From Ignavibacteriaceae bacterium (GTDB lineage Bacteria; Bacteroidota; Ignavibacteria; Ignavibacteriales; Ignavibacteriaceae): DNA of 64,000 nucleotides. Location: assembly GCA_031292455.1 (NCBI GenBank), contig JARLHC010000056.1:49084-113083 (forward strand), given 5' to 3'. Positions within the stretch are counted from its first letter, which is position 1; each line of letters begins with the position of its first letter. Below the pieces are notes generated by a model that was not told where the DNA came from, did not search any database, and saw only the letters and a program-made list of their open reading frames with translations. Shown here piece after piece: positions 1 through 64,000 of this stretch. The position numbers were made by a program, and so were the translations under genes.

Positions 1-1164
1 CGGATTGATATTCTGGGTTTTGGCATCGCTCCGTCTGAAGGTCTGCATAAAGGTCTTGTTGCTAATATTTCCAAAACAGCAGAAGCTATTAAAGAAGCTG
101 CGGCTATTGCTTGTAACAGAGCAGGTATAAATATTACTACAGTCAACGTGGGCGTTGCAGGTGAACATATTACAAGTATGAGACACCGTAATTTTATAAC
201 TATTAGTAATGATGAAAAAGAAATTACAAAAGCTGATCTGGAAAGACTGGAGGCCGATGTTAGAACTATTAGGATCCCCTCTGATAGACAAATTCTTCAT
301 ATTATCCCGGAAGAATTTTCAGTCGATTATCAGGGAGGTATTGAAAACCCTATCGGTATTTCAGGCTCCAGGCTTGAGGCTAGCAACCATGTTGTCTTGG
401 CTTCTATTCCCGCTATGCAGAATATTAAAAAATCTGTCGAACGCGCCGGGCTTCATGTTCAGGATTATATCCTCCAGCCCATCGCCTCAAGTTCTTCGGT
501 TCTCGAAGATAGCGAAAAAGATCTGGGCGTCGCCCTCATCGATATCGGAGGCGGTACAACTGATATAGCTATTTTCCATAATAAGGCCATTAAACATACA
601 AAGGTGATCGGCGTAGCCGGTAATCAGGTAACTAACGATATTCGTGAATCTCTTGGCGTGGTTACTGAAGAAGCTGAAAAACTTAAAAAGGACTTTGGCT
701 TCGCTACCGAATCTGCAATCATAAGAGAAGAAGATATTTTGATCCGCGGAGTTGGAGCTAGAGGCAATACTAAAATCCCTATTAGCCTCCTTACTCAGAT
801 TATAAGTTTAAGAATGAGAGAACTATTCGTCTTGATCGATAATGAAATCCGTAGCGCCGGATTTAAAAATAAAATAAAAGCTGGAATAGTTCTAACTGGT
901 GGTGGGTCTTTACTTAAAGGCGTTACTGAATTGGCCGAGGAGGTCTTCGGTTTGCCTTGCAGAATAGGAGTTCCGCAGGAACTCGGTTCAGGTCTCTCAA
1001 GCGAAATAGAAAGTCCGGAGTTTGCTACTGTGGCCGGCTTAATTAAAGGCATTCCCGGTGGTAAATCCAGTGAGTACCAAAGTATAAAACCTGCAAAGGT
1101 TAAAGGCTCTAACAAACTCTCTCAGTTTGTTAAAAGAATACAACAGTTTTTTGATGAATTATAA
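1..1164 (+). CDS. ftsA: Cell division protein FtsA (5' end cut by window edge)
   Basis: Frame 1 is open from base 1 (RIDILGFGIAPSEGLHKG...) and continues into the listed ORF 148..1164. Actin-like ATPase motifs DIGGGTTDIAIF and LTGGGSLL are present. The C-terminal amphipathic helix LSQFVKRIQQFFDEL looks like a membrane-targeting sequence. It lies directly upstream of ftsZ. Confidence 0.95.
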   Translation, partial: RIDILGFGIAPSEGLHKGLVANISKTAEAIKEAAAIACNRAGINITTVNVGVAGEHITSMRHRNFITISNDEKEITKADLERLEADVRTIRIPSDRQILHIIPEEFSVDYQGGIENPIGISGSRLEASNHVVLASIPAMQNIKKSVERAGLHVQDYILQPIASSSSVLEDSEKDLGVALIDIGGGTTDIAIFHNKAIKHTKVIGVAGNQVTNDIRESLGVVTEEAEKLKKDFGFATESAIIREEDILIRGVGARGNTKIPISLLTQIISLRMRELFVLIDNEIRSAGFKNKIKAGIVLTGGGSLLKGVTELAEEVFGLPCRIGVPQELGSGLSSEIESPEFATVAGLIKGIPGGKSSEYQSIKPAKVKGSNKLSQFVKRIQQFFDEL

Positions 1165-1182
1165 TAAAAACCAGGAGGTTTC

Positions 1183-2451
1183 ATGACCAGATTCGCTACT
1201 CTCGACAAAGAAAAATCTATGTCAGCAGTTCTTAAGGTTGTAGGCATCGGCGGCGGTGGTTGCAATGCAGTGGAAAGCATGATCAACAAAGGTTTAAATG
1301 GCGTCGAATATATCGCCATTAATACCGACGCCCAGGTCTTAAACAGTAGTACTGCTACTCATAAGATTCAGGTCGGCTCAACTATTACTAGAGGACTGGG
1401 AGCAGGAGCTGATCCCAATGTCGGAAAAAAATCGCTCGAAGAAGATCGCGAAAGAATTACTGAGGTTCTTTCTGGTAGTGATATGGTCTTTGTTACCGCC
1501 GGTATGGGTGGTGGCACTGGAACTGGAGGAGCCCCTGTTATTGCTTCAATCGCTAAAAGCCTCGGCGCCCTTGTTGTCGGCATCGTAACTAAACCATTTA
1601 GATGGGAAGGTAAAAAACGAATGCTCAATGCCGAACAGGGAATCCAGGAACTAAAACAGTATGTCGATAGCTTAATCGTCATTCCAAATGAAAGATTGCT
1701 TAATATACTCGATCCTAATACTAATGCATTCGCTGCTTTCGATAAACCAAATGAGATCCTCTATGAAGCAACTAGAGGTATCGCTGACATTATTACTGTC
1801 GAAGGACTAATCAATGTCGATTTCGCTGATGTAAGATCGGTTATGAATCAAAGCGGTGAAGCTCTTATGGGCTGTGGTATTGCTAGCGGCGAGAATCGCG
1901 CTATTGAAGCTGCTCAGAAAGCTATTTCTAGCCCTCTGCTGGAAGGCGTGAATATCAAAGGAGCTAAAAGCGTCCTCTTAAATGTTACTGGCTCCAGCAA
2001 TCTTACCATGCAGGAAATCAATGAAGGTAATAACGTAATATTTGAAGCCGCCGGTGAAGAAGCTAACGTTATCTTCGGATGTGTCAGAAAAGAAGAAATG
2101 AATGACTACGTCTCTTATACAGTTATCGCTACCGGGTTTGAGGTTATGCACCAGGCCTTCGGTGAAAAAACTAAAGCACATACTTCAAAACCTAAAGAAA
2201 AAGAAATCTTTAAAGGCGGGTTTAATTTCCTCGATCCTAAAGAAGTCGATCCCGAAGATCTTGACATTCCTACTATCCTTAGAGTAAAAAGTCCAAAGTC
2301 TTCTATCGATAAAGAAGAACCGGCCCCTACTTCAGGATTTAATTTCGAATCTTCAAGATATAGCTGGGCTAGAGATAAAGGTAATAAGAAAGAAGAAAAA
2401 AATAACGAGGAAGAAGATAGCTCTTCATTTTTAAGAATGATCATGGACTAA
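1183..2451 (+). CDS. ftsZ: Cell division GTPase FtsZ
   Basis: GIGGGGCNAV and the tubulin signature GGGTGTGGAP are present. An AGGAGG Shine-Dalgarno lies 6 nt upstream of the ATG. The long C-terminal linker carries DLDIPTILR and a terminal SSFLRMIMD. Confidence 0.97.
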   Translation: MTRFATLDKEKSMSAVLKVVGIGGGGCNAVESMINKGLNGVEYIAINTDAQVLNSSTATHKIQVGSTITRGLGAGADPNVGKKSLEEDRERITEVLSGSDMVFVTAGMGGGTGTGGAPVIASIAKSLGALVVGIVTKPFRWEGKKRMLNAEQGIQELKQYVDSLIVIPNERLLNILDPNTNAFAAFDKPNEILYEATRGIADIITVEGLINVDFADVRSVMNQSGEALMGCGIASGENRAIEAAQKAISSPLLEGVNIKGAKSVLLNVTGSSNLTMQEINEGNNVIFEAAGEEANVIFGCVRKEEMNDYVSYTVIATGFEVMHQAFGEKTKAHTSKPKEKEIFKGGFNFLDPKEVDPEDLDIPTILRVKSPKSSIDKEEPAPTSGFNFESSRYSWARDKGNKKEEKNNEEEDSSSFLRMIMD

Positions 2452-2457
2452 ATGTTT

Positions 2458-2481
2458 ACCCGGATTTGTTTATTTCCGGGT
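2458..2481 (+). terminator. Hairpin just downstream of ftsZ (no clear U-tract)
   Basis: ACCCGGA (2458-2464) pairs with TCCGGGT (2475-2481) around a 10-nt loop, 7 nt after the ftsZ stop. The following sequence (CTACGG) is not T-rich. Confidence 0.35.
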
Positions 2482-2740
2482 CTACGGTTACTCCGTCTGT
2501 CTGAATTTTGGATTGAAAGCTAATAGGGGATCATGGCTGCAGCAAATTTTGCAAATGCAAATTTGATTGCATCTGTACTATGTTTAATAGTTATATAAAA
2601 AATAACTTATAAAGTCGTCTTCTTTCGCCCTAACCATCTGTTATTCCCTCTCCACCTGTTTTCCATAACAAATTAGTTAATTTGAGCATTATTTCTATAT
2701 GCCAATATTATTATCATCCTATAGTTCTGCTGGGGTCTTC

Positions 2741-2773
2741 ATACCCACAGAATACTCGCAGAATACCCACAGA
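2741..2773. repeat. Direct repeat ATACCCACAGA x2, 22 nt centre to centre
   Basis: ATACCCACAGA occurs at 2741-2751 and 2763-2773. An overlapping CAGAATAC occurs at 2748-2755 and 2758-2765. Both lie inside an ORF-less convergent intergenic region. Confidence 0.5.
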
Positions 2774-2947
2774 TATGGATTCACCCCTCATTCTTGCATA
2801 ATTCTCAAAATATACTGGTTCCATCTCAGTTCTGGTATTTAGAATTGACTCAAATAAGCACTTTTCTCCCTAACTGGCCAGATTAAATGCCCTTAAATAA
2901 TACATTTTATTAAATAAACTGTTTAGAATTGGAAGGATTTTACTTGT

Positions 2948-3874
2948 TTAATTGCTGGATTTGACCGATAATGGGTCTATCGGCATTTCTCCCGTGTTAT
3001 TTGCTGATTCTAACCTCTCCTGAAATAATTTCCCTATCTCTGCACCTATTATAAAAACTACTGATGAAAAATAAATCCAGAAGGCAACAACTACAACTAA
3101 AGCATAAGTTCCATAAATCTTGCCGAATGATGAAAAATGATAAAGATAAAATCCGAACACTTGCTTTGCTGCTTCCCAAAGTAGCGCTGCCCATAATGCA
3201 CTTACTATTATCGCCCGCCTCCTTAGCTTCTTTACCGGAACCGTAATATATAGCACCAGAAAAACAAAGAATATTATTGTAAATGATACTACCGAAAGAA
3301 TAAAATGATGAAATATTGGCGCCTTAAAAAATTCCAGTTCCTGGAATTGCCCGGCCGATTGTGCTAAAACATCTATAATAGGTATGCAGATTGTCGTCAG
3401 GAAAAAAATCAGGATCACCATAACAACAAGAGCAAAATCGCGTAGCTTTCCAAGTATCAGCGAAACATTCTTTTTTATCCCAAATACCTCATTTAGAATC
3501 GTCCTCATACTGCTGAAAAGCCCGCTGGCTGTAAAAAAGAGCCCAAATCCCCCTACTATACCGGCCATGTTTTTATATTCTATTATTTCATTAATTCGCG
3601 TGAATATAATCTTCTTTACAAACTCTGCGTATTCATCATAAGGTATTATTGTATCTATTAATAAATTTATCTGATACTGTATGTCATTTGATGCAAGTAT
3701 AAGCCCTAGCACAGCAAAAATAATAAGTATGAAAGGAATGATACAGAGAAATAATTCAAATGCCAGACCGCTCGCATTCAAAAATACATGATGGTCGTCT
3801 ATGCGGGTATATAACCCCCCGAAATAATGGGATGCAAAATTCTTGATCTTTTTGTATAAAGGGGAATCAAACAT
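2948..3874 (-). CDS. YihY/BrkB (virulence factor BrkB / former RNase BN) family membrane protein
   Basis: 308 aa and polytopic. The N-terminal signature ...DDHHVFLNASGLAFELFLCIIPFILIIFAVLG is typical of the YihY family. Several further hydrophobic helices follow. Confidence 0.8.
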   Translation of the reverse strand: MFDSPLYKKIKNFASHYFGGLYTRIDDHHVFLNASGLAFELFLCIIPFILIIFAVLGLILASNDIQYQINLLIDTIIPYDEYAEFVKKIIFTRINEIIEYKNMAGIVGGFGLFFTASGLFSSMRTILNEVFGIKKNVSLILGKLRDFALVVMVILIFFLTTICIPIIDVLAQSAGQFQELEFFKAPIFHHFILSVVSFTIIFFVFLVLYITVPVKKLRRRAIIVSALWAALLWEAAKQVFGFYLYHFSSFGKIYGTYALVVVVAFWIYFSSVVFIIGAEIGKLFQERLESANNTGEMPIDPLSVKSSN

Positions 3875-4139
3875 TTCTTATGCTTGCCTTTGGAATAAAA
3901 TAATAATTTTTAATAATTACTCTCTTAAAATGCTCAGTTATATTTATTTCTCTCTTTATATGAAATATTTTTCAATTTGATCAAACAATATAAATTATAT
4001 TTCGGAATGAATACAAATTTTAATTTGCTTTATATATAAAATTTCATTGTTTGCCTGTCACTTCTCCGGAACCCATCAAAAAGGACTTTTTAATAATTGA
4101 TAATCTCACACTAATAGCATAAGTTTTATATGCAGAAAA

Positions 4140-4394
4140 ATGGTTTTATTAATTATGAAACAGACAATTTCGGATAGAATTAGGTATTGTCTTATATCTC
4201 TGATTATCATGTTGTTTTTTGTCCTTATGTTCCCGCCTGTGATGTATAAAAAAATTGGATTGATGTATGGCTATAGTGGATTTGATGATGGAGAACTGCT
4301 GTGGACACAGCTATTAATAGAAATATTTGTTGTCGCTATCATCTCAGTCTTTGTTTACTTGCTGTATCCTAAGTATACAAATTGGAAACGCTAA
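4140..4394 (+). CDS. Hypothetical small membrane protein (2 predicted TM helices)
   Basis: 84-aa ORF with two hydrophobic stretches (LISLIIMLFFVLMFPPV and LLIEIFVVAIISVFVYLL). I recognise no family. Confidence 0.4.
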   Translation: MVLLIMKQTISDRIRYCLISLIIMLFFVLMFPPVMYKKIGLMYGYSGFDDGELLWTQLLIEIFVVAIISVFVYLLYPKYTNWKR

Positions 4395-4398
4395 CCGG

Positions 4399-4896
4399 TT
4401 ATTTCATGTTTACATATTGAGTGGGAAAATCAAAATCCGCTTCTTTAATCAAGGCTATTATTGATTGCAGATCATCTATCTTGGCCCCCTGTACACGTAC
4501 CTGTTCGTCCTGTATCTGAGCACTTACTTTTAATTTTGATTCTTTAATAAGTGTCGTAATCTTCTTTGAATTCTCTTTCGATATCCCGCTTTGTAAATCG
4601 ATTTTTTGCTTCAACCTCCCCCCGGCCGCTGCTTCTGGCTCATTTAACTTTAATGCCTTTACTGAAATTCCTCTTCTGAAAAATTTAGTCTGCAGAATAT
4701 CAACACTTGCTTTCAGCGAATAATCATCCTTTGTATTAATGTTTATAAGCTTATCTTTTTTATTTAACTCAACTGTTGTATTTGAATCTTTTAGATCATA
4801 TCTCTGATGTATTTCTTTTAGTGCCTGGTTTACAGCATTATCTGCTTCCTGCAGATCAACCTCAGAGACAATATCAAATGAATGATTTTGTGCCAT
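4399..4896 (-). CDS. yajQ: YajQ family nucleotide (c-di-GMP)-binding protein, UPF0234
   Basis: 165 aa. The N-terminus SFDIVSEVDLQEADNAVNQALKEIHQRYDLKD matches the YajQ/UPF0234 signature, and the length is typical. Confidence 0.85.
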   Translation of the reverse strand: MAQNHSFDIVSEVDLQEADNAVNQALKEIHQRYDLKDSNTTVELNKKDKLININTKDDYSLKASVDILQTKFFRRGISVKALKLNEPEAAAGGRLKQKIDLQSGISKENSKKITTLIKESKLKVSAQIQDEQVRVQGAKIDDLQSIIALIKEADFDFPTQYVNMK

Positions 4897-4906
4897 AATT
4901 TTTAAG

Positions 4907-4981
4907 TCGGGGTGGAGAGATTCGAACTCTCGACCTCTTCGTCCCGAACGAAGCGCGCTAACCGGGCTGCGCTACACCCCG
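4907..4981 (-). tRNA. tRNA-Pro (anticodon CGG)
   Basis: The reverse complement reads CGGGGTG-TA-GCGC-AGCCCGGTTA-GCGC-G-CTTCG-TTCGGGA-CGAAG-AGGTC-GAGAG-TTCGAAT-CTCTC-CACCCCG-A. This is a 75-nt cloverleaf with a 7-bp acceptor stem, a TTCGAAT T-loop and the anticodon loop TT-CGG-GA. CCA is not encoded. Confidence 0.9.
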
Positions 4982-5205
4982 TCTATTATGATAATAATTA
5001 CAATAAAATTTAATCAATTAACGTTCCCTTAAGATAATCGGTTTGCCGCAAAGTTCCAAAACCATAAGGCAAATTTAACCTCTATTTTTGTTGCATTTAT
5101 ATGCATTTTATAATATATTATTACGTAATGATTTAAGCTTATCATCATAATTATTATTTTAACATATTGAATTAGTTTATTACCTAACAAGTAGTTGAGG
5201 GAGGC

Positions 5206-6399
5206 ATGAAAAGACCCTTTGTTTTAGTATCGCTGTTTTTTGTTGTTTTGTCCATTAACAATTTTGGACAATCATCAAAATATGACTGGCTCCATCAAAG
5301 TAGTTGGAGCGCTGGTTTTGGATTTACCTACCCTAGATATATTAGTACTAGTTTAAGGGGTGGAGATTTTGGTAGCTACGGGGTTTTTGGTTCTATCCAA
5401 AGAAATTTCTCTGAACATGTCGCCTTCAGATTACAGGGAAATTATCTGCATCTTGCCGATAGGCAAAGGGCTTTCCTCGGTAACCAAAACTCTGATAATT
5501 CCGTCCCCAAAGTTGAAAACGATATTCTTCTCGCTAATCTTGACCTGATGTATTATTTTGTTCCTTGCGAACCTGTCTCTCCCTATGTCGGTATAGGAGG
5601 AGCCGGAGTCTCCTATAAATTAAAAAATTCCCCCATTGTCGTTACTGCAACTTCAAGTGAAGCCAGACCTTTGGATAAAAGACAAACTGACTATGAACTA
5701 AATGCATTTATTGGTGCCGAATGGAGAGTAGCAGAAAATTGGAAATTAAAATCTGAATTTGCTTATCATTGCGCTGCAAGTAGCAAATTCGATGGTATCT
5801 ATGGAACCGATAGCGGCGGTATCCTTGGCGGTATCGGCGATACCTATATGACTTTTGATCTGGGCGTCCTTTATTATTTTGGCTACGGCGCAAAATCACA
5901 TATTTGCGAAGTATATGACGGTATCAATGCCAAGGTTGATTATGATAAAATTGAAGAAATTGTTAAAAGATATCAGGTTCAGCCTTCTGACGTAGATTAC
6001 AATAGAATTGAAGATATCGTTAAAAGATATAAAGGCACTGCCACTGTTAATGTTCCTGAAGAGAATTGGGTATTAATTGGTATCAATTTTGACTTTAATA
6101 AAGCTACCGTTAAACCTGAATCAGTTCCGATTCTTTATAATGCAGCTGAAATATTACTGAAGAATCCTGATGTGAAAGTTGAAATTCAGGGACATACCGA
6201 TAATATTGGCTCCGAAAGATATAATCAGAAATTATCCTTGCAAAGAGCCGAAACAGTTAAAAATTTCTTGGTTGCTAAGGGCGTCGCTTCCAATAGGTTA
6301 ACTACTGTTGGTTTTGGTAAATCCAAACCAATTATGGATAATAATACTGAACAGGGAAGAGCTCTTAACAGAAGAATTGAATTAAAAGTTATCAAATAA
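5206..6399 (+). CDS. OmpA-family outer membrane protein (N-terminal beta-barrel plus C-terminal OmpA peptidoglycan-binding domain)
   Basis: Signal peptide MKRPFVLVSLFFVVLSINNFGQ and a GAGGGAGG Shine-Dalgarno. The C-terminal OmpA domain reads NFDFNKATVKPES...GHTDNIGSERYNQKLSLQRAETVKNFL...NRRIELKV. Confidence 0.85.
   Translation: MKRPFVLVSLFFVVLSINNFGQSSKYDWLHQSSWSAGFGFTYPRYISTSLRGGDFGSYGVFGSIQRNFSEHVAFRLQGNYLHLADRQRAFLGNQNSDNSVPKVENDILLANLDLMYYFVPCEPVSPYVGIGGAGVSYKLKNSPIVVTATSSEARPLDKRQTDYELNAFIGAEWRVAENWKLKSEFAYHCAASSKFDGIYGTDSGGILGGIGDTYMTFDLGVLYYFGYGAKSHICEVYDGINAKVDYDKIEEIVKRYQVQPSDVDYNRIEDIVKRYKGTATVNVPEENWVLIGINFDFNKATVKPESVPILYNAAEILLKNPDVKVEIQGHTDNIGSERYNQKLSLQRAETVKNFLVAKGVASNRLTTVGFGKSKPIMDNNTEQGRALNRRIELKVIK
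5935..6033 (+). repeat. In-frame tandem duplication in the linker of the OmpA-family protein
   Basis: VDYDKIEEIVKRYQVQPSD is followed directly by VDYNRIEDIVKRYKG. At DNA level both units share ATTGAAGA..AT..GTTAAAAGATAT. Confidence 0.6.
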
Positions 6400-6443
6400 A
6401 TCAGTTAAAAAATAATTCAATTACTTCCGGATAAATTTATTTT

Positions 6444-6480
6444 AAGAGCCGTAAGATCCTTTCTTACGGCTCTTTTAATT
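6444..6480 (+). terminator. Rho-independent terminator of the OmpA-family gene
   Basis: A perfect 12-bp stem: AAGAGCCGTAAG (6444-6455) pairs with CTTACGGCTCTT (6463-6474) around a 7-nt loop. TTAATT follows. Confidence 0.8.
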
Positions 6481-6646
6481 ATATCAGCTTACTACTTAAC
6501 TTTCTCCCCAATACTTAACCAATATCACAGGAAATCCTTAATTAAGTCTGTTACTGTAATATGAATCTTTTTATATACATATTGTATAAAATATAAAACA
6601 GAATCTCGGAAAAACTGCCATATTCCCCTTAAAATGAGCACCTTTT

Positions 6647-6663
6647 CTGGCACTATTTTAGTC
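6647..6663 (+). promoter_or_regulatory. Sigma-54-like promoter candidate (CTGGCAC-N5-TAGTC)
   Basis: CTGGCACTATTTTAGTC lies 34 nt upstream of the ATG at 6697. The -24 box is perfect (TGGCAC). The -12 box is atypical (TAGTC rather than TTGCW). The same 12 specified bases recur at 31520-31504 on the minus strand. Confidence 0.35.
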
Positions 6664-6696
6664 AAGTAATGGTAAGAATTATTTTGTGAGTATAAA

Positions 6697-7521
6697 ATGA
6701 AAAAAATATTGTTGTCAGTTGCCGTTGTTATTAACCTGCTTTTATTACAGGCATGTAATGTAAACGATCCAAATCATCATGATAATTTCGACAATACCCC
6801 CCCTGCACCCCCTTCCGGAATTCAGGTTATAAATGGGGATAATAGAGTAGATTTAAGCTGGACTCGAAATCGTGAAAACGACCTTGCCGGATATAATATT
6901 TACTATAGTGCATCCTATGATGGAAAATATTATTTGCTCGGCTCCTCATCTTCCAATTCTTATATAGATAACGGCGCAACTAATGGAGTTCTTAATTATT
7001 ACGCTGTTACAGCATATGATCAGAGTGGCAATGAAAGCGATTTAAGCAAGGATGTCGTTTATGCTACCCCGCGCCCCGAAGGGTTTAACCAATCAGTTTT
7101 TGATTACTTGAAATTCCCTGGTTCAGCAGGATATTCATTCTCAAATTATTCGGTGGTTGCTTATAATGACTCATTGACCGATTTCTTCTTCGAAAATTAT
7201 AATGGGAAATATTATCTCGATGTCTATACCGATACCGATATTTTGGATGCTGGACCTACTTCTGATATCTATGATATTCCGTTTGCTCCGGCATCTGGTT
7301 GGTCGCCTACTAAAGATACAACGGCGGTTATCGGCCATACTTATGTTATCTGGACCTGGAGTAATCATTATGCAAAAATTAGAGTAAGTAATATTACTAG
7401 CGAAAGAATCGTCTTCGATTGGGCTTATCAGCTCGTTCCTGGTAATACTCAGCTGAAACCTCTGCCCGGCAGGACAATTGGAACAACTAAAAGAAATTTA
7501 GTTAGAATGTTAGTTAGATAA
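6697..7521 (+). CDS. Lipoprotein with fibronectin type III-like domain
   Basis: Signal peptide with lipobox LLLQAC. The FN3-like segment reads PPAPPSGIQVINGDNRVDLSWTRNRENDLAGYNIYY...YYAVTAYDQSGNESDLS. Confidence 0.7.
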   Translation: MKKILLSVAVVINLLLLQACNVNDPNHHDNFDNTPPAPPSGIQVINGDNRVDLSWTRNRENDLAGYNIYYSASYDGKYYLLGSSSSNSYIDNGATNGVLNYYAVTAYDQSGNESDLSKDVVYATPRPEGFNQSVFDYLKFPGSAGYSFSNYSVVAYNDSLTDFFFENYNGKYYLDVYTDTDILDAGPTSDIYDIPFAPASGWSPTKDTTAVIGHTYVIWTWSNHYAKIRVSNITSERIVFDWAYQLVPGNTQLKPLPGRTIGTTKRNLVRMLVR

Positions 7522-7614
7522 TCCTTGAAACTCCGGCTTCAGGAAAATGTATCAATGTGAGAGTATTTATTTATAGACTTCAAAGGATATTATGAGTAAA
7601 TTTATTGCAAAATA

Positions 7615-8064
7615 ATGATTAAAAACTTTTACCTGATATTTTTTGTTCTGATCGCCGGTCTTTCGGATTACTCTGTTTATTCTCAGGATAATAAGTTAAC
7701 CGGTATTGATAACGGAAAACAAAATTCTGCTAAGGTTGTCTTATTGGATATTGAGAATAGTATCGCTAAAGGAAATATTAATGCTCTGTTCAAGAATTTA
7801 AGTCCGCTCACTTATTTCTCTCTTACAAATGGAATAAGAGGATATTATAGTTCAAACCAGGCATATTATATCCTTGAAGATTTCTTTAAGATTTACCAGG
7901 TCATATCCTTTAGATTCCACAGCCTGCAATCGGAAGATGGAAATCCGTATGCTACTGGAATCTATTTCTATCAATATAAAGGAAAACGGGAATCCTCTCA
8001 GGTATATGTATCTCTAAAAAATACAGGTAAAAGCTGGAAGATTACACAAATAACATTTAATTAA
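7615..8064 (+). CDS. Secreted hypothetical protein (DUF4783-like, NTF2-like size)
   Basis: 149 aa with an N-terminal signal or anchor. It resembles the DUF4783 proteins of Bacteroidota from memory only. Its stop overlaps the next start (TAATG at 8062-8066). Confidence 0.5.
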   Translation: MIKNFYLIFFVLIAGLSDYSVYSQDNKLTGIDNGKQNSAKVVLLDIENSIAKGNINALFKNLSPLTYFSLTNGIRGYYSSNQAYYILEDFFKIYQVISFRFHSLQSEDGNPYATGIYFYQYKGKRESSQVYVSLKNTGKSWKITQITFN

Positions 8065-11000
8065 TGCTCAGAAAATTCTTTCAACTATTTATTGGTGAAA
8101 AAAAATACTTCTCAATAGTAATAGTAATTATTTTATGCATTTTTCTGTCTGCTTTAATCTCGCCGGTCCTGATTGACAGGATAATAAAGAATTGGAATAA
8201 CGACCTTCCTTCCTTAATTATTAAAACAGAATCTTCTTCTATAAATCTCTTCAAATCAAAAGAATCTAGCCTTGTTACTAAATCCCTCCATCTGAAGAAT
8301 TATATAAGAGAAAATTTAGAACCTCAGAATTTTTCCTATAGATCCCTGATAAAACTTGTTAACGATAAAGAATTTGAGGATTATTCCGTTGAAATTATTG
8401 CTCCTAATGGAACTATAATTGCCTGGAATAAAAAATTAGCTCTGCCTTCCGAAAATGTGTTCCCGCTGTCTAGACCTCTGGGAGAGGACTTCTTCTATAC
8501 CGGTGATTTAACTACTTATCTGTGCCTGGTAGATTCGCTTCATACTGAAAATGATAACTTTTATACTATCATTTCTTCCCCTGTGGAAAGACATTACTCC
8601 CTTCAGAATCAGTATTATTCCACTATAAGTTTAATTAAAGAATTATCTGATTCCTTTCTGACAGAATTTAATGTTATCTATAATCCTTTCGCTGAGGGTA
8701 CTAAGGATGGAAGATTCTTTTCCTTTGAACTCCTTAACAATAAAAACAATAAAATCGGAGAGGTTACTTTTGCTAAACCTATGCCCGATGTGACCTTAAA
8801 AGATATACGGGATGAAATCTCAAAGTTTCAGTCCGTGCTGGCGGCTTTGGGAATTATATTTTTAACTCTGGGATTTAGGGAAGATTTTAAGAAAATAAGA
8901 TATAATTCGATTCGCTTGTTTATAATTATGATTTATTGCGTCTCTATCAGAGTTTTGTTTTATATTATTAGTTTCCCGTCAAGTATTCTGGAAGGACGAA
9001 TAAAAGACCCCGCTTGCTTCTCCTCTGCATTTGCCGGCGGAATTGTTAAATCGCCCGTCGAATTATTTATTACTTCTGTTCTCCTCCTTTGGTTTTGCCT
9101 CCTCTTATTCAAATACATTATTCAATATACTAAATCAAAAAAAGAATCTAATCTCAATATTAAATTAATTCTGATATTGCTGGTTCCGTTTATTTTCTTC
9201 TTTTTGGCATCAATTAGAGGGCTTAATGCTGCCGTTAAAAGCATAATATTCGATTCTACTCTGAGATATTTTAAAGAACCAAACCTGATCCCTGACGCAC
9301 CTACGTTATTGATGGAATTGAATTTACTGATTATTGGGACTGCCCTTATTACAATACTGGTAAGTTACCTTCTCCTCTTTTTATCTTACGTGCCGAAAGA
9401 GAGTAAAAGTCTGAAAAATATTCTGTATTTGTTCTTAATAACCCAGATATCTGGTATAATCTATATAATTATTCAGAGCGAACCATTAATTACTCCGGTT
9501 TTATCCTTCCTTATCATTTCGGTTCTATTTATCCTGGCTTATTATATACATTTGAAGAAAATTGACTATGTCTATAACTTTCTTTTAGCTGCAATAGCAG
9601 GTTCGTTGATATCAATTACTCTCCTGATCCATTTCAATAGGGAACTTGAAAAGGAATCGTTAAAAACTACTGCAATGGAAATAAATCGTCCGAATGATAA
9701 CCTGCTTAGGTTTATGATCACTCAGACTTTGATGAATGCATCTAAAAATGATGATGTCATAACTGCCTTACTTAATAAACAATCAAATTACAATTCGCTT
9801 GCATTTAGGATTTGGTGCCAGAGTACTCTCCAGAAAGAATCTATTAATTCCTCTATTTCAATAATGGGACCTAATCAGAAAGTATTAGCTTCTTTCCAGG
9901 TCGGAGATATAAGTTTATCTGAAATTTATTCCTATGGGATATCAAATCTTACTACTGGCAATCCAGTAATCTTTGAAAAAAATGATGAACAGAAGAATAC
10001 TAAAATTATCTCCGGAATAGCTCCGGTTAATAATGATGGCCAGATCGTGGGCTATGTAGCAGCTCTTATTGAAATTGATAATCAAAGTATAGGTTCTGCC
10101 AATATCCCCGATTTTCTTGAATCACAAAAGAACTTGGTAAATACGGTCATTGACCCCAATCAATTAATGGTCCTTCACCTTGTTGACAATAAACTGGTCA
10201 GCGTAATCGGTGATGTTTATCCATCGATAGATCAGCTTGCACCTCTCTTTAAAATAATATATTCCGGTGATAACGAAGGCTGGGTAAGATTAAATATAAA
10301 TGGGGAAGATTATTTAACTTATTTATTAAAAGAAAATTCCAATAACGAAAAAAGCACAGCGGTACTGCTGAAAGTCAAAGATATATCATGGAATTTATTT
10401 AACTTTTTCAAGATATTCATTCTTCATAGCATATTCATGCTCATAGCTCTGACTGTAATAATATTCTATCGTATAAAAAATATTAAATATAGTTTTAGAA
10501 CACAGTTATTATTGGCTTTCCTTCTGGTTTCTCTTATTCCTATTCTCTTTCTCGCCGTTTATAATCGCCAGATTGTGTCCCAAAGAAGTGGGGAAGCTAT
10601 CGCTAATGAACTGCACGAAAGAGCAGATTATATTGAAAGAAACATTAATGTCCGGGTTAATCCTGACGAAGAGGATCTGAATCATAAATTTGAACAGGCA
10701 GGAAATGAACTTGGAATTACTTTTTCAGTCTATGATGAAAGTAATGAGATATACAGCTCCCAGGAACAATATTATAGCTCTGGCATATTCTCAAAGAAAT
10801 TAAATCCTAAAATATTCTACTATCTTAATTATCTGAGCTATCGTGAATATATAACTAAAGAAAATTTGGATAATTTTATTTATAATTCTTTTTATAAAAA
10901 AATCAGCGTAGGGGGGAAAAATTATATCCTCGGTGTGAACGATGCTTTTAATAAAGTTAAAATAAATTTTTCTGCTGTCGAAATTGATGTTTTTCTTTTC

Positions 11001-11897
11001 GGTATATATTCTTTTGCTATTTTAATTATAATCTTTCTAAGTACACTTCTTGCTGATAGAATTTCTTTCCCCATACGTAACCTTACAATGGCAATGTCTT
11101 CTGTTAAACAAGGCGACCTCAATGTCAATATATTGGGTAAAGAAAAGGGAGAGCTGAAAGATCTTATTAACGGCTTTAATTCAATGGTCGGCGAACTTAA
11201 GAATAATCAGAATGAATTGGCTGAGTTTGAAAGAGAAAAAGCATGGAAAGAAATGGCTAAACAGGTTGCACATGAAATTAAGAATCCCCTTACTCCCATG
11301 AAACTTTCTATGCAGCAGCTTATAATTTCATTTAAAGATAAAAAAGCTAATTTTGAAGAAATATTTGAAAAGCTATCAGCAACTATATTAAGCCAAATAG
11401 AAAACCTTAACCAGATCGCCTCCGAATTTTCAAGATTCGCCAGAATGCCCAGAATCAATCTTGAAGAAGTGGACCTTTTATCGGTTATCAAAGATACTGC
11501 AATGCTATATGCGGACGATAAATTAAATATTGAGATAAACAGCACCTTAACCTTGGTTAAAGTAGAAGCGGATATTGCCCAGATGCGGCGCCTGTTTATT
11601 AATTTAATCAGGAATTCCATTCAGGCATCCTCTACTCAGATCCGGTTCAGTATTCTTAAGGAAAATGACAATTATATGGTCTATATCGATGACAATGGCA
11701 AAGGTATTCCTCCTGAATATAAGAATAGAATTTTTGAAGAGAACTTCACTACCAAAACTATTGGGATGGGATTAGGTCTCAAATTAACAAAGAAATATCT
11801 CGAAGATATCAATGGTAGTATTATTCTTGTTGAGACTTCCCCAAATGGCACTAAATTTAATATACGTATACCAGCCGCCTTTAATCTCAGCTCATGA
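8064..11897 (+). CDS. Large polytopic sensor histidine kinase (NtrY-like HAMP-HisKA-HATPase C-terminus)
   Basis: 1277 aa with many hydrophobic helices in the first ~1000 aa. HAMP-like segment ISFPIRNLTMAMSSVKQGDL, H-box QVAHEIKNPLTPMKLS, N-box LFINLIRNSIQA, G-boxes IDDNGKGIP and GMGLGLKLTK. Confidence 0.85.
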   Translation: MLRKFFQLFIGEKKYFSIVIVIILCIFLSALISPVLIDRIIKNWNNDLPSLIIKTESSSINLFKSKESSLVTKSLHLKNYIRENLEPQNFSYRSLIKLVNDKEFEDYSVEIIAPNGTIIAWNKKLALPSENVFPLSRPLGEDFFYTGDLTTYLCLVDSLHTENDNFYTIISSPVERHYSLQNQYYSTISLIKELSDSFLTEFNVIYNPFAEGTKDGRFFSFELLNNKNNKIGEVTFAKPMPDVTLKDIRDEISKFQSVLAALGIIFLTLGFREDFKKIRYNSIRLFIIMIYCVSIRVLFYIISFPSSILEGRIKDPACFSSAFAGGIVKSPVELFITSVLLLWFCLLLFKYIIQYTKSKKESNLNIKLILILLVPFIFFFLASIRGLNAAVKSIIFDSTLRYFKEPNLIPDAPTLLMELNLLIIGTALITILVSYLLLFLSYVPKESKSLKNILYLFLITQISGIIYIIIQSEPLITPVLSFLIISVLFILAYYIHLKKIDYVYNFLLAAIAGSLISITLLIHFNRELEKESLKTTAMEINRPNDNLLRFMITQTLMNASKNDDVITALLNKQSNYNSLAFRIWCQSTLQKESINSSISIMGPNQKVLASFQVGDISLSEIYSYGISNLTTGNPVIFEKNDEQKNTKIISGIAPVNNDGQIVGYVAALIEIDNQSIGSANIPDFLESQKNLVNTVIDPNQLMVLHLVDNKLVSVIGDVYPSIDQLAPLFKIIYSGDNEGWVRLNINGEDYLTYLLKENSNNEKSTAVLLKVKDISWNLFNFFKIFILHSIFMLIALTVIIFYRIKNIKYSFRTQLLLAFLLVSLIPILFLAVYNRQIVSQRSGEAIANELHERADYIERNINVRVNPDEEDLNHKFEQAGNELGITFSVYDESNEIYSSQEQYYSSGIFSKKLNPKIFYYLNYLSYREYITKENLDNFIYNSFYKKISVGGKNYILGVNDAFNKVKINFSAVEIDVFLFGIYSFAILIIIFLSTLLADRISFPIRNLTMAMSSVKQGDLNVNILGKEKGELKDLINGFNSMVGELKNNQNELAEFEREKAWKEMAKQVAHEIKNPLTPMKLSMQQLIISFKDKKANFEEIFEKLSATILSQIENLNQIASEFSRFARMPRINLEEVDLLSVIKDTAMLYADDKLNIEINSTLTLVKVEADIAQMRRLFINLIRNSIQASSTQIRFSILKENDNYMVYIDDNGKGIPPEYKNRIFEENFTTKTIGMGLGLKLTKKYLEDINGSIILVETSPNGTKFNIRIPAAFNLSS

Positions 11898-14800
11898 AAA
11901 ACCTTACTCCTCATCAGCAGATTGCATTAAATTACCATAACCATATCTCCCTTAACGCTAATGCAGGGTCAGGGAAAACTTTCGTCCTCTCCAAAAGATA
12001 TGTAGAGATCGCCCTTAATGAAAAAATTCCTCTGAATAAAATTGTAGCAATCACCTTTACCGATAAGGCGGCAAGTGAACTTTATAAAAAAATATCTAAT
12101 TGTATTGAAGAATTATTAACAATTTCTGTAAATAAATCCGATATCAGGCAGCTCGAAAGCTTAAGACGGCAGCTTATCTCCGCCAATATATCCACTATTC
12201 ACTCTTTCTGCCTTAATATTTTAAGGGAATTTCCTGTTGAGGCAGAACTTGATGCCAATATTATCCCTATTAATGAAAAATTGTCAACTGAATTGATTGA
12301 AATGTCGGTTGATAAGATGATAAAAGAATCTTTGGAAAATGATGATCAGGAAAGAATAAAGAAACTCATTAGGATGTTTTCGTCAAAAGGGCTCCTGTCA
12401 ACTGAACTGGAATCTTTAGTTAAAAATTATACAAAAGTGATTTTTATTGAGGATAGGATCTACTCTAAATCCCCCGAAGAAATAATTGAATATTATAATT
12501 ATATTATTGATGAATATTTTGACAAGCTGATTGGCTCACGGATTACACTTATTTATAATGACTTTATTCGAATAAATAATATTGTCCTCTCTGATAAACC
12601 GGATAATGCCACGGCTCTTAATGCCTCTCCTCTTATAAACAGACTTAATCAGGAACTGCAAAAAAATGAACTGATCAAAACACTTTCTGAACTGAGAAAA
12701 ATGCTCTTTACAAAAGCAGGCAAAATATCCGCTAAGGGATACCTTAAAGGAACATTGAGAGAAGATTTTCAAAATGAATGTGAAGAGATTGAGCTTTTCT
12801 TTGATGAGCTGGATATTTTTACTCCCGGTGAAAATGAATATGAGACTTGGAGAAAGTTATCCTTGTTCGGAAAAGAAATACTCTACTTCTTCAGAAAATC
12901 CCTGTCTGTCTATGAAGAATTAAAATCTGAAAATGGATATCTTGACTATGAAGACATCCTCTATAAAACATATAATATTCTTAAAAACCCTGTGGTAAGC
13001 GAATACCTTGGTGACAAATACCAGTATTTAATGATTGATGAATATCAGGACACTAATGAACTTCAGTATAATATCTTTCTGCCCCTTCTGGATAATCTTA
13101 AAAGAGGCAATTTGCTCGTAGTGGGAGATGAAAAGCAGAGCATTTATATGTTTCGCGAGGCTGAGCTCGAAGTATTCCGCAAAACCAGGGAGGATATTTC
13201 CGGCATATCCGGTGTTGCCAGCCTTCTTACTCTGCCCGATAGTTTCAGAATGAACCAGGAGCTCTGTCTCTTTACTAATAGTCTGTTTAAAAATTTGTTT
13301 CATATCCCTGATCCTCTGTTTAATGAAGTAGAACATTCGGACCTAATCTGTGCCCGGAATGAAGATGATCATGGCAAGGTGGAATTCTTATTCAATCACC
13401 TTGCAGAACAGAATTCTGATTTAGAATCTGATTTGGTAGTTAAAAGACTGGTCAACCTGGTTAATAATGAAAATGGAAAATATAAATGGGGAGATTTAAC
13501 CGTCCTCTGCAGAAAAAGAAAATCGTTTTCTGAACTTGAAAAGAAATTTGCCGAATATAAAGTCCCGTTTATTATTATGGGCGGGAAGGAATTTTATCAA
13601 AGACAGTCTGTCTATGATATTTATAATTATTTCTCTTTCTTATTGGATAATAATAATGATACTGCCCTGATAGGTTTGCTGCGATCTCCCTTTTTCGCTT
13701 TTTCTGATGACGATATTTATAAATTGTCATTATATGATGGTTGGACCTACTGGCAGAAAATTGCTAAGATTAAAAACGAAGAGCAAAGATGGGAGAGTGC
13801 ATATCGGCTATTAAATGAAAATACACTGCTCTCTAAGGATATTGACTTTTCTGTTTTATTCAGAAAGTTATTAAAAGAATCAAACTTTATCCCAATAATG
13901 GCCTCCAGACCAGATGGCATTCAGGAAATAGCTAATATTGAAAAACTCATTTCGCTAACTTCCGATTTTATGAAAGAAGGGTATAAGACCCTTTACGATT
14001 TTGTAAATTATCTTAAACTCTCCATCGAAGAGAAAGATGACGAACCTCAGGCCCCTATATCCGAAGAATCGGATGCTGTTAAGATTATGACTCTCCACCA
14101 GGCGAAAGGTCTGGAATTTCCGGTTGTTGTTCTTTATAAATGCAATGAAACAACAATAAAATCAGTTATCAAATCCAAAAAAATTCTGGCTGATAAAACA
14201 TTTGGTCTATTAACTAAAATCCCTTTGCACAACGATTATTATACTTCCTATCTCTCTACTTCTATAAATTCACTCAGCGAATTTATCTCTGATAAAAAAG
14301 GAATGGCAGAAACTAAGAGATTGCTGTATGTTGGAATAACTCGGGCTCAGGAACATCTAATAATATCTTTTGAATCAAACAAAGAAATTAAATTACAAAA
14401 TGGCTCCTTTATATGGCTTCTGCAAAAAGGTTTCGGAATTGATTTTAACCGGGAGATGTTCACAGTTCAGGGAAGTCTTACTTTTCTTGTAAACAATGAG
14501 GGAAATTACCTCAATAAAGAAAAATTATTATCTTTCAATATCCCCATCATTAAAGATGTTCAGATTGTCAATCCGGTCCCCAATGTTATCCCGGTGGCTC
14601 CTGATAAGTATTCCCTGGTAAATACTATAGAAGATCATATTTCCGGTGAAATAATATCTGCTACACGATTCTCTGTTTTTAGTCAATGTCCTATGAAGTA
14701 TTATCTGCGGTTTGAGGTAGGATTAAATTTAATCAATGAATTTAGTCCTCTTCTTGATAAGATTGATGCCGGAAGCAATAATGACGTGGATGGCAGCCTC

Positions 14801-15418
14801 AAAGGAAGAATTATCCACAGCTTGCTTGAGAAAAATATTAAAAGAGAAAACCTACCCGGGCAGACTAACATTATATTAGAAAAAGAAAAAATACCTCCCG
14901 TTGAGAAAAAAATTCTGCTGAATGAAATTATTAAGGATCTGGATAAATATTTCTCTTCAGATAAACACAGGGAGATAGTTTCATTCCCTAATTTTAAGAA
15001 TGAATTTGAAGTATATCTTAAATTGGATGAGTTCTATTTGTATGGAAGGATTGATAAGGTAATTTTTGATGATAATAAGATTAAAATAATCGATTATAAA
15101 ACTGATAATATTTCCCCTGGTTATGTAAAAAACCGAACTGCTCAATATCTGTCGCAGGTAAAATTTTATTCCTTTATATTGAGCAGGCTTTACCCCCACG
15201 TACATCTCTATGAATTGCAGATAGTTTTTATTAAAAACCCCGATGCTACTATAAATATTGAAATAAATGATGATGATTTCTCTGCAATTGAAAATGAAAT
15301 AATAAAAATGATCGATTCCCTAAGAAACCGGGATTTTATTCCAAATATTAATCAATGCCGGAATTGTATTTATTCTGCTAATAAAATAAAATGTATTAAA
15401 GAATATATATCTCCTTAG
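11894..15418 (+). CDS. UvrD/AddA-like superfamily-1 helicase fused to a PD-(D/E)XK nuclease with a Cys4 (Fe-S type) cluster
   Basis: Helicase motifs: ANAGSGKTFVL (Walker A), MIDEYQDTN, TLHQAKGLEFPVV, LLYVGITRAQ. C-terminal nuclease: GRIDKV...IIDYKT. Cysteines: SQCPMKYY ... QCRNCIYSANKIKC. The start overlaps the kinase stop (ATGA at 11894-11897). Confidence 0.85.
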   Translation: MKNLTPHQQIALNYHNHISLNANAGSGKTFVLSKRYVEIALNEKIPLNKIVAITFTDKAASELYKKISNCIEELLTISVNKSDIRQLESLRRQLISANISTIHSFCLNILREFPVEAELDANIIPINEKLSTELIEMSVDKMIKESLENDDQERIKKLIRMFSSKGLLSTELESLVKNYTKVIFIEDRIYSKSPEEIIEYYNYIIDEYFDKLIGSRITLIYNDFIRINNIVLSDKPDNATALNASPLINRLNQELQKNELIKTLSELRKMLFTKAGKISAKGYLKGTLREDFQNECEEIELFFDELDIFTPGENEYETWRKLSLFGKEILYFFRKSLSVYEELKSENGYLDYEDILYKTYNILKNPVVSEYLGDKYQYLMIDEYQDTNELQYNIFLPLLDNLKRGNLLVVGDEKQSIYMFREAELEVFRKTREDISGISGVASLLTLPDSFRMNQELCLFTNSLFKNLFHIPDPLFNEVEHSDLICARNEDDHGKVEFLFNHLAEQNSDLESDLVVKRLVNLVNNENGKYKWGDLTVLCRKRKSFSELEKKFAEYKVPFIIMGGKEFYQRQSVYDIYNYFSFLLDNNNDTALIGLLRSPFFAFSDDDIYKLSLYDGWTYWQKIAKIKNEEQRWESAYRLLNENTLLSKDIDFSVLFRKLLKESNFIPIMASRPDGIQEIANIEKLISLTSDFMKEGYKTLYDFVNYLKLSIEEKDDEPQAPISEESDAVKIMTLHQAKGLEFPVVVLYKCNETTIKSVIKSKKILADKTFGLLTKIPLHNDYYTSYLSTSINSLSEFISDKKGMAETKRLLYVGITRAQEHLIISFESNKEIKLQNGSFIWLLQKGFGIDFNREMFTVQGSLTFLVNNEGNYLNKEKLLSFNIPIIKDVQIVNPVPNVIPVAPDKYSLVNTIEDHISGEIISATRFSVFSQCPMKYYLRFEVGLNLINEFSPLLDKIDAGSNNDVDGSLKGRIIHSLLEKNIKRENLPGQTNIILEKEKIPPVEKKILLNEIIKDLDKYFSSDKHREIVSFPNFKNEFEVYLKLDEFYLYGRIDKVIFDDNKIKIIDYKTDNISPGYVKNRTAQYLSQVKFYSFILSRLYPHVHLYELQIVFIKNPDATINIEINDDDFSAIENEIIKMIDSLRNRDFIPNINQCRNCIYSANKIKCIKEYISP

Positions 15419-15450
15419 GCATATTCGTCATTATATAAAACAATAGAGTA

Positions 15451-15478
15451 TTGACAAATTGAAACTTATATGTAATAT
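15451..15478 (+). promoter_or_regulatory. Sigma-70-like promoter candidate, TTGACA-16 nt-TAATAT
   Basis: A perfect -35 TTGACA at 15451-15456, a 16-nt spacer and TAATAT at 15473-15478. The ATG at 15488 follows only 9 nt later. Confidence 0.3.
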
Positions 15479-15487
15479 GGAAAATAA

Positions 15488-16534
15488 ATGAAATTCTGTA
15501 TCTCCATGGCATTACCGTTACTATTTTTATTCGTTGGTTGTGGATCTTCGGAAAAAACTGTATACGTATTACCCATTGAATTTCGCATACCGGCAAAAAA
15601 ATCAGACTTTATTAAATCCTATTCTCCATATATTCAAGGGAAGAAGTTCTTTCTCGATCCTGGACATGGGGGTAATGATAGAAATAATGTCGGATATAAA
15701 GGTACTGCTGTTGAAGCCGACGTAAATCTTAATGTTGCTCTTGCTCTTAGAACATTTATTATTGAAGCAGGTGGTATTGTGCAGCTTTCAAGGAATAAGG
15801 ACACTTCTGTCGATCTTAAAGATAGATCAGCTATGGCTAATAAAAGTGGCGCAGATTTCTTTATTAGCATTCATCATAATGCTCCTGGTCAAAAGGAGGA
15901 CATCTGGACTAATTATACTTCCGCATATTATCATGCAACTGATTCGGATTATTCGTTCGAACCTTGCCAGAAAGATCTCGCTAAATATATCCAGCGCGAT
16001 CTCGCTTATGCTATGCGGAACTCTGGTGGCCCTGGTTCATTCGACGGTACCTATTCCGATTATAGTATCTATCCCTCACAGGGGTTCTCTGTGCTTAGAC
16101 TTGCAAAAATACCTGCCATACTTGTGGAATGTGGCTTCACTACTAGTGAGTTTGAATCCCATAGGATTACATTAAATGAATTTAATATGATAGAAGCTTG
16201 GGGCATTTTTAGGGGGATATGTAGATACCTTGCTAATGGAATACCCGATATTAAGTTTATAAAATCATTAAATGATACCTCCTCTCAAAATATCAATTTG
16301 TATTTCGGGATAAAAGATCCTGCCGGAATTGATTTGAAATCAATAAAAATATATATCGATTCCGTTTCCTATGGTTACTTTACTTTCAACCCAATGAAGA
16401 ATCTACTCTTAATTAATTATCCGGTCGGTAATTACGGCAGTCATACTATTAAAATTATCGCTTCAAATAATAAGGGGAATTATGCATTTCCATTTTATTA
16501 TAATATCTTTGTTGAAAATAAAACAGGAAATTAA
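15488..16534 (+). CDS. N-acetylmuramoyl-L-alanine amidase (Amidase_3) lipoprotein with C-terminal Ig-like domain
   Basis: Lipobox LFVGCGS. Amidase_3 motifs: LDPGHGGNDRN, ADVNLNVALAL, ADFFISIHHNA, ILVECGF. Confidence 0.85.
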   Translation: MKFCISMALPLLFLFVGCGSSEKTVYVLPIEFRIPAKKSDFIKSYSPYIQGKKFFLDPGHGGNDRNNVGYKGTAVEADVNLNVALALRTFIIEAGGIVQLSRNKDTSVDLKDRSAMANKSGADFFISIHHNAPGQKEDIWTNYTSAYYHATDSDYSFEPCQKDLAKYIQRDLAYAMRNSGGPGSFDGTYSDYSIYPSQGFSVLRLAKIPAILVECGFTTSEFESHRITLNEFNMIEAWGIFRGICRYLANGIPDIKFIKSLNDTSSQNINLYFGIKDPAGIDLKSIKIYIDSVSYGYFTFNPMKNLLLINYPVGNYGSHTIKIIASNNKGNYAFPFYYNIFVENKTGN

Positions 16535-18156
16535 TGCTTAACTATATCTGGATTGCATTGCTGTTCCTTGGAATAGGCGCTGCATTATCTACTGATATAA
16601 TAAACAAAACTGAAAATAAGTACAGGAATAATGACCCCCTTCCTGTTATTATTCAATCTGACTCGGCTTTTAACAAATTCCCCTCTGCACTAACCTCTGT
16701 AAGAATTACTGTTACTAAAACCAGCTATAATAATTTCTATAAAGATAAAATTGATCATGATCTGATCTTTCCCGCTGCGGTTAAATACAACAATAAAATC
16801 AATCAATACTCTGCCCATTTTATAATTGATAAAAATTATCCTCCGATATGGCAGGATATTGCCTCCGCTTCAGGGGATAAAAATGATATATCAGCTTCCT
16901 TGGTCTTTAACCGTAACATCAATGATTCTTCAGCAGCTGCAGGGATGGTTCTGGAAAATGTATCTTTCATTAAAATGAAAGATATTACTAATGCTGCGTT
17001 GGAATATGCTGGCACTGCCGTAAATATCGCCATTGGTCTGATCGGTATTATGGCATTATGGCTTGGTATAATGAAGGTTGCTGAATCAGCAGGTCTGATT
17101 AACCTTATCGCTTCATGGCTTAAACCACTTACCCGCCGACTCTTCCCCGATGTCCCGCCCGATCATCCTGCTATGGGCGCTATGATTATGAATATGTCGG
17201 CAAATATGCTGGGACTTGGGAATGCGGCTACTCCCTTCGGATTAAAAGCTATGGAAGAACTCGATACTCTTAACCCGGATAAAGGAACCGCTACTAATTC
17301 AATGGTTACTTTCCTGGCTATAAATACAGCAGGGATGACATTAATTCCTGCCAGCGCTATTGCTATTAGAGCTGCTTCTGGTAGCTCCGACCCCGCAATT
17401 ATTATTGGTACCTCTTTATTCGGTTCATTCTGTGCAACTGTTGCTGGTGTTCTGGCAGCAAAACTACTGGAAAATTTATCGTTGGGATTCAAAAAATGGT
17501 ATAAGGACAATATTAAATTACTTGTTGCCCTCTTTATTATAATTGGATTAATTGCATCCTTTGCTTTTATTCCTGGTCTTAAAAGCGTTGCAAATGTATT
17601 CTCTCTTTTCCCTGCTGATACACTTAAGAACATAATTCAGTTCCTTTCAATCGCGGCTATTCCATTCTTAATTGTCTTTTTTATAGGATACGGTGTCTTC
17701 AAAAAAGTAAAGGTGTATGATCAGTTTGTGGACGGAGCTAAGGAAGGCTTTAATATCGCAATAAGAATACTTCCTTATCTGCTGGCTATCCTGGTGGCCA
17801 TCGGCATTTTCAGAGCTGGCGGTGCTATGCAGTGGCTTATAAGCATTCTTACACCGGTGACTAATTTGATCGGCATGCCGGCCGAAGCTCTGCCTATGGC
17901 TTTAATGCGTCCTCTTTCGGGAAGTGGTTCTTTAGGCATTATGTCTGAAGTGATTAAAGTCCATGGACCCGATTCATTTATTGGGATATTGGTCTCTACT
18001 TTCTACGGAAGTACTGAAACTACTTTTTATGTCCTCGCTGTTTATTTCGGTGCAGTAAATATTAAGAATACAAGACATGCTGTACCTGCTGGACTTGTCG
18101 CCGATATTTGCGGCATCCTGGGGGCATTATTTATTGTTAAACTATTATTTAGCTGA
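16534..18156 (+). CDS. Nucleoside-recognition (Gate) domain membrane protein, SpmA/SpmB-like fusion
   Basis: 540 aa. N-terminus MLNYIWIALLFLGI. The segment LFPDVPPDHPAMGAMIMNMSANMLGLGNAATPFGLKAMEEL matches SpmA-like proteins. A second Gate-like half reads MRPLSGSGSLGIM. The start overlaps the amidase stop (TAATG). Confidence 0.75.
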   Translation: MLNYIWIALLFLGIGAALSTDIINKTENKYRNNDPLPVIIQSDSAFNKFPSALTSVRITVTKTSYNNFYKDKIDHDLIFPAAVKYNNKINQYSAHFIIDKNYPPIWQDIASASGDKNDISASLVFNRNINDSSAAAGMVLENVSFIKMKDITNAALEYAGTAVNIAIGLIGIMALWLGIMKVAESAGLINLIASWLKPLTRRLFPDVPPDHPAMGAMIMNMSANMLGLGNAATPFGLKAMEELDTLNPDKGTATNSMVTFLAINTAGMTLIPASAIAIRAASGSSDPAIIIGTSLFGSFCATVAGVLAAKLLENLSLGFKKWYKDNIKLLVALFIIIGLIASFAFIPGLKSVANVFSLFPADTLKNIIQFLSIAAIPFLIVFFIGYGVFKKVKVYDQFVDGAKEGFNIAIRILPYLLAILVAIGIFRAGGAMQWLISILTPVTNLIGMPAEALPMALMRPLSGSGSLGIMSEVIKVHGPDSFIGILVSTFYGSTETTFYVLAVYFGAVNIKNTRHAVPAGLVADICGILGALFIVKLLFS

Positions 18157-18160
18157 AAAT

Positions 18161-19111
18161 ATGGAAGTCTTAATTACTCGTGAAATTCCACTTATTGCAG
18201 AAACTCTCCTGAAGGAAAAGAAATTTAAGGTTACAGTTATCAGGGAGAATCGTCCTATACCACGGAATATACTAATTAAAAATGTCTCTAAAATAAATGC
18301 CTTGGTCTCTCTCCTCTCTGATAAGATCGATAAAGAAGTAATTGATGCAATGCCCTTATGTAAGGTTATCGCTAATTATGCAGTCGGCTATAATAACATC
18401 GACATTGAATACGCTAAAAGTAAAGGGATTATTGTAACCAATACTCCTGATGTATTAACAGAATCAACTGCCGATATAGCGTTAGCACTTACCCTTGCCT
18501 GCGCTAGAAGGATCCCCGAAGGGCATGAGATGATGAAATCTAACGGGTTTAAAGGATGGGGCCCCAAACTTCTCCTGGGCATTGAACTTAAAGGAAAATA
18601 CTTCGGTGTTATTGGCGCCGGTAGAATAGGTACCGCAACTGCTATCAGAGCAAAAGCTTTCGGAACTAAAATACTCTATTACTCAAATCATAAAAATGAA
18701 TATCTGGAATCTGCTGTAGGCGCAAGAAAAGTATCCCTCCCCCGGTTACTTTCCATGTCGGATGTCATATCTCTGCACCTCCCCCTTACCCCGGCTTCCT
18801 ACCATCTGTTAAATAAGGAAAATCTAAAATTATTAAAACCAACTGCCATTCTGATAAATACCGCAAGAGGCGAAATTGTCGATGAAAAAGTACTGATTAA
18901 AATGCTCAGGAATAATAAAATCTTCGCGGCTGGATTTGATGTCTACGAAAATGAACCCAATATAAATCCCGATTTGCTTAAATTAAATAATGTCGTTTTG
19001 CTTCCACATGTAGGCAGTGGTACTGTTGAGGCAAGGAACAAAATGGCAGAATTAGTAGCTAAAAATGTGATCGCTGTACTTTCTGGAAAGAAACCGGTCA
19101 CACCTGTCTAA
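18161..19111 (+). CDS. D-isomer-specific 2-hydroxyacid dehydrogenase (glyoxylate/hydroxypyruvate reductase-like)
   Basis: NAD-binding motif GVIGAGRIGTA, then NTARGEIVDE and HVGSGT (catalytic His). I place the start at the ATG at 18161 (MEVLITREIP). The listed start at 18077 lies inside the preceding gene. Confidence 0.85.
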   Translation: MEVLITREIPLIAETLLKEKKFKVTVIRENRPIPRNILIKNVSKINALVSLLSDKIDKEVIDAMPLCKVIANYAVGYNNIDIEYAKSKGIIVTNTPDVLTESTADIALALTLACARRIPEGHEMMKSNGFKGWGPKLLLGIELKGKYFGVIGAGRIGTATAIRAKAFGTKILYYSNHKNEYLESAVGARKVSLPRLLSMSDVISLHLPLTPASYHLLNKENLKLLKPTAILINTARGEIVDEKVLIKMLRNNKIFAAGFDVYENEPNINPDLLKLNNVVLLPHVGSGTVEARNKMAELVAKNVIAVLSGKKPVTPV

Positions 19112-19168
19112 TTTGACACTAAAATACTTTATAGGTAGTTTTACATATAAATTTAGGGCGGCAATTTT

Positions 19169-20290
19169 ATGAAAATAGGAATACCAAAAGAGAATATCGA
19201 AAAAGAACGTAGAGTTGGACTGGCTCCTGCCGGTGTCGATTCTCTCATTAGAAAAGGTCATACCGTATTTGTTCAAAGTAGCGCTGGCGAAGGATGCCAT
19301 TTTACCGATGAGGATTATATAAAAACCGGAGCATCTATAGTTTATAGTGCCGAGGAAGTTTATATGCGCTCCGAGGTTATCGTTAAGGTCGCTCCTATTT
19401 CTAATCATGAAAATACCCTTATTCAGGATAATCAGATACTCTTCTCTTCCCTGCATCTTGCTGTGGGTAAAAAAAGTATTATAGAAGGACTTCTAAAGAA
19501 AAATATTACTGCTATCGCCTACGAACTTATAGAAAATGAACAAGGACTCCCTGTCCTCCATTCTATGAGCGAGATCGCCGGTCCTCTTTCTATTCAGGTT
19601 GCTGAAAAATATCTGGAAAGCTATAGCAAAGTGGGACGTGGAATCCTCTTGGGTGGTATTACTGGCGTTGCTCCTGCCGCTGTCGTTGTATTGGGCGCTG
19701 GTGTTGTAGGTACTTCCGCTGTCCGCGCTGCTCTCGGCAGGGGAGCTCAGGTTATTGTTATCGATAAGGACCTCAATAGACTAAGAAAGATTGACTCCGT
19801 TTTTAATAAAAGAGTCACTACCGTTATGGCTAACCCCTATACAATTTCACGCGGGGTAAAATTTGCTGACGTTCTCATCGGCGCTGTTTTAATTAAAGGG
19901 GAAAAAACTCCCCATATTGTTACCGAAGAAATGGTTAGCCAAATGAAGAAGGGTGCCGTTATTGTCGATGTTGCCATCGATCAGGGTGGCTGTATCGAAA
20001 CTAGCAGAATAACCTCGCTTTCTGATCCTGTATTTATTTATAAGGATGTTATTCACTACTGCGTTCCTAATATGCCTGCGCTGGTTTCCAGAACTGCAAG
20101 CTATGGCTTAACTAATGCTTCCTTGCCCTACATTCAGAATATTGCCGATAATGGACTCTCTAATGCCCTGCAGGGCGATGACGGCCTGGGTAAAGGAGTT
20201 TGTACCTATAATGGCTTCTGCTCTAATGAAGCTATCGCTAATGTGTTTGATCTCGAATATCGCAAATTAAGAGTTTTCTCAACTAATTAG
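19169..20290 (+). CDS. ald: Alanine dehydrogenase
   Basis: MKIGIPKENIEKERRVGLAPAGV... at the N-terminus, Rossmann motif VVVLGAGVVGTSA, and a 373-aa length typical of Ald. Confidence 0.85.
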   Translation: MKIGIPKENIEKERRVGLAPAGVDSLIRKGHTVFVQSSAGEGCHFTDEDYIKTGASIVYSAEEVYMRSEVIVKVAPISNHENTLIQDNQILFSSLHLAVGKKSIIEGLLKKNITAIAYELIENEQGLPVLHSMSEIAGPLSIQVAEKYLESYSKVGRGILLGGITGVAPAAVVVLGAGVVGTSAVRAALGRGAQVIVIDKDLNRLRKIDSVFNKRVTTVMANPYTISRGVKFADVLIGAVLIKGEKTPHIVTEEMVSQMKKGAVIVDVAIDQGGCIETSRITSLSDPVFIYKDVIHYCVPNMPALVSRTASYGLTNASLPYIQNIADNGLSNALQGDDGLGKGVCTYNGFCSNEAIANVFDLEYRKLRVFSTN

Positions 20291-20304
20291 TTTCTTGAAC
20301 CTTT

Positions 20305-21648
20305 ATGACCATTGAAAATACCCGTGCCGATAATTTTACATCTATTTTAAATAACTATAAAGCTAAGATCGTTAACGCAGATGAAGCTGTCCGCTGCATT
20401 AAATCTCATAATAAAATAATAATCCATTCAAATTGCGCTTTCCCATCTGCTTTGGTTGAAGCAATGGTTAGAAGAAAAGATGAGCTGGAACAGGTTGAGA
20501 TTTATCATGCATTGACCGTTGGCGAACTCCCTTACCTGCGCCCCGGTATGGAAGGACATTTCCTCCATAACGCTGCTTTTATTGGTAGTAATGCCAGAGA
20601 AGCTGTCCAGGATGGAAGAGCCGACTTTATTCCAATCTTTCTTTCTGAACTACCCCTTCTCTATAAAAATGGTAGGATTAAAATCGATGTCGCTCTTATC
20701 CATGTTTCCCCTCCTGACGAACATGGCTTCTGTAGCTATGGAGTCGAAGTCGGCTTAACTAAAACCGGCGCTGAGTCAGCCTCTATCATAATTGCTCAGG
20801 TAAATAAAAATATGCCCCGCACTCTCGGCGATAGCTTCATCCATGTAAGCAAAATTAACTATATGATCGAATCTGATGAACCGATTAAAGAATTACCCCG
20901 ACTTGAAGTTATTACTCCCGATATGGCTGATGTGTATTCTAAAATTGGCGGGAATATAGCCGGACTTATTGAAGATGGCTCTACTCTTCAGCTCGGCATT
21001 GGCGCTATTCCCGATGCAGTCCTTGGCTACCTTTACGAAAAAAAAGCTCTCGGTATTCATACCGAAATGTTTACCGATGGGGTTATCGATCTCGTCGATC
21101 GCGGAATTATTACTAATGAAATGAAGACTATTCACCCCGGTAAAATTATCGCTGGCTTTGTTCTCGGTACTCGGAAATTGTACGACTTTATTCACAATAA
21201 CCCCCTCATTGAATTTCACAGACAGGAATACGTTAACGACCCCTATATTATCTCTAAGAATTATAAAATGGTTGCTATCAATTCTGCTATAGAAGTCGAC
21301 CTCACTGGTCAGGTTTGTAGCGACTCTATCGGCACTAAACTGTTCAGCGGCTTCGGCGGACAGGTCGATTTTATTAGAGGCGCAGCCAGATCTGAAGGTG
21401 GCAAACCTATAATCGCTCTCCCTTCTTCTGCTAAGAATAATACTATCTCCAAAATTGTTCCGTTCCTTAAACAGGGGGCCGGCGTCGTTACAAGCAGAGG
21501 TGACGTCCATTATGTGGTTACTGAATATGGGGTTGCTCAGTTGTTCGGCAAGTGTGTCAGGGAAAGAGTTAAAGAACTCGTTAATATCGCTCATCCTGAT
21601 TTCAGGGAAGATTTAATGAAATATGCTGTCGACAATAAATATGTCTGA
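20305..21648 (+). CDS. Acetyl-CoA hydrolase/transferase family protein (4-hydroxybutyrate/succinate CoA-transferase-like)
   Basis: 447 aa. Family motifs: LQLGIGAIPDAV, HTEMFTDG, SGFGGQVDFIRGA, VVTEYG. Confidence 0.85.
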   Translation: MTIENTRADNFTSILNNYKAKIVNADEAVRCIKSHNKIIIHSNCAFPSALVEAMVRRKDELEQVEIYHALTVGELPYLRPGMEGHFLHNAAFIGSNAREAVQDGRADFIPIFLSELPLLYKNGRIKIDVALIHVSPPDEHGFCSYGVEVGLTKTGAESASIIIAQVNKNMPRTLGDSFIHVSKINYMIESDEPIKELPRLEVITPDMADVYSKIGGNIAGLIEDGSTLQLGIGAIPDAVLGYLYEKKALGIHTEMFTDGVIDLVDRGIITNEMKTIHPGKIIAGFVLGTRKLYDFIHNNPLIEFHRQEYVNDPYIISKNYKMVAINSAIEVDLTGQVCSDSIGTKLFSGFGGQVDFIRGAARSEGGKPIIALPSSAKNNTISKIVPFLKQGAGVVTSRGDVHYVVTEYGVAQLFGKCVRERVKELVNIAHPDFREDLMKYAVDNKYV

Positions 21649-21651
21649 TTT

Positions 21652-22350
21652 ATGATTGCTGTTATCGGTGATATCCATGGGTGCTTCTATACCTTAAAAG
21701 ATCTTGTTGATAAAATAAGAAGTACCTATCCACAGGCCGCCATCTATTGCGTCGGCGATCTTGTCGATAGGGGTAACTTCAGTCTTGAAACTATTGACTT
21801 TATTCGCAATCAGGGCATTATCGCTACCTCGGGCAACCATGACTTAATGTTCTATTATTCCCTCACTGATCCTGATAATGAAATTGGTAAATGCTGGGTG
21901 TTTAATGGCTGCGAAACTACTATGGCTTCTTACTCCAATCAACAGGATAAAGTCGCCGAGCATCTTAACTATGTTGCCAATTTGCCCCTGTATATTAATT
22001 TAGAAGATTGCTTTATCTCTCACGCTGGCGTTTCTACTTTTTTTAATGATGATCTGTCCCCCTACCCTTTATCAGATGAAATTAAATTCCATGATCTGAT
22101 AAAAACTAATATCAATAGGGAACATGGCATTATCTGGAATAGGGAACATTTAATGGATCTCGGGAAACTTCAGATAGTCGGACATACACGCCAGAATAAT
22201 GTTAACCATCTGAAATCAAACAATGTTGCTTATGTTGATACTTCAGTCTATACAGGAAATAAATTAAGCTCTGTCATTGTTGAAGAAGGAAAAATTATCA
22301 ATACCTTGTCTGTAAATACGTTTCCCCGCGATATAGAAAAACTATCATAG
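21652..22350 (+). CDS. Metallophosphoesterase (PPP-family Ser/Thr phosphatase, PrpA/ApaH-like)
   Basis: The PPP signature is present in order: GDIHGC, GDLVDRGN, GNHD. Confidence 0.8.
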   Translation: MIAVIGDIHGCFYTLKDLVDKIRSTYPQAAIYCVGDLVDRGNFSLETIDFIRNQGIIATSGNHDLMFYYSLTDPDNEIGKCWVFNGCETTMASYSNQQDKVAEHLNYVANLPLYINLEDCFISHAGVSTFFNDDLSPYPLSDEIKFHDLIKTNINREHGIIWNREHLMDLGKLQIVGHTRQNNVNHLKSNNVAYVDTSVYTGNKLSSVIVEEGKIINTLSVNTFPRDIEKLS

Positions 22351-22352
22351 CT

Positions 22353-22919
22353 CTATCTGATTATAAACCTCATGATTGGTCTCGTCCTGCTCCTCCGTGC
22401 TGCTTCCTTAAATCCTGCTCTCTCAAACGATGATGGTATCCCCGTCCAGGCAAATGCGGCTGGTATGTTCTCAGAGTACGGCTCTGCAGGATAGGCCTCC
22501 ACTATCTTAGCTCCTCTCTCCTTGCAGAACTTTACCACATTCTTCAATAATTTAGTCGATAACCCCTGCCTCCTGTATCCTTTCGCTATGAATAAGCAGC
22601 TTACAGACCATACTTCCTTTCCATCTATCGGACTCAGGACTCTCGAGTTTTCCAGCTTCACATAAACTTCTCTGGGAGCCGCTGCACACCACCCTGCAGG
22701 TACATTGTTCACATATGCAATTACTCCGGGCTCCTCATTTCGGTAAACTATCTTCTTCAGCAGTTTCTTGTTTCCCTCTCCTTTATTTGCATTAAATTCC
22801 TTGGTGTGTAGTCTCCATGTCATGCACCAGCATCCCCCGCACGCACCCCTCGCCCCAAATAACTTTTCCAAATCCTTCCACCTTGATTTGTCTACAGGGA
22901 AAAATTCAAGTTTATCCAT
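22353..22919 (-). CDS. GNAT family N-acetyltransferase
   Basis: Acetyl-CoA-binding segment YRRQGLSTKLLKNVVKF. The N-terminal Cys-rich segment GACGGCWCMTWR occurs in a GNAT subfamily. Confidence 0.75.
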   Translation of the reverse strand: MDKLEFFPVDKSRWKDLEKLFGARGACGGCWCMTWRLHTKEFNANKGEGNKKLLKKIVYRNEEPGVIAYVNNVPAGWCAAAPREVYVKLENSRVLSPIDGKEVWSVSCLFIAKGYRRQGLSTKLLKNVVKFCKERGAKIVEAYPAEPYSENIPAAFAWTGIPSSFERAGFKEAARRSRTRPIMRFIIR

Positions 22920-22948
22920 TGTATCACTCTGACGAAAAATTTAATAAT

Positions 22949-23830
22949 TTATTTCTTTACTAATTCAATTCTTGGATAACTTTTTAATACAGTATCCGGA
23001 ATCCCGTTCTTCAGTTTCTCTTTAAGTAACTGAATCATCTCAAAAGCATTCGCTGTTGCACTTCCCTTGGGATGGTTATTAAAGATTATGTAAATAGTCT
23101 TTACCTCCTCCTTTACTTCTTTTATTTTATCCCTTATTTCAATTAGCTCGCTTGGTGAATATAGGTAATCGTATCTTGCGCTCTGTTCTGCATATGTCTG
23201 CTCTTTATTGAAGTTCTGAATCGAGCTATACCATGCCTTTACATTTCTTCCATGAAGGTGCACATAAAGTATATCATTTGTCGCTACAGGGTTAAAGGAA
23301 ATTGATTTCGATATTTGTGGCTGGTCTATTACACAGAAAGATAAATCAGCTTCCTTAAAATACTTTATTATCTCTCCCTTATTCCATGAAGCATGCCTCA
23401 CATCTACTAATAATTTGTAATCATTAAAGATCTCTTTAAGTCTCTTTATATGACCTACTGATGCTTCATTAAATCCGAATGAATAAGGGAACTGGCAAAG
23501 TAGCCCTCCGAATTTTTCTTCCCTGCATAAAATATTTAAATTGTCAATTACTGCTTTCGTATTTTCTGATGTAAATAGTTTCTTATGTGTAAAGTCCTGG
23601 TGTAGCTTTATAGTAAACTTAAACTCATCATTATTCTCTGTCTTTTTAACCCACCCCTCCGCTGTCTTAGGGGAGAGGTATGCATAATATGTCGCATTAA
23701 CTTCAACTGTGTTAAAATAACTCGAATAAAAATTCAGCCAGTCAAAGCTGGTAGTCTGTGCCTTTGGATAAAATGTCGGAACCCAATCAGTATAGCTCCA
23801 CCCCGCAGTACCGATATAAAATTTTGCCAT
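22949..23830 (-). CDS. DUF72 domain-containing protein
   Basis: N-terminus YIGTAGWSYTDWVPTFYP, then FNTVEVNATYY and FELRH-type segments typical of DUF72 (YecE-like). Confidence 0.8.
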   Translation of the reverse strand: MAKFYIGTAGWSYTDWVPTFYPKAQTTSFDWLNFYSSYFNTVEVNATYYAYLSPKTAEGWVKKTENNDEFKFTIKLHQDFTHKKLFTSENTKAVIDNLNILCREEKFGGLLCQFPYSFGFNEASVGHIKRLKEIFNDYKLLVDVRHASWNKGEIIKYFKEADLSFCVIDQPQISKSISFNPVATNDILYVHLHGRNVKAWYSSIQNFNKEQTYAEQSARYDYLYSPSELIEIRDKIKEVKEEVKTIYIIFNNHPKGSATANAFEMIQLLKEKLKNGIPDTVLKSYPRIELVKK

Positions 23831-24080
23831 ATTATTAATTATTTGTTACTAGTTATGAACTTTTATTAATGAAAATTTACTAATATTAATTATTATTTCG
23901 GCCACTCATTATTTTTGTTTGATAAACTCTCCTGCTTCTTCTCTTCCCCCCGGTTTTTCCCCGCACCATTCAAATTTTACGTTAGCTTGTACCATAATGA
24001 AACATCAAAAGCTAACAAAATAATCTACAATTTATTGCGAAAATAGCTCAAAAATACACCCTCCAAATAATACCTTTAAG

Positions 24081-24104
24081 CGAGAGATGAACGAGAGATG
24101 AACG
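24081..24104. repeat. Perfect tandem 11-mer CGAGAGATGAA x2 (plus CG)
   Basis: 24081-24091 and 24092-24102 are identical. They lie in a 488-nt ORF-less divergent intergenic region. Confidence 0.6.
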
Positions 24105-24318
24105 GCTCAGTAACGACTCAGGTGTTCCTCTTACACCTTTTACCCCTTCCTGTATCAAAATGATACCTTAAAAGGACTGTACCCCTTCTCCCTAAATTCA
24201 ATAAAAATGCTCTCTGACCTCAGGCATTTTAATATACAATCACTTTATTCAAATTAATAGCAAATTGCCGTTTGTTCAAAGATTGCATCTCCCGCCTGTA
24301 TTCTTTAAGTTTGAAATA

Positions 24319-24969
24319 ATGAAAAACATTTATATACTATCATTCCTTTTAACCCTCTTACTGATGGGATGTTCTTCCACCTTAACAATAGAGAATTTCT
24401 CCTCTAAAGATAAATTCTATGAGAACTTTAATAAATTCGCTAAAGATAAAGATCTTAATGTAGTATTAACCAATGACAGTGCCTTTACTCTTACCCATGG
24501 AGCTGTATTGGAAAATGATACCTTATTCTCATTCGGTAAACCTGACCATAAAACCCTTTCCATGTCTGATCTGAAAAAGATAAATTATACTACCAACGAT
24601 TATAAATCTGCCGATGTTCTAACAGAAAAAGATGAAAAATTTAAAGCGGAAAATATTATTGCTCACAATGATTCTATTAGCTTTGTTGTAATAGATCCCC
24701 AACAGGCAGGTCATAATATTATTCCTGTATCTCAAATTAAAACTGTAAGTTATAAAAATAGGTGGCTTAGATTGCCCCTCGGGATTCTGGCAGGTGGGTT
24801 TACAGGTCTGTTAACAGGTGGTTTAATCGTCGCCAACGTAAACGCTGGTAAAGATGATTCTGGTATTGTTTCAGGTGGTGAAATAATCCCTGCTGTCCTG
24901 GGTGCCGTAATCGGAGGTATTATTGGCATTATATCGGGTTATGACTATTACTACCAGTTTAATATATAG
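24319..24969 (+). CDS. Hypothetical lipoprotein with C-terminal glycine-zipper membrane segment
   Basis: The ATG at 24319 gives MKNIYILSFLLTLLLMGCSS (lipobox). The C-terminus reads GILAGGFTGLLTGGLIV ... AVLGAVIGGIIGIISG. The listed start at 24265 is a TTG with no signal peptide. Confidence 0.55.
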   Translation: MKNIYILSFLLTLLLMGCSSTLTIENFSSKDKFYENFNKFAKDKDLNVVLTNDSAFTLTHGAVLENDTLFSFGKPDHKTLSMSDLKKINYTTNDYKSADVLTEKDEKFKAENIIAHNDSISFVVIDPQQAGHNIIPVSQIKTVSYKNRWLRLPLGILAGGFTGLLTGGLIVANVNAGKDDSGIVSGGEIIPAVLGAVIGGIIGIISGYDYYYQFNI

Positions 24970-25154
24970 TAAAATAATTTGCTTAAATTCTACTAATTTT
25001 ATGATGAGTAATATGCTCATGCAGAATTTAATCTGTATAACATCCATTACCTTCTGAAAAAATTTGATTAACTTTGAAAAATTGTATATTTACTATATCT
25101 GTCAATTTTATATCATGTCTTATCAATAAAAATTCCGGCATGTGATACATAACT

Positions 25155-25751
25155 ATGGTTTTACCCAATCAATTAACTGTACTTAGAATAATTCTCTCCC
25201 CAATCTTCCTGTTCTTTTTTCTATCGGGTAACCCTCTGTTTAGACAGATATCCATAGCCATTTTTATTGTTGCCGCACTAACTGATTGGTACGACGGCTG
25301 GCTTGCACGCAAATTTAATTATATTACCGACTGGGGAAAATTCTGGGATCCCCTTGCTGATAAAATTCTTACCTCTACTGCTTTTATCGGTCTCGTAATC
25401 CTCGGCATCCTTCAACTGTGGATGGTGATTATTATCTTGTTAAGAGATTTTATAATAACTATTCTCAGGGCCTATGCCGATTATAAGGGAGCTTCCTTCC
25501 CTACAAGCAATTATGCAAAAGCCAAAACTTTCATCCAGATGGCCTTTCTCTATTATTTGCTCGTCCTTTATACCGGTATCAATACGCCCCAGGTCTTTAA
25601 CGGTCATGAGAAAATATTCTTTGTTTTAATGGATGGATCATTTATTTATTACACTATGTTATTTATTACAATCATTACTTTTCATTCCGGTGTTACATAC
25701 ATTTACAAAAACTGGCATTTAATATTGAGGCTCTTCAGATTTGAAACTTAG
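25155..25751 (+). CDS. pgsA: CDP-diacylglycerol--glycerol-3-phosphate 3-phosphatidyltransferase
   Basis: CDP-alcohol phosphatidyltransferase motif DWYDGWLARKFNYITDWGKFWDPLADK. The protein is polytopic. Confidence 0.85.
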   Translation: MVLPNQLTVLRIILSPIFLFFFLSGNPLFRQISIAIFIVAALTDWYDGWLARKFNYITDWGKFWDPLADKILTSTAFIGLVILGILQLWMVIIILLRDFIITILRAYADYKGASFPTSNYAKAKTFIQMAFLYYLLVLYTGINTPQVFNGHEKIFFVLMDGSFIYYTMLFITIITFHSGVTYIYKNWHLILRLFRFET

Positions 25752-26196
25752 CTTTTTTGAAAAACTTATTGGCTCCGGCTTTTATACCGGTTATATCCCC
25801 TTGGCATCCGGTACCTGGGGAAGTCTCGCTGCCCTGATAATCTATTTAATCCCTGGCTTTGAAAAACCAGCGGTCATTATACCCGCTATTATAGTATTTA
25901 CTCTTTTGGGTGTTATCATAGGGAATAAATTTGATGTGGTCTACGGCAAAGATCCCGCTGAATGCACTGTCGATGAAGTCGTCGGAATGTGGATTTCCCT
26001 GTTATTCCTCCCTAAAACATTTCTCGTTGTAACATTAGCTTTCTTTTCTTGGAGAGCTTTCGATATTATTAAACCTCCTCCCGCTAGACAACTCGAAAGT
26101 CTGAAAGGGGGGGTGGGTATTATGATTGACGACATAGTCGCCGGGTTCTATTCCTTACTACTTCTTCATTTAATTTTATTTATTTTTAAACTTTAA
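25741..26196 (+). CDS. pgpA: Phosphatidylglycerophosphatase A
   Basis: GSGFYTGYIPLASGTWGSLAA ... DEVVGMW ... FRAFDIIKPPPA are PgpA motifs. The TTG start overlaps the pgsA 3' end by 11 nt. Confidence 0.8.
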   Translation: MKLSFFEKLIGSGFYTGYIPLASGTWGSLAALIIYLIPGFEKPAVIIPAIIVFTLLGVIIGNKFDVVYGKDPAECTVDEVVGMWISLLFLPKTFLVVTLAFFSWRAFDIIKPPPARQLESLKGGVGIMIDDIVAGFYSLLLLHLILFIFKL

Positions 26197-26221
26197 TAAT
26201 TTAGGCTGTCCGTATAATAAC

Positions 26222-27478
26222 ATGAACGCTCATATACTTACTATTGGTGATGAAATCCTTATTGGCCAAACTCTCAATACTAATGCGGCTTATATCGGCA
26301 GTAAACTCATCGAACTAAATATAAATGTCTGTAAAACATCTGTTGTTGGGGATAATGAAAAAGTAATATTAAATGAATTTAAAGCTTGCTTTGATAAAAA
26401 CGACCTTGTTGTGGTTACTGGCGGTCTCGGACCTACTCATGATGATATAACAAGAAGCTGTGTTGTAAAATTCTTTAATACCGAACTTGTTATGAATGAC
26501 GATGTCCTCAAGGATGTTAATCAGATTTTCTCTAAAAGAGGAAGAATTGTTACAAAAGTTAATGAAGAACAGGCATTGGTGCCTAAAATTGCCAATGTTA
26601 TCAGGAATAGCCTCGGCACTGCACCCGGTATCTGGATTGAAAAAGACCAAAAAATATTTGTTGTAATGCCCGGTGTTCCCTTTGAAATGAAGGAAATGAT
26701 GGACTCCTATATTCTCCCTAAGCTTAATGAAAAAATTGGAGTTCCCGAATTCGTAACTGGAAGGATAAATCTCCAAACCACCGGCATCCCGGAATCCTAC
26801 CTCTATGAAAGGTTGGGAGATATCAATGAATTATTGAATGGCGCTCAAATGGCTTTCCTTCCAAGCCAGTACGGTGTTAAACTCCGCGTCACTGCTACCG
26901 ATAAATCATCGGATCTGGTAAATAATAAGCTTTCAGAAATTGAACAGAAAATCAGGAATAAAGTAGGAAGATTCGTTTTTGCTAAAGGTGAAGAAACCCT
27001 TGAAGAGGTTGTCGGCCGTCTGTTAAAAGAAAGGGAACTGACCCTTGCTGTAGCTGAATCATGCACTGGCGGTAATATCGCCAACCTTCTTACCAATATC
27101 AGCGGCAGCAGCGACTATTTTGAAAGGGGAGTGGTCTCTTATTCAAATGCATCAAAGGTCGAAATGCTCCAGGTCAATGAAGATACTATAATGGAACATG
27201 GGGCGGTTAGCCGTTCTGTGGCTGAACAAATGGCTAAGGGGATTAAATCTATTAGCGGAACTGATCTGGGACTTTCTGTTACCGGTATACTCGGTCCTAC
27301 TGGCGCTACTCCCGGTAAACCCATCGGTGTTGTATATATCGCCATTTGCGATAATATAACAAGCATTGTAAAGAAATTCCTCTTCGGTGAAGATCGAATC
27401 CTGAATAAACAAAGAGCTACTCAGGCAGCTCTTGATATGTTAAGAAAACATATCCTTGGAATTCAGCAGGATGAATAG
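26222..27478 (+). CDS. cinA: CinA family protein (MoCF-binding domain plus nicotinamide-nucleotide amidohydrolase PncC domain)
   Basis: N-terminal ILTIGDEILIGQTLNTNAAYI and VTGGLGPTHDDIT. C-terminal AVAESCTGGNIA and GLSVTGILGPTG. Confidence 0.9.
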   Translation: MNAHILTIGDEILIGQTLNTNAAYIGSKLIELNINVCKTSVVGDNEKVILNEFKACFDKNDLVVVTGGLGPTHDDITRSCVVKFFNTELVMNDDVLKDVNQIFSKRGRIVTKVNEEQALVPKIANVIRNSLGTAPGIWIEKDQKIFVVMPGVPFEMKEMMDSYILPKLNEKIGVPEFVTGRINLQTTGIPESYLYERLGDINELLNGAQMAFLPSQYGVKLRVTATDKSSDLVNNKLSEIEQKIRNKVGRFVFAKGEETLEEVVGRLLKERELTLAVAESCTGGNIANLLTNISGSSDYFERGVVSYSNASKVEMLQVNEDTIMEHGAVSRSVAEQMAKGIKSISGTDLGLSVTGILGPTGATPGKPIGVVYIAICDNITSIVKKFLFGEDRILNKQRATQAALDMLRKHILGIQQDE

Positions 27479-28016
27479 GCTTTTTATAGCATTAAAAATT
27501 CCTTTAAATATTAAAGAAGAAATTGTTAATTTAAGAAAGGACTTTTTACCGGGTTATGCAAAATATAAATGGGAACAAACAGATAAAATACATCTTACGC
27601 TGAAATTTATCGGCGAAGTAAAAGAGGAGCTTGTAAGTGAGATAATTAAAAAAATCTCATTTATAAATGAGTATAAAAAATTTGAATGCGGGTTAGATAA
27701 ATTTGATTTTTTTTACAGGAACGGAAAACCTTCTATATTCTTTCTTAAATTACAGATGGAAGAAAGAATAAATGAATTAGTCTTCCGGCTTAATAATGAA
27801 CTTGAAAAACTAAGTATCCCGTTGGAGAAAAAAGTATTTCACCCTCATGTTACTCTTCTCAGAATTAGAGGAGATGAGGACCTTGAATCTCTTAAGAAAA
27901 TGACGGATGCTGTTCTGAATAGTAAATTTACTGCCGGTGAGATCGCTCTCTACCAGAGCCTCCTTATCGCGCATGGATCAATATATAAAGAATTATTAAA
28001 TTATAAATTAAACTGA
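27471..28016 (+). CDS. thpR: RNA 2',3'-cyclic phosphodiesterase (2H phosphoesterase, ThpR/LigT)
   Basis: Two H-x-T-x motifs, HLTLKF and HVTLLR. The ATG at 27471 ([11 protein letters not shown]) overlaps the cinA stop by 8 nt. Confidence 0.8.
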
Positions 28017-28027
28017 TTGGAGGAACA

Positions 28028-29086
28028 ATGAGTTCTGATAGGGACCAAAAATTAAAAATTATTGATGAAGCTATTGCAAGTATAGAAAAAACATACGGCA
28101 AAGGTTCAATTATGAAATTAGGGGATGGAGTGGTTAATCCTGTGGAATCAATTCCTACAGGAGCACTCTCACTTGATTATGCGCTGGGTATCGGCGGCAT
28201 TCCGAGAGGAAGAGTTACTGAAATATATGGTCCTGAATCCAGTGGTAAAACAACCCTCTGCCTTCATATCATAGCTGAAGCTCAGAAAATGGGAGGGCTG
28301 GCTGCCTTCATTGATGCTGAACATGCCCTCGATGTAAATTATGCAAAAAGACTTGGCGTCGATACTGCAAATCTCCTTCTCTCTCAACCCGATTTCGGCG
28401 AGCAGGCCCTCGAAATTACAGATACTCTGGTCAGAAGCAATGCTCTGGATATTATCGTTATCGACTCTGTGGCTGCCCTTGTACCACGCTCAGAGATCGA
28501 AGGCGAAATGGGTGATGCAACTATGGCTGTACAGGCTAGATTGATGTCCCAGGCCCTTAGAAAGCTTACTGGAGCCATTTCTAAGTCCAAAACCGCTGTT
28601 GTTTTCATTAACCAGCTCAGAAGCAAGATCGGCGTTATGTTCGGTAATCCGGAAACTACTACCGGTGGTAATGCCCTTAAATTCTATGCTTCCGTAAGGA
28701 TCGATATCCGCCGTATAGCTGCTATTAAAGAAGGTAATGATGTCGTTGGTAACAGAACTAAGGTTAAAATTGTAAAAAGTAAGGTCGCTCCACCATTCAA
28801 AGAAGTGGAATTCGATATCCTGTATAATGAAGGCATCAGTAAAACAGGTGACCTCCTCGACCTTGCCGTTAACTTCAATATAGTTAAAAAAAGCGGTGCC
28901 TGGTTTACTTATGATGAGGAAAGATTCCAGGGCAGGGAACAGATGAGACAAAAATTAATCGAATCTGCTGAACTATTTAAAAAACTGGATACTGAAGTTA
29001 AAACAAAACTTGGTATGACTACCGTTAAACCGGAATCCAAACAGGAAGAAAAACCTGCACCCAAGGAAAAGAAAGCTGTAAAGTAA
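28028..29086 (+). CDS. recA: Recombinase RecA
   Basis: [10 protein letters not shown] (Walker A), [18 protein letters not shown] and [18 protein letters not shown] Shine-Dalgarno lies upstream. Confidence 0.98.
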
Positions 29087-29093
29087 TAAAATT

Positions 29094-29741
29094 ATGGTTA
29101 TTGAAAGGATCGAAAAGAAAGATAGCATCAATGTTATAGTTCACCTGGATAATAATCTAAAACTTTATCTTGCTTATGAAGTGTTATTAAGAAATGGCTT
29201 GAGGAAAGGGAGCGAAATTTCCGAAAGCCATTTCGATATTCTTGTCAGGGAGAATCAGAAATTTTTTATTAAGCAGAAAGCATTTACTCTGCTCGGAAAA
29301 CGCCTCCATTCTGTCTATGAGCTTAGAACTAAATTAAGACAAAAAAAATATGACCTGGATCTTATAAATCAGACTATCGATGATCTCATAAAAGGGGACT
29401 ATCTCAATGATACTAGGTTTGCTGAATTGTATTCGGATGAGAAATTAAGACTCAAGCTCTGGGGAAAAACTAAATTAAAATCTGAACTTATTAAAAAAGG
29501 TATTTCCTCTCAAATCATAACAGCTTTCCTGGAAGAGAAGTTCCCTGGTTCTTCTGAAGAGATGGATAATGCCCTGAGTCTTGTTACTAAAAAATATAAT
29601 TCCCTTAAGAACAGGAATATGGAACATCAGAAACTCGTTCAGCGCTTATATGCTTTTCTGATTTCTAAGGGGTATAGCTACGATATTGCTAAGCAGACAG
29701 TAGGAAAATTATTTAACCTAACTTTAGAGGAAGAGCAGTAA
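29094..29741 (+). CDS. recX: Recombination regulator RecX
   Basis: It lies directly after recA. The helical-repeat protein carries LRQKKYD...I...L...GYLND.RFA and LISKGYSYD, both typical of RecX. Confidence 0.8.
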   Translation: MVIERIEKKDSINVIVHLDNNLKLYLAYEVLLRNGLRKGSEISESHFDILVRENQKFFIKQKAFTLLGKRLHSVYELRTKLRQKKYDLDLINQTIDDLIKGDYLNDTRFAELYSDEKLRLKLWGKTKLKSELIKKGISSQIITAFLEEKFPGSSEEMDNALSLVTKKYNSLKNRNMEHQKLVQRLYAFLISKGYSYDIAKQTVGKLFNLTLEEEQ

Positions 29742-30123
29742 TCATCTGTTTCAGTTCCGGTATTTCAACACTCTGTACGGCATCTTCAATTGAAAACCAT
29801 TTCCTCTTTCTCTTTTCTTTGTCGGGATATTCTTCAAGTATTTCTGTCACTTCCATTGAATATACTCTTATATAACATTTCCCGATATCTTTATGCACTG
29901 CGAATGATCCTAATTCTATGGTCTCGTTCTCCCCGTATATTCCGGCCTCTTCATATGCTTCCTTTTTGGCAGATTCAAAATGTGAAAGATTGAATTCAAC
30001 ATACCCCTTTGGTATTATCCATTTCTTCTTTCTGATCGAGGTAATAAGCAAAACTTCAATCCTGTTATCTTTCCTTCTGTATGGAATGACTCCCGATTGT
30101 GTGAAATTAAATTCAAGTTTCAA
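29713..30123 (-). CDS. NUDIX hydrolase
   Basis: Nudix box GYVEFNLSHFESAKKEAYEEAGI (G-x5-E-x7-xE-x2-EE-x-G). Confidence 0.85.
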   Translation of the reverse strand: MKLEFNFTQSGVIPYRRKDNRIEVLLITSIRKKKWIIPKGYVEFNLSHFESAKKEAYEEAGIYGENETIELGSFAVHKDIGKCYIRVYSMEVTEILEEYPDKEKRKRKWFSIEDAVQSVEIPELKQMITALPLKLG

Positions 30124-30327
30124 TATGTATGAACTCCCGATTCAATATCTCTGTCAATTGGACTATATGTATTATAACTAACAACATTAATAATTTTTAA
30201 TACTAATAATTACATATTATCAAACAAAATTTTATATTTTTTATAAATACGATTCTATAAAGTTAAATAATTTTTTGCTCTAAAGCGGGAGCAAAATAGA
30301 TGTCTTAATAATTAGCTAAAGGGTAAG

Positions 30328-30543
30328 ATGGCAAAAATAAATTTAACAACTAAACCTATTTCTGAACAGGTAAGAATATTAAAAGATTATCTGATTAGGC
30401 GCGCCCAGCATAAAACACAGGGAGAGGTCTCAATTGACCAGGTTATTAAAAAATTTAAACATAAAAAACTATTAAACAACAGAACTAAAGCTGGTCATTT
30501 TGATAAACTTCTGAAAATGATAAAAAATGATACTCAGACATAG
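30328..30543 (+). CDS. Hypothetical small basic protein
   Basis: 71-aa Lys-rich ORF with no recognisable motif. AAGGGTAAG lies upstream of the ATG. Confidence 0.35.
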   Translation: MAKINLTTKPISEQVRILKDYLIRRAQHKTQGEVSIDQVIKKFKHKKLLNNRTKAGHFDKLLKMIKNDTQT

Positions 30544-30564
30544 CCTCACTCCAATATTATTCCT

Positions 30565-31062
30565 TTAACCTACCCAGTTTTCTGCCTGGGAATTTTTCTG
30601 CTTAAATAATCCATGGGGAGCAGAAAAAGTACTTGCCTTCAGACATAGAACAGGAATTTCAGAGAGCTTTAATACTTTGTTAGTAACGCTTCCTGTTAAT
30701 AAATTGGTGATTCCTGTCCATCCGTGGGTTGAGATTACTATCATATCTACCTTATTCTCCCTGGAATATAATAAAATCTGCTCGTGAGGTTTCCCGTAGT
30801 TTACTGCTTTTACTATTTGAACTGGATCCTTGGGAAGCTTCTCAAGGAATTTTCCGAATTCTTCCTCTACGCATTCCTCTGTCATGCATTCAGCACCATC
30901 TTCCATCAGACTATATTTGCGTAATGAAGAAACAGTTTCAATTGTGTGTAATAAATGCAGGGTGGATTTATTCTGGGTGGCTAACAGATATCCGAAATCT
31001 AAGGCTTGGAAGGAATTTTCTGAAAAATCGATTGGTACAAGGATATTTTTTATGCTAATCAC
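30565..31062 (-). CDS. Universal stress protein (UspA family)
   Basis: ILVPIDFSENS ... DMIVISTHGWTGITNLLTGSVTNKVL, which includes the USP ATP-binding G-x2-G-x9-G-S motif. Confidence 0.8.
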   Translation of the reverse strand: MISIKNILVPIDFSENSFQALDFGYLLATQNKSTLHLLHTIETVSSLRKYSLMEDGAECMTEECVEEEFGKFLEKLPKDPVQIVKAVNYGKPHEQILLYSRENKVDMIVISTHGWTGITNLLTGSVTNKVLKLSEIPVLCLKASTFSAPHGLFKQKNSQAENWVG

Positions 31063-31095
31063 AAAACACCTCCTTATCTAAAAACTTAGAAGCCG

Positions 31096-31446
31096 TTAAG
31101 CTACAAGTGCGGAGAGTTTCATCGATACTTCATTAAGATCAAACGGCTTATAAAAAATTGTATTTACGTATTTTCTGATATTTAAATCAAAATCTTTAAG
31201 CTGATTTTTGTATACATATGTGAGTATAACAGGGATCTTTATTTCACTTTTTATCTCCCTGCAGAAGTTTTCTATCTTTGCCGATGGTTCAGCATCAAGT
31301 ATAACTAAGTCAAATTCTGATGTATGGATAATATTTTTTAAGACTTCCAGATCTGTGGTTGCCGTAATATTATAGCGGTTCTGTAAGTACATTAGAAGAC
31401 TTACACACATATTAAAATCTGTACTATAGAATGCTATGCTTTTCAT
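31096..31446 (-). CDS. Single-domain response-regulator receiver (CheY-like, partly degenerate acidic pocket)
   Basis: 116 aa. It has DLVILDAEP (putative phospho-Asp), VILTY (Thr) and FYKPF (Lys-Pro). The N-terminal acidic pair is reduced to STD. Confidence 0.6.
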   Translation of the reverse strand: MKSIAFYSTDFNMCVSLLMYLQNRYNITATTDLEVLKNIIHTSEFDLVILDAEPSAKIENFCREIKSEIKIPVILTYVYKNQLKDFDLNIRKYVNTIFYKPFDLNEVSMKLSALVA

Positions 31447-31503
31447 TTAACCCGGATTCTTTCAATAAAACCAATTTTGAGACGCTCTTATTCCTGCTAA
31501 ATA

Positions 31504-31520
31504 GACTATTTATGTGCCAG
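31504..31520 (-). promoter_or_regulatory. Sigma-54-like promoter candidate (CTGGCAC-N5-TAGTC)
   Basis: The minus strand reads CTGGCACATAAATAGTC, 58 nt upstream of the receiver ATG (31446) and ~145 nt downstream of the NtrC-type activator gene. The specified bases match the site at 6647-6663. Confidence 0.4.
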
Positions 31521-31662
31521 AGAATGTGAGGTCTAAAATTGCCTAAATGTTAGAATATTGATTAAAAACGCATATTACGATTTCCCTTGTTTCCCGCATA
31601 TGGAAAAGTGATAATTTTATTGTTTTAATAATTGAGAAAATTATGATTGGATATCCTAATAA

Positions 31663-33018
31663 TTAAGCTTTAATATCCAATTCCTTTAATTTTCTATATA
31701 ATGTAGATAGCCCTACCTGAAGAAGTTCAGAGGTTTTCTCTTTGTTATATGCATTGCTCTCTAATGCTTTCAATATGTAATCCCTCTCAAATCTTCTTAC
31801 CGATTCCTCAAGTGAGCCGAGCTTTGAGAAATCAACAATCCCAAACTTGGGTCTGAAAGCGGGAGGAAGGTCTTGTATTGTTATATATTCGCCTTTACAG
31901 AATATTACCGATCTCTCTATTATATTTTCCAGTTCCCGTACTTCTCCTCTCCATTCGTAACTAATCAGTGCTCTTATAGCTTCATTATCAATTCCCTTAA
32001 TGTTTTTATTCATTTCCTTCCTGTATTTGTCAAGGAAATGATCGGCTAATAATGGTATGTCTTCTTCTCTTTCTTTCAGAGAAGGGAGGTTTATTTCTAT
32101 TACGTTTAACCTAAAATAGAGATCCTCTCTGAATTTACCTGCATTAATTTCTTCCTTTAATTCTTTATTTGTTGTAGCGATAAACCTTACATTCACAGGA
32201 AAGGATGTTGTAGTACCAACCGGAGTAAATTCTTTTTCCTGTAATACCCTTAATAGTTTAACCTGTAACTGTAATGGAAGTTCGCTGATCTCATCAAGAA
32301 ATAAAGTACCGCCGTCTGCTGCTTTTATAAACCCTTCCTTATCTGATATTGCTCCGGTAAAGGCCCCTCTTTTATGTCCAAATAATTCACTCTCGATAAG
32401 GTTCTCTGTTATAGCTCCGCAGTTAACAGTAATAAACGGCTTATTCTTCCTTTTGCTTTTGTAGTGCAATGCTTTTGCTACCAGTTCCTTTCCGGTACCG
32501 CTGTTGCCTGTTATTAATACCGTACTATCAGTCTCCGCTACAGTCTGTATCATATCATATATTTTTTTGATAGCCGGACTCTTGCCGACTATATTATCAA
32601 AATCATAGCTTCGCTGTATCTCTTTCTTGAGTATTCGGTTCTCAAGTAAAAGCTCTTTAATCTCAAACATCCTTTTTATCTTAATGATTAATTCATCAAA
32701 CTCAATCGGTTTAAGTATGTAATCACTTGCACCGGCTCTTAATGCAGAAATAGCCGTATCCAGTGAGCCGAAAGCGGTTATTATAATAATTGAAGTATGA
32801 ATATTCAGTTTCTTAATCTCTTCCAGCAACTCTATCCCCCTCATCTGGGGCATTTCAAGATCAGTGACTACTATATCATAGTTGCCTTCAAGCAGCTTTC
32901 CCTGCGCAACCCTGCCGTTCTCTGCTTCATCAACGTCATATCCTTCTTTTCTCAGAATGAATGATAGTGATTCCCTGATTATATCTTCATCATCAACTAC
33001 TAGTATTTTTCCAGACAT
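31663..33018 (-). CDS. Sigma-54-dependent response regulator (NtrC family)
   Basis: Receiver (ILVVDDE, VVTDLEMP), AAA+ domain (GNSGTGKE Walker A, GAFTGA sigma-54 contact loop, LFLDEI) and a C-terminal HTH (TSELLQVGLSTLYRKLK). Confidence 0.92.
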   Translation of the reverse strand: MSGKILVVDDEDIIRESLSFILRKEGYDVDEAENGRVAQGKLLEGNYDIVVTDLEMPQMRGIELLEEIKKLNIHTSIIIITAFGSLDTAISALRAGASDYILKPIEFDELIIKIKRMFEIKELLLENRILKKEIQRSYDFDNIVGKSPAIKKIYDMIQTVAETDSTVLITGNSGTGKELVAKALHYKSKRKNKPFITVNCGAITENLIESELFGHKRGAFTGAISDKEGFIKAADGGTLFLDEISELPLQLQVKLLRVLQEKEFTPVGTTTSFPVNVRFIATTNKELKEEINAGKFREDLYFRLNVIEINLPSLKEREEDIPLLADHFLDKYRKEMNKNIKGIDNEAIRALISYEWRGEVRELENIIERSVIFCKGEYITIQDLPPAFRPKFGIVDFSKLGSLEESVRRFERDYILKALESNAYNKEKTSELLQVGLSTLYRKLKELDIKA

Positions 33019-33027
33019 TTTTTCCTC

Positions 33028-34464
33028 TTAAGGATGAATTGGTAAAAGTATTTTAAATATTGTCCCCTCATCGATCGTGCTCTCTACAAGTATATCTCCC
33101 TGGAAACTTTTAATGATTCCATAACTTACCCATAGGCCTAATCCCGTCCCTTTTCCTTCTTTTTTTGTAGTGTAGAAAGGCTCAAAAATCTTTACAAGAT
33201 TTTCTTCCTGTATTCCCACTCCATCATCTTCAAATGTAATGATTACATTATCTTCATTTGCATCCGTTTTTACTTCAACATTACAATCCCGCTTCGGAGG
33301 ATTATGTTCCGAGATGGCATCCACAGCATTAAGAAGGATATTAACGAAGACTTGCTGAATTTGATCTGCCACAAGTGGTAAGAGCGGAATCTTATCACTT
33401 AAGAATACTTTGAAATTTATATTCTTTGCCTTGGTTCCTACCTTAATAATTTCAACAGCTTCTGCTACATTATGATTAATATCTGTAAGCTGTAGCTCAT
33501 AGTTTGACGGACGTGAGAAGTCAACCAGATCCCTGATGATTTTAGATATCCTGGTTACCTGATTCTTTACAAGCTCAAGCTTCTCTTTTACAAATGGATC
33601 ATCAGTAGAACGCTGCACTACCTGTACTAATGCTGAAATGGATGCAAGAGGATTTCCTACTTCATGCGCTACACCGGCTGCCAGTGTTCCTATGCTTTCC
33701 ATTTTCTGGGTATGTATGAGTTGCCTCTCCATTATCCTCTTTTCAGAAAGATCCCTGTGAATACCAAAGAATGCTGAGACATTTCCATCCTGGTCTAATA
33801 TGGGTGAAATAAGCAGCTGTGTAAAAAAAGGCTCCCCCCCTTTCTTTCTGTTCTCTACTTCTCCTACCCATACTTTACCGGAATTAATAGTATTCCATAC
33901 TCTGGTCCAGAATTTCCTTGAGTGTTTCCCGCTGCCGAATATGCTGGGATTTTGTCCGATAAGCTCTTCTTTACTATACCCGCTCACTTGTGTGAACGCT
34001 GGATTAGCATAAACCATTTTTCCGGTTATATCGGTTATCTGAAGCGGATTAACTGTATTCTCAGCAACATAGTAAAATCGAAGCAAATCGAGTTCTTTTT
34101 TTCTTTGCTCGGTAATGTTCTTTGCTATAATAAAATATATTTCAGGTTGTTCCTTCTCTTTATTTTTAGACGGAATGATTAGAATGCTTACATCTATTAG
34201 TTCCTTATCCAGAGCAATTACAGAATAAACACTTTCACTCTTTGAATTCATAACACAATTGGTAAATATCAACCTGAACTTTTCTTTAAATGTTGTCTCC
34301 ATCAGATCAATGAAGTTCGTACCTATTATTATTGTTCCATTCGATAAAAGTGCATCATGAGCAGAATTATTGATTTTGAGGATTTCTCCGGTTGAGGACA
34401 GTATAAAGCACATATCATGAAAACTCTCAAACAATTCAAATCCGAAACTATATTTATTATTCAT
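33028..34464 (-). CDS. PAS-domain sensor histidine kinase
   Basis: PAS segment (PLQITDITGKMVYANPAFTQVSGYSKEELIGQN), H-box AAGVAHEVGNPL, N-box VNILLNAVDA, G-boxes EDDGVGI and GTGLGL. Confidence 0.88.
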   Translation of the reverse strand: MNNKYSFGFELFESFHDMCFILSSTGEILKINNSAHDALLSNGTIIIGTNFIDLMETTFKEKFRLIFTNCVMNSKSESVYSVIALDKELIDVSILIIPSKNKEKEQPEIYFIIAKNITEQRKKELDLLRFYYVAENTVNPLQITDITGKMVYANPAFTQVSGYSKEELIGQNPSIFGSGKHSRKFWTRVWNTINSGKVWVGEVENRKKGGEPFFTQLLISPILDQDGNVSAFFGIHRDLSEKRIMERQLIHTQKMESIGTLAAGVAHEVGNPLASISALVQVVQRSTDDPFVKEKLELVKNQVTRISKIIRDLVDFSRPSNYELQLTDINHNVAEAVEIIKVGTKAKNINFKVFLSDKIPLLPLVADQIQQVFVNILLNAVDAISEHNPPKRDCNVEVKTDANEDNVIITFEDDGVGIQEENLVKIFEPFYTTKKEGKGTGLGLWVSYGIIKSFQGDILVESTIDEGTIFKILLPIHP

Positions 34465-34596
34465 CGTGTCTTATTGATATAATTATAGAAGTCATATGCA
34501 AAATTAAAGAATTGTAGACAACACTCCCAATATTGAGAAAATTTGGTAAATTGAAAAGCAATATATATTATTTCCCTTACTAATTATAATTATTAT

Positions 34597-35370
34597 ATGC
34601 GTTTAAATCTTGTCCAATATAACCCTGTTTGGGAAGACAAAAAAGCTAATAAAAACAGCCTAATAAAACTAATTTCCGAACATTATGCCGAATATCCGGC
34701 CGAAAATTCGGTAATTATCCTTCCAGAACTGACTTTATCCGGATTTACTATGAAATCAAAGGATTTTGCAGAGGTTCTTATGGGTGATAGTTTTAAGTTC
34801 TTCACTGGAATTGCTCAAAACTATAAAACTCATATTATAGCAGGCCTGATTGAAAAAGCTGAAGACCAATTTTATAATACTCTGATTCACATAAATCCTT
34901 CCGGAGAATTGGTTAACAGTTATAGGAAAATACATCCCTTTTCTTATTCTAATGAACATATGTATTATTCCAGGGGGAATAAACCGGTTATTACTGAAAT
35001 CAATGGCTGGAAAGTAGGGCTGTCTGTCTGTTACGATCTTAGGTTTCCCGAGCTCTACAGGTACTATGGAAAAGAAAGAGCTGAGTTGATTATTATTATT
35101 GCCAATTGGCCCGATTCAAGGATTGCCCAATGGAGAACTTTACTTTCGGCAAGAGCTATTGAGAACCAATGTTATGTCGCGGCAGTTAACAGAGTAGGGG
35201 ATTATCTTAATCTTCATTATAATGGTTATTCCTCTATTTTTGATCCATTGGGGAATGAGCTCGCTGCCTTACCCGATAAAGAGAAAATTATTTCGGCTGA
35301 TATTACAAAGGATAATGTAGAACAGGTTAGAGCTAAATTTCCCTTTCTTGATGATATCTTTCTTATTTGA
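34597..35370 (+). CDS. Carbon-nitrogen hydrolase family protein (nitrilase/omega-amidase-like)
   Basis: ILPELTLSGF (catalytic Glu), YRKIHPF (Lys), GLSVCYDLRFPE (Cys). Confidence 0.85.
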   Translation: MRLNLVQYNPVWEDKKANKNSLIKLISEHYAEYPAENSVIILPELTLSGFTMKSKDFAEVLMGDSFKFFTGIAQNYKTHIIAGLIEKAEDQFYNTLIHINPSGELVNSYRKIHPFSYSNEHMYYSRGNKPVITEINGWKVGLSVCYDLRFPELYRYYGKERAELIIIIANWPDSRIAQWRTLLSARAIENQCYVAAVNRVGDYLNLHYNGYSSIFDPLGNELAALPDKEKIISADITKDNVEQVRAKFPFLDDIFLI

Positions 35371-35373
35371 TAT

Positions 35374-35401
35374 AAAAAGCCCGCCGATGGGCAGACTTTT
35401 T
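35374..35401. terminator. Possible bidirectional terminator between convergent genes
   Basis: In AAAAAGCCCGCCGATGGGCAGACTTTTT, an A5G/CT5 outer stem flanks a short CCC/GGG inner stem. The structure is imperfect. Confidence 0.3.
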
Positions 35402-35409
35402 AATTATCA

Positions 35410-35958
35410 CTATCCTAAGGTCTTCTGCCCTTTCTCCCAATTACAGGGGGTTTTCTCACCTGTCTGAAGTGCATCCAGAACTCTTATAACCTCATGAATA
35501 TTCCTTCCAACATCAAGGTCATTAGCATTTACCCACCGTATAATTCCATCAGGATCAACTATATAAGTTACCCTATATGCTATTTTCTCATTGGCCTCAA
35601 GTATACCTAATGATTCAGCCAAAGATTTGGATGTATCTGCTATTAACGGAAATTTTAACCCCTTAAGATCGGGATGGTCATTCCTCCATGCTAAATGCAC
35701 ATATTCTGAATCTGTTGAAGCTCCGTATAGAACAGTATTTCTCACTTTGAATTCTTCAAAATTATGGTTGAATTCAGCTATTTCAGTAGGACAAACAAAT
35801 GTAAAATCCTTGGGGTACCAGAACATTACCATCCATTGCCCTGCCTTTTTATGCTCATCAAATGAGATTTCCTTGAATTCCTTTCCCATCTCCAATGATA
35901 CGACGGCTTTTTTCTTAAACTCCGGAAATTGAGATCCGATTGATAATATTTTATTCAT
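35410..35958 (-). CDS. 2-Cys peroxiredoxin (AhpC/Prx1 subfamily)
   Basis: Peroxidatic Cys motif DFTFVCPTE and a resolving Cys in GEKTPCNWEKG. Confidence 0.9.
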   Translation of the reverse strand: MNKILSIGSQFPEFKKKAVVSLEMGKEFKEISFDEHKKAGQWMVMFWYPKDFTFVCPTEIAEFNHNFEEFKVRNTVLYGASTDSEYVHLAWRNDHPDLKGLKFPLIADTSKSLAESLGILEANEKIAYRVTYIVDPDGIIRWVNANDLDVGRNIHEVIRVLDALQTGEKTPCNWEKGQKTLG

Positions 35959-36161
35959 TTCTTAACCTTTATTTATAATAATTAATATATATTATTCTGT
36001 TTAGAAAATTATTCAAAATGAAATTGTTCATAATGTCCTGGATTTCATTTATAAACGGAAATATTATATATCTTTGCAAATAGCTTTAACAGTTTTTATT
36101 AAAACAATCTAAGCCCTTTTCCTGATCAAAGCATCCTAATTAATATTATTATTTACTCTTT

Positions 36162-36560
36162 ATGATTATACATAAAATAAAAATAAATTTTTTTGATTGT
36201 GATCCGGCTGGCATATTGTTCTATGGGAGATTTTTCCAGATATGCCATTCTGCGTATGAAGCTATGATCTCATCATTCTCTCTTGTGGAAGACTATTGGA
36301 ATAATACAGACTATGTTGTACCGATCTCTTATACTGAAGCAAAATATCTGAAACCCGTGAGATATGATGAATCACTTACTGTCGAGTTAACGGTTACTCA
36401 ACTTAAGAGCAGTTCCTTTGAACTTGGTTATTTGTGTAGAAATGAGAACGGGGAATTATGTGCTAAAGTAAAAACAATACATGTCTTTGTTGATAAAAAC
36501 ACATGGAAGAAAAAAGAACTGACTAAGGAAATTAAAGCTGGATTAGAAAAGCATGTTTAA
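36162..36560 (+). CDS. Hotdog-fold acyl-CoA thioesterase (4HBT/YbgC type); candidate DHNA-CoA thioesterase
   Basis: 132 aa. DCDPAGILFYGRFF carries the 4HBT catalytic Asp region. It converges on and overlaps the menE 3' end by 4 nt. The DHNA-CoA role is inferred from context only. Confidence 0.7.
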   Translation: MIIHKIKINFFDCDPAGILFYGRFFQICHSAYEAMISSFSLVEDYWNNTDYVVPISYTEAKYLKPVRYDESLTVELTVTQLKSSSFELGYLCRNENGELCAKVKTIHVFVDKNTWKKKELTKEIKAGLEKHV

Positions 36561-38008
36561 TATTTCCTGACTATTTCTTTTAGCTTTTCCTTCTGTATTT
36601 TCCCAAGGGGACCCAAAGGGAATTCTTTTACGAAATAAAACTTTCTCGGAACTTTGTAAGAGGCTATTTCTTTCATTAAAAATTCTTTCAGTTCATACTC
36701 AGATATATTTGATCCAGGGTTAGTAATTATTGCGGCTGACACTATATGTCCCCATTCTTTATCCTCCAGCCCAAACACAGTAACATTCTGAATTCCTGGA
36801 TAACCTTTCAAAACAGTTTCAATTTCGATAGGATTTATATTTTCACCCCCCGAAATGATTAAATCATCTCTTCTTGAGTCAATAAATAAAAATCCTTCTT
36901 CATTTATAAATCCTGTATCTCCTGTATAATATATCCCTTTACAGAATTTTTCATTTGTCTCTTTTGGATTATTATAATATCCCTTAGCACATGAACCGCT
37001 CTTAACCGCAATTTCTCCTTTATAATTAGGGGGGAGCGGTTCTTTTCTGTCATCTACAATAAATACCCGGTTATTGGCTAAAGGTTTTCCACCTGAAGAT
37101 TTATAATTCTTCTCTTTGTTGCAGTCCAGGTAGGTGACTAAGGAAGAGGTTTCTGTTGAACCATATACTTTTATTACCGGCCATCCAGCTTTTATTGCCT
37201 GATCCAATAGGGGTACTTCTATATAACCACCTCCCAACAAAACACACTTAAGGGGAGCATTCGGTTTAATTCCCAGCTCTAATAATCTTTTTAACTGTGT
37301 TGATACAAGTGACAATAAAGTCGGCTTTCTTTTGATTATTTCATCTGCCAGATATTTAGTGTTTAATCCAGGAGGAATACTTAATGAGGCTCCTGATAAA
37401 AGCGACCTGATAATTATAGAAAATCCGCCGATATGGTAGAATGGCAATGTTGCAATCCAGATATCATTTATATCCTGGTTCAGGATTGTGTTACTATTAT
37501 CAAAGCTGGCTTTTAGATTTTGGAAGGATAACTCCACTCCTTTTGGCTTTCCCGATGTACCAGATGTAAAGAGAATTAATGCGGTATCATTTTTATCAAA
37601 TTCAGAATTATCTGTATTCGCAGAAAGTACAGTATCTTCAGGCGGAATGTGGATTATTTTATCTGAATCAAAATCTATATTTCTTTTTACACCACAGTCA
37701 ATGTATATAAAAGAAGGTTTTAGGAAGCTTAAGAGATGACCTATTTCAGAGTCATTTAACCTGATGTTGATTGGGACAGGTATGCTTCCTGTTTTCCATA
37801 ATGCAAATATTAGTATTATAAAATCAATATTATTTTCTGATATTACTGCAGCAATATCTCCTCTTTCCATTCCATATTCATTTTGCAGATAGTGTGAAAG
37901 GGAAGTGGACATCTCATTAATATCTGCAAAAGAAAATGTTTTATCACCGGTTAATATATATTCCTTTGTATTGAATAAACCGGCAGCAATTGAGAGCCAG
38001 TCACTCAT
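36557..38008 (-). CDS. menE: o-Succinylbenzoate--CoA ligase
   Basis: AMP-binding motifs LFTSGTSGKPKG and YGSTE, plus YYTGDTG. It lies within the men operon. Confidence 0.85.
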   Translation of the reverse strand: MSDWLSIAAGLFNTKEYILTGDKTFSFADINEMSTSLSHYLQNEYGMERGDIAAVISENNIDFIILIFALWKTGSIPVPINIRLNDSEIGHLLSFLKPSFIYIDCGVKRNIDFDSDKIIHIPPEDTVLSANTDNSEFDKNDTALILFTSGTSGKPKGVELSFQNLKASFDNSNTILNQDINDIWIATLPFYHIGGFSIIIRSLLSGASLSIPPGLNTKYLADEIIKRKPTLLSLVSTQLKRLLELGIKPNAPLKCVLLGGGYIEVPLLDQAIKAGWPVIKVYGSTETSSLVTYLDCNKEKNYKSSGGKPLANNRVFIVDDRKEPLPPNYKGEIAVKSGSCAKGYYNNPKETNEKFCKGIYYTGDTGFINEEGFLFIDSRRDDLIISGGENINPIEIETVLKGYPGIQNVTVFGLEDKEWGHIVSAAIITNPGSNISEYELKEFLMKEIASYKVPRKFYFVKEFPLGPLGKIQKEKLKEIVRKY

Positions 38009-38898
38009 AACAAAATACCTGCCGAAAATAGAAGGCCGAATATTGCTAAAAACTTTGCAGTTAGTTCAAGTGTTCTGTTAAGATCCTTTCCCTCATATGA
38101 ATACAACATTTTTGCAAGATTATAGGCCATTGGAATTGTGAAGTAAGGAAGGAAAACCCAATAGCTGAATTCAAAACCAATAAACAGAATCAGTGGAATT
38201 ATGAAGGATATAAAGAGGAGGAATATAAACTGGTACCTTGTAAATGATCTGCCGAATTTTACTGCAAGTGTATATTTATTTGCTGCTCTGTCTTCATCTA
38301 TATCCCGATAGTTATTAACAACAAGAATATTGGTAATTAAAGCTCCGACAGGAATCGAACAAAGAAATGGAAGATAGGTTAAAGAATGAGCCTGTACATA
38401 ATAAGTTCCTACCGTACCGACAATTCCAAAGAACATAAATACAAACAGATCACCTAATCCATTATATGCAAGCGGATAGGGACCGGCTGTATAAGCGATC
38501 CCTGCTAATATTGAAGCAATACCTATTAACAACACAAATATCCCTCCCGAATAAACCAGGTAAAGCCCCAATATAAAAGCTGATAAAAAAACTATTGCTA
38601 TTCCCGCTTTCATTTCCTTTACGGTAATGAGTCCATTTACCATAACACGAAGTGGGCCTTTCCTTTTTACATTATCTGCCCCTTTGAGATAATCATAAAG
38701 ATCATTCGTAAAATTCGTTCCGATTTGAATCAGGAGAGAACATAGCAAAGCTATAAATGCATTGAGAAGTATAAACTTATTATCGCTATATGCTGCTGTT
38801 GAACCAACTATTACGGGAACTACTGCAGCTGGCAGTGTTCTTGGTCTTGCAGCAATTATCCAGCTTTTAATCTTATTTATTTCAGTTACTTCATTCAT
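38005..38898 (-). CDS. menA: 1,4-dihydroxy-2-naphthoate polyprenyltransferase
   Basis: UbiA-family Asp-rich motifs NDLYDYLKGAD and YRDIDEDRAANK. The protein is polytopic. Confidence 0.9.
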   Translation of the reverse strand: MNEVTEINKIKSWIIAARPRTLPAAVVPVIVGSTAAYSDNKFILLNAFIALLCSLLIQIGTNFTNDLYDYLKGADNVKRKGPLRVMVNGLITVKEMKAGIAIVFLSAFILGLYLVYSGGIFVLLIGIASILAGIAYTAGPYPLAYNGLGDLFVFMFFGIVGTVGTYYVQAHSLTYLPFLCSIPVGALITNILVVNNYRDIDEDRAANKYTLAVKFGRSFTRYQFIFLLFISFIIPLILFIGFEFSYWVFLPYFTIPMAYNLAKMLYSYEGKDLNRTLELTAKFLAIFGLLFSAGILL

Positions 38899-39737
38899 TA
38901 AGGAAGCTTAGGAAATTTATTAAACTCAGGTTTTCTTTTTTCAAGATATGCTTTCTTTCCCTCCTGTGCTTCCTCACTCATATAATATAGTAATGTTGCA
39001 TTACCTGCCAGTTCCTGAATTCCTGCCTGCCCGTCGAGTTCCGCATTAAATGCTGATTTCAATAGTCTGATTGCCATAGGACTGTGCTGGAGTATCTGTT
39101 TAGCCCACTCAACTCCTTCCTTTTCAAGTTCCTCTACGGGCACAATTTTATTGACCATTCCCATGTCTAATGCTTCTTGTGCATTATACTGTTTGCAAAG
39201 ATACCATATCTCCCGAGCTTTTTTCTGACCGACAGAGCGGGCCAGAAAACTTGATCCGAATCCACCATCAAAGCTCCCCACTTTGGGTCCTGTTTGTCCG
39301 AATATTGCATTATCAGCTGCAATTGTGAGATCGCAAACTATGTGTAGAACATGCCCACCGCCGATAGCATATCCTGCAACAAGAGCAATAACAGGTTTTG
39401 GAATACTCCTTATGAGTTTCTGAAGGTCCAGCACATTTAATCTCGGCACACCATCGCTGCCAAGATATCCTTTTTCTCCTCTTATTCGCTGATCTCCGCC
39501 TGAGCAGAATGCGTACTTACCATCCTTTGCAGGACCATAACCTGTTAATAATATAACACCAATTGATTGATCCTCCCGGGCGTCTGAAAACGCTTCATGC
39601 ATCTCTATTATGGTTTCGGGGCGGAATGCGTTTCTGACTTCTGGACGGTTAATTGTTATTTTGGCAATACCATCCATCTTTTCATAAATAATATCCTTAT
39701 AAGCTTTAACTCTTAACCAATTAAATTTCATATTCAT
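38898..39737 (-). CDS. menB: 1,4-dihydroxy-2-naphthoyl-CoA synthase
   Basis: Crotonase fold with [26 protein letters not shown] and [10 protein letters not shown], all typical of MenB. Confidence 0.95.
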
Positions 39738-39795
39738 CCTGTTCCGTTTAATTACTAAAATAAATTTAATAAAAGAAGTGGAATTATGGACATTA

Positions 39796-40617
39796 TTAAA
39801 TTACGCGTAGGAATTTATTTACTGCTTCTATGAACTTATGGGGTTCTTCAAGATGTGTATTATGGCCAGCATTCTTAATAATCAGATGCTCTGCATTTGG
39901 GAAAAATTTAACCATACTATTGTTAATATCGGTGAATTTTGAATCAAGTTCACCCGTAATAAGCAATGTTTTTACAAATATATCTTTAACATAGTCATAT
40001 AAAGGTATCATTTTACCTGTGCCCGAATATCGAAGTGAATTGGCCAGACCTATAGTATTGTTTTCAAGTTTTTTCTCTCTAATTAGATTGCGTATTTTAT
40101 TTGAAAACCTTCTTTGTGTATTAAATAGTTCCAGATTCATCCAGTAATCTATAAATTTTTCGATGGGATTATTTTCAATAAAAGCGGCAAGTAATTCATC
40201 CTGATTGACTCTATCTTCTCTAAGTTGTTCATCACTGATTCCCCATGTACTGCTTTCAAGTATTAAGCCCTTAAGCATGGCTCCGTTTTTTAATGCAAAG
40301 TTAAGCGCTATTCTTCCTCCAAATGAATATCCGGTGAGGATTATTTTTTTATTACATAGACTGAGGATTATTTCCTGGAGTTGATTAACAATTGAATCGA
40401 TAGAATAGTTATAACCCTCTTTGGGTGAATCGCTTTTACCATGTCCTACTAAATCGACTAAATAATAATTGTATGATTTATTGAGTGAAGATACTATAGG
40501 TATCCAATCATTTGCACATCCGGTAAAACCATGAAGGAAAAATACCGAGTCACCAGAGGCTTCATTATTTATAATATTTTCAATATTCAACTGAATATCT
40601 AAATATTTTATAAACAT
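39796..40617 (-). CDS. menH: Alpha/beta hydrolase, probable SHCHC synthase
   Basis: FFLHGFTG and the nucleophile elbow GYSFGG. It sits between menD and menB. Confidence 0.75.
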
Positions 40618-40667
40618 TATTAACTGATTTCTTTTTAGTTGTTGTAAGTAGTAATTTAAGAAGAATA

Positions 40668-42539
40668 TTATTGTGATTGTCGTTTAATTAAACTGTTTAA
40701 CAGCTCATTGCTTTCCTGCCAGTATTGGTTTCTCAATTTCAGAGAACTAACTGAATCTGTATTTATTTCGATTACACATGCTTTCTTACCTGTACCCGTC
40801 TTACGCAGTATTTCTTTCAAATCCGGCCAGCTTGTTACCCTGGAGTAATTAACACCAAACGCTTTTGTAAGCTTTTCGAAATTCAGTTCATGAGGGGTAA
40901 TAAAATATTCCTGAAGGAAATCGGGATATCTGGAAACCGGCAAGGAATTAAATATTCCTCCACCATTATTATTAATAAGAATAACAATTAATGGAATAGA
41001 ATATTTTTTTGCAATCAGTAAGGCATTTATATCATAATAAAATGCAAGATCTCCTGTAATTAAGTAAACAAAATCTTTATTTTCAGATGCAATTCCAAAT
41101 GCAGTGGAGATTATTCCGTCAATTCCGCTCGCACCTCTATTATTATATATTTTTAATTTCTTTGGACTGCAGGATGCCCAATAATCAAAATCCCTTACCG
41201 GGAGGCTATTTGACAGCATTATAGACGAATTAGAGGGGACAGTATCAAGCAGTTCTTTTATAATTCTTATCTCATTAGGAAAGCCGGAATTAAAAAGCAT
41301 ATTCTTTTTGAGATGCTCTAATGACTTGTCCGCCTCAATATAAGTCGTTAACCAGCAATCTTCATTTTGAATATCCTGACTTATTGGATAATATTCTAAA
41401 ACACTTTTACAGAAAAGAGTTGGGGAGCATTTATATAATTTTCCAGAATGGTTTGCATCAAAAACGTCACCTTCTTCATTTATCATTATTTTCTCAGCTG
41501 AATATTTCCCATAGAAATCTTCCAGTCCCTTAGAAATATTAGTTCTTCCAAAATGCAATATTAACTCTGGCATGCAGTTCTCTATAAAAGTAGCAGACCT
41601 GAACATAGCCTCATAATTGCATACAATATTTTCTCCATTACCTTGTGTTCCGGTTATTCCGGAAGATTTATTTGCTTTTGTAGATGGCGTTTCCGTATCA
41701 GACCCTTTCAGTTCAGGGGAGTAGGTCGGACAAGATAGAAATCTTAGTTGAGAACATCCGTCTGCTATTATAGGGTATTTCGTTAGTTTACTGATTTTCA
41801 AAATATTAGTATGGAATTCATCACTAAGCATTTCCGGGCCTACAATTATCAATCCTCTTCGAATGTTTTTAAGTTTTTCTAAGATCTGTAAAAACCATTT
41901 CTCTTTGTCTAAACTTATTGCCGTGCTCTTTCTTCCGGGCTTATAAATAGTTTTTATTAGTAACGAATGTATTTGATGATTTACCTCATCAGTAAAGTTA
42001 TCGGGTTCAAAAGGTTTATTAAAAGGAAAGTTTATATGAACCGGGCCCTTGTTTTTATGAGTGCTGATTTCAATTGCTTTGATTGCTAATCTTTTCAAAG
42101 CAGTGATTTTATTCTCTGACATTAATGGGAGTCCGGCATCAGCAAAGAATCTGATATGATTTCTATACAGATTGTCCTGATTTATGGTCTGGTTTGTCCC
42201 AGTATTTCTCAGCTCAGGGGGTCTGTCAGCAGTGCAAATGAGAAGTGGAATTCTCTGATGGTATGCTTCGACTATTGCAGGGTAATATTCAACAGCTGCA
42301 GTTCCTGATGTACAAACCAGAGCAACGGGTGATCCTATGCTGTTTGCTAAACCCAAAGCAAAGAAGGCAGAGCTTCTCTCATCAATAATTACATACTTTC
42401 TAATATTCTTATTTTGTGCAAATGCCCATGTTAAAGGTGTATTTCGCGAACCGGAGGAGATACATACATATTTAACACCGCAGGCAGCGATTTCATTAAC
42501 GAAAGATTCGGCCCATGCAATATTTCTATTAATTTTCAT
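40668..42539 (-). CDS. menD: SEPHCHC synthase (ThDP-dependent)
   Basis: The N-terminus WAESFVNEIAACGVKYVCISSGSRNTPL and the ThDP motif GDLAFYYDINAL...NNNGGGIF are present. At 623 aa it is longer than usual. Confidence 0.9.
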   Translation of the reverse strand: MKINRNIAWAESFVNEIAACGVKYVCISSGSRNTPLTWAFAQNKNIRKYVIIDERSSAFFALGLANSIGSPVALVCTSGTAAVEYYPAIVEAYHQRIPLLICTADRPPELRNTGTNQTINQDNLYRNHIRFFADAGLPLMSENKITALKRLAIKAIEISTHKNKGPVHINFPFNKPFEPDNFTDEVNHQIHSLLIKTIYKPGRKSTAISLDKEKWFLQILEKLKNIRRGLIIVGPEMLSDEFHTNILKISKLTKYPIIADGCSQLRFLSCPTYSPELKGSDTETPSTKANKSSGITGTQGNGENIVCNYEAMFRSATFIENCMPELILHFGRTNISKGLEDFYGKYSAEKIMINEEGDVFDANHSGKLYKCSPTLFCKSVLEYYPISQDIQNEDCWLTTYIEADKSLEHLKKNMLFNSGFPNEIRIIKELLDTVPSNSSIMLSNSLPVRDFDYWASCSPKKLKIYNNRGASGIDGIISTAFGIASENKDFVYLITGDLAFYYDINALLIAKKYSIPLIVILINNNGGGIFNSLPVSRYPDFLQEYFITPHELNFEKLTKAFGVNYSRVTSWPDLKEILRKTGTGKKACVIEINTDSVSSLKLRNQYWQESNELLNSLIKRQSQ

Positions 42540-43920
42540 TATTGAACAGAGAAAGTATAGTATTCATTTTAATTTCAGTTTCCTCGTACTCAGATGCCGG
42601 ATCAGAACCTTTTACTATTCCGCATCCAGCGTAAATATAAAGGTTATTATCATTTAATAATGCGGATCTTATGGCGACAACAAGATCCATTTTTTCCGGA
42701 GAAATGGAACCTATTATCCCGCTAAACATACCCCTGTCAAATCCTTCATTTTCTTTAATATATTTTAATGCAGATCCTTTAGGCGATCCGCAGATTGCCG
42801 GAGTAGGGTAAATAGCATTTATCAGATTATATAAATGTTCACTGGATTTTAGCTCTGCCTTTATAGGAGTATAAATATGCTGGATATTCGAATATTTTTT
42901 TATTCTTGTATCGAATTGCCGCAGATTATAAACATAAGTTAAGGATGCTTCTCTTATGAAATCAATAACATAGTTATGTTCCTGGGTATTCTTATTATCC
43001 GATATCAGGTTATTGGCAATTGTATTATCCTCTTCTTCAGTTTCGCCTCTTTTAGCTGAACCGGCAAGGGCATCGAATTCCAGTTCATTTTGATTTAGCT
43101 TTAAGAGCTGTTCCGGAGTCGCACCGAAAAGAACTGAATTACCGGACTTATAAAGGAAAATAGTACAGTTATTATAATTAACCGTAAGTTCCTGCAGAAT
43201 ATTGCTGAATAGAGGATATTTTTTAATCCGGGTAACTATCCTTCTTGATAACACTACTTTTCTGAAAAACCCTTCTTCGATTTTCAGCAGTGCGTTTGAA
43301 ATCAGAGAGTACCATTTCTCCCTGTCATTATCATTAATCAGAAACTTTATTATAGCAGGATTATTTTGGCAAATAAATTCATTATTCTTTATTCTCTCTA
43401 AAGTAATCAGAAAATCAAGCTGATCTTGGGGTGGGTATTTAGCATCTATATAAAAATTAAGGATTAACCAATGATCCTCACCTTTTTTATAAAAAAGAAA
43501 TCGTGGAATAAACCAGCCATTATCTGCGAAATCTTTCCATTCTTCAGATTTACAGCCAGAGCTAAATTTAGTTCCTCCCAAAAACAAGGGAAATGTATCA
43601 TTAGAGGTAAAATCAAAGTTGCTTATCCGTTTTTTTGATAAATCTGATATTGTATTTTCCAATATGGAAAAATTGTTTTCCTCTGTAATATTTAAGAAAT
43701 AAGCTTCTTCAAATGCCAAAAGGATAAGTCTTTCTTCCGGCCTATTAAAATAAAAAACCTTTTTATCTTCCGTCAGGAGGGGGTCTATAATTGAAAGAAA
43801 ATCTGTCTCATCTAATTTATAAGCAAAACTCACAAGAGTTTCTTTGTTTATATCTACAGATTTTAAATTATTAAGAAACGACAATACAGCTTTTTTAAGA
43901 TCGGGAATAGGTAAGGTCAT
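42529..43920 (-). CDS. menF: Isochorismate synthase
   Basis: Chorismate-binding C-terminus: TPAICGSP, RGMFSGIIG, YAGCGIVKGSDPASEYEETE. It overlaps the menD start by 11 nt. Confidence 0.85.
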   Translation of the reverse strand: MTLPIPDLKKAVLSFLNNLKSVDINKETLVSFAYKLDETDFLSIIDPLLTEDKKVFYFNRPEERLILLAFEEAYFLNITEENNFSILENTISDLSKKRISNFDFTSNDTFPLFLGGTKFSSGCKSEEWKDFADNGWFIPRFLFYKKGEDHWLILNFYIDAKYPPQDQLDFLITLERIKNNEFICQNNPAIIKFLINDNDREKWYSLISNALLKIEEGFFRKVVLSRRIVTRIKKYPLFSNILQELTVNYNNCTIFLYKSGNSVLFGATPEQLLKLNQNELEFDALAGSAKRGETEEEDNTIANNLISDNKNTQEHNYVIDFIREASLTYVYNLRQFDTRIKKYSNIQHIYTPIKAELKSSEHLYNLINAIYPTPAICGSPKGSALKYIKENEGFDRGMFSGIIGSISPEKMDLVVAIRSALLNDNNLYIYAGCGIVKGSDPASEYEETEIKMNTILSLFNNEN

Positions 43921-43944
43921 TGTTAAGTTTAATAAAGGGTAAAA

Positions 43945-44901
43945 TTAAAAAATTATATCCTGTTCTATGGTGTCAAGTAACTTCAGATAGCTATCATATC
44001 TTTCCGGAAATATTTTTTCATCTTCAACTGCACGGATAACTTCACAATCAGGTTCATGATTATGTGTACACGTATTAAATCTGCACTTCTTAATATAAGG
44101 AAGAAAATCCTTGAAATAATGTCCCAGGTCCTCCTTTCTGATTCCATAAGGATCAATTTCTCTAATTCCGGGAGTATCGATTACAAATGTATTCTGATTA
44201 ATCCTGAACATAGTAGAGGTAACAGTAGAATGAGTTCCTTTTTCATTAAAAGTGCTGACTAACTTTGTTTTAAGATTCAATTGTGAATAGATTTTATTAA
44301 GCAGGGATGATTTACCAACACCAGACTGACCCCAAAGAACGTTTTTCTTTCCTGTAAAGAGTTTTTTTAATTTATCCAACCCTATATTATTCTTAGCGCT
44401 TGTTCTAATTACTTTATAGCCTATCGTTGAATAAAGCTTTTCCCATTCAGAAAGAAGATTTTCCTGGTCCAGGTCTTCTTTATTTATAATAATATAGCAG
44501 TTAAGATTTGCACTTTCACCTACCACAAGTAAACGGTCAACAACCTTATTATTAAATAAAGGTTCAAATATGCTTGTAATTATAAAGAAATTATCGACAT
44601 TGGAAGCAATTATCTGCTCAAGTCTTTCGCCTCTATAGCTAGAGCCTTTCATTTTGGGAGCTTTACGGGAGATATAATTTATTCTCTTTTCTATATTGTA
44701 AATGGAACCAGTTCCATCTTCATTCAGATCGTAGTCCACATAGTCCCCAACAGCAACAATATCAGTCAAATAAAGTTTGTCTTTCTTCATATTAAATTCT
44801 TTTTTAAATCTCCCCTTTAATGAACACCTGACAACATCATTTTCATCTTTTGTAAAAACGTAATAATCCTTACTTTCAATTCTACTGATTAAGCCTCTGA
44901 T
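43945..44901 (-). CDS. rsgA: Ribosome small-subunit-dependent GTPase A (circularly permuted GTPase)
   Basis: NKEDL (G4), GQSGVGKSSLLN (G1), DTPG (G3) and the zinc finger CRFNTCTHNHEPDC. The listed ORF starts at the ATG at 44790. The frame stays open upstream and encodes an OB-fold-like N-terminus (RGLISRIESKDYYVFTKDENDVVRCSLKGRFKKEFN). My 5' boundary is an ATC at 44901, 5 nt after a GGAGG, and is uncertain. Confidence 0.85.
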   Translation of the reverse strand: MRGLISRIESKDYYVFTKDENDVVRCSLKGRFKKEFNMKKDKLYLTDIVAVGDYVDYDLNEDGTGSIYNIEKRINYISRKAPKMKGSSYRGERLEQIIASNVDNFFIITSIFEPLFNNKVVDRLLVVGESANLNCYIIINKEDLDQENLLSEWEKLYSTIGYKVIRTSAKNNIGLDKLKKLFTGKKNVLWGQSGVGKSSLLNKIYSQLNLKTKLVSTFNEKGTHSTVTSTMFRINQNTFVIDTPGIREIDPYGIRKEDLGHYFKDFLPYIKKCRFNTCTHNHEPDCEVIRAVEDEKIFPERYDSYLKLLDTIEQDIIF

Positions 44902-44920
44902 TATAACCTCCGGTTTAAAT

Positions 44921-44949
44921 AAAAAAAGCGCCCTAAAAAAATAGGGCGC
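44921..44949 (-). terminator. Rho-independent terminator of the lipoprotein/barrel operon
   Basis: An 8-bp stem: GCGCCCTA (44928-44935) pairs with TAGGGCGC (44942-44949) around a 6-nt loop. On the minus strand T7 (44927-44921) follows, 32 nt after the barrel gene stop. Confidence 0.8.
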
Positions 44950-44980
44950 CTATCAGAATAAGTCAAATGGAGGAGGAAAT

Positions 44981-46447
44981 TCAAAATCTATATGTACCGC
45001 TTAGAATAAAATGATTTTCTTTTATATCCTGCGAAGTTCTGGATAGGTTTGTACTGTAATTATCGCCAATATCATTATACCAGCCATGAGCAAATGCAAG
45101 GTCGAGATCGATTGTCTCATCCGCAAGGAATCCGAGACCGGCTGTTACAAATTTCTTATCGAAGGAAGAGGGGTCTCCTTTGAATGCAGAAGGTTGAACA
45201 AAATATCCGGCTCTAACTCTTAAGCCAACTGCCGGAATAGTATATTCTGCTCCAAGATTATAATTAATTACCGAAGTAAGGTCGGTCTGAATTTCCTTAT
45301 TTAATCCAGCAATATAATCAGCGGTGATTCCGTCAGGGTTTTGAAATTTAAGCTGTGAATAATCAATAATGGTTCCCTGCGCGCTCAATATTAATCCTCT
45401 AATATTGAATGAAAAGCCAGCGCCGATTTCAAATGGAGTTATAATATCGTATTGAACATTGTCGCTGAAATCTGAAGAAACGAGGGGATATGAATAGTTC
45501 TGGAATTGACCATATCCATTAACAGTGAAACTTTCCTTTACAGTATAGGTTCTGGGAAACTGGACAGTTAAACCAAAACGGGAAAGCCTGTTAAATTGAT
45601 AAAGGATACCAAACTTTGCATCCCAACCTGAAAGATCCCAATGAGTCAATCTGTTAAGGTAAAAAGTTTTGAAATTCAGAGTATTGGGGTCATTTGGATC
45701 TGTCTGTTGTCCCTGGTAAATATTATTGATATCATCTTCATAATAATCATTATTGGAATCATAAGTTCCAGAAATAATATTCAGATTTAATCCAACAAAC
45801 AAATTCCGATAGACTTCTATAGCACCGGATAATGTCCAGTTATTTATACCTCCTGAATTAAGGATAGTCCCACTCTGATTCAGATTGCCATTTAGTATAG
45901 TAGGTGTATAATTGATTATATTGCCCTGTGCGTCCTTAATGGCAGAATTGAGACCAAGTTCATAAGTCAGGTCAGAGGGCAGATATTGAATAAAGGATGA
46001 GTTCTTGTTATAACCGTTAAAACTAAGAGCACCGTTAAAATCCTTTGTATTTTGATAGGATAAGCCAAATACAAGGCTTCCGCGCATTGTGGGAAATGGG
46101 AATGCAAAGCTGACGCGATTTAATGTTGTAGAACTGGCTGTATTATTAGAACTCTGGCCAATCAGAGTTCCATTAGAACTCAAAGTTGCGTCGTTACTAA
46201 AATTTGAATAATTCAAACCGCCTGAAAATTCCATTCTTTTTAATAAGCCAAAACCGGCAGGATTGAAATATCCGGCGGTAGCATCATCACTTAAGCTTAT
46301 GTAGCTATTTCCCATGCCTAAAGCTCTTGCCGAAGACCCTATTCCTGGATATCCAAGTCTTAAGGCATCAGTTATTGTTTGAGTATATACAGTCGTTGTT
46401 AGAATTATTAATAAAATCAGTAGTTTTGTACAACTTCCGGTATTCAT
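44981..46447 (-). CDS. Outer-membrane beta-barrel protein, FadL/TodX/PorV-like
   Basis: It has a signal peptide. SARALGMGNSYISLSDDATAGYFNPAGFG resembles the N-terminal hatch motif of FadL/PorV-type barrels. Alternating beta-strand patterns follow, and the C-terminus ends in ...LSGTYRF (aromatic). Confidence 0.6.
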   Translation of the reverse strand: MNTGSCTKLLILLIILTTTVYTQTITDALRLGYPGIGSSARALGMGNSYISLSDDATAGYFNPAGFGLLKRMEFSGGLNYSNFSNDATLSSNGTLIGQSSNNTASSTTLNRVSFAFPFPTMRGSLVFGLSYQNTKDFNGALSFNGYNKNSSFIQYLPSDLTYELGLNSAIKDAQGNIINYTPTILNGNLNQSGTILNSGGINNWTLSGAIEVYRNLFVGLNLNIISGTYDSNNDYYEDDINNIYQGQQTDPNDPNTLNFKTFYLNRLTHWDLSGWDAKFGILYQFNRLSRFGLTVQFPRTYTVKESFTVNGYGQFQNYSYPLVSSDFSDNVQYDIITPFEIGAGFSFNIRGLILSAQGTIIDYSQLKFQNPDGITADYIAGLNKEIQTDLTSVINYNLGAEYTIPAVGLRVRAGYFVQPSAFKGDPSSFDKKFVTAGLGFLADETIDLDLAFAHGWYNDIGDNYSTNLSRTSQDIKENHFILSGTYRF

Positions 46448-47001
46448 TATTTCCGTCCTCCATCATTTCTGGTACCATCATTATTTCTAACTGAACCTGC
46501 ACCGGTATTTTGCCGGGGATTAGTAGTAGTATTGGAATTTGTTTTATTACTATTAGAATTAGTTGTAGTTGTTCCCGAGGTATATCCAAGGCTTGATACA
46601 GTTACTGGGGGGGTGTTTATTATATCACCTGTATTCCTATCGTTCCTGCCTCTTCCATCACCTGAATTTCTAAGTGTATTAGCATTTCCGTTCCTATTTA
46701 CAATTGTATTACTATTATTGTCATAACCAGGGCCGCTAACTGTTGGAGGAGTAACTGAATACCACCATGGAGTATGATAATAAGGCGCGTATGGGCCATA
46801 ATATGGTGCATAGTAAAAATCATCGTTATTACTGTTACTATAATTATCAGATTCGTTATAGTAGCCGGTAGTATCTGTAGAATAATATTCGCCTGAATTA
46901 TCTGAAGTTGGAAAATCCATTCCAGGACTCCATACTATGGTATAGCATCCAGTTATATTAAGGAAAATAAAAATAGCAGCAATACTTAATAATTTTTTCA
47001 T
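46447..47001 (-). CDS. Low-complexity lipoprotein B (Tyr/Pro-rich core, Asn/Thr/Arg/Gly-rich tail)
   Basis: Lipobox FLNITGC followed by YT. Core DDFYYAPYYGPYAPYYHTPWWYS. The tail is rich in N, T, S, G and R. The stop overlaps the barrel start (TAATG). I recognise no family. Confidence 0.6.
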   Translation of the reverse strand: MKKLLSIAAIFIFLNITGCYTIVWSPGMDFPTSDNSGEYYSTDTTGYYNESDNYSNSNNDDFYYAPYYGPYAPYYHTPWWYSVTPPTVSGPGYDNNSNTIVNRNGNANTLRNSGDGRGRNDRNTGDIINTPPVTVSSLGYTSGTTTTNSNSNKTNSNTTTNPRQNTGAGSVRNNDGTRNDGGRK

Positions 47002-47010
47002 TTTATTCCT

Positions 47011-47964
47011 TTATCGGCGTGAATGGCCACCACCGCTGTTTCCACCTCTGCTTCCGCCAGAGTTACCACCTCTATTAGAGGAACCAGAACTTCTATTTGA
47101 GCTGCCTCCGCTATGGTTTGGGGAAGAATATCTCTGCGGAGAAGAATTGTAAGTCCTTTGAGGAGGACGGTTACTTCTTGAATTTGTTCCATTTCCGCTT
47201 CTATTATTTCTAATATTAGGGTTTTGACTGTTACTATAATTTCTATTCCGGATATTAGGATTAGATCTTGGAGTTACAATATTAGTTCTGTTTCTAACAT
47301 TCGGCATATTAGTCCGAGGATTTGCAATTGTATTGCTGGTTCTGGACATAATATTTGTTTTACTTATTGTGTTTCTCGTAGTAGTAATACCATTTGTGGT
47401 AACTAACCGTGTTCTAACAGCATTTCTACTATAGATACCGGTACCAGTGGCAAGGGATCCTCTTACACCATAAACGCTATTTCTAACACTACTATTTCTC
47501 AAAGCATAGCCATCACCTGACCTGGTTCTATAAAACCCTGAATTATAAAATCCATGTCCATGATGGAATCCGCCGCCATAAGCAAAGCCCCAATATGGGT
47601 AATAGAAGAAGGGATCATAAGCATAATAGAATGGGGCACACCAGCCGTCATAGAAGAAAGGATCCCAATAGAAAGGGTCATAATAATGTCCTACACCGAA
47701 TCCAATAGCAACTGACGGATAATAATATGAATAAAATCTTCCATAGTAAGGGTAGGGTCCATTATCTACAGTTGCATCATTATTATCATTGTTATAAGTA
47801 GTATCCTGATCAGAGTAAGCATCATTGTTGTTATTAGTACTATACGAACCATTATCAGGATATTTATCCTCAGATCCTCGCGAAGCAATGTTAGTATAAC
47901 ATCCGGTGAGGAAAATACCGCTTAATAATAAAAGCAGTAACGGGGAATATTTCAAGATTTTCAT
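47011..47964 (-). CDS. Low-complexity lipoprotein A (aromatic-rich core, Asn/Arg/Ser/Gly-rich RGG-like tail)
   Basis: The ATG at 47964 has a GGAGG 8 nt upstream and gives MKILKYSPLLLLLLSGIFLTGC followed by YT. The core reads PYPYYGRFYSYYYPS...HYYDPFYWDPFFYDGWCAPFYYAYDPFFYYPYWGFAYGGGFHHGHGFY. The tail ends ...SGGSSNRSSGSSNRGGNSGGSRGGNSGGGHSRR. The listed start at 48060 adds 32 residues with no signal peptide. Confidence 0.6.
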   Translation of the reverse strand: MKILKYSPLLLLLLSGIFLTGCYTNIASRGSEDKYPDNGSYSTNNNNDAYSDQDTTYNNDNNDATVDNGPYPYYGRFYSYYYPSVAIGFGVGHYYDPFYWDPFFYDGWCAPFYYAYDPFFYYPYWGFAYGGGFHHGHGFYNSGFYRTRSGDGYALRNSSVRNSVYGVRGSLATGTGIYSRNAVRTRLVTTNGITTTRNTISKTNIMSRTSNTIANPRTNMPNVRNRTNIVTPRSNPNIRNRNYSNSQNPNIRNNRSGNGTNSRSNRPPQRTYNSSPQRYSSPNHSGGSSNRSSGSSNRGGNSGGSRGGNSGGGHSRR

Positions 47965-47992
47965 TTTATTTACCTCCACTAAAACTGTATAA

Positions 47993-48042
47993 ATATCTGC
48001 AAAAATCAGGCCTAAACAAAATTCTTTGCAGATATCATCTGC
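47993..48042 (-). promoter_or_regulatory. Inverted-repeat operator candidate upstream of the lipoprotein operon
   Basis: GCAGAT-ATC-ATCTGC is a perfect 6-3-6 palindrome at 48028-48042. A further GCAGATAT copy in inverted orientation (ATATCTGC on the plus strand) lies at 47993-48000. Both are 30-80 nt upstream of the ATG at 47964. Confidence 0.3.
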
Positions 48043-48060
48043 GTATTTATTAACAAGCAT

Positions 48061-48085
48061 CAGGAATTACTTGTATATATTTTTA
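48061..48085. repeat. 25-nt direct repeat, copy 1 (CAGGAATTACTTGTATATATTTTTA)
   Basis: It matches 48333-48357 (CAGCAATTACTTGAATATATTTTTA) at 23 of 25 positions. Confidence 0.6.
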
Positions 48086-48332
48086 TACTTTATTGTATAG
48101 TATAAAATACACATCAAATGAATAAATTGTTCCAAATTTAAGTGTTAATATTAAATTTGTAACTACCTGTCAAGTCTATCAGATTATATTAAGAACTTAC
48201 CCTGTTTTTTATGTTATCAGGTTATGAATATTAGACAAATATCAGCTTCAAAAGGTTTGAATATAGATAAGTTTATTTCCATTATTCTTAAGAGAAAGTT
48301 TGTTAAGTTAAATATAGCTGTAAATCCAACTG

Positions 48333-48357
48333 CAGCAATTACTTGAATATATTTTTA
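48333..48357. repeat. 25-nt direct repeat, copy 2 (spans the stop codon of the 48339..49112 gene)
   Basis: See copy 1. On the minus strand copy 2 encodes ...KNIFK-stop and copy 1 reads ...KNIYK-stop. Confidence 0.6.
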
Positions 48358-49112
48358 ATATATTCAATTTTAATGCTTCTGTCAGCGGTAGTAGGTGACC
48401 ACTTTTTATTGTTCAGCAAATCTCTTAAATCGAATCCTAAAGTAAATCCTTCCCCCATAACCCATCTTAATCCCATATTGAGATAACCGTTACCTTTGCC
48501 AAAATATTGGGTATTGTTATCGTTTAGAGCAAAGTCATATTCCCCAATGATGGAAAGGCTTGGTCCGATTGTTTTTTCAACGCCGACATTGAGGTCAATG
48601 TAGTTGTCTCCATCTCTGTTTTCCAGAGTATAATTCAGTGTTCCATGGAGGCTTAAAAATCCCAAGCAAGCAAAATTCTTGCTAACAGCACCGAAAAAAC
48701 CGGGAGATTTAATAGCATATCTGCCTGAGGAATCAAAATACAGACCCTTTCCCTGTGATTCAAAGCCAAAAGTTAAAGCAGGCATGACGAATGATTCATT
48801 AAATATCCGGAATCTTAAATTGACGCCAGGATATTTATACCAACCAGGTGAACCGGCGCCGATTATATTTGACCCGCCATAAGAAATGCCGAAATTGATA
48901 TTATCAAATACTCCCACCTCAATTTTTCCTATGAATGATCCGCCCGGCAATATATCAGAAGTTGCACCAACTAAGCCTTTTTCAAGAATTCCGGCTGTCA
49001 TCATATCAATAAGGGTTCGATTTTCATACTTGGCAGATTCCCCCGCTGTACCTTGGCTAAAACTGTTTGAAGTGAATAACAAACACATGCAAAGCAAAAT
49101 TATTTTTTTCAT
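48339..49112 (-). CDS. Small outer-membrane beta-barrel protein (hypothetical)
   Basis: Signal peptide MKKIILLCMCLLFTSNSFSQ, followed by alternating hydrophobic beta-strand patterns and Gly/aromatic-rich strands. 257 aa. I recognise no family. Confidence 0.55.
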   Translation of the reverse strand: MKKIILLCMCLLFTSNSFSQGTAGESAKYENRTLIDMMTAGILEKGLVGATSDILPGGSFIGKIEVGVFDNINFGISYGGSNIIGAGSPGWYKYPGVNLRFRIFNESFVMPALTFGFESQGKGLYFDSSGRYAIKSPGFFGAVSKNFACLGFLSLHGTLNYTLENRDGDNYIDLNVGVEKTIGPSLSIIGEYDFALNDNNTQYFGKGNGYLNMGLRWVMGEGFTLGFDLRDLLNNKKWSPTTADRSIKIEYIKNIFK

Positions 49113-49193
49113 ATTCCCTCAGTATCTATTTGAGAATGGTAAATTAATATACAAAAGATAATAATAATGCAGTATAAATAGAAATCATTTCCA

Positions 49194-49577
49194 TTAAACG
49201 ATATTCGGTTCGATAACAATTTCTATTGTAGAGGGAAGGAATGAATATCTTGACTTGATAGTAATGGATACTTTACCGGATTTTTCTTTGGACCGTAATT
49301 TCAATATCCCATTATTGTTATCAAGGGTTAAAACCTCTACAAGTTCTGCTCCCTCATTAAATATAAATTCTGAATATGATTTTCTAAAAGGAGCAATCCA
49401 TCCAAATGAATTTAAGGGGACTGCCTCTATTACTATCGTTGACGAATTATCAGCATATAATTTATCCGGAGTAATTTTATAGATTACTTCATATATGCTG
49501 AATATATAATGGAAACCGGCGAATCCTGCAATAAGGATTAAAATTATTAATATAAATAAGATATTATTTCTCCTCAT
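49194..49577 (-). CDS. Membrane-anchored hypothetical protein (N-terminal TM helix plus ~95-aa beta-rich domain)
   Basis: TM helix ILFILIILILIAGFAGF, then a beta-sandwich-like segment (TIVIEAVPLN...GKVSITIKS...IEIVIEP). It starts 2 nt after the ATP-grasp stop. Confidence 0.5.
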   Translation of the reverse strand: MRRNNILFILIILILIAGFAGFHYIFSIYEVIYKITPDKLYADNSSTIVIEAVPLNSFGWIAPFRKSYSEFIFNEGAELVEVLTLDNNNGILKLRSKEKSGKVSITIKSRYSFLPSTIEIVIEPNIV

Positions 49578-49578
49578 T

Positions 49579-50502
49579 TTATCTTCTTAATTGGTTTAAT
49601 TTTTTATCATGGATAATGGTTTTTACCATAAGATCAATAATTCTTATAACGACTTTATCCGGGACACCATCTGTGTGTTTGGACTTAATTCTCATATCGC
49701 ATTGATCATTGACATAATCAATTACAATAAACTTCTTATTCTCAGGAATTACAATTTCTGTAGAAAAGAAATCAAGTCCAGTAATCAGTGCAATCTTTTT
49801 TGTAATCAGAAGAAGTCTGCTCAGTCTGAAATTTTTTATTTCTTCTGAGTTCAGTTCATCATAGATATGTGTTAAATCATTCCACCAGACAGGGATAGGC
49901 CGTCCGAATGCCCAAAAAGATCTAAACCATGCTCTTCTTGAATTCATTATGGAAGGGTAAATCTTTTGTTGAAGGATATATTTATCATCTGAATTAGTAA
50001 GTCTTTCCTCAAGAACTTCTTTAAGAGATTCAGCTCCAGTGACTACACCTATTCCACCTCCGGTATTATTGCATGGTTTAATAATAAAAGGTCTTCCCAA
50101 TTTTGAAAGTTCATCAATAGAGATAAAGATATTTTTTAATTGATTATGAGGAGGAATAATGATTGAGTAGGGAACTTCGAGGCCATTAGTTATGAATTCC
50201 AGATGCATGCTTGCTTTATCTATGGCATGTCGAATATTCTTGTAAGGATTAAATATTTTAGTTTTTCTGCGTGTTAATATTTTACCGAGCTGGACAAAGT
50301 TCTCATTAACATCTGATGCCCGGTCAAGATAAAAGTTAAAGCCTAATTTTTTATATTTAACTAATTCAGTGATTTCATTAATATTTCCTGCTGTAATTCT
50401 GAATGAGGAGAGTCCAGCTTTATGCACAGCCAACTCGATAAGGTCAATGAAATCATCATCATATTCCCATACAAAAGCGAGACCTATATCATAAATTTCC
50501 AT
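49579..50502 (-). CDS. ATP-grasp domain protein (RimK-like ligase fold), unknown substrate
   Basis: GRPFIIKPCNNTGGGIGV (P-loop-like ATP-grasp segment), YILQQKIYP, and FFSTEIVI...FIVIDYVNDQCDM (Mg/ATP-binding end). Confidence 0.7.
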   Translation of the reverse strand: MEIYDIGLAFVWEYDDDFIDLIELAVHKAGLSSFRITAGNINEITELVKYKKLGFNFYLDRASDVNENFVQLGKILTRRKTKIFNPYKNIRHAIDKASMHLEFITNGLEVPYSIIIPPHNQLKNIFISIDELSKLGRPFIIKPCNNTGGGIGVVTGAESLKEVLEERLTNSDDKYILQQKIYPSIMNSRRAWFRSFWAFGRPIPVWWNDLTHIYDELNSEEIKNFRLSRLLLITKKIALITGLDFFSTEIVIPENKKFIVIDYVNDQCDMRIKSKHTDGVPDKVVIRIIDLMVKTIIHDKKLNQLRR

Positions 50503-50739
50503 AGGTGATAAGATTAACCTATTTAATCCGAAAATTAATTAAAATATATAAAAATCTAAATAAATATAACCTTTTAGCAGTGTAGATTCTCCTGCTGTAA
50601 GTTTTATTATTACTATATTTACGAAGAGAAATTAAAATAAATAATAATATTAGTTCACAATAAACGCCGCAAATGCGGTTCATTATCATCTAATTATTGC
50701 ATTTATTAATTACCCGATCATTTATATTTTTCAATTCAT

Positions 50740-52548
50740 ATGATAAAATATTTTGCAACTGCAATATTAGCTCTTGTTTTTTTTAGCTGCTCATCAAATA
50801 AGGGGTTAGTTAAAGAGAATGGTACTTCAAATGCAACTTCGGTTAATCCGATTGAGAGGGGCGACTATGCCTTAAATCACTTTATAAATGGTTCTGTAGC
50901 AGAAGCGAAGGGGGATTATGAAACAGCAATTACAGAATATAATGCGGCACTTTCGAAAGATACAAATTCGGCAATTTATTATGCGTTAGCCAAGAATTAT
51001 TATATGCTGGATAAAATTCCACAAGCACTATTTAATGCCAAAAGGTCAATTGATCTGAAGAATAGCAAGATGGAATATTATGAACTACTGGCAGACATTT
51101 TTAATTTCGCAAAGCAGAATGATTCAGCTGCTGTAATTTATGAAAAGATCATTAATATGGATTCCACGAATTATTCGGCATATTATAAACTTGCACGGCT
51201 TTATGAAATTTCAAAGCCCTTAAAAGCTATTGAAATTTACAATAAGTTAACCGGCTATATAGGTCCTGACTGGAGTATTCTGATGAGAGTAGGGGAGTTA
51301 TATGAAAAGCTTGGAGACAATGATTCTGCTGCAAATTCAGTTGTTAAGCTTTTAACGATAGATCCAAATAATACTGCACTTAAGAAATTATTATCCGAGA
51401 TTTATGAAAAAGGGAAAAAATATAATCAAGCTCTTGAAATTATTAATGATATATTAGAAACATCTCCTGATGATCTTGATGCGCATGAAAGGAAAGCCCA
51501 GTTATATATTATTCAAAATAAATGGGAAGAAGCCTCGAGAGAATACGATATACTTCTTAAACAACCTGATATACCATTTGAAAGCAAACTCAGGATAGGT
51601 GCTTCATATTTTGCGAAATCACTTTCAGATTCTTCTTTGTATCCCATAGTTAAAAATTTCTTTACAAAACTGGATAAAGATACATCAACTGTACAGCTAA
51701 AAATATACTTAGGAGCTCTCAGCCTATTACTAAAAGATGATGAAAGTTCTGAAAAGGATCTTATTTCTGCATCAGAAATGACAGATCATAATTCACAGAA
51801 TTGGTTACAAGTAGGCGGATTATTATTTGATAGTAAAAAATACAAAGAAACAGCGCGGTTAATAAAATTCGCTGTGGCAATTTATCCTGAAGATTTTGCA
51901 GTTAACTTTATTGTCGGATTATCGCTGGCTCAAACTGAAAACCATACAGAAGCGAGAGTATACTTAAAGAAAGCAACAGAATTATCACCAAATGATGTTA
52001 ATGCATTATCTGCTTATGGTTATACGCTAAACCAGTTGAAAGATTATGATAATGCTGTTAAATATCTTAATAAAGCATTAACTTTAAAGCCAGGCGATAT
52101 AAATCTCCTTGGCACGATGGGACTTATTTATAATACACAGGAAAAATGGGTTGAGTGCGACAGTGTATATGAAAAGGCACTTAAAATTGATTCAACAAAT
52201 GCATTAGTAAATAATAATTTTGCCTATGCTTTATCTGAAAGAGGGTTACAACTTGAGAGAGCAATGAACATGGTGAATATTGCATTGAAAGCGGATTCGA
52301 GCAATTCCTCATATTTAGATACGAAGGGATGGATTTTTTATAAACTCAAACAATATGAGAAGGCAAAGGATTATATCCAGCGGGCTATTTCAGCCGGAGG
52401 TGAATCGGCTACAACATTAGAGCATCTTGGAGATGCAAAATTTATGATAGGAGAAAAGAGATCTGCAGTTGAACTATGGCAGAAAGCTTTTAATCTTGAC
52501 ACTACAAATAACAATCTTAAAAATAAAATTGAAAAAGGTGAAATTTGA
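50740..52548 (+). CDS. Tetratricopeptide-repeat lipoprotein
   Basis: Lipobox LVFFSCSS. It has many 34-residue A/Y/L-patterned repeats (for example AIYYALAKNYYMLDKIPQAL, ALSAYGYTLNQLKDYDNAVKYLNKAL). Confidence 0.85.
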   Translation: MIKYFATAILALVFFSCSSNKGLVKENGTSNATSVNPIERGDYALNHFINGSVAEAKGDYETAITEYNAALSKDTNSAIYYALAKNYYMLDKIPQALFNAKRSIDLKNSKMEYYELLADIFNFAKQNDSAAVIYEKIINMDSTNYSAYYKLARLYEISKPLKAIEIYNKLTGYIGPDWSILMRVGELYEKLGDNDSAANSVVKLLTIDPNNTALKKLLSEIYEKGKKYNQALEIINDILETSPDDLDAHERKAQLYIIQNKWEEASREYDILLKQPDIPFESKLRIGASYFAKSLSDSSLYPIVKNFFTKLDKDTSTVQLKIYLGALSLLLKDDESSEKDLISASEMTDHNSQNWLQVGGLLFDSKKYKETARLIKFAVAIYPEDFAVNFIVGLSLAQTENHTEARVYLKKATELSPNDVNALSAYGYTLNQLKDYDNAVKYLNKALTLKPGDINLLGTMGLIYNTQEKWVECDSVYEKALKIDSTNALVNNNFAYALSERGLQLERAMNMVNIALKADSSNSSYLDTKGWIFYKLKQYEKAKDYIQRAISAGGESATTLEHLGDAKFMIGEKRSAVELWQKAFNLDTTNNNLKNKIEKGEI

Positions 52549-53333
52549 AGCTTCTTTTATTCGTAATCTCCTCGATCATATTATTATCGCTTTTTACCTT
52601 AACGGGTTGTGTTCCATCAAAACCTACTGAAGAAGTAGAGATTCTACCGACAGAACGGTTAGTTACAAAACTTGAAGCTAACAGAAGAAGAATAAGGACT
52701 TTTGAAGGGAATGGAACAATTACGATAAAGACCAATGACATTAACACTAGCGCTTCATTCAGGATAGTTCTTGTAAAGCCAGATTCCATTTATCTTACAA
52801 TAATGGGTCCGTTTGGAATGGAATTAGCGCAGGCACTGGTAACGGGGAAAGATTTCATTTTTTATGATGCATTACAAAATACGGCATATAAGGGGGCACA
52901 AAGCAGCGATATACTGCGTCAGATATTCAAAATCGATCTTTCTTTCGGAGATATAATGGATGCATTTATAGGATCTGTGAACTTAACCAACAGTCTCTAT
53001 AAATCACCCAACAGTTACAAGGTTATTTACGATAAATACATGCTTACTTATAAAGATTCATCCACAGATAATATATCTGAGTATGAAGTAGATGTAAGGC
53101 ATCTTGGGATACTCCATTACCTTCTCAAGAACAGCAGTAATGAAGACTTACTTGAAGGAAAGTATTCCAATTTTGAAGTATTGGAAACAGTTGCAGTGCC
53201 GACAAAGATAGAAGTGATGAACAGGAAACAGAATGAGACTGTACTAATCGATTATAAGTCAATGACAGCTAACAAGAAAAAAATCTATATCGATTTTAAG
53301 CTTCCTGATGATGCTTCTATAATTAAATGGTAA
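52545..53333 (+). CDS. DUF4292-like lipoprotein (LolB-like size and position)
   Basis: TTG start overlapping the TPR stop. Lipobox LFTLTGC. The segment GNGTITIKTNDINTSASFRIVLVKPDSIYLTIMGPFGMELAQ resembles DUF4292 from memory only. Confidence 0.55.
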   Translation: MKLLLFVISSIILLSLFTLTGCVPSKPTEEVEILPTERLVTKLEANRRRIRTFEGNGTITIKTNDINTSASFRIVLVKPDSIYLTIMGPFGMELAQALVTGKDFIFYDALQNTAYKGAQSSDILRQIFKIDLSFGDIMDAFIGSVNLTNSLYKSPNSYKVIYDKYMLTYKDSSTDNISEYEVDVRHLGILHYLLKNSSNEDLLEGKYSNFEVLETVAVPTKIEVMNRKQNETVLIDYKSMTANKKKIYIDFKLPDDASIIKW

Positions 53334-54610
53334 ATAAAAGAAACTGTTTTATATTTATTTTTTTATTTTTTATTGTTCCTTATATTCTCCCGCAGGAAAA
53401 GGAACAAATTAAAAATCAAAAATCTGAACTTTCAAAGATTAAAGCTGAAATATCATCGCTGGAATCCCTCTTAAAGATAAAGACAACAAAGGAAAAACAG
53501 TCGTATACTGCGCTTGAGAATTACAATCAACAAAGTTTCCTGCTGAATAAGATAATAAACAAATTAAGAAACGAAGAAGAGCTTAAACAAAATGATATTG
53601 ATTTTACATTACAGCAAATTGATATAATCGAAAAGGAGATCAAAGAACTACAGATTAATTATTCGAAATATGTTATATCGGTTTATAAAAAGGGGAAAGA
53701 AGATGAAATATCTGAATTACTGAATTCAGAGTCCGTTCAGCAGGCATTAGTAAGATACAAATACCTTCAGAAGTTCTCAGAAAAGAGAGAAAAGGATCTT
53801 GATAAATTTCAAAAGGACAAGCAGGATTTAATAGATCTCAAAAGCAGGTATGAAAGGGAAAAGGAAGAAAAGTTAGTGCTTGCCGATCAGAAGAAAAATG
53901 AAGCTGCAGATTTGGAGAAGAAACTTATTGAACGGAAGAAGATATTAAACTCAATCCGGCGTGATAAGAAAGAGCTTAAGAAATCAATTTCGATTAAAAG
54001 ATCAGCAGAATCTAAAATTAAAAACCTTATATCCAAACTAATTGAAGAAGAAGAGATAAGAAGAAAGGCAGAACGTGAAAGGTTAGCCAAACTTTCAGCA
54101 GAAAAAACAAGAAAAGAGAATAGAACTAAGGAAGTAACAACTGAAAAAAAGCATGTTAATAAAGATGCAGTTTATGATATAGATATTTCAACTTCCTCAT
54201 TATCTTCCTTTTCTTCCCTAAAGGGGAAATTGAGCTGGCCGGTATCGGGAGGGAAGATAGTCAGACATTATGGTGAGGACAGGAATACAAAGCTTAATAC
54301 TGTAACTCTCAATTATGGTGTTGATATAAAAGCTTCATCCGATCTGAATATAAAAGCACCGGCAGATGGTGTTGTATCGGCGATAGACTGGATACCGGGG
54401 TACGGCGGGGTAATAATAATAACGCATAAAGATGGATACAGAACAGTTTACAGTCATTTCTCTGAGATATTTGTAAAAGAGGGGGACAAAGTTAGACCAG
54501 GAAGCGTTGTTGCAAAGGTAGGAGAAAGTGTTGAGGGTTATATAGTACATTTTGAAATTTGGAATTCCAGAAATAATCAGAATCCTGAGATATGGCTAGC
54601 AAAGAAATAA
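53327..54610 (+). CDS. M23 family metallopeptidase with long coiled-coil (EnvC-like)
   Basis: About 250 aa of heptad-rich K/E coiled coil precede the LytM domain: GVDIKAS, GYGGVIIITHKDGYRTVYSH, VHFEIW. Confidence 0.85.
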   Translation: MVNKRNCFIFIFLFFIVPYILPQEKEQIKNQKSELSKIKAEISSLESLLKIKTTKEKQSYTALENYNQQSFLLNKIINKLRNEEELKQNDIDFTLQQIDIIEKEIKELQINYSKYVISVYKKGKEDEISELLNSESVQQALVRYKYLQKFSEKREKDLDKFQKDKQDLIDLKSRYEREKEEKLVLADQKKNEAADLEKKLIERKKILNSIRRDKKELKKSISIKRSAESKIKNLISKLIEEEEIRRKAERERLAKLSAEKTRKENRTKEVTTEKKHVNKDAVYDIDISTSSLSSFSSLKGKLSWPVSGGKIVRHYGEDRNTKLNTVTLNYGVDIKASSDLNIKAPADGVVSAIDWIPGYGGVIIITHKDGYRTVYSHFSEIFVKEGDKVRPGSVVAKVGESVEGYIVHFEIWNSRNNQNPEIWLAKK

Positions 54611-54647
54611 GTTTTATATCAGTCATATAGAGACTAATTTTAACCAC

Positions 54648-55910
54648 ATGAAATCTTTTATTATCAAGATATTTCCATTTGCAAAGAAGATTCTACTTGA
54701 GTCTCAATATGTATTTTATATAAACCTTCTTGAGAAAATAGTATTCTTCGTGTTTTTTCTTATTCTTGCAAGGGAGCTTGATAAGACAAATTATGGACTA
54801 ATAGCAACTGTATTTGCGTTCACAGGAATATTGAATAGTGTATTTGATTTAGGGTTCGCATATTATTTTCAGCGGGAAGCAGTAGTACCGGATATAAAAC
54901 AGAAACTGGAAACGGCAATATCCTTTCGCATAATGCTGATGGTGGTATTTGTTATCGTGATGTTTGTTTACCTGTATCTTAACCTATCGATAGATCCTAT
55001 AATAATCGGGATTGTAGGACTTCTTACATACCTGAGCGGGTTTAATTTTATATTAAACTCAGTCTTATATGGTAAAAAAAGATACAAGAAGAGCTTCAAG
55101 GGATTTTTCTTCAGCAGAGTAATATTCGGTGTGCTGATAGTTACATTTTATCTATTGAAAGTTCAACACTACCTAATCCTCCTGTCCCTCCTGATAGCGG
55201 TAATATTTCATCTTGGGATATTATATAAATACCTGAAGGAAGAAAAACTCAGTCTGCATTTACATTTTGATATTGCTGTATTGAAGAAAATATTATTTTC
55301 TTCCGTACCAATAGGAATGGGTGTAATATTTGTACTTATATATGATCGAATGGACGTACTTATAATTGAAAGAGCGATAAGCTTTGAAGCAGTTGCCATT
55401 TATTCGATAGCGTACTCACTTTATAAAATACCTACAATAATCTGTAATGTCATTTTGACCCCTGTTTATACAGACCTGAGCAAATCATTTTCATTAAGTG
55501 AAAAGGTAGAGTTACATGAGATACTACTTGTATCCCTCTTACTTATGGTTATTGCTGTTTCTGCTATTATCTTTGTCAGTTTGTTCGGGGAGAAGATCAT
55601 CCTATTTTTTTACAGCAACAAATATGCTTTATCGATACCTTACCTTAAATACCTGGTATTTGCTTTACCGGGTTTATTTCTGAACAACCTAACCGGAGTT
55701 ATTTCCAATTCCATAAGGAAGGAGAAAATTCCTATGATCAGTACCGGTTTAGGTGCAATCATTCATGTATCAATTAACATTATTTTAATAAGGATATACG
55801 GATTATGGGGTGCTGTAATAGCAACTATTATCAGCGAATATCTCGTATTCCTTATTCAATTAGCACTCCTTGTAAAGCACAACTTCAGATACAGGTTTTT
55901 GACTAACTGA
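54648..55910 (+). CDS. Oligosaccharide flippase (Wzx-like, MOP superfamily)
   Basis: 420 aa with about 12 hydrophobic helices. It leads a glycosyltransferase cluster. Confidence 0.7.
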   Translation: MKSFIIKIFPFAKKILLESQYVFYINLLEKIVFFVFFLILARELDKTNYGLIATVFAFTGILNSVFDLGFAYYFQREAVVPDIKQKLETAISFRIMLMVVFVIVMFVYLYLNLSIDPIIIGIVGLLTYLSGFNFILNSVLYGKKRYKKSFKGFFFSRVIFGVLIVTFYLLKVQHYLILLSLLIAVIFHLGILYKYLKEEKLSLHLHFDIAVLKKILFSSVPIGMGVIFVLIYDRMDVLIIERAISFEAVAIYSIAYSLYKIPTIICNVILTPVYTDLSKSFSLSEKVELHEILLVSLLLMVIAVSAIIFVSLFGEKIILFFYSNKYALSIPYLKYLVFALPGLFLNNLTGVISNSIRKEKIPMISTGLGAIIHVSINIILIRIYGLWGAVIATIISEYLVFLIQLALLVKHNFRYRFLTN

Positions 55911-55937
55911 AATGCAACATAATATTAAGTAATAATA

Positions 55938-57041
55938 ATGAAAGTACTATTTCTTGGCAACTATGAAAAAGGAGAGGTTTTGCAGGCCCCCACGATAGTT
56001 GCGAAGTCATTATTTAATAAATTTTCGGAATTAAATCATCAGGCGATTTATGTATGCTATTTCCAGGACGGTTCAAAGTACAGCCGTTTTCAAAAGCTAT
56101 TCGGAAAGGAAACAGTAGATGATAATGTATTCAGATGCGGAATATTCCGGCTTTTAGGTTTAGTGTTTAAATACAAGCCAGATATAATCCATTTATCAAC
56201 TCTTGAAATGTTTTATGTAGTATTATTTCCGCTTAAATTTCTGATAAAGGCGAAAATTATATACACTGTGCATGGTCTGGCTTCTTATGAATATAAACAT
56301 TATGTAATTAAAACAAGGTTTTTGAAATTAAGAGCCATTCTTAATGAATATATAGTTATTCACAATGCAGACTATATATTTACGTTATCTGAACGAATAT
56401 CGAGATTCATACACCTGTTTTTCAAAATAAAGAGGGATAAAATTCTATTATTTAAAAATGGAATTACCATATACCCAGGAATTATAAAGAATTATACAGA
56501 GCAAATCAGCACAGTAAAAATCATCACTGTCGGCGGTATAGACAGAGAGGAGAAGGGATATGGATTCCTGCTTGAGTCGCTTTCGTTGATGAAATGTCAG
56601 ATTGAATTGACGATTATTTCTTCAGTAAACACGGGTAATAAGATTTTTCATAAGCTTTCAGACAACATACGACTGAAGATAACAGGTCCGCTTGATAATA
56701 AAACATTACGTCAGGAAATGGTGAATAATGATATATATATAGCCGCTGCTAAATATGAAACATTCAGTATAACGCTGCTTGAAAGTATGAATGCAGGGCT
56801 TCTGTTTATTACTACAAACAGAGTCGGTTTGACAGATCATTTCCCGAAAGATTTTAATCAGTTTGTTGTTAATTACTGGAATAAGGAAGAGCTGGCAAAG
56901 AGATTAACAAGACTTATTGAATTGCCATTGCAAGAAAAAAGAGAGTTAAGCGGGAAAATACATGATTTCTCTCTTGGGTTTAGATGGGAGAAAGTAATCC
57001 TGGAATTAGAAAACAAATATTCCCAAATACTGCATGAATAA
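55938..57041 (+). CDS. Glycosyltransferase family 4 (GT-B, RfaB-like)
   Basis: C-terminal E-x7-E region AAAKYETFSITLLESMNAGL. Confidence 0.8.
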   Translation: MKVLFLGNYEKGEVLQAPTIVAKSLFNKFSELNHQAIYVCYFQDGSKYSRFQKLFGKETVDDNVFRCGIFRLLGLVFKYKPDIIHLSTLEMFYVVLFPLKFLIKAKIIYTVHGLASYEYKHYVIKTRFLKLRAILNEYIVIHNADYIFTLSERISRFIHLFFKIKRDKILLFKNGITIYPGIIKNYTEQISTVKIITVGGIDREEKGYGFLLESLSLMKCQIELTIISSVNTGNKIFHKLSDNIRLKITGPLDNKTLRQEMVNNDIYIAAAKYETFSITLLESMNAGLLFITTNRVGLTDHFPKDFNQFVVNYWNKEELAKRLTRLIELPLQEKRELSGKIHDFSLGFRWEKVILELENKYSQILHE

Positions 57042-58005
57042 TGATCTGATTTCAGTAATAATACCTGTATATAATGCCGAAAGATATCTTGTAAAGAGTA
57101 TAAGAAGCATTTTAAATCAGACCTATAAAAATTTAGAGGTTATAATTATTAATGACGGTTCTACGGATTCATCAAGATTGATAATAAAGAATATTCATGA
57201 TGAAAGGATAAGATTTTTTGAACGCTCGCACCAGGGTCTGATATCACAGCTTAATTTTGGGTTAAGCGCTGCATCAGGCAATTTTATTGCAAGGATGGAT
57301 GCAGATGATATTGGTGATTTAGACCGGTTGAATATTCAGATGGCTTTTCTAAAAAATAATCCCGGTATTCAGCTGGTCAGCACAAACTATAACCACATTG
57401 ATCAGAATGGTAAAACCCTCTTTAATAAGGAACTGCCGGAAAATCATGGCGATATAGAATACATGATGCCCATCCTTAACTCAATCTGTCATGCAGGAAT
57501 GTTAACTTATAAGACTGCTATGTTTAATTCAGGAGCATACAGTGAGAAGTACTTATTTGTAGAAGATCAGGATCTATTTTTAAGAATGATATCCAGTGGA
57601 ATAAAGATGCATAATATCCAGAAGTTTCTTTATTCATACAGGTATGAGAAAAAAAAATTATCCAGAGCAAACAGAGAAATATTATTAAAAAACAGATACC
57701 AACTGGGAAGCGAATATCTAAATAAGTATTATAAAGATTCCAAGACAGAAAATTATGATTATAATTTCAGATATGGTTTGGTGGAATATTACAGTGGCAA
57801 TATAGATTCTGCCAGAAAGTATTTTCTGAGAGCATTAGGAATAAAGCATGCCAATAAAAAATCGTTATATAGATTTTTAGCACCTTCATTACTTGGGGAT
57901 CCAATCATGAAATTCTTAAGGAATCATAATATCCTTTCGGGCATGAGCGACATAATGAATAAGTTTGGCAGGGATTATCATATGGTTGCAAAAAATGAAA
58001 AGTAA
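57034..58005 (+). CDS. Glycosyltransferase family 2
   Basis: ISVIIPVYNAERYL, INDGSTDSS and the DxD motif ARMDADDI. Confidence 0.88.
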   Translation: MNNDLISVIIPVYNAERYLVKSIRSILNQTYKNLEVIIINDGSTDSSRLIIKNIHDERIRFFERSHQGLISQLNFGLSAASGNFIARMDADDIGDLDRLNIQMAFLKNNPGIQLVSTNYNHIDQNGKTLFNKELPENHGDIEYMMPILNSICHAGMLTYKTAMFNSGAYSEKYLFVEDQDLFLRMISSGIKMHNIQKFLYSYRYEKKKLSRANREILLKNRYQLGSEYLNKYYKDSKTENYDYNFRYGLVEYYSGNIDSARKYFLRALGIKHANKKSLYRFLAPSLLGDPIMKFLRNHNILSGMSDIMNKFGRDYHMVAKNEK

Positions 58006-59122
58006 TAGTTTCATTAAACGGATTGCCATATTATTAAGCAATCTTTTATCTTTATTAATTACTTCAATTTACGGCATACGCAAAGCGGATAGCTTTAATA
58101 ACAGTATACTTATCATCAACACAGAAAAGCTGGGGGATATAATTCTAGCTGTCGATTTTTTATTATCCTTACGGAATGCGAACAGATATCTGAATTATGA
58201 ATTATTGATACCAGAAAAATTCAGCAGCCTGTTTGACTGGAATGAGCTTAAGTATAATCCTGTAACAATAAATAAATATAAATACAGATATAATTTGTTG
58301 TACAGGCTTAACATGATTAAACATGTAAGGCAGAAGAGGTATTTACGAGTTATTAATATAACCCAGGAGAGGGGAATGATTAATGAGGAATTAACACTTC
58401 TTTCAGGAGCTGAAAATACGACTGCCATGAAGGGGAGTTCACTTTACCTTCCTGATATTATATTAGAAAGGAACAATAAGCATTATACTGAGATACTTGA
58501 TTCTCCATATCCCAATGAATATAAGAGGTTATCGTATTATTTAGAGGAGAATAATATCAGTCCTGCGGCCAATGATAAAATATTCGGAGATAATACAGTA
58601 TCTCTCAACTCAATAAACAGTCATTTAAAGGAAAAGAATTATATTATTATTGCTCCTATGTCATCAGAGATGGAAAGAAGCTGGGGGATAGATAATTACA
58701 GACAACTGGCATCACTAATAAAAGGGGAAATCGTTCTTATCGGGAATGCAGAAGAAAGGCAGCAGTTAGACTCATTTCCATCTGCGGGAGAAAATATAAT
58801 AAATTTAGCAGGTGAATTAAGCTATAATCAAATAGCATTTTTAATAAAGAACTGTTTATCATTTATAGGGAATGATTCCGGATTAACCCATATGGCGCAT
58901 CAACTGAGAGCACCTTTAATAGCTATTATAGGGGGGGGCAAATATGGGAAATTTTTTCCTTATAAAGAGCGCAGGGATGCTATCTTTTTATTCCATCTAA
59001 TGGATTGTTTCGGATGTGACTGGAACTGCATCCACGATAAGAAATACTGCCTGGTTAATGTAACTCCCGAATCGGTTTATAATAAAATAATCTCCTTAAA
59101 GGAACAGCTCAATGAAAATTGA
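57995..59122 (+). CDS. Glycosyltransferase family 9 (heptosyltransferase-like)
   Basis: ERSWGIDNYRQL...LIGNAEE...NLAGELSYNQIAFLIKNCLSFIGNDSGLTHMA...PLIAIIGG, plus a C-terminal Cys cluster CFGCDWNCIHDKKYC. I prefer the ATG at 57995 to the listed TTG at 57965. Confidence 0.75.
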   Translation: MKSNSFIKRIAILLSNLLSLLITSIYGIRKADSFNNSILIINTEKLGDIILAVDFLLSLRNANRYLNYELLIPEKFSSLFDWNELKYNPVTINKYKYRYNLLYRLNMIKHVRQKRYLRVINITQERGMINEELTLLSGAENTTAMKGSSLYLPDIILERNNKHYTEILDSPYPNEYKRLSYYLEENNISPAANDKIFGDNTVSLNSINSHLKEKNYIIIAPMSSEMERSWGIDNYRQLASLIKGEIVLIGNAEERQQLDSFPSAGENIINLAGELSYNQIAFLIKNCLSFIGNDSGLTHMAHQLRAPLIAIIGGGKYGKFFPYKERRDAIFLFHLMDCFGCDWNCIHDKKYCLVNVTPESVYNKIISLKEQLNEN

Positions 59123-59819
59123 TAAAGGATCTCCCATTGAGTATGATAAAGGAGGGCTTTATAAAAGACTTGAGAAGCTGAATAATATTTTTCCTATTAA
59201 ATATAATACAGGTGTAGATTTTGGCGCCGGTAAGGGGGCATATTCATTATCCCTATCAGATAAAATTAAATCGCTTATTGCGTTTGATGTTAACAAGGAG
59301 AATTTAACAGAGATCAGAAATCATCCCAGGGGTAACAATATTAAATTGGTTATTACTTCGGGTTCAACAACCTGCTTTAAAGATAATTCATTTGAATCTT
59401 TATTTGCAATTGAGGTATTAGAACATTTAGAGGATATGGATGCAGGTATCAGGGAGATAAAGAGGATTTTAACCAGAAAGGGGACGGCATACATAACAGT
59501 CCCGAATAAATATTTCCCGCTTGAAACTCATCATGTATATTTATTTAACAGGATGGTAGATGGAAGATTTATTCCATTTCTATCAATGTTTGATTTTATA
59601 CATAATAAAATAGGGTCGGCAAGAAGATTTTCAATTAAGTCATTATCCAGTTATTTTGAGAAAGAGGGGTTTGTTTTACTGGGTTATGATTATCTGATGC
59701 CTCCGTTTGATAATTTTAAGTCAGGCAGGGTGATAATAAAGCCAATTACTGAGATTCTTGAGAAGTCATTTCTAAAATTTCTGAGTTCAAATCTTGTTGC
59801 AGTATTCAGGAAAGTTTAG
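59112..59819 (+). CDS. Class I SAM-dependent methyltransferase
   Basis: Motif I VDFGAGKGAYS and post-I AFDV, followed by FAIEVLEHL. Confidence 0.8.
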   Translation: MKIDKGSPIEYDKGGLYKRLEKLNNIFPIKYNTGVDFGAGKGAYSLSLSDKIKSLIAFDVNKENLTEIRNHPRGNNIKLVITSGSTTCFKDNSFESLFAIEVLEHLEDMDAGIREIKRILTRKGTAYITVPNKYFPLETHHVYLFNRMVDGRFIPFLSMFDFIHNKIGSARRFSIKSLSSYFEKEGFVLLGYDYLMPPFDNFKSGRVIIKPITEILEKSFLKFLSSNLVAVFRKV

Positions 59820-60864
59820 GTTCAAGGAGTTCACAATATAATGCCTCATATTTTTTATTCATCAATTCAAGGGAAAACTCATCTTTAACTTTATTAAGAG
59901 CATTATCCAGGATTGATGAATAACTATCATAATTAGTAATGACTTCCTTTAGTTTACGAGCAATTGAGACAGGATCGAGGGAATCCAACATCACACCTGT
60001 CTGTCTGTCCCTCAAAAAATCCTTTATCCCGCCGGCGCCGGTAGATACAATAAGTATCTTACGGGCGGCAGCTTCAAGGATTGAAAGAGGGAGCCCTTCG
60101 TTAAGCCATGTAGGCAATACAAGTATATTGATATCATGATAAATTTCCTCCACATCGGAAGCGGGAGGGGGAATAGACACAATTGCAGATAAATTATAAT
60201 GTTTGATATATGAGGTTATCTTTGTTAAATCTCCCTGACCTTTAATAATGAGTTTAAAGCCGAGATTTTCTGAAGAAAGTATTTTGACTGATTCGAGAAG
60301 ATTAAATATTCCTTTTTCATTGATCAAGCGTCCAATGAATCCCAGAGTGATTGTCCCGTTCCGGGTATTATAAATTTCAGGAACTTTAACGCCGAGGTTT
60401 ATCTGAGAGATCTTATTCTTTTTTATAAATGAATAGCTTCTGAGATTATCAAGGATTGAAGTAGAGACTGCGGCGGCATGATCGGGGTAGATACATTTCT
60501 GGAACAGATCTGTAAACACATTATGAGCTGTATATAAAAGAATAAACTTCTTTTGGGGAATAAACTGAAGGAGGAAAGTGAATATTCTATGCTGGCAATG
60601 GACTATTGAATAATCATCATCTTTCAGTATTTGGCTGAGCTCCTTATAGAGAGATATAAAATTTTTTATTTCGGGAGGAGTTTTCAGTTTTATATGTTTT
60701 ATCCCGGATTGTTCCAATTTATCTGTAAATATGCCTCCTGCAGAAGCAACAGTAACAGAGGCGGTTTTATCTTTAAAGTAATTAGCTAAATTGAAAGTAA
60801 ATCTTTCTGCTCCCCCAATATCCATTGTTTTAATAACATAAAGAATTTTGCTTTGTTTAAGCAT
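59806..60864 (-). CDS. Glycosyltransferase family 4
   Basis: IGGAERF at the N-terminus and the E-x7-E region WLNEGLPLSILEAAA. Confidence 0.85.
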   Translation of the reverse strand: MLKQSKILYVIKTMDIGGAERFTFNLANYFKDKTASVTVASAGGIFTDKLEQSGIKHIKLKTPPEIKNFISLYKELSQILKDDDYSIVHCQHRIFTFLLQFIPQKKFILLYTAHNVFTDLFQKCIYPDHAAAVSTSILDNLRSYSFIKKNKISQINLGVKVPEIYNTRNGTITLGFIGRLINEKGIFNLLESVKILSSENLGFKLIIKGQGDLTKITSYIKHYNLSAIVSIPPPASDVEEIYHDINILVLPTWLNEGLPLSILEAAARKILIVSTGAGGIKDFLRDRQTGVMLDSLDPVSIARKLKEVITNYDSYSSILDNALNKVKDEFSLELMNKKYEALYCELLEPKLS

Positions 60865-61621
60865 TAATCTCTTTTTTCAGCATTATCTGGAATGTTTTTT
60901 TAATAAAGAAAGGAATACCATGAACGATGTATCTTTTTGAAAGTCTTCTTGGTTCCTGAAGAACTCTCCAAGCCCACTCAAGAGATAATCTTTGAAGCAA
61001 CATAGGGCTTCTTCTTTTAAAGCCAGTATAGAAATCGAACACAGCCCCGACACCCACATTCAATTTAGAACCGATTTGATCCTTATGTTTATTAAGCCAC
61101 AATTCCTGCCTGGGATTTCCGAGAGCGAGCAAAAGGATATCCGGTTGAGAGCTTACCAATTGCTGAAGGACCTTATTATTCTCTTCCTCATTTAATTCGA
61201 AATTCAGGGAAGGGCTGATAGCGGCAACTATGCTGCAACCGGGATGATCTTTAGTGACTTTATCAGTCAGCATTTTAATTACTTTAGAAGTTGAGCCAAC
61301 AAAGGCAATTTTAAGGGGGTGTTCATCGGAGATACTTAAAATAAGTTCGAAAAGATCATTACCCGTAATACGTTTTAACCACTTATTATATTTTAATTTA
61401 ATAAGATGGATAATGCTTACACCGTCAGGAATTACAAGTTCAGCATTGCGGCAGACAGAATAGAAATCCTTATTAATAGTAGCATTCCTATAAAACTCCA
61501 GATTGAATGTTATAATAAGTTTTGATTTCCTGGGATTAACAAGAGAATTAAGGAGATAGCATCTTAAATCAGTTAAACCTGACGAAAAAATCCGTATACC
61601 GTCTAAATAGTATGAATACAA
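60857..61621 (-). CDS. WecB/TagA/CpsF family glycosyltransferase (GT26)
   Basis: PDGVSIIHL, LALGNPRQELW and GVGAVFDFYTGFKRRSP...LSLEWAWRVLQEPRRLSKRY. The apparent start is a TTG at 61621. Confidence 0.85.
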   Translation of the reverse strand: MYSYYLDGIRIFSSGLTDLRCYLLNSLVNPRKSKLIITFNLEFYRNATINKDFYSVCRNAELVIPDGVSIIHLIKLKYNKWLKRITGNDLFELILSISDEHPLKIAFVGSTSKVIKMLTDKVTKDHPGCSIVAAISPSLNFELNEEENNKVLQQLVSSQPDILLLALGNPRQELWLNKHKDQIGSKLNVGVGAVFDFYTGFKRRSPMLLQRLSLEWAWRVLQEPRRLSKRYIVHGIPFFIKKTFQIMLKKEINA

Positions 61622-61684
61622 AAATTTTAGTTATTATTTATAAATATAATCTACTAAATTACAAGAATAAAATTCTGGAAATAG

Positions 61685-64000
61685 ATGAAGAAAATACTTT
61701 TTTTAGGTTTTTTATTAGTTATATGTCCTGTATACCCACAAATAAGTATAAATAATTATCAAGAAACAAATAATTTAATAGAATTTGAATTAAGTCTTTC
61801 TTCAATTCCTCACACCAGTATGGTCAAGGAAGGGGATATAAAAGTAAATTTTAATGATTTTCAGGATGAATCTCTTCCCGGGCAAAATGCACTTCCATCA
61901 AGGGACATAATAATAGCACTTCCTTCATATTCTAAAGTTACTGCCAGTTTAAGTCCAATATCAGTGAACAAAATAAAGGGAAAGCCGGTAATAAATTCAA
62001 CTGTAAGTACAACTGATAACAAATCGGTAATCTATAAAGAGACCCCTGCTATTGTGGGCAGTTTACCAAAGAACTCTGTTGAAATCAAAGGGTATCTATG
62101 GTTCAGGGGTTATTATTGTGTACATCTGAAGATAAACCAGTATGCATCCAACAATGATATAATAGAAGAACTGCAGAAGGTGAAAATATCCTTAAAATTA
62201 GACACACCCGGAAAAAATAAGGGAGTAGAAATACAAGAGAGACCGGAAGGGAGGGAGTTTTTATCTTCAGTAATACTCAATTATCAAAATGCCAGAGCCC
62301 TGGATAAGAATTATTATGAGCCACAGGGGACTAATTCCTCATGGATCGATTATTCACTAACGTATTTAAAGTTAGGGACAAATGCGGACGGCATATACAG
62401 GATAACCAGGCAGGACCTGGAAAGTTACGGGATCAATACCACTGCAATTACAATAAATACATATAAGATGTATTCTAAAGGGATCCAGGTTCCGATTATA
62501 GAAGTAGACTCATCAGGAGAGCTGAAATATATAGAGTTCTTTGGCAGGAGGAATTGGGGGGATAATTACAGGGATACAAGCGGACCTAATCAACCATATA
62601 AGGAGTACTTAAACAGATATTCGGATACAACTATTTACTGGCTGACATGGGGAGCGGATCAAGGGATACCGACGACAGTGCAACAGGGAAATATTGGCAC
62701 GGCGGCAGACACTTTACAATACTACGCCGAGGTAGTACATTATGAGGGGAACCTCTATTTTGATTATTCGATGGCTGACCTTACAGCCAGACAACTGCCG
62801 ATGTGGAAGCAAAACCAGACATGGGTATGGGGTCAGCAAAAGGGAGGGGCAACTTACACATTTCCATTTACAGCAACGGATATATTTCCGGGGAAGACAG
62901 CCCAAGCATTTTATAAAGTCCAGGATTATGCATCCGATATAACATTCAAAGCGCACTTAGTAGGATTAAGCATAAATTCCGATACTACAGTATACAGTTC
63001 AGGTTATTTTAATAAATATGAACAGAAAGTAGTAACTGCTGGATTTAATTCTAATCTTTTATTGCCGGGGGATAATATCTTAAAGGCAACTTCTTATCCC
63101 ACGGGTGCGACAATAGTGAATTCAATAGCTTATGATTGGTACGAAGTAGAATATCCGAGATATCTTAAGGCAATTAATGATTCATTAAGATTCACAATAA
63201 ATGATATACAAGGAAACAGTATAAATGCATTTAAGATAACTAATCTTAGTTCTGCCAATATGGTTTTATATAAATATAACCAGGGGTTGAAGAAGATTAT
63301 CAATTATACCCGCAACGGAGGTCAACTAATATTTAATGATACAGTACAGGCGGGGGACAAATATTACCTGATTAACGAATCAAAGATAGGGTCGCCTTAT
63401 TATTTTTATACCAAGAAATTTAATGATATTTCAAGCTCCAGTAACAGAGCAGATTACATATTAATAACGCATCCGGTTCTTTTAGCAAAGGCAAATGAAT
63501 ATGCTGCATTTATAAGTGAGAACTATGGCCTGGCGACGAAAGTAATTAATGTATACGATATATACGATCAATTTAATTACGGATTCTTTTCACCGGAGCC
63601 GATTAAGGATTTTTTGATTGCCGCAAACAACAACTGGCAGGCTCCGAAGCCATTATACCTTTTCATTGTAGGCGGAGCCACATATGATTACTACGGGAAT
63701 AAAGCAATCAATTTTAACATTCCCAGAGTAATGAACTTTGTTCCTTCATTCGGGGAACCGGTATCGGACAACTGGTTTACGATATGGGATTCGACGTTAA
63801 TACCGCAGATGTATCCGGGAAGGGTACCTGCTGCAAGCTTAGAAGAATTCCAGCATTTTTTTGATAAGCATAAAGCCTACCTAAGCACACCATATGACGA
63901 CTGGAATAAATATTATCTTCTTTTTTCGAGCGGCGACAGTGAGGACGCAAATGAAATAAGTTATCTAAAGCAAACGAATGATGATGTAATAGCAACACTT
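61685..64000 (+). CDS. Peptidase C25 (gingipain/PorU-like) family protein, 3' end beyond window
   Basis: I translated this frame by hand from the ATG at 61685 to base 64000: 772 codons with no stop. It has a signal peptide (MKKILFLGFLLVICPVYPQ), YLKLGTNADGIYRITRQDLESYGI, ADYILITHPVLLAKANEYAAF...VINVYDIYDQFNYGFFSPEPIKDFL and FIVGGATYDYYG...GEPVSDNWF. It is absent from the ORF track because it has no stop in the window. Confidence 0.75.
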   Translation, partial: MKKILFLGFLLVICPVYPQISINNYQETNNLIEFELSLSSIPHTSMVKEGDIKVNFNDFQDESLPGQNALPSRDIIIALPSYSKVTASLSPISVNKIKGKPVINSTVSTTDNKSVIYKETPAIVGSLPKNSVEIKGYLWFRGYYCVHLKINQYASNNDIIEELQKVKISLKLDTPGKNKGVEIQERPEGREFLSSVILNYQNARALDKNYYEPQGTNSSWIDYSLTYLKLGTNADGIYRITRQDLESYGINTTAITINTYKMYSKGIQVPIIEVDSSGELKYIEFFGRRNWGDNYRDTSGPNQPYKEYLNRYSDTTIYWLTWGADQGIPTTVQQGNIGTAADTLQYYAEVVHYEGNLYFDYSMADLTARQLPMWKQNQTWVWGQQKGGATYTFPFTATDIFPGKTAQAFYKVQDYASDITFKAHLVGLSINSDTTVYSSGYFNKYEQKVVTAGFNSNLLLPGDNILKATSYPTGATIVNSIAYDWYEVEYPRYLKAINDSLRFTINDIQGNSINAFKITNLSSANMVLYKYNQGLKKIINYTRNGGQLIFNDTVQAGDKYYLINESKIGSPYYFYTKKFNDISSSSNRADYILITHPVLLAKANEYAAFISENYGLATKVINVYDIYDQFNYGFFSPEPIKDFLIAANNNWQAPKPLYLFIVGGATYDYYGNKAINFNIPRVMNFVPSFGEPVSDNWFTIWDSTLIPQMYPGRVPAASLEEFQHFFDKHKAYLSTPYDDWNKYYLLFSSGDSEDANEISYLKQTNDDVIATL

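Follow-up and report, generated by a model that had tools for sequence, protein, structure and literature searches.

In the BamG-BamH pair, the conserved lipidated N-terminus of BamH is held by the BamG barrel (PMC12611786, PMC12578637), and BamH is a folded protein of two domains (PMC12611786). Adjacent BamG/BamH genes were listed by Liu et al. for I. album (IALB_1455/IALB_1454) and for other phyla of the superphylum. The locus described here lies in a window of 64,000 nucleotides, the whole stretch of DNA that was analysed, from an Ignavibacteriaceae bacterium. It represents an outer-membrane gene set, conserved and unannotated, that encodes one or two tyrosine-packed, predicted disordered lipoproteins (here A and B) beside their own FadL-type barrel. 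Features in common with BamG-BamH are an FCB-superphylum barrel with 14 strands and the FadL fold, the neighbouring lipoprotein gene and the conserved N-terminal extension of the barrel. However, the present barrel is about 60-100 residues longer and reaches only 57.8 bits against the BamG model of NCBIfam, for which the cut-off is 250 bits. The partners differ as well, being predicted disordered low-complexity proteins, and the promoter is of the sigma-54 type.

PorV and PorQ of type IX secretion are FadL-like barrels of the same superphylum, which bind partner proteins rather than transporting lipids. A and B are marked by lipoprotein signal peptides and not by the C-terminal sorting domains of type IX secretion. 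The channels FadL, TodX, TbuX and CymD agree with the present barrel in fold, hatch domain, NPA motif and Toluene_X membership. The present barrel differs from them by an additional N-terminal extension, which is conserved, and by the absence of a catabolic context. To our knowledge, a partner lipoprotein has not been described for any of these channels. Slam of Proteobacteria is a 14-strand outer-membrane barrel encoded beside the specific lipoproteins that are put on the surface; the logic of a barrel gene adjoining its lipoproteins is common to both. Its barrel family (DUF560 with a TPR domain) is unrelated, its substrates are folded, and similarity to the present proteins was not detected. 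In RcsF-OmpA/C/F and LptM-LptD, a lipid-anchored, largely unstructured polypeptide engages a barrel via its N-terminal segment. These polypeptides are much shorter than A and B, lack aromatic core and charge blocks and use other barrels. A lipoprotein match to LptM was limited to the signal peptide and is not meaningful.

Organisation of the gene set

The three genes are located on the minus strand. Gene A (47011..47964; ATG 47964, stop 47013-47011) encodes a lipoprotein of 317 aa, gene B (46447..47001; ATG 47001, stop 46449-46447) a lipoprotein of 184 aa and the barrel gene (44981..46447; ATG 46447, stop 44983-44981) a protein of 488 aa. Between A and B there are 9 nt (AGGAATAAA), and the stop of B overlaps the barrel start in TAATG. 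Ribosome-binding sites of the GGAGG type were found 5' of A (GGAGGT, 47977-47972) and 5' of the barrel gene. The unit ends with a strong intrinsic terminator (44926..44951, minus strand), whose 10-bp stem includes 6 G-C pairs and is followed by a run of T (TTTTTATTT). Translational coupling and terminator thus both bear out the tight three-gene unit proposed in the earlier note; judged by this layout, A, B and the barrel are co-transcribed. The GC content of the locus is that of its surroundings, and no DNA tandem repeats were found behind the low complexity of A and B. A longer reading frame for A with a start at 48060 was rejected, since orthologues, signal peptide and ribosome-binding site indicate 47964.

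The lipoproteins

A consists of a signal peptide (residues 1-21), a lipobox (FLTG before C22) followed by Y-T, and three blocks, all encoded on the minus strand. The acidic block (residues 23-70, 47755..47898) is rich in N, D, S, T and Y and has a net charge of about -7. The aromatic core (residues 71-145, 47530..47754) contains 47% Y+F+W, with the motifs YxYYPSxxxG, YYDPFxWDPF and FHHGHGFY and a WC cysteine. The basic tail (residues 146-317, 47014..47529; net +27, with 27 Arg and 1 Lys) comprises an LRNxxxxR motif, PPQRTY and SPQRY repeats and an RGG-like C-terminal end (...GGGHSRR). These charge blocks are kept in 68 A orthologues: the median net charge is -11 for the N-terminal block and +29 for the tail, and the core has a median of 50% aromatic residues. 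A is low-complexity throughout and predicted to be disordered (AF2 with alignment, pLDDT 38).

B shows the three-block order of A at smaller scale. Its lipidated N-terminus (46924..46947, minus strand) follows the lipobox NITG and reads C-Y-T-I-V-W-S-P from Cys19, with the family consensus CYT[VI]xW[STDN]P. The aromatic segment (residues 61-85, 46747..46821, minus strand; YYxxYYGxYxxYYxxPWW) contains 44% Y/F/W. At the C-terminus, VRNNDGTRNDGGRK (46450..46491, minus strand) is the second copy in B of the short motif [LIV]RNxxGxR, which was found once in A by a motif scan. In 30 diverse orthologues G18, C19, Y20, T21 and P26 of the N-terminus, P78, W79 and W80 of the aromatic segment and R178 and R183 of the C-terminus are invariant; W24, R172 and G176 are at least 90% conserved.

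The C-Y-T after the lipobox is invariant in the orthologue alignments of A and B and kept in distant loci, and none of 30 other lipoproteins of the same loci has it. A and B had been regarded as paralogues. By hhalign this was confirmed only over the 35 N-terminal columns, which cover signal peptide, lipobox and C-Y-T; the rest has in common only the architecture and one short motif. A-type and B-type genes occur together in a distant lineage (L095), and some distant single lipoproteins unite the PWW motif of B with the YYPS motif of A.

Neither A nor B has a match in Pfam, NCBIfam or the PDB, and no match to curli or Fap families was found in Pfam, in agreement with the former assessment that these lipoproteins lie outside any described family. 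Curli (CsgA/B-CsgG) and Fap are similar in combining the gene of a secreted, self-associating protein with that of an outer-membrane protein. However, A and B are lipoproteins without imperfect repeat units, and the barrel has the FadL fold, not that of CsgG or FapF. The amyloid reading found no support, as repeat units, curli/Fap similarity and AF2-predicted structure are all missing.

The acidic Bacteroidota-type export signal at +2 to +6 is lacking in A and B; hence, surface exposure is not indicated by the known rule. This would suit a periplasmic tether or spacer. A and B would then remain in the inner leaflet of the outer membrane, where the barrel only anchors or organises them. Their Arg-rich, proline-punctuated tails would extend into the periplasm, attach there without covalent bonds to peptidoglycan or to a partner in the inner membrane, and contribute to the spacing or stability of the envelope. 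The strongly basic tails are long in the A family (median about 198 residues), with Y[ST]PP[RK] repeats that favour extended conformations. Their basic C-terminal motif is conserved and ends with Arg or Lys (Arg in 67 of the 68 A orthologues). Furthermore, envelope-biogenesis genes for a LolB-like DUF4292 protein, an M23 peptidase and a TPR protein as well as polysaccharide genes are found nearby. Since the last residue is not consistently Lys, covalent Lpp-like attachment is unlikely. We regard a tether as rather unlikely, because the barrel model offers only periplasmic turns of 2-4 residues and known partner binding in the FadL superfamily (BamH, PorV cargo) is all extracellular (PMC12611786, PMC12578637).

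The barrel

The AF2 model of the barrel (pLDDT 80, pTM 0.77) has a 14-strand FadL fold with a break in strand 3; the hatch region at its N-terminus is modelled with low confidence. The sequence comprises a signal peptide, a conserved N-terminal extension (Q23..DALRLG), the hatch motif ARALGMG...SDDA...NPAG, of which NPA was invariant in the conservation analysis, and a C-terminal YRF. Pfam assigns it to Toluene_X with 39.1 bits (cut-off 29.7). FadL was the best Foldseek match, BtBamG the second, and TodX was matched, too; sequence identity to FadL-type channels is about 11-16%. PorV was not among the best 50 Foldseek matches listed. Pfam score and AF2/Foldseek results thus support the description of the locus as two lipoproteins of odd block layout with a FadL/PorV-like barrel.

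In NCBIfam, BamG is the top match of the barrel and of 75 of its 83 relatives, with PorV and PorQ also among the best for the barrel. None of the 83 relatives passed the BamG cut-off (best E-value 6.5e-25), and for the barrel no PorV or PorQ cut-off was reached. Among the profile matches in the PDB, TbuX of Ralstonia scored 53.0 bits, BtBamG 52.7 bits and PgBamG 31.8 bits; TbuX, CymD and TodX are among the best, and FjBamG was not among the matches listed. By profile, the barrel is equally near to the toluene channels TbuX/TodX and to BamG. Its N-terminal region aligns best with the PorV and PorV2 models. From the predicted cleavage site of the signal peptide to the hatch Arg we counted, in the sequence and its alignments with BtBamG and PorV, about 17 residues for the barrel, about 8 for TodX/TbuX, about 19 for PorV and about 24 for BtBamG. 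With its FadL fold, the barrel is a member of neither the BamG nor the PorV family; by sequence comparison it belongs to a large uncharacterised clade of the FadL superfamily with 492 clusters at E<=1e-30.

Its place as top NCBIfam and second Foldseek match could make BamG the direct counterpart, with an Ignavibacterial barrel lying against BamA and A and B in place of the folded BamH canopy. The housekeeping-like synteny with adjoining rsgA, cysS and LolB-like genes would agree with this, and so would the I. album pair IALB_1455/IALB_1454 of Liu et al., which may or may not be the present locus. We consider this quite improbable. Scores are far below the BamG cut-off throughout, and BtBamG scores no better than TbuX. 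BamH is folded (PMC12611786), whereas no match was found for A and B, and disorder is predicted for A. A sigma-54 promoter is also unexpected for an essential housekeeping subunit.

The canonical hatch (NPA, DDA), the strand-3 break, which is compatible with lateral opening, and the nearness to TbuX/TodX make a transport function of the barrel conceivable. An uptake system of this kind would combine a FadL/TodX-type channel with aromatic lipoproteins, which would act as a capture sponge and enrich hydrophobic or aromatic substrates at the channel entrance. The Toluene_X score, FadL as best structural match and the profile matches to TbuX, CymD and TodX point in the same direction. However, catabolic genes for such substrates were not found beside the module in any context examined. 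The conserved N-terminal extension is like that of the non-transporting BamG and PorV and unlike known transporters (PMC12578637). Transporters of the FadL type are not known to depend on a lipoprotein partner, and a disordered protein with a tail of +29 would be an odd substrate binder. Thus, we judge uptake to be unlikely.

Conservation of the lipoprotein-barrel pairing

In 84 Ignavibacteria loci the barrel is preceded by B in 81 and by A in 78 cases. The loci without A or B are contigs ending upstream, except for L055 with a divergent CYT lipoprotein in place of A. The frames of A and B are intact and syntenic across the related loci, with gaps of 3-7 nt and the B stop overlapping the barrel start. 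The eight distant barrel relatives examined, with 24-36% identity (L086, L088, L089, L090, L092, L093, L094, L095), lie in unrelated gene neighbourhoods; one of them is probably from Fidelibacterota. All eight have an aromatic-core lipoprotein directly upstream, so lipoprotein plus barrel is the conserved core. At four of these loci the lipoprotein is an A homologue by profile (27-76 bits, compared with at most 6 for composition-preserving shuffles), and L095 also holds a B homologue (37 bits). For L090 and L093 no homology to A or B was detectable by profile. The seemingly universal pairing may in part be due to convergence, or the homology may lie beyond detection. Lipoprotein and barrel have remained paired over deep divergence. 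Neither the frameshifts nor the missing co-occurrence which the earlier note had named as counter-evidence was found; the triad, and more broadly the lipoprotein-barrel pair, recurs with intact frames.

It could be argued that A and B evolve rapidly as filler lipoproteins and are mere neighbours of the barrel without specific relation to it. Their orthologue alignments have a mean column identity of only 28-29%, and gene callers frequently skip or mis-frame both genes. However, every lipoprotein block is under purifying selection. Compared with the two closest loci, dN/dS was 0.09-0.14 for A and 0.14-0.17 for B, with 0.06-0.07 for the barrel; the aromatic core of A reached 0.025 against L005. 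Start and stop codons are translationally coupled, and the pairing outlasts complete turnover of the surrounding genes at the eight distant loci. A chance neighbourhood is therefore highly improbable.

Proposed function

We tentatively prefer the possibility that the barrel is dedicated to docking or displaying its own disordered lipoproteins, which would form a cohesive or adhesive envelope layer. A, B and the barrel would constitute one dedicated outer-membrane unit, transcribed from the sigma-54-type promoter. Rather than being chiefly a nutrient channel, the barrel would be the membrane partner of the neighbouring lipoproteins: it would bind their lipidated C-Y-T... N-termini, keep them at the outer membrane and possibly assist them in reaching the cell surface. 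The lipoproteins would remain unfolded, with an acidic Tyr/Asn block, a core of about 50% aromatic residues and a long Arg-rich tail. Through Tyr/Trp-Arg contacts, many copies could adhere to each other and to anionic material and would thereby cover the envelope with a cohesive or adhesive layer of protein. Complex formation, surface location and self-association are what we infer; docking by the barrel would follow the model of BamG-BamH or Slam. The earlier suggestion that the barrel exports or anchors the lipoproteins would fit such barrel-lipoprotein precedents.

A self-associating or adhesive role of A and B, or the condensate formation suggested in the earlier note, would be compatible with their composition, a Tyr-rich block combined with an Arg-rich one, from which the idea derives. 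Mussel foot protein 3, FUS-type low-complexity and RGG proteins and the squid-beak GHGxY peptides are Tyr/Arg "sticker" proteins. They resemble A and B in Tyr/Trp/Gly/Asn-rich and Arg-rich segments, predicted disorder and, for A, a GHGFY-type motif. However, they are eukaryotic, not lipid-anchored and not homologous, so that this compositional analogy suggests physical behaviour and nothing more.

Promoter and upstream region

A sigma-54-type promoter element, AGGCCTGATTTTTGC (47999..48013, minus strand; GG-N10-GC), is located 35 nt 5' of the A ATG and is the sole match in the 64-kb window. A sigma-54 activator is encoded at 31663-33018. Among 65 unique orthologous upstream regions, GG is kept in 64-65, TTTG in all 65 and the final C in 41; distant loci have TGGCAC-N5-TTGT. 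Conserved non-coding blocks 5' of the promoter (48028..48133, minus strand) were defined by invariant columns of a five-locus alignment. They comprise GGAACAATT (48133-48125), a palindrome-rich block (48111-48072) and the palindrome GCAGATGATATCTGC (48042-48028) and are candidate activator binding sites.

The promoter, the small outer-membrane protein upstream of it and the spread of the module well beyond the lineage were absent from the earlier note. The gene of this beta-barrel-like protein (48339..49112, minus strand; 257 aa) lies directly upstream of A. No family or PDB match of significance was found for it. Ignavibacteria loci keep it at this position, as do two more distant loci, so that it may be a fourth component.

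Transcription unit and its recurrence

The genes of the 317-aa lipoprotein A (47964-47011), the 184-aa lipoprotein B (47001-46447) and the 488-aa barrel of FadL fold (46447-44981) are consecutive on the minus strand and leave no space for separate promoters. The gap between A and B is 9 nt (AGGAATAAA), the B stop shares one base with the barrel start (TAATG), ribosome-binding sites of the GGAGG type precede A and the barrel gene, and a 10-bp G+C-rich hairpin with T run (44951-44926, minus strand) marks the 3' end. Gene coordinates and hairpin thus bear out the tight three-gene unit with strong terminator described in the earlier note, and judged by this layout A, B and barrel are a co-transcribed set. 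The barrel protein is 100% identical to database entry P4L27_05070, a 'hypothetical protein' of Ignavibacteriaceae bacterium, and the window belongs to a metagenome-assembled genome. A longer ORF for A (start 48060) was rejected, because 47964 fits the ribosome-binding site and the signal peptide and agrees with the start of all orthologues (MK...). No Rfam match was obtained for 44700-50700, matches to the sigma-70 consensus were not above shuffle expectation, and the GC content gave no sign of horizontal transfer.

In a scan with one genome per species, relatives of the barrel were encoded on 329 stretches, of which the best 80 all belong to Ignavibacteria assemblies (identity 51-81%). These 80 were combined with four further loci. 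In 81 of these 84 loci B was found directly upstream of the barrel gene on the same strand. A was detected directly upstream of B in 72 loci by phmmer and in six more by CYTQ... lipoprotein ORFs (78/84). Loci without A or B upstream are on contigs truncated there, with the exception of one variant (L055). The A-B gaps are mostly 3-7 nt, and the one-base overlap of B stop and barrel start occurs in 35 loci. The triad of two lipoproteins and a barrel, for which recurrence had been asked, recurs in these Ignavibacteria loci.

The conserved synteny runs from a divergent trio (TPR lipoprotein, LolB-like DUF4292 protein, M23 peptidase) over genes for proteins of 307, 127 and 257 aa to A, B, barrel, rsgA and menF-menD. 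The 257-aa protein (48339-49112, minus strand), here called small OMP, carries a signal peptide and resembles a small outer-membrane barrel; family and PDB searches gave nothing significant (weak matches to YjbH, E 0.11, and OmpA, E 0.67). It is encoded directly upstream of A in the Ignavibacteria loci and in the distant loci L086 and L092. Hence it is a frequent companion of the module and a possible fourth component. The genes of the 307-aa protein and of a 127-aa membrane-anchored protein (49194-50502, minus strand) are conserved upstream of the small OMP only in Ignavibacteriaceae. For the 307-aa protein the best match was a weak one to ATP-grasp D-Ala-D-Ala ligase (E 0.21). The divergent trio, followed by polysaccharide flippase and glycosyltransferase genes (50740-61621), looks like an envelope-biogenesis neighbourhood, and it is also found near the module in the loci L085 and L092. 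Directly downstream of the unit, on the minus strand, are rsgA and a menaquinone operon (together 36557-44790). The operon starts with menF, menD and a hydrolase gene, and genes for an AMP-binding enzyme and a UbiA prenyltransferase follow at a greater distance. In L086 a futalosine-pathway gene is located about 6 kb upstream of the module. This proximity is probably coincidental.

Eight distant contexts were examined, seven reached via barrel representatives and one (L086) via a distant A match. In all eight a lipoprotein of the same architecture is encoded immediately upstream of the barrel, and the other neighbours are unrelated. L086 (GC 54%) has the order small OMP, A (346 aa, GCYTQV...), barrel without B, beside a penicillin amidase gene. 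L092 shows the order cysS, small OMP, A (306 aa), barrel, rsgA on a 4.7-Mb contig, and L095 (GC 47%) the order A-B-barrel with an A-type protein of 335 aa and a B-type protein of 202 aa ('...SCYTVL...PAPWWIP...'). The lipoprotein of L089 (277 aa, 'GCYTVIRAP...YYYDPFWFDPLW') is followed by one barrel, as is that of L093 (405 aa, '...VPVVVPWWRHYYGWGGYPS...SRRSR'). The stop of the L090 lipoprotein (GC 53%; 642 aa, '...IPVIVPWWDRYDAYYYYPSS...GGGRKRGGR') abuts the barrel start. In L088 (3296-6413) a single A-type lipoprotein (355 aa, 'GCYTQL...FSYYYPS...(GYGYGGG)n') precedes two tandem barrels; the gene upstream encodes a type IX secretion C-terminal sorting domain. The A-type ORF of L094 ('GCYTQLSKP...') was missed by the gene caller.

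Homology was examined with profiles built from Ignavibacteriaceae sequences only and with composition-preserving shuffles as control. The A profile scored 76 bits with the A-type protein of L095, 66 with that of L092, 36 with that of L094 and 27 with that of L088 (shuffles at most 6); the B profile scored 37 bits with the B-type protein of L095. The lipoproteins of L090 and L093 were detected by neither the A nor the B profile and have the architecture alone in common with A and B. No Pfam model matched any of the distant-locus lipoproteins. The L090 (2071-3999) and L093 (3748-4965) proteins combine a B-like (V/I)PV(V/I)VPWW, an A-like YYPS and a very long Ser/Arg tail, and C-Y-T is missing from both. 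They may represent an ancestral fused form or convergence. One protein from the neighbourhood of the L089 barrel clusters at 90% identity with a protein of a Fidelibacterota assembly; therefore the module probably extends beyond Ignavibacteria.

In summary of these loci, the conserved core is a disordered lipoprotein with aromatic core plus a barrel of the same clade, and B is an extra copy found in some lineages. The pairing of lipoprotein and barrel survives complete turnover of the surrounding genes. That A, B and barrel are unrelated neighbours is disfavoured because this pairing is conserved; barrel and lipoproteins are likely to be specific functional partners. In three short A-like lipoproteins of 191-202 aa (P0136, P0137, P0139) the aromatic core and an RGG-like terminus are present and the long basic middle is missing. 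P0136 (L087, 7001-7609), the one examined for its gene context, is encoded alone with no adjacent barrel.

The lipoproteins

Both proteins are predicted lipoproteins with the lipoboxes L-T-G-C22 (A) and I-T-G-C19 (B), which fit [LVI][ASTVI][GAS]C and are followed by Y-T; the lipobox G and C are invariant among the orthologues. Acidic block, aromatic block and tail follow in the same order in A and B. In A the N/D/S/T/Y-rich acidic block (residues 22-70) has a net charge of -7, the aromatic block (71-145) consists of 47% Y/F/W and 9% aliphatic residues, and the tail (146-317) carries +27 (27 Arg, 1 Lys). The corresponding blocks of B are residues 19-60 (net -7), residues 61-85 (44% Y/F/W, PWW at the end) and the N/T/G/S/R-rich residues 86-184, ending in VRNNDGTRNDGGRK. 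For 68 orthologues of A the medians were -11 for the N-terminal block, 50% aromatic residues for the core and +29 for the tail, and in 67 of them the last residue is Arg.

Motifs were read from alignments of about 30 diverse orthologues for each protein. Conserved in A are GCYTQxAxR, YRRYxWxYYPSxSxG, YYDPFxWDPF, [LIV]RNNxGxRN, Y[ST]PP[RK] repeats and a terminal ...SGRRR, and the cysteine of WC is frequent. B contains GCYT[VI]xW[STDN]P, YYGxYxxYYxxPWW, RNxxGxRG, TPPxT and a terminal RNNxGxRNxGxGR[KR]. Compared with the two closest loci (L005 and L006), at dS near saturation, dN/dS was 0.09-0.14 for the whole of A (aromatic core 0.025, acidic block 0.21, tail 0.12-0.18), 0.14-0.17 for the whole of B and 0.06-0.07 for the barrel. 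The lipoproteins are under selection in every block. Thus, the low-complexity frames are conserved in orthologous loci (0.09-0.17 for whole A and B), as the earlier note had proposed to check. DNA repeats as cause of the low complexity of A and B were not found.

The AlphaFold2 model of A, calculated with a 21-sequence alignment, reached a mean pLDDT of 38 and a pTM of 0.13, which predicts disorder for the whole length of A. Neither A nor B matched a Pfam or NCBIfam model, with no Pfam hit even at E<=1, and their profiles gave only chance matches in the PDB. The database matches rejected as chance were low-complexity ribosomal proteins, antibody CDR-H3 and the signal peptides of SLC53A1 and LptM. 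This agrees with the first impression that the lipoproteins belong to no recognised family. Their dissimilarity to curli and Fap was likewise confirmed, as Pfam matches to CsgA/B or Fap were absent for A, B and 10 relatives. An amyloid reading based on repeats was discarded, since no imperfect repeat arrays were found in A or B.

The description of A and B as paralogous holds for the N-terminus. Profile-profile comparison aligned no more than 35 columns (probability 98%), which comprise signal peptide, lipobox and C-Y-T. Outside these columns A and B have the architecture in common, along with a single short motif, [LIV]RNxxGxR, present once in A and twice in B. Within the 84 loci, C-Y-T after the lipobox is restricted to members of the A and B families (0/30 other unique lipoproteins). 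Judged from these sequences, paralogy beyond the N-terminus is plausible.

The export signal of Bacteroidota lipoproteins consists of at least two acidic residues among the six or so positions that follow the cysteine. Such a signal is absent from A (C-YTNIAS) and B (C-YTIVWS) and from the consensus of both (CYTQxAxR and CYT[VI]xWxP); the rule is that of Bacteroidota and may not be that of Ignavibacteria. Together with the long, extended and basic tails, the missing signal would suit a role of A and B as periplasmic lipoproteins acting as tether or spacer, a reading we regard as unlikely.

The barrel

Pfam model Toluene_X (PF03349) matched barrel residues 39-461 with 39.1 bits (cut-off 29.7, E 4.3e-10). 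The AF2 model (pLDDT 80, pTM 0.77) shows 14 long strands with long extracellular hairpins and loops and periplasmic turns of 2-4 residues; strand 3 is predicted to be broken at residues 135-138. The hatch motif ARALGMG...SDDA...NPAG is kept with N62-P63-A64 invariant, and the hatch is modelled with low confidence. The best Foldseek match in the PDB was FadL of E. coli (E 8e-17, target TM-score 0.63), followed by BamG of B. thetaiotaomicron (BtBamG, E 1.2e-16), BamG of P. gingivalis (PgBamG) and of F. johnsoniae (FjBamG), then TodX and TbuX. PorV was absent from the top 50 matches.

Among 1.84 billion cluster representatives, searched exhaustively with HMMER, there were 7,478 barrel relatives at E<=1e-3 and 492 at E<=1e-30, the latter being clusters at 50% identity. 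The barrel itself scored below the cut-offs of all named subfamilies, with 57.8 bits against 250 for the BamG equivalog (NF053685), 50.8 against 90 for PorV_fam, 28.9 against 250 for T9SS_OM_PorV and 36.3 against 325 for PorV2 (PorV/PorQ models NF033709, NF033710, NF033711 and NF052325). The same was found for 83 relatives drawn from across the top 150: none reached a BamG, PorV or PorQ cut-off, and none exceeded the barrel with the PorV/PorQ models. The BamG model matched 75 of the 83 at E<=1e-5 (best 6.5e-25). Searching the PDB with the single barrel sequence gave no match. With the profile of the 83 relatives TbuX of Ralstonia (53.0 bits), BtBamG (52.7), CymD (47.3), PgBamG (31.8) and PorV (34.9, N-terminus only) were found; FjBamG was absent. 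Hence, these barrels show no special closeness to BamG among the FadL-type proteins. Because of the scores below the cut-offs and the equal scores of TbuX and BtBamG, the barrel is assigned to a large clade within the FadL superfamily that has no name and lies outside the named subfamilies.

A conserved N-terminal extension separates the non-transporting BamG from transporting FadL channels (PMC12578637). Counted from sequence and printed alignments, about 17 conserved residues separate the predicted signal-peptide cleavage site of the barrel from its hatch Arg (Q23, D27 and R30 invariant), compared with about 8 in TodX/TbuX, 19 in PorV and 24 in BtBamG. Relative to TodX/TbuX the extension is thus longer by about 8-9 residues, and that of BtBamG exceeds it by about 7; a BamG-type extension goes about 10-12 residues beyond FadL. 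Given the intact hatch and FadL, TodX and TbuX among the best matches, the barrel could be a genuine uptake channel for hydrophobic or aromatic compounds with A and B as capture lipoproteins, which we consider improbable.

Former studies reported that the surface lipoprotein BamH is bound by BamG through its conserved and lipidated N-terminal tail (PMC12611786, PMC12578637), and several phyla of the superphylum have bamG and bamH side by side (PMC12611786 with Supplementary Table 1; PMC12578637). Barrel and A/B might be the Ignavibacterial equivalent of BamG-BamH, and the I. album pair IALB_1455/IALB_1454 of Liu et al. is possibly the same locus. The position of the barrel, no nearer to BamG than to TbuX and with a quarter of the BamG cut-off score, speaks against this equivalence. 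Moreover, BamH is folded. A and B are nothing like it: searches of the family collections and the PDB gave no match for either, and disorder is predicted for A. We hold such an equivalence to be very improbable.

Promoter region

Sigma-54 promoters are marked by GG at -24 and GC at -12, separated by a constant distance (TGGCAC-N5-TTGCW). An element of this type, AGGCCTGATTTTTGC with GG-N10-GC spacing, is located at 47999-48013 (minus strand), 35 nt before gene A; the match of the window to the consensus is AGGCCTGATTTTTGCA, and it is the sole match within the 64 kb. GG and GC at fixed spacing and conservation 5' of the gene are all present upstream of A. In 65 unique orthologous upstream regions GG is conserved in 64-65 and TTTG in all, and the last base is C in 41, A in 13 and T in 11. 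The 374-nt spacer 5' of A keeps invariant blocks among loci with barrel identities of only 67-81%. The modal distance from element to ATG is 33-35 nt, which predicts a 5' leader of about 23 nt including the ribosome-binding site. Near-canonical elements precede the A-type gene in the distant loci L086 (TGGCACCAATCTTGT), L088 (TGGCACTGATATTGT) and L095 (TGGAACAATATTTGT), with TGGCAC-N5-TTGT in L086 and L088. Palindromic conserved blocks at 48111-48072 and 48042-48028 (minus strand), 40-125 nt upstream, are candidate activator sites; conserved blocks reach 48133.

The window encodes a sigma-54-dependent response regulator of NtrC type (31663-33018, minus strand, 451 aa) and its partner, a PAS histidine kinase (33028-34464, minus strand, 478 aa); the organism therefore uses sigma-54-type transcription. 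The pair is about 13 kb from the operon, and a role of this particular activator at the A promoter would be conjecture. Another such pair is located about 5 kb from the solo A-like gene of L087.

Proposed function and significance

FadL-type barrels were long regarded solely as channels for hydrophobic molecules, until PorV and then BamG (2025) revealed them as platforms for partner proteins in this superphylum. PorV binds cargo on its extracellular loops, and Slam barrels in Proteobacteria are encoded beside the lipoproteins they display. By analogy with these systems and BamG-BamH, it is proposed that A and B are bound by the barrel at their family-specific N-termini (C-Y-T...). In this way the barrel would anchor both lipoproteins and possibly assist their exposure. 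The whole proposal, docking and display included, is tentative and somewhat more likely to fail than to hold. With this block design, the copies could make multivalent Tyr/Trp-Arg contacts with each other and bind anionic polymers, which would favour a cohesive or adhesive layer. A self-associating coat of A and B is doubtful. Still more specific is a sigma-54-switched system of the FCB group (Fibrobacterota-Chlorobiota-Bacteroidota), in which the dedicated barrel would display lipid-anchored, fully disordered sticker lipoproteins with Tyr/Trp core and Arg tail. On the outer membrane these would condense as a two-dimensional coat of adhesive or protective nature. Such a system is quite improbable. 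If the coat reading were true, it would add a kind of bacterial surface material not described before and give FadL-type barrels a further task.

That a FadL-type barrel can have a cognate lipoprotein is already known. The barrel clade, the families of disordered lipoproteins with aromatic core and their obligatory pairing appear to be undescribed: no relevant paper on the A and B families or the barrel clade was found, and Pfam and NCBIfam contain no models for them. Where the relatives carry database names, these are 'hypothetical protein' or generic ones, for example 'long-subunit fatty acid transport protein' or 'outer membrane protein transport protein', and two A-type clusters are named 'uncharacterized membrane protein YgcG'. 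After PorV and BamG the barrel represents a third, large and unannotated FadL-type clade, with a lipoprotein partner at all distant loci examined. This partner is of a new kind, predicted to be disordered, with a core of about 50% aromatic residues under very strong purifying selection and flanking blocks of opposite charge. If the pair forms a complex, it would be a tractable model for outer-membrane barrels handling unfolded lipoproteins and for the role of Tyr-rich disordered segments on cell surfaces. One such segment, extracellular loop 3 of Bacteroidota BamA, comprises 38 disordered residues rich in Tyr, Gly and Asn (PMC12578637); its composition resembles the A/B blocks and may reflect a related surface property.

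For practical purposes, gene callers at present mis-annotate these genes; the alignments could define two new families and one barrel subfamily. The low-complexity genes leave several alternative frames open, and public gene calls are wrong there. Examples of shadow ORFs in the window are 46532-46726 (plus strand), 46998-47192 (minus strand) and 47224-47406 (plus strand). In the related locus L001 (4326-5354) shadow ORFs of 74 and 108 aa were called in place of A, and in L094 (about 3400-4100) the barrel gene call was stretched 5' across the uncalled A.
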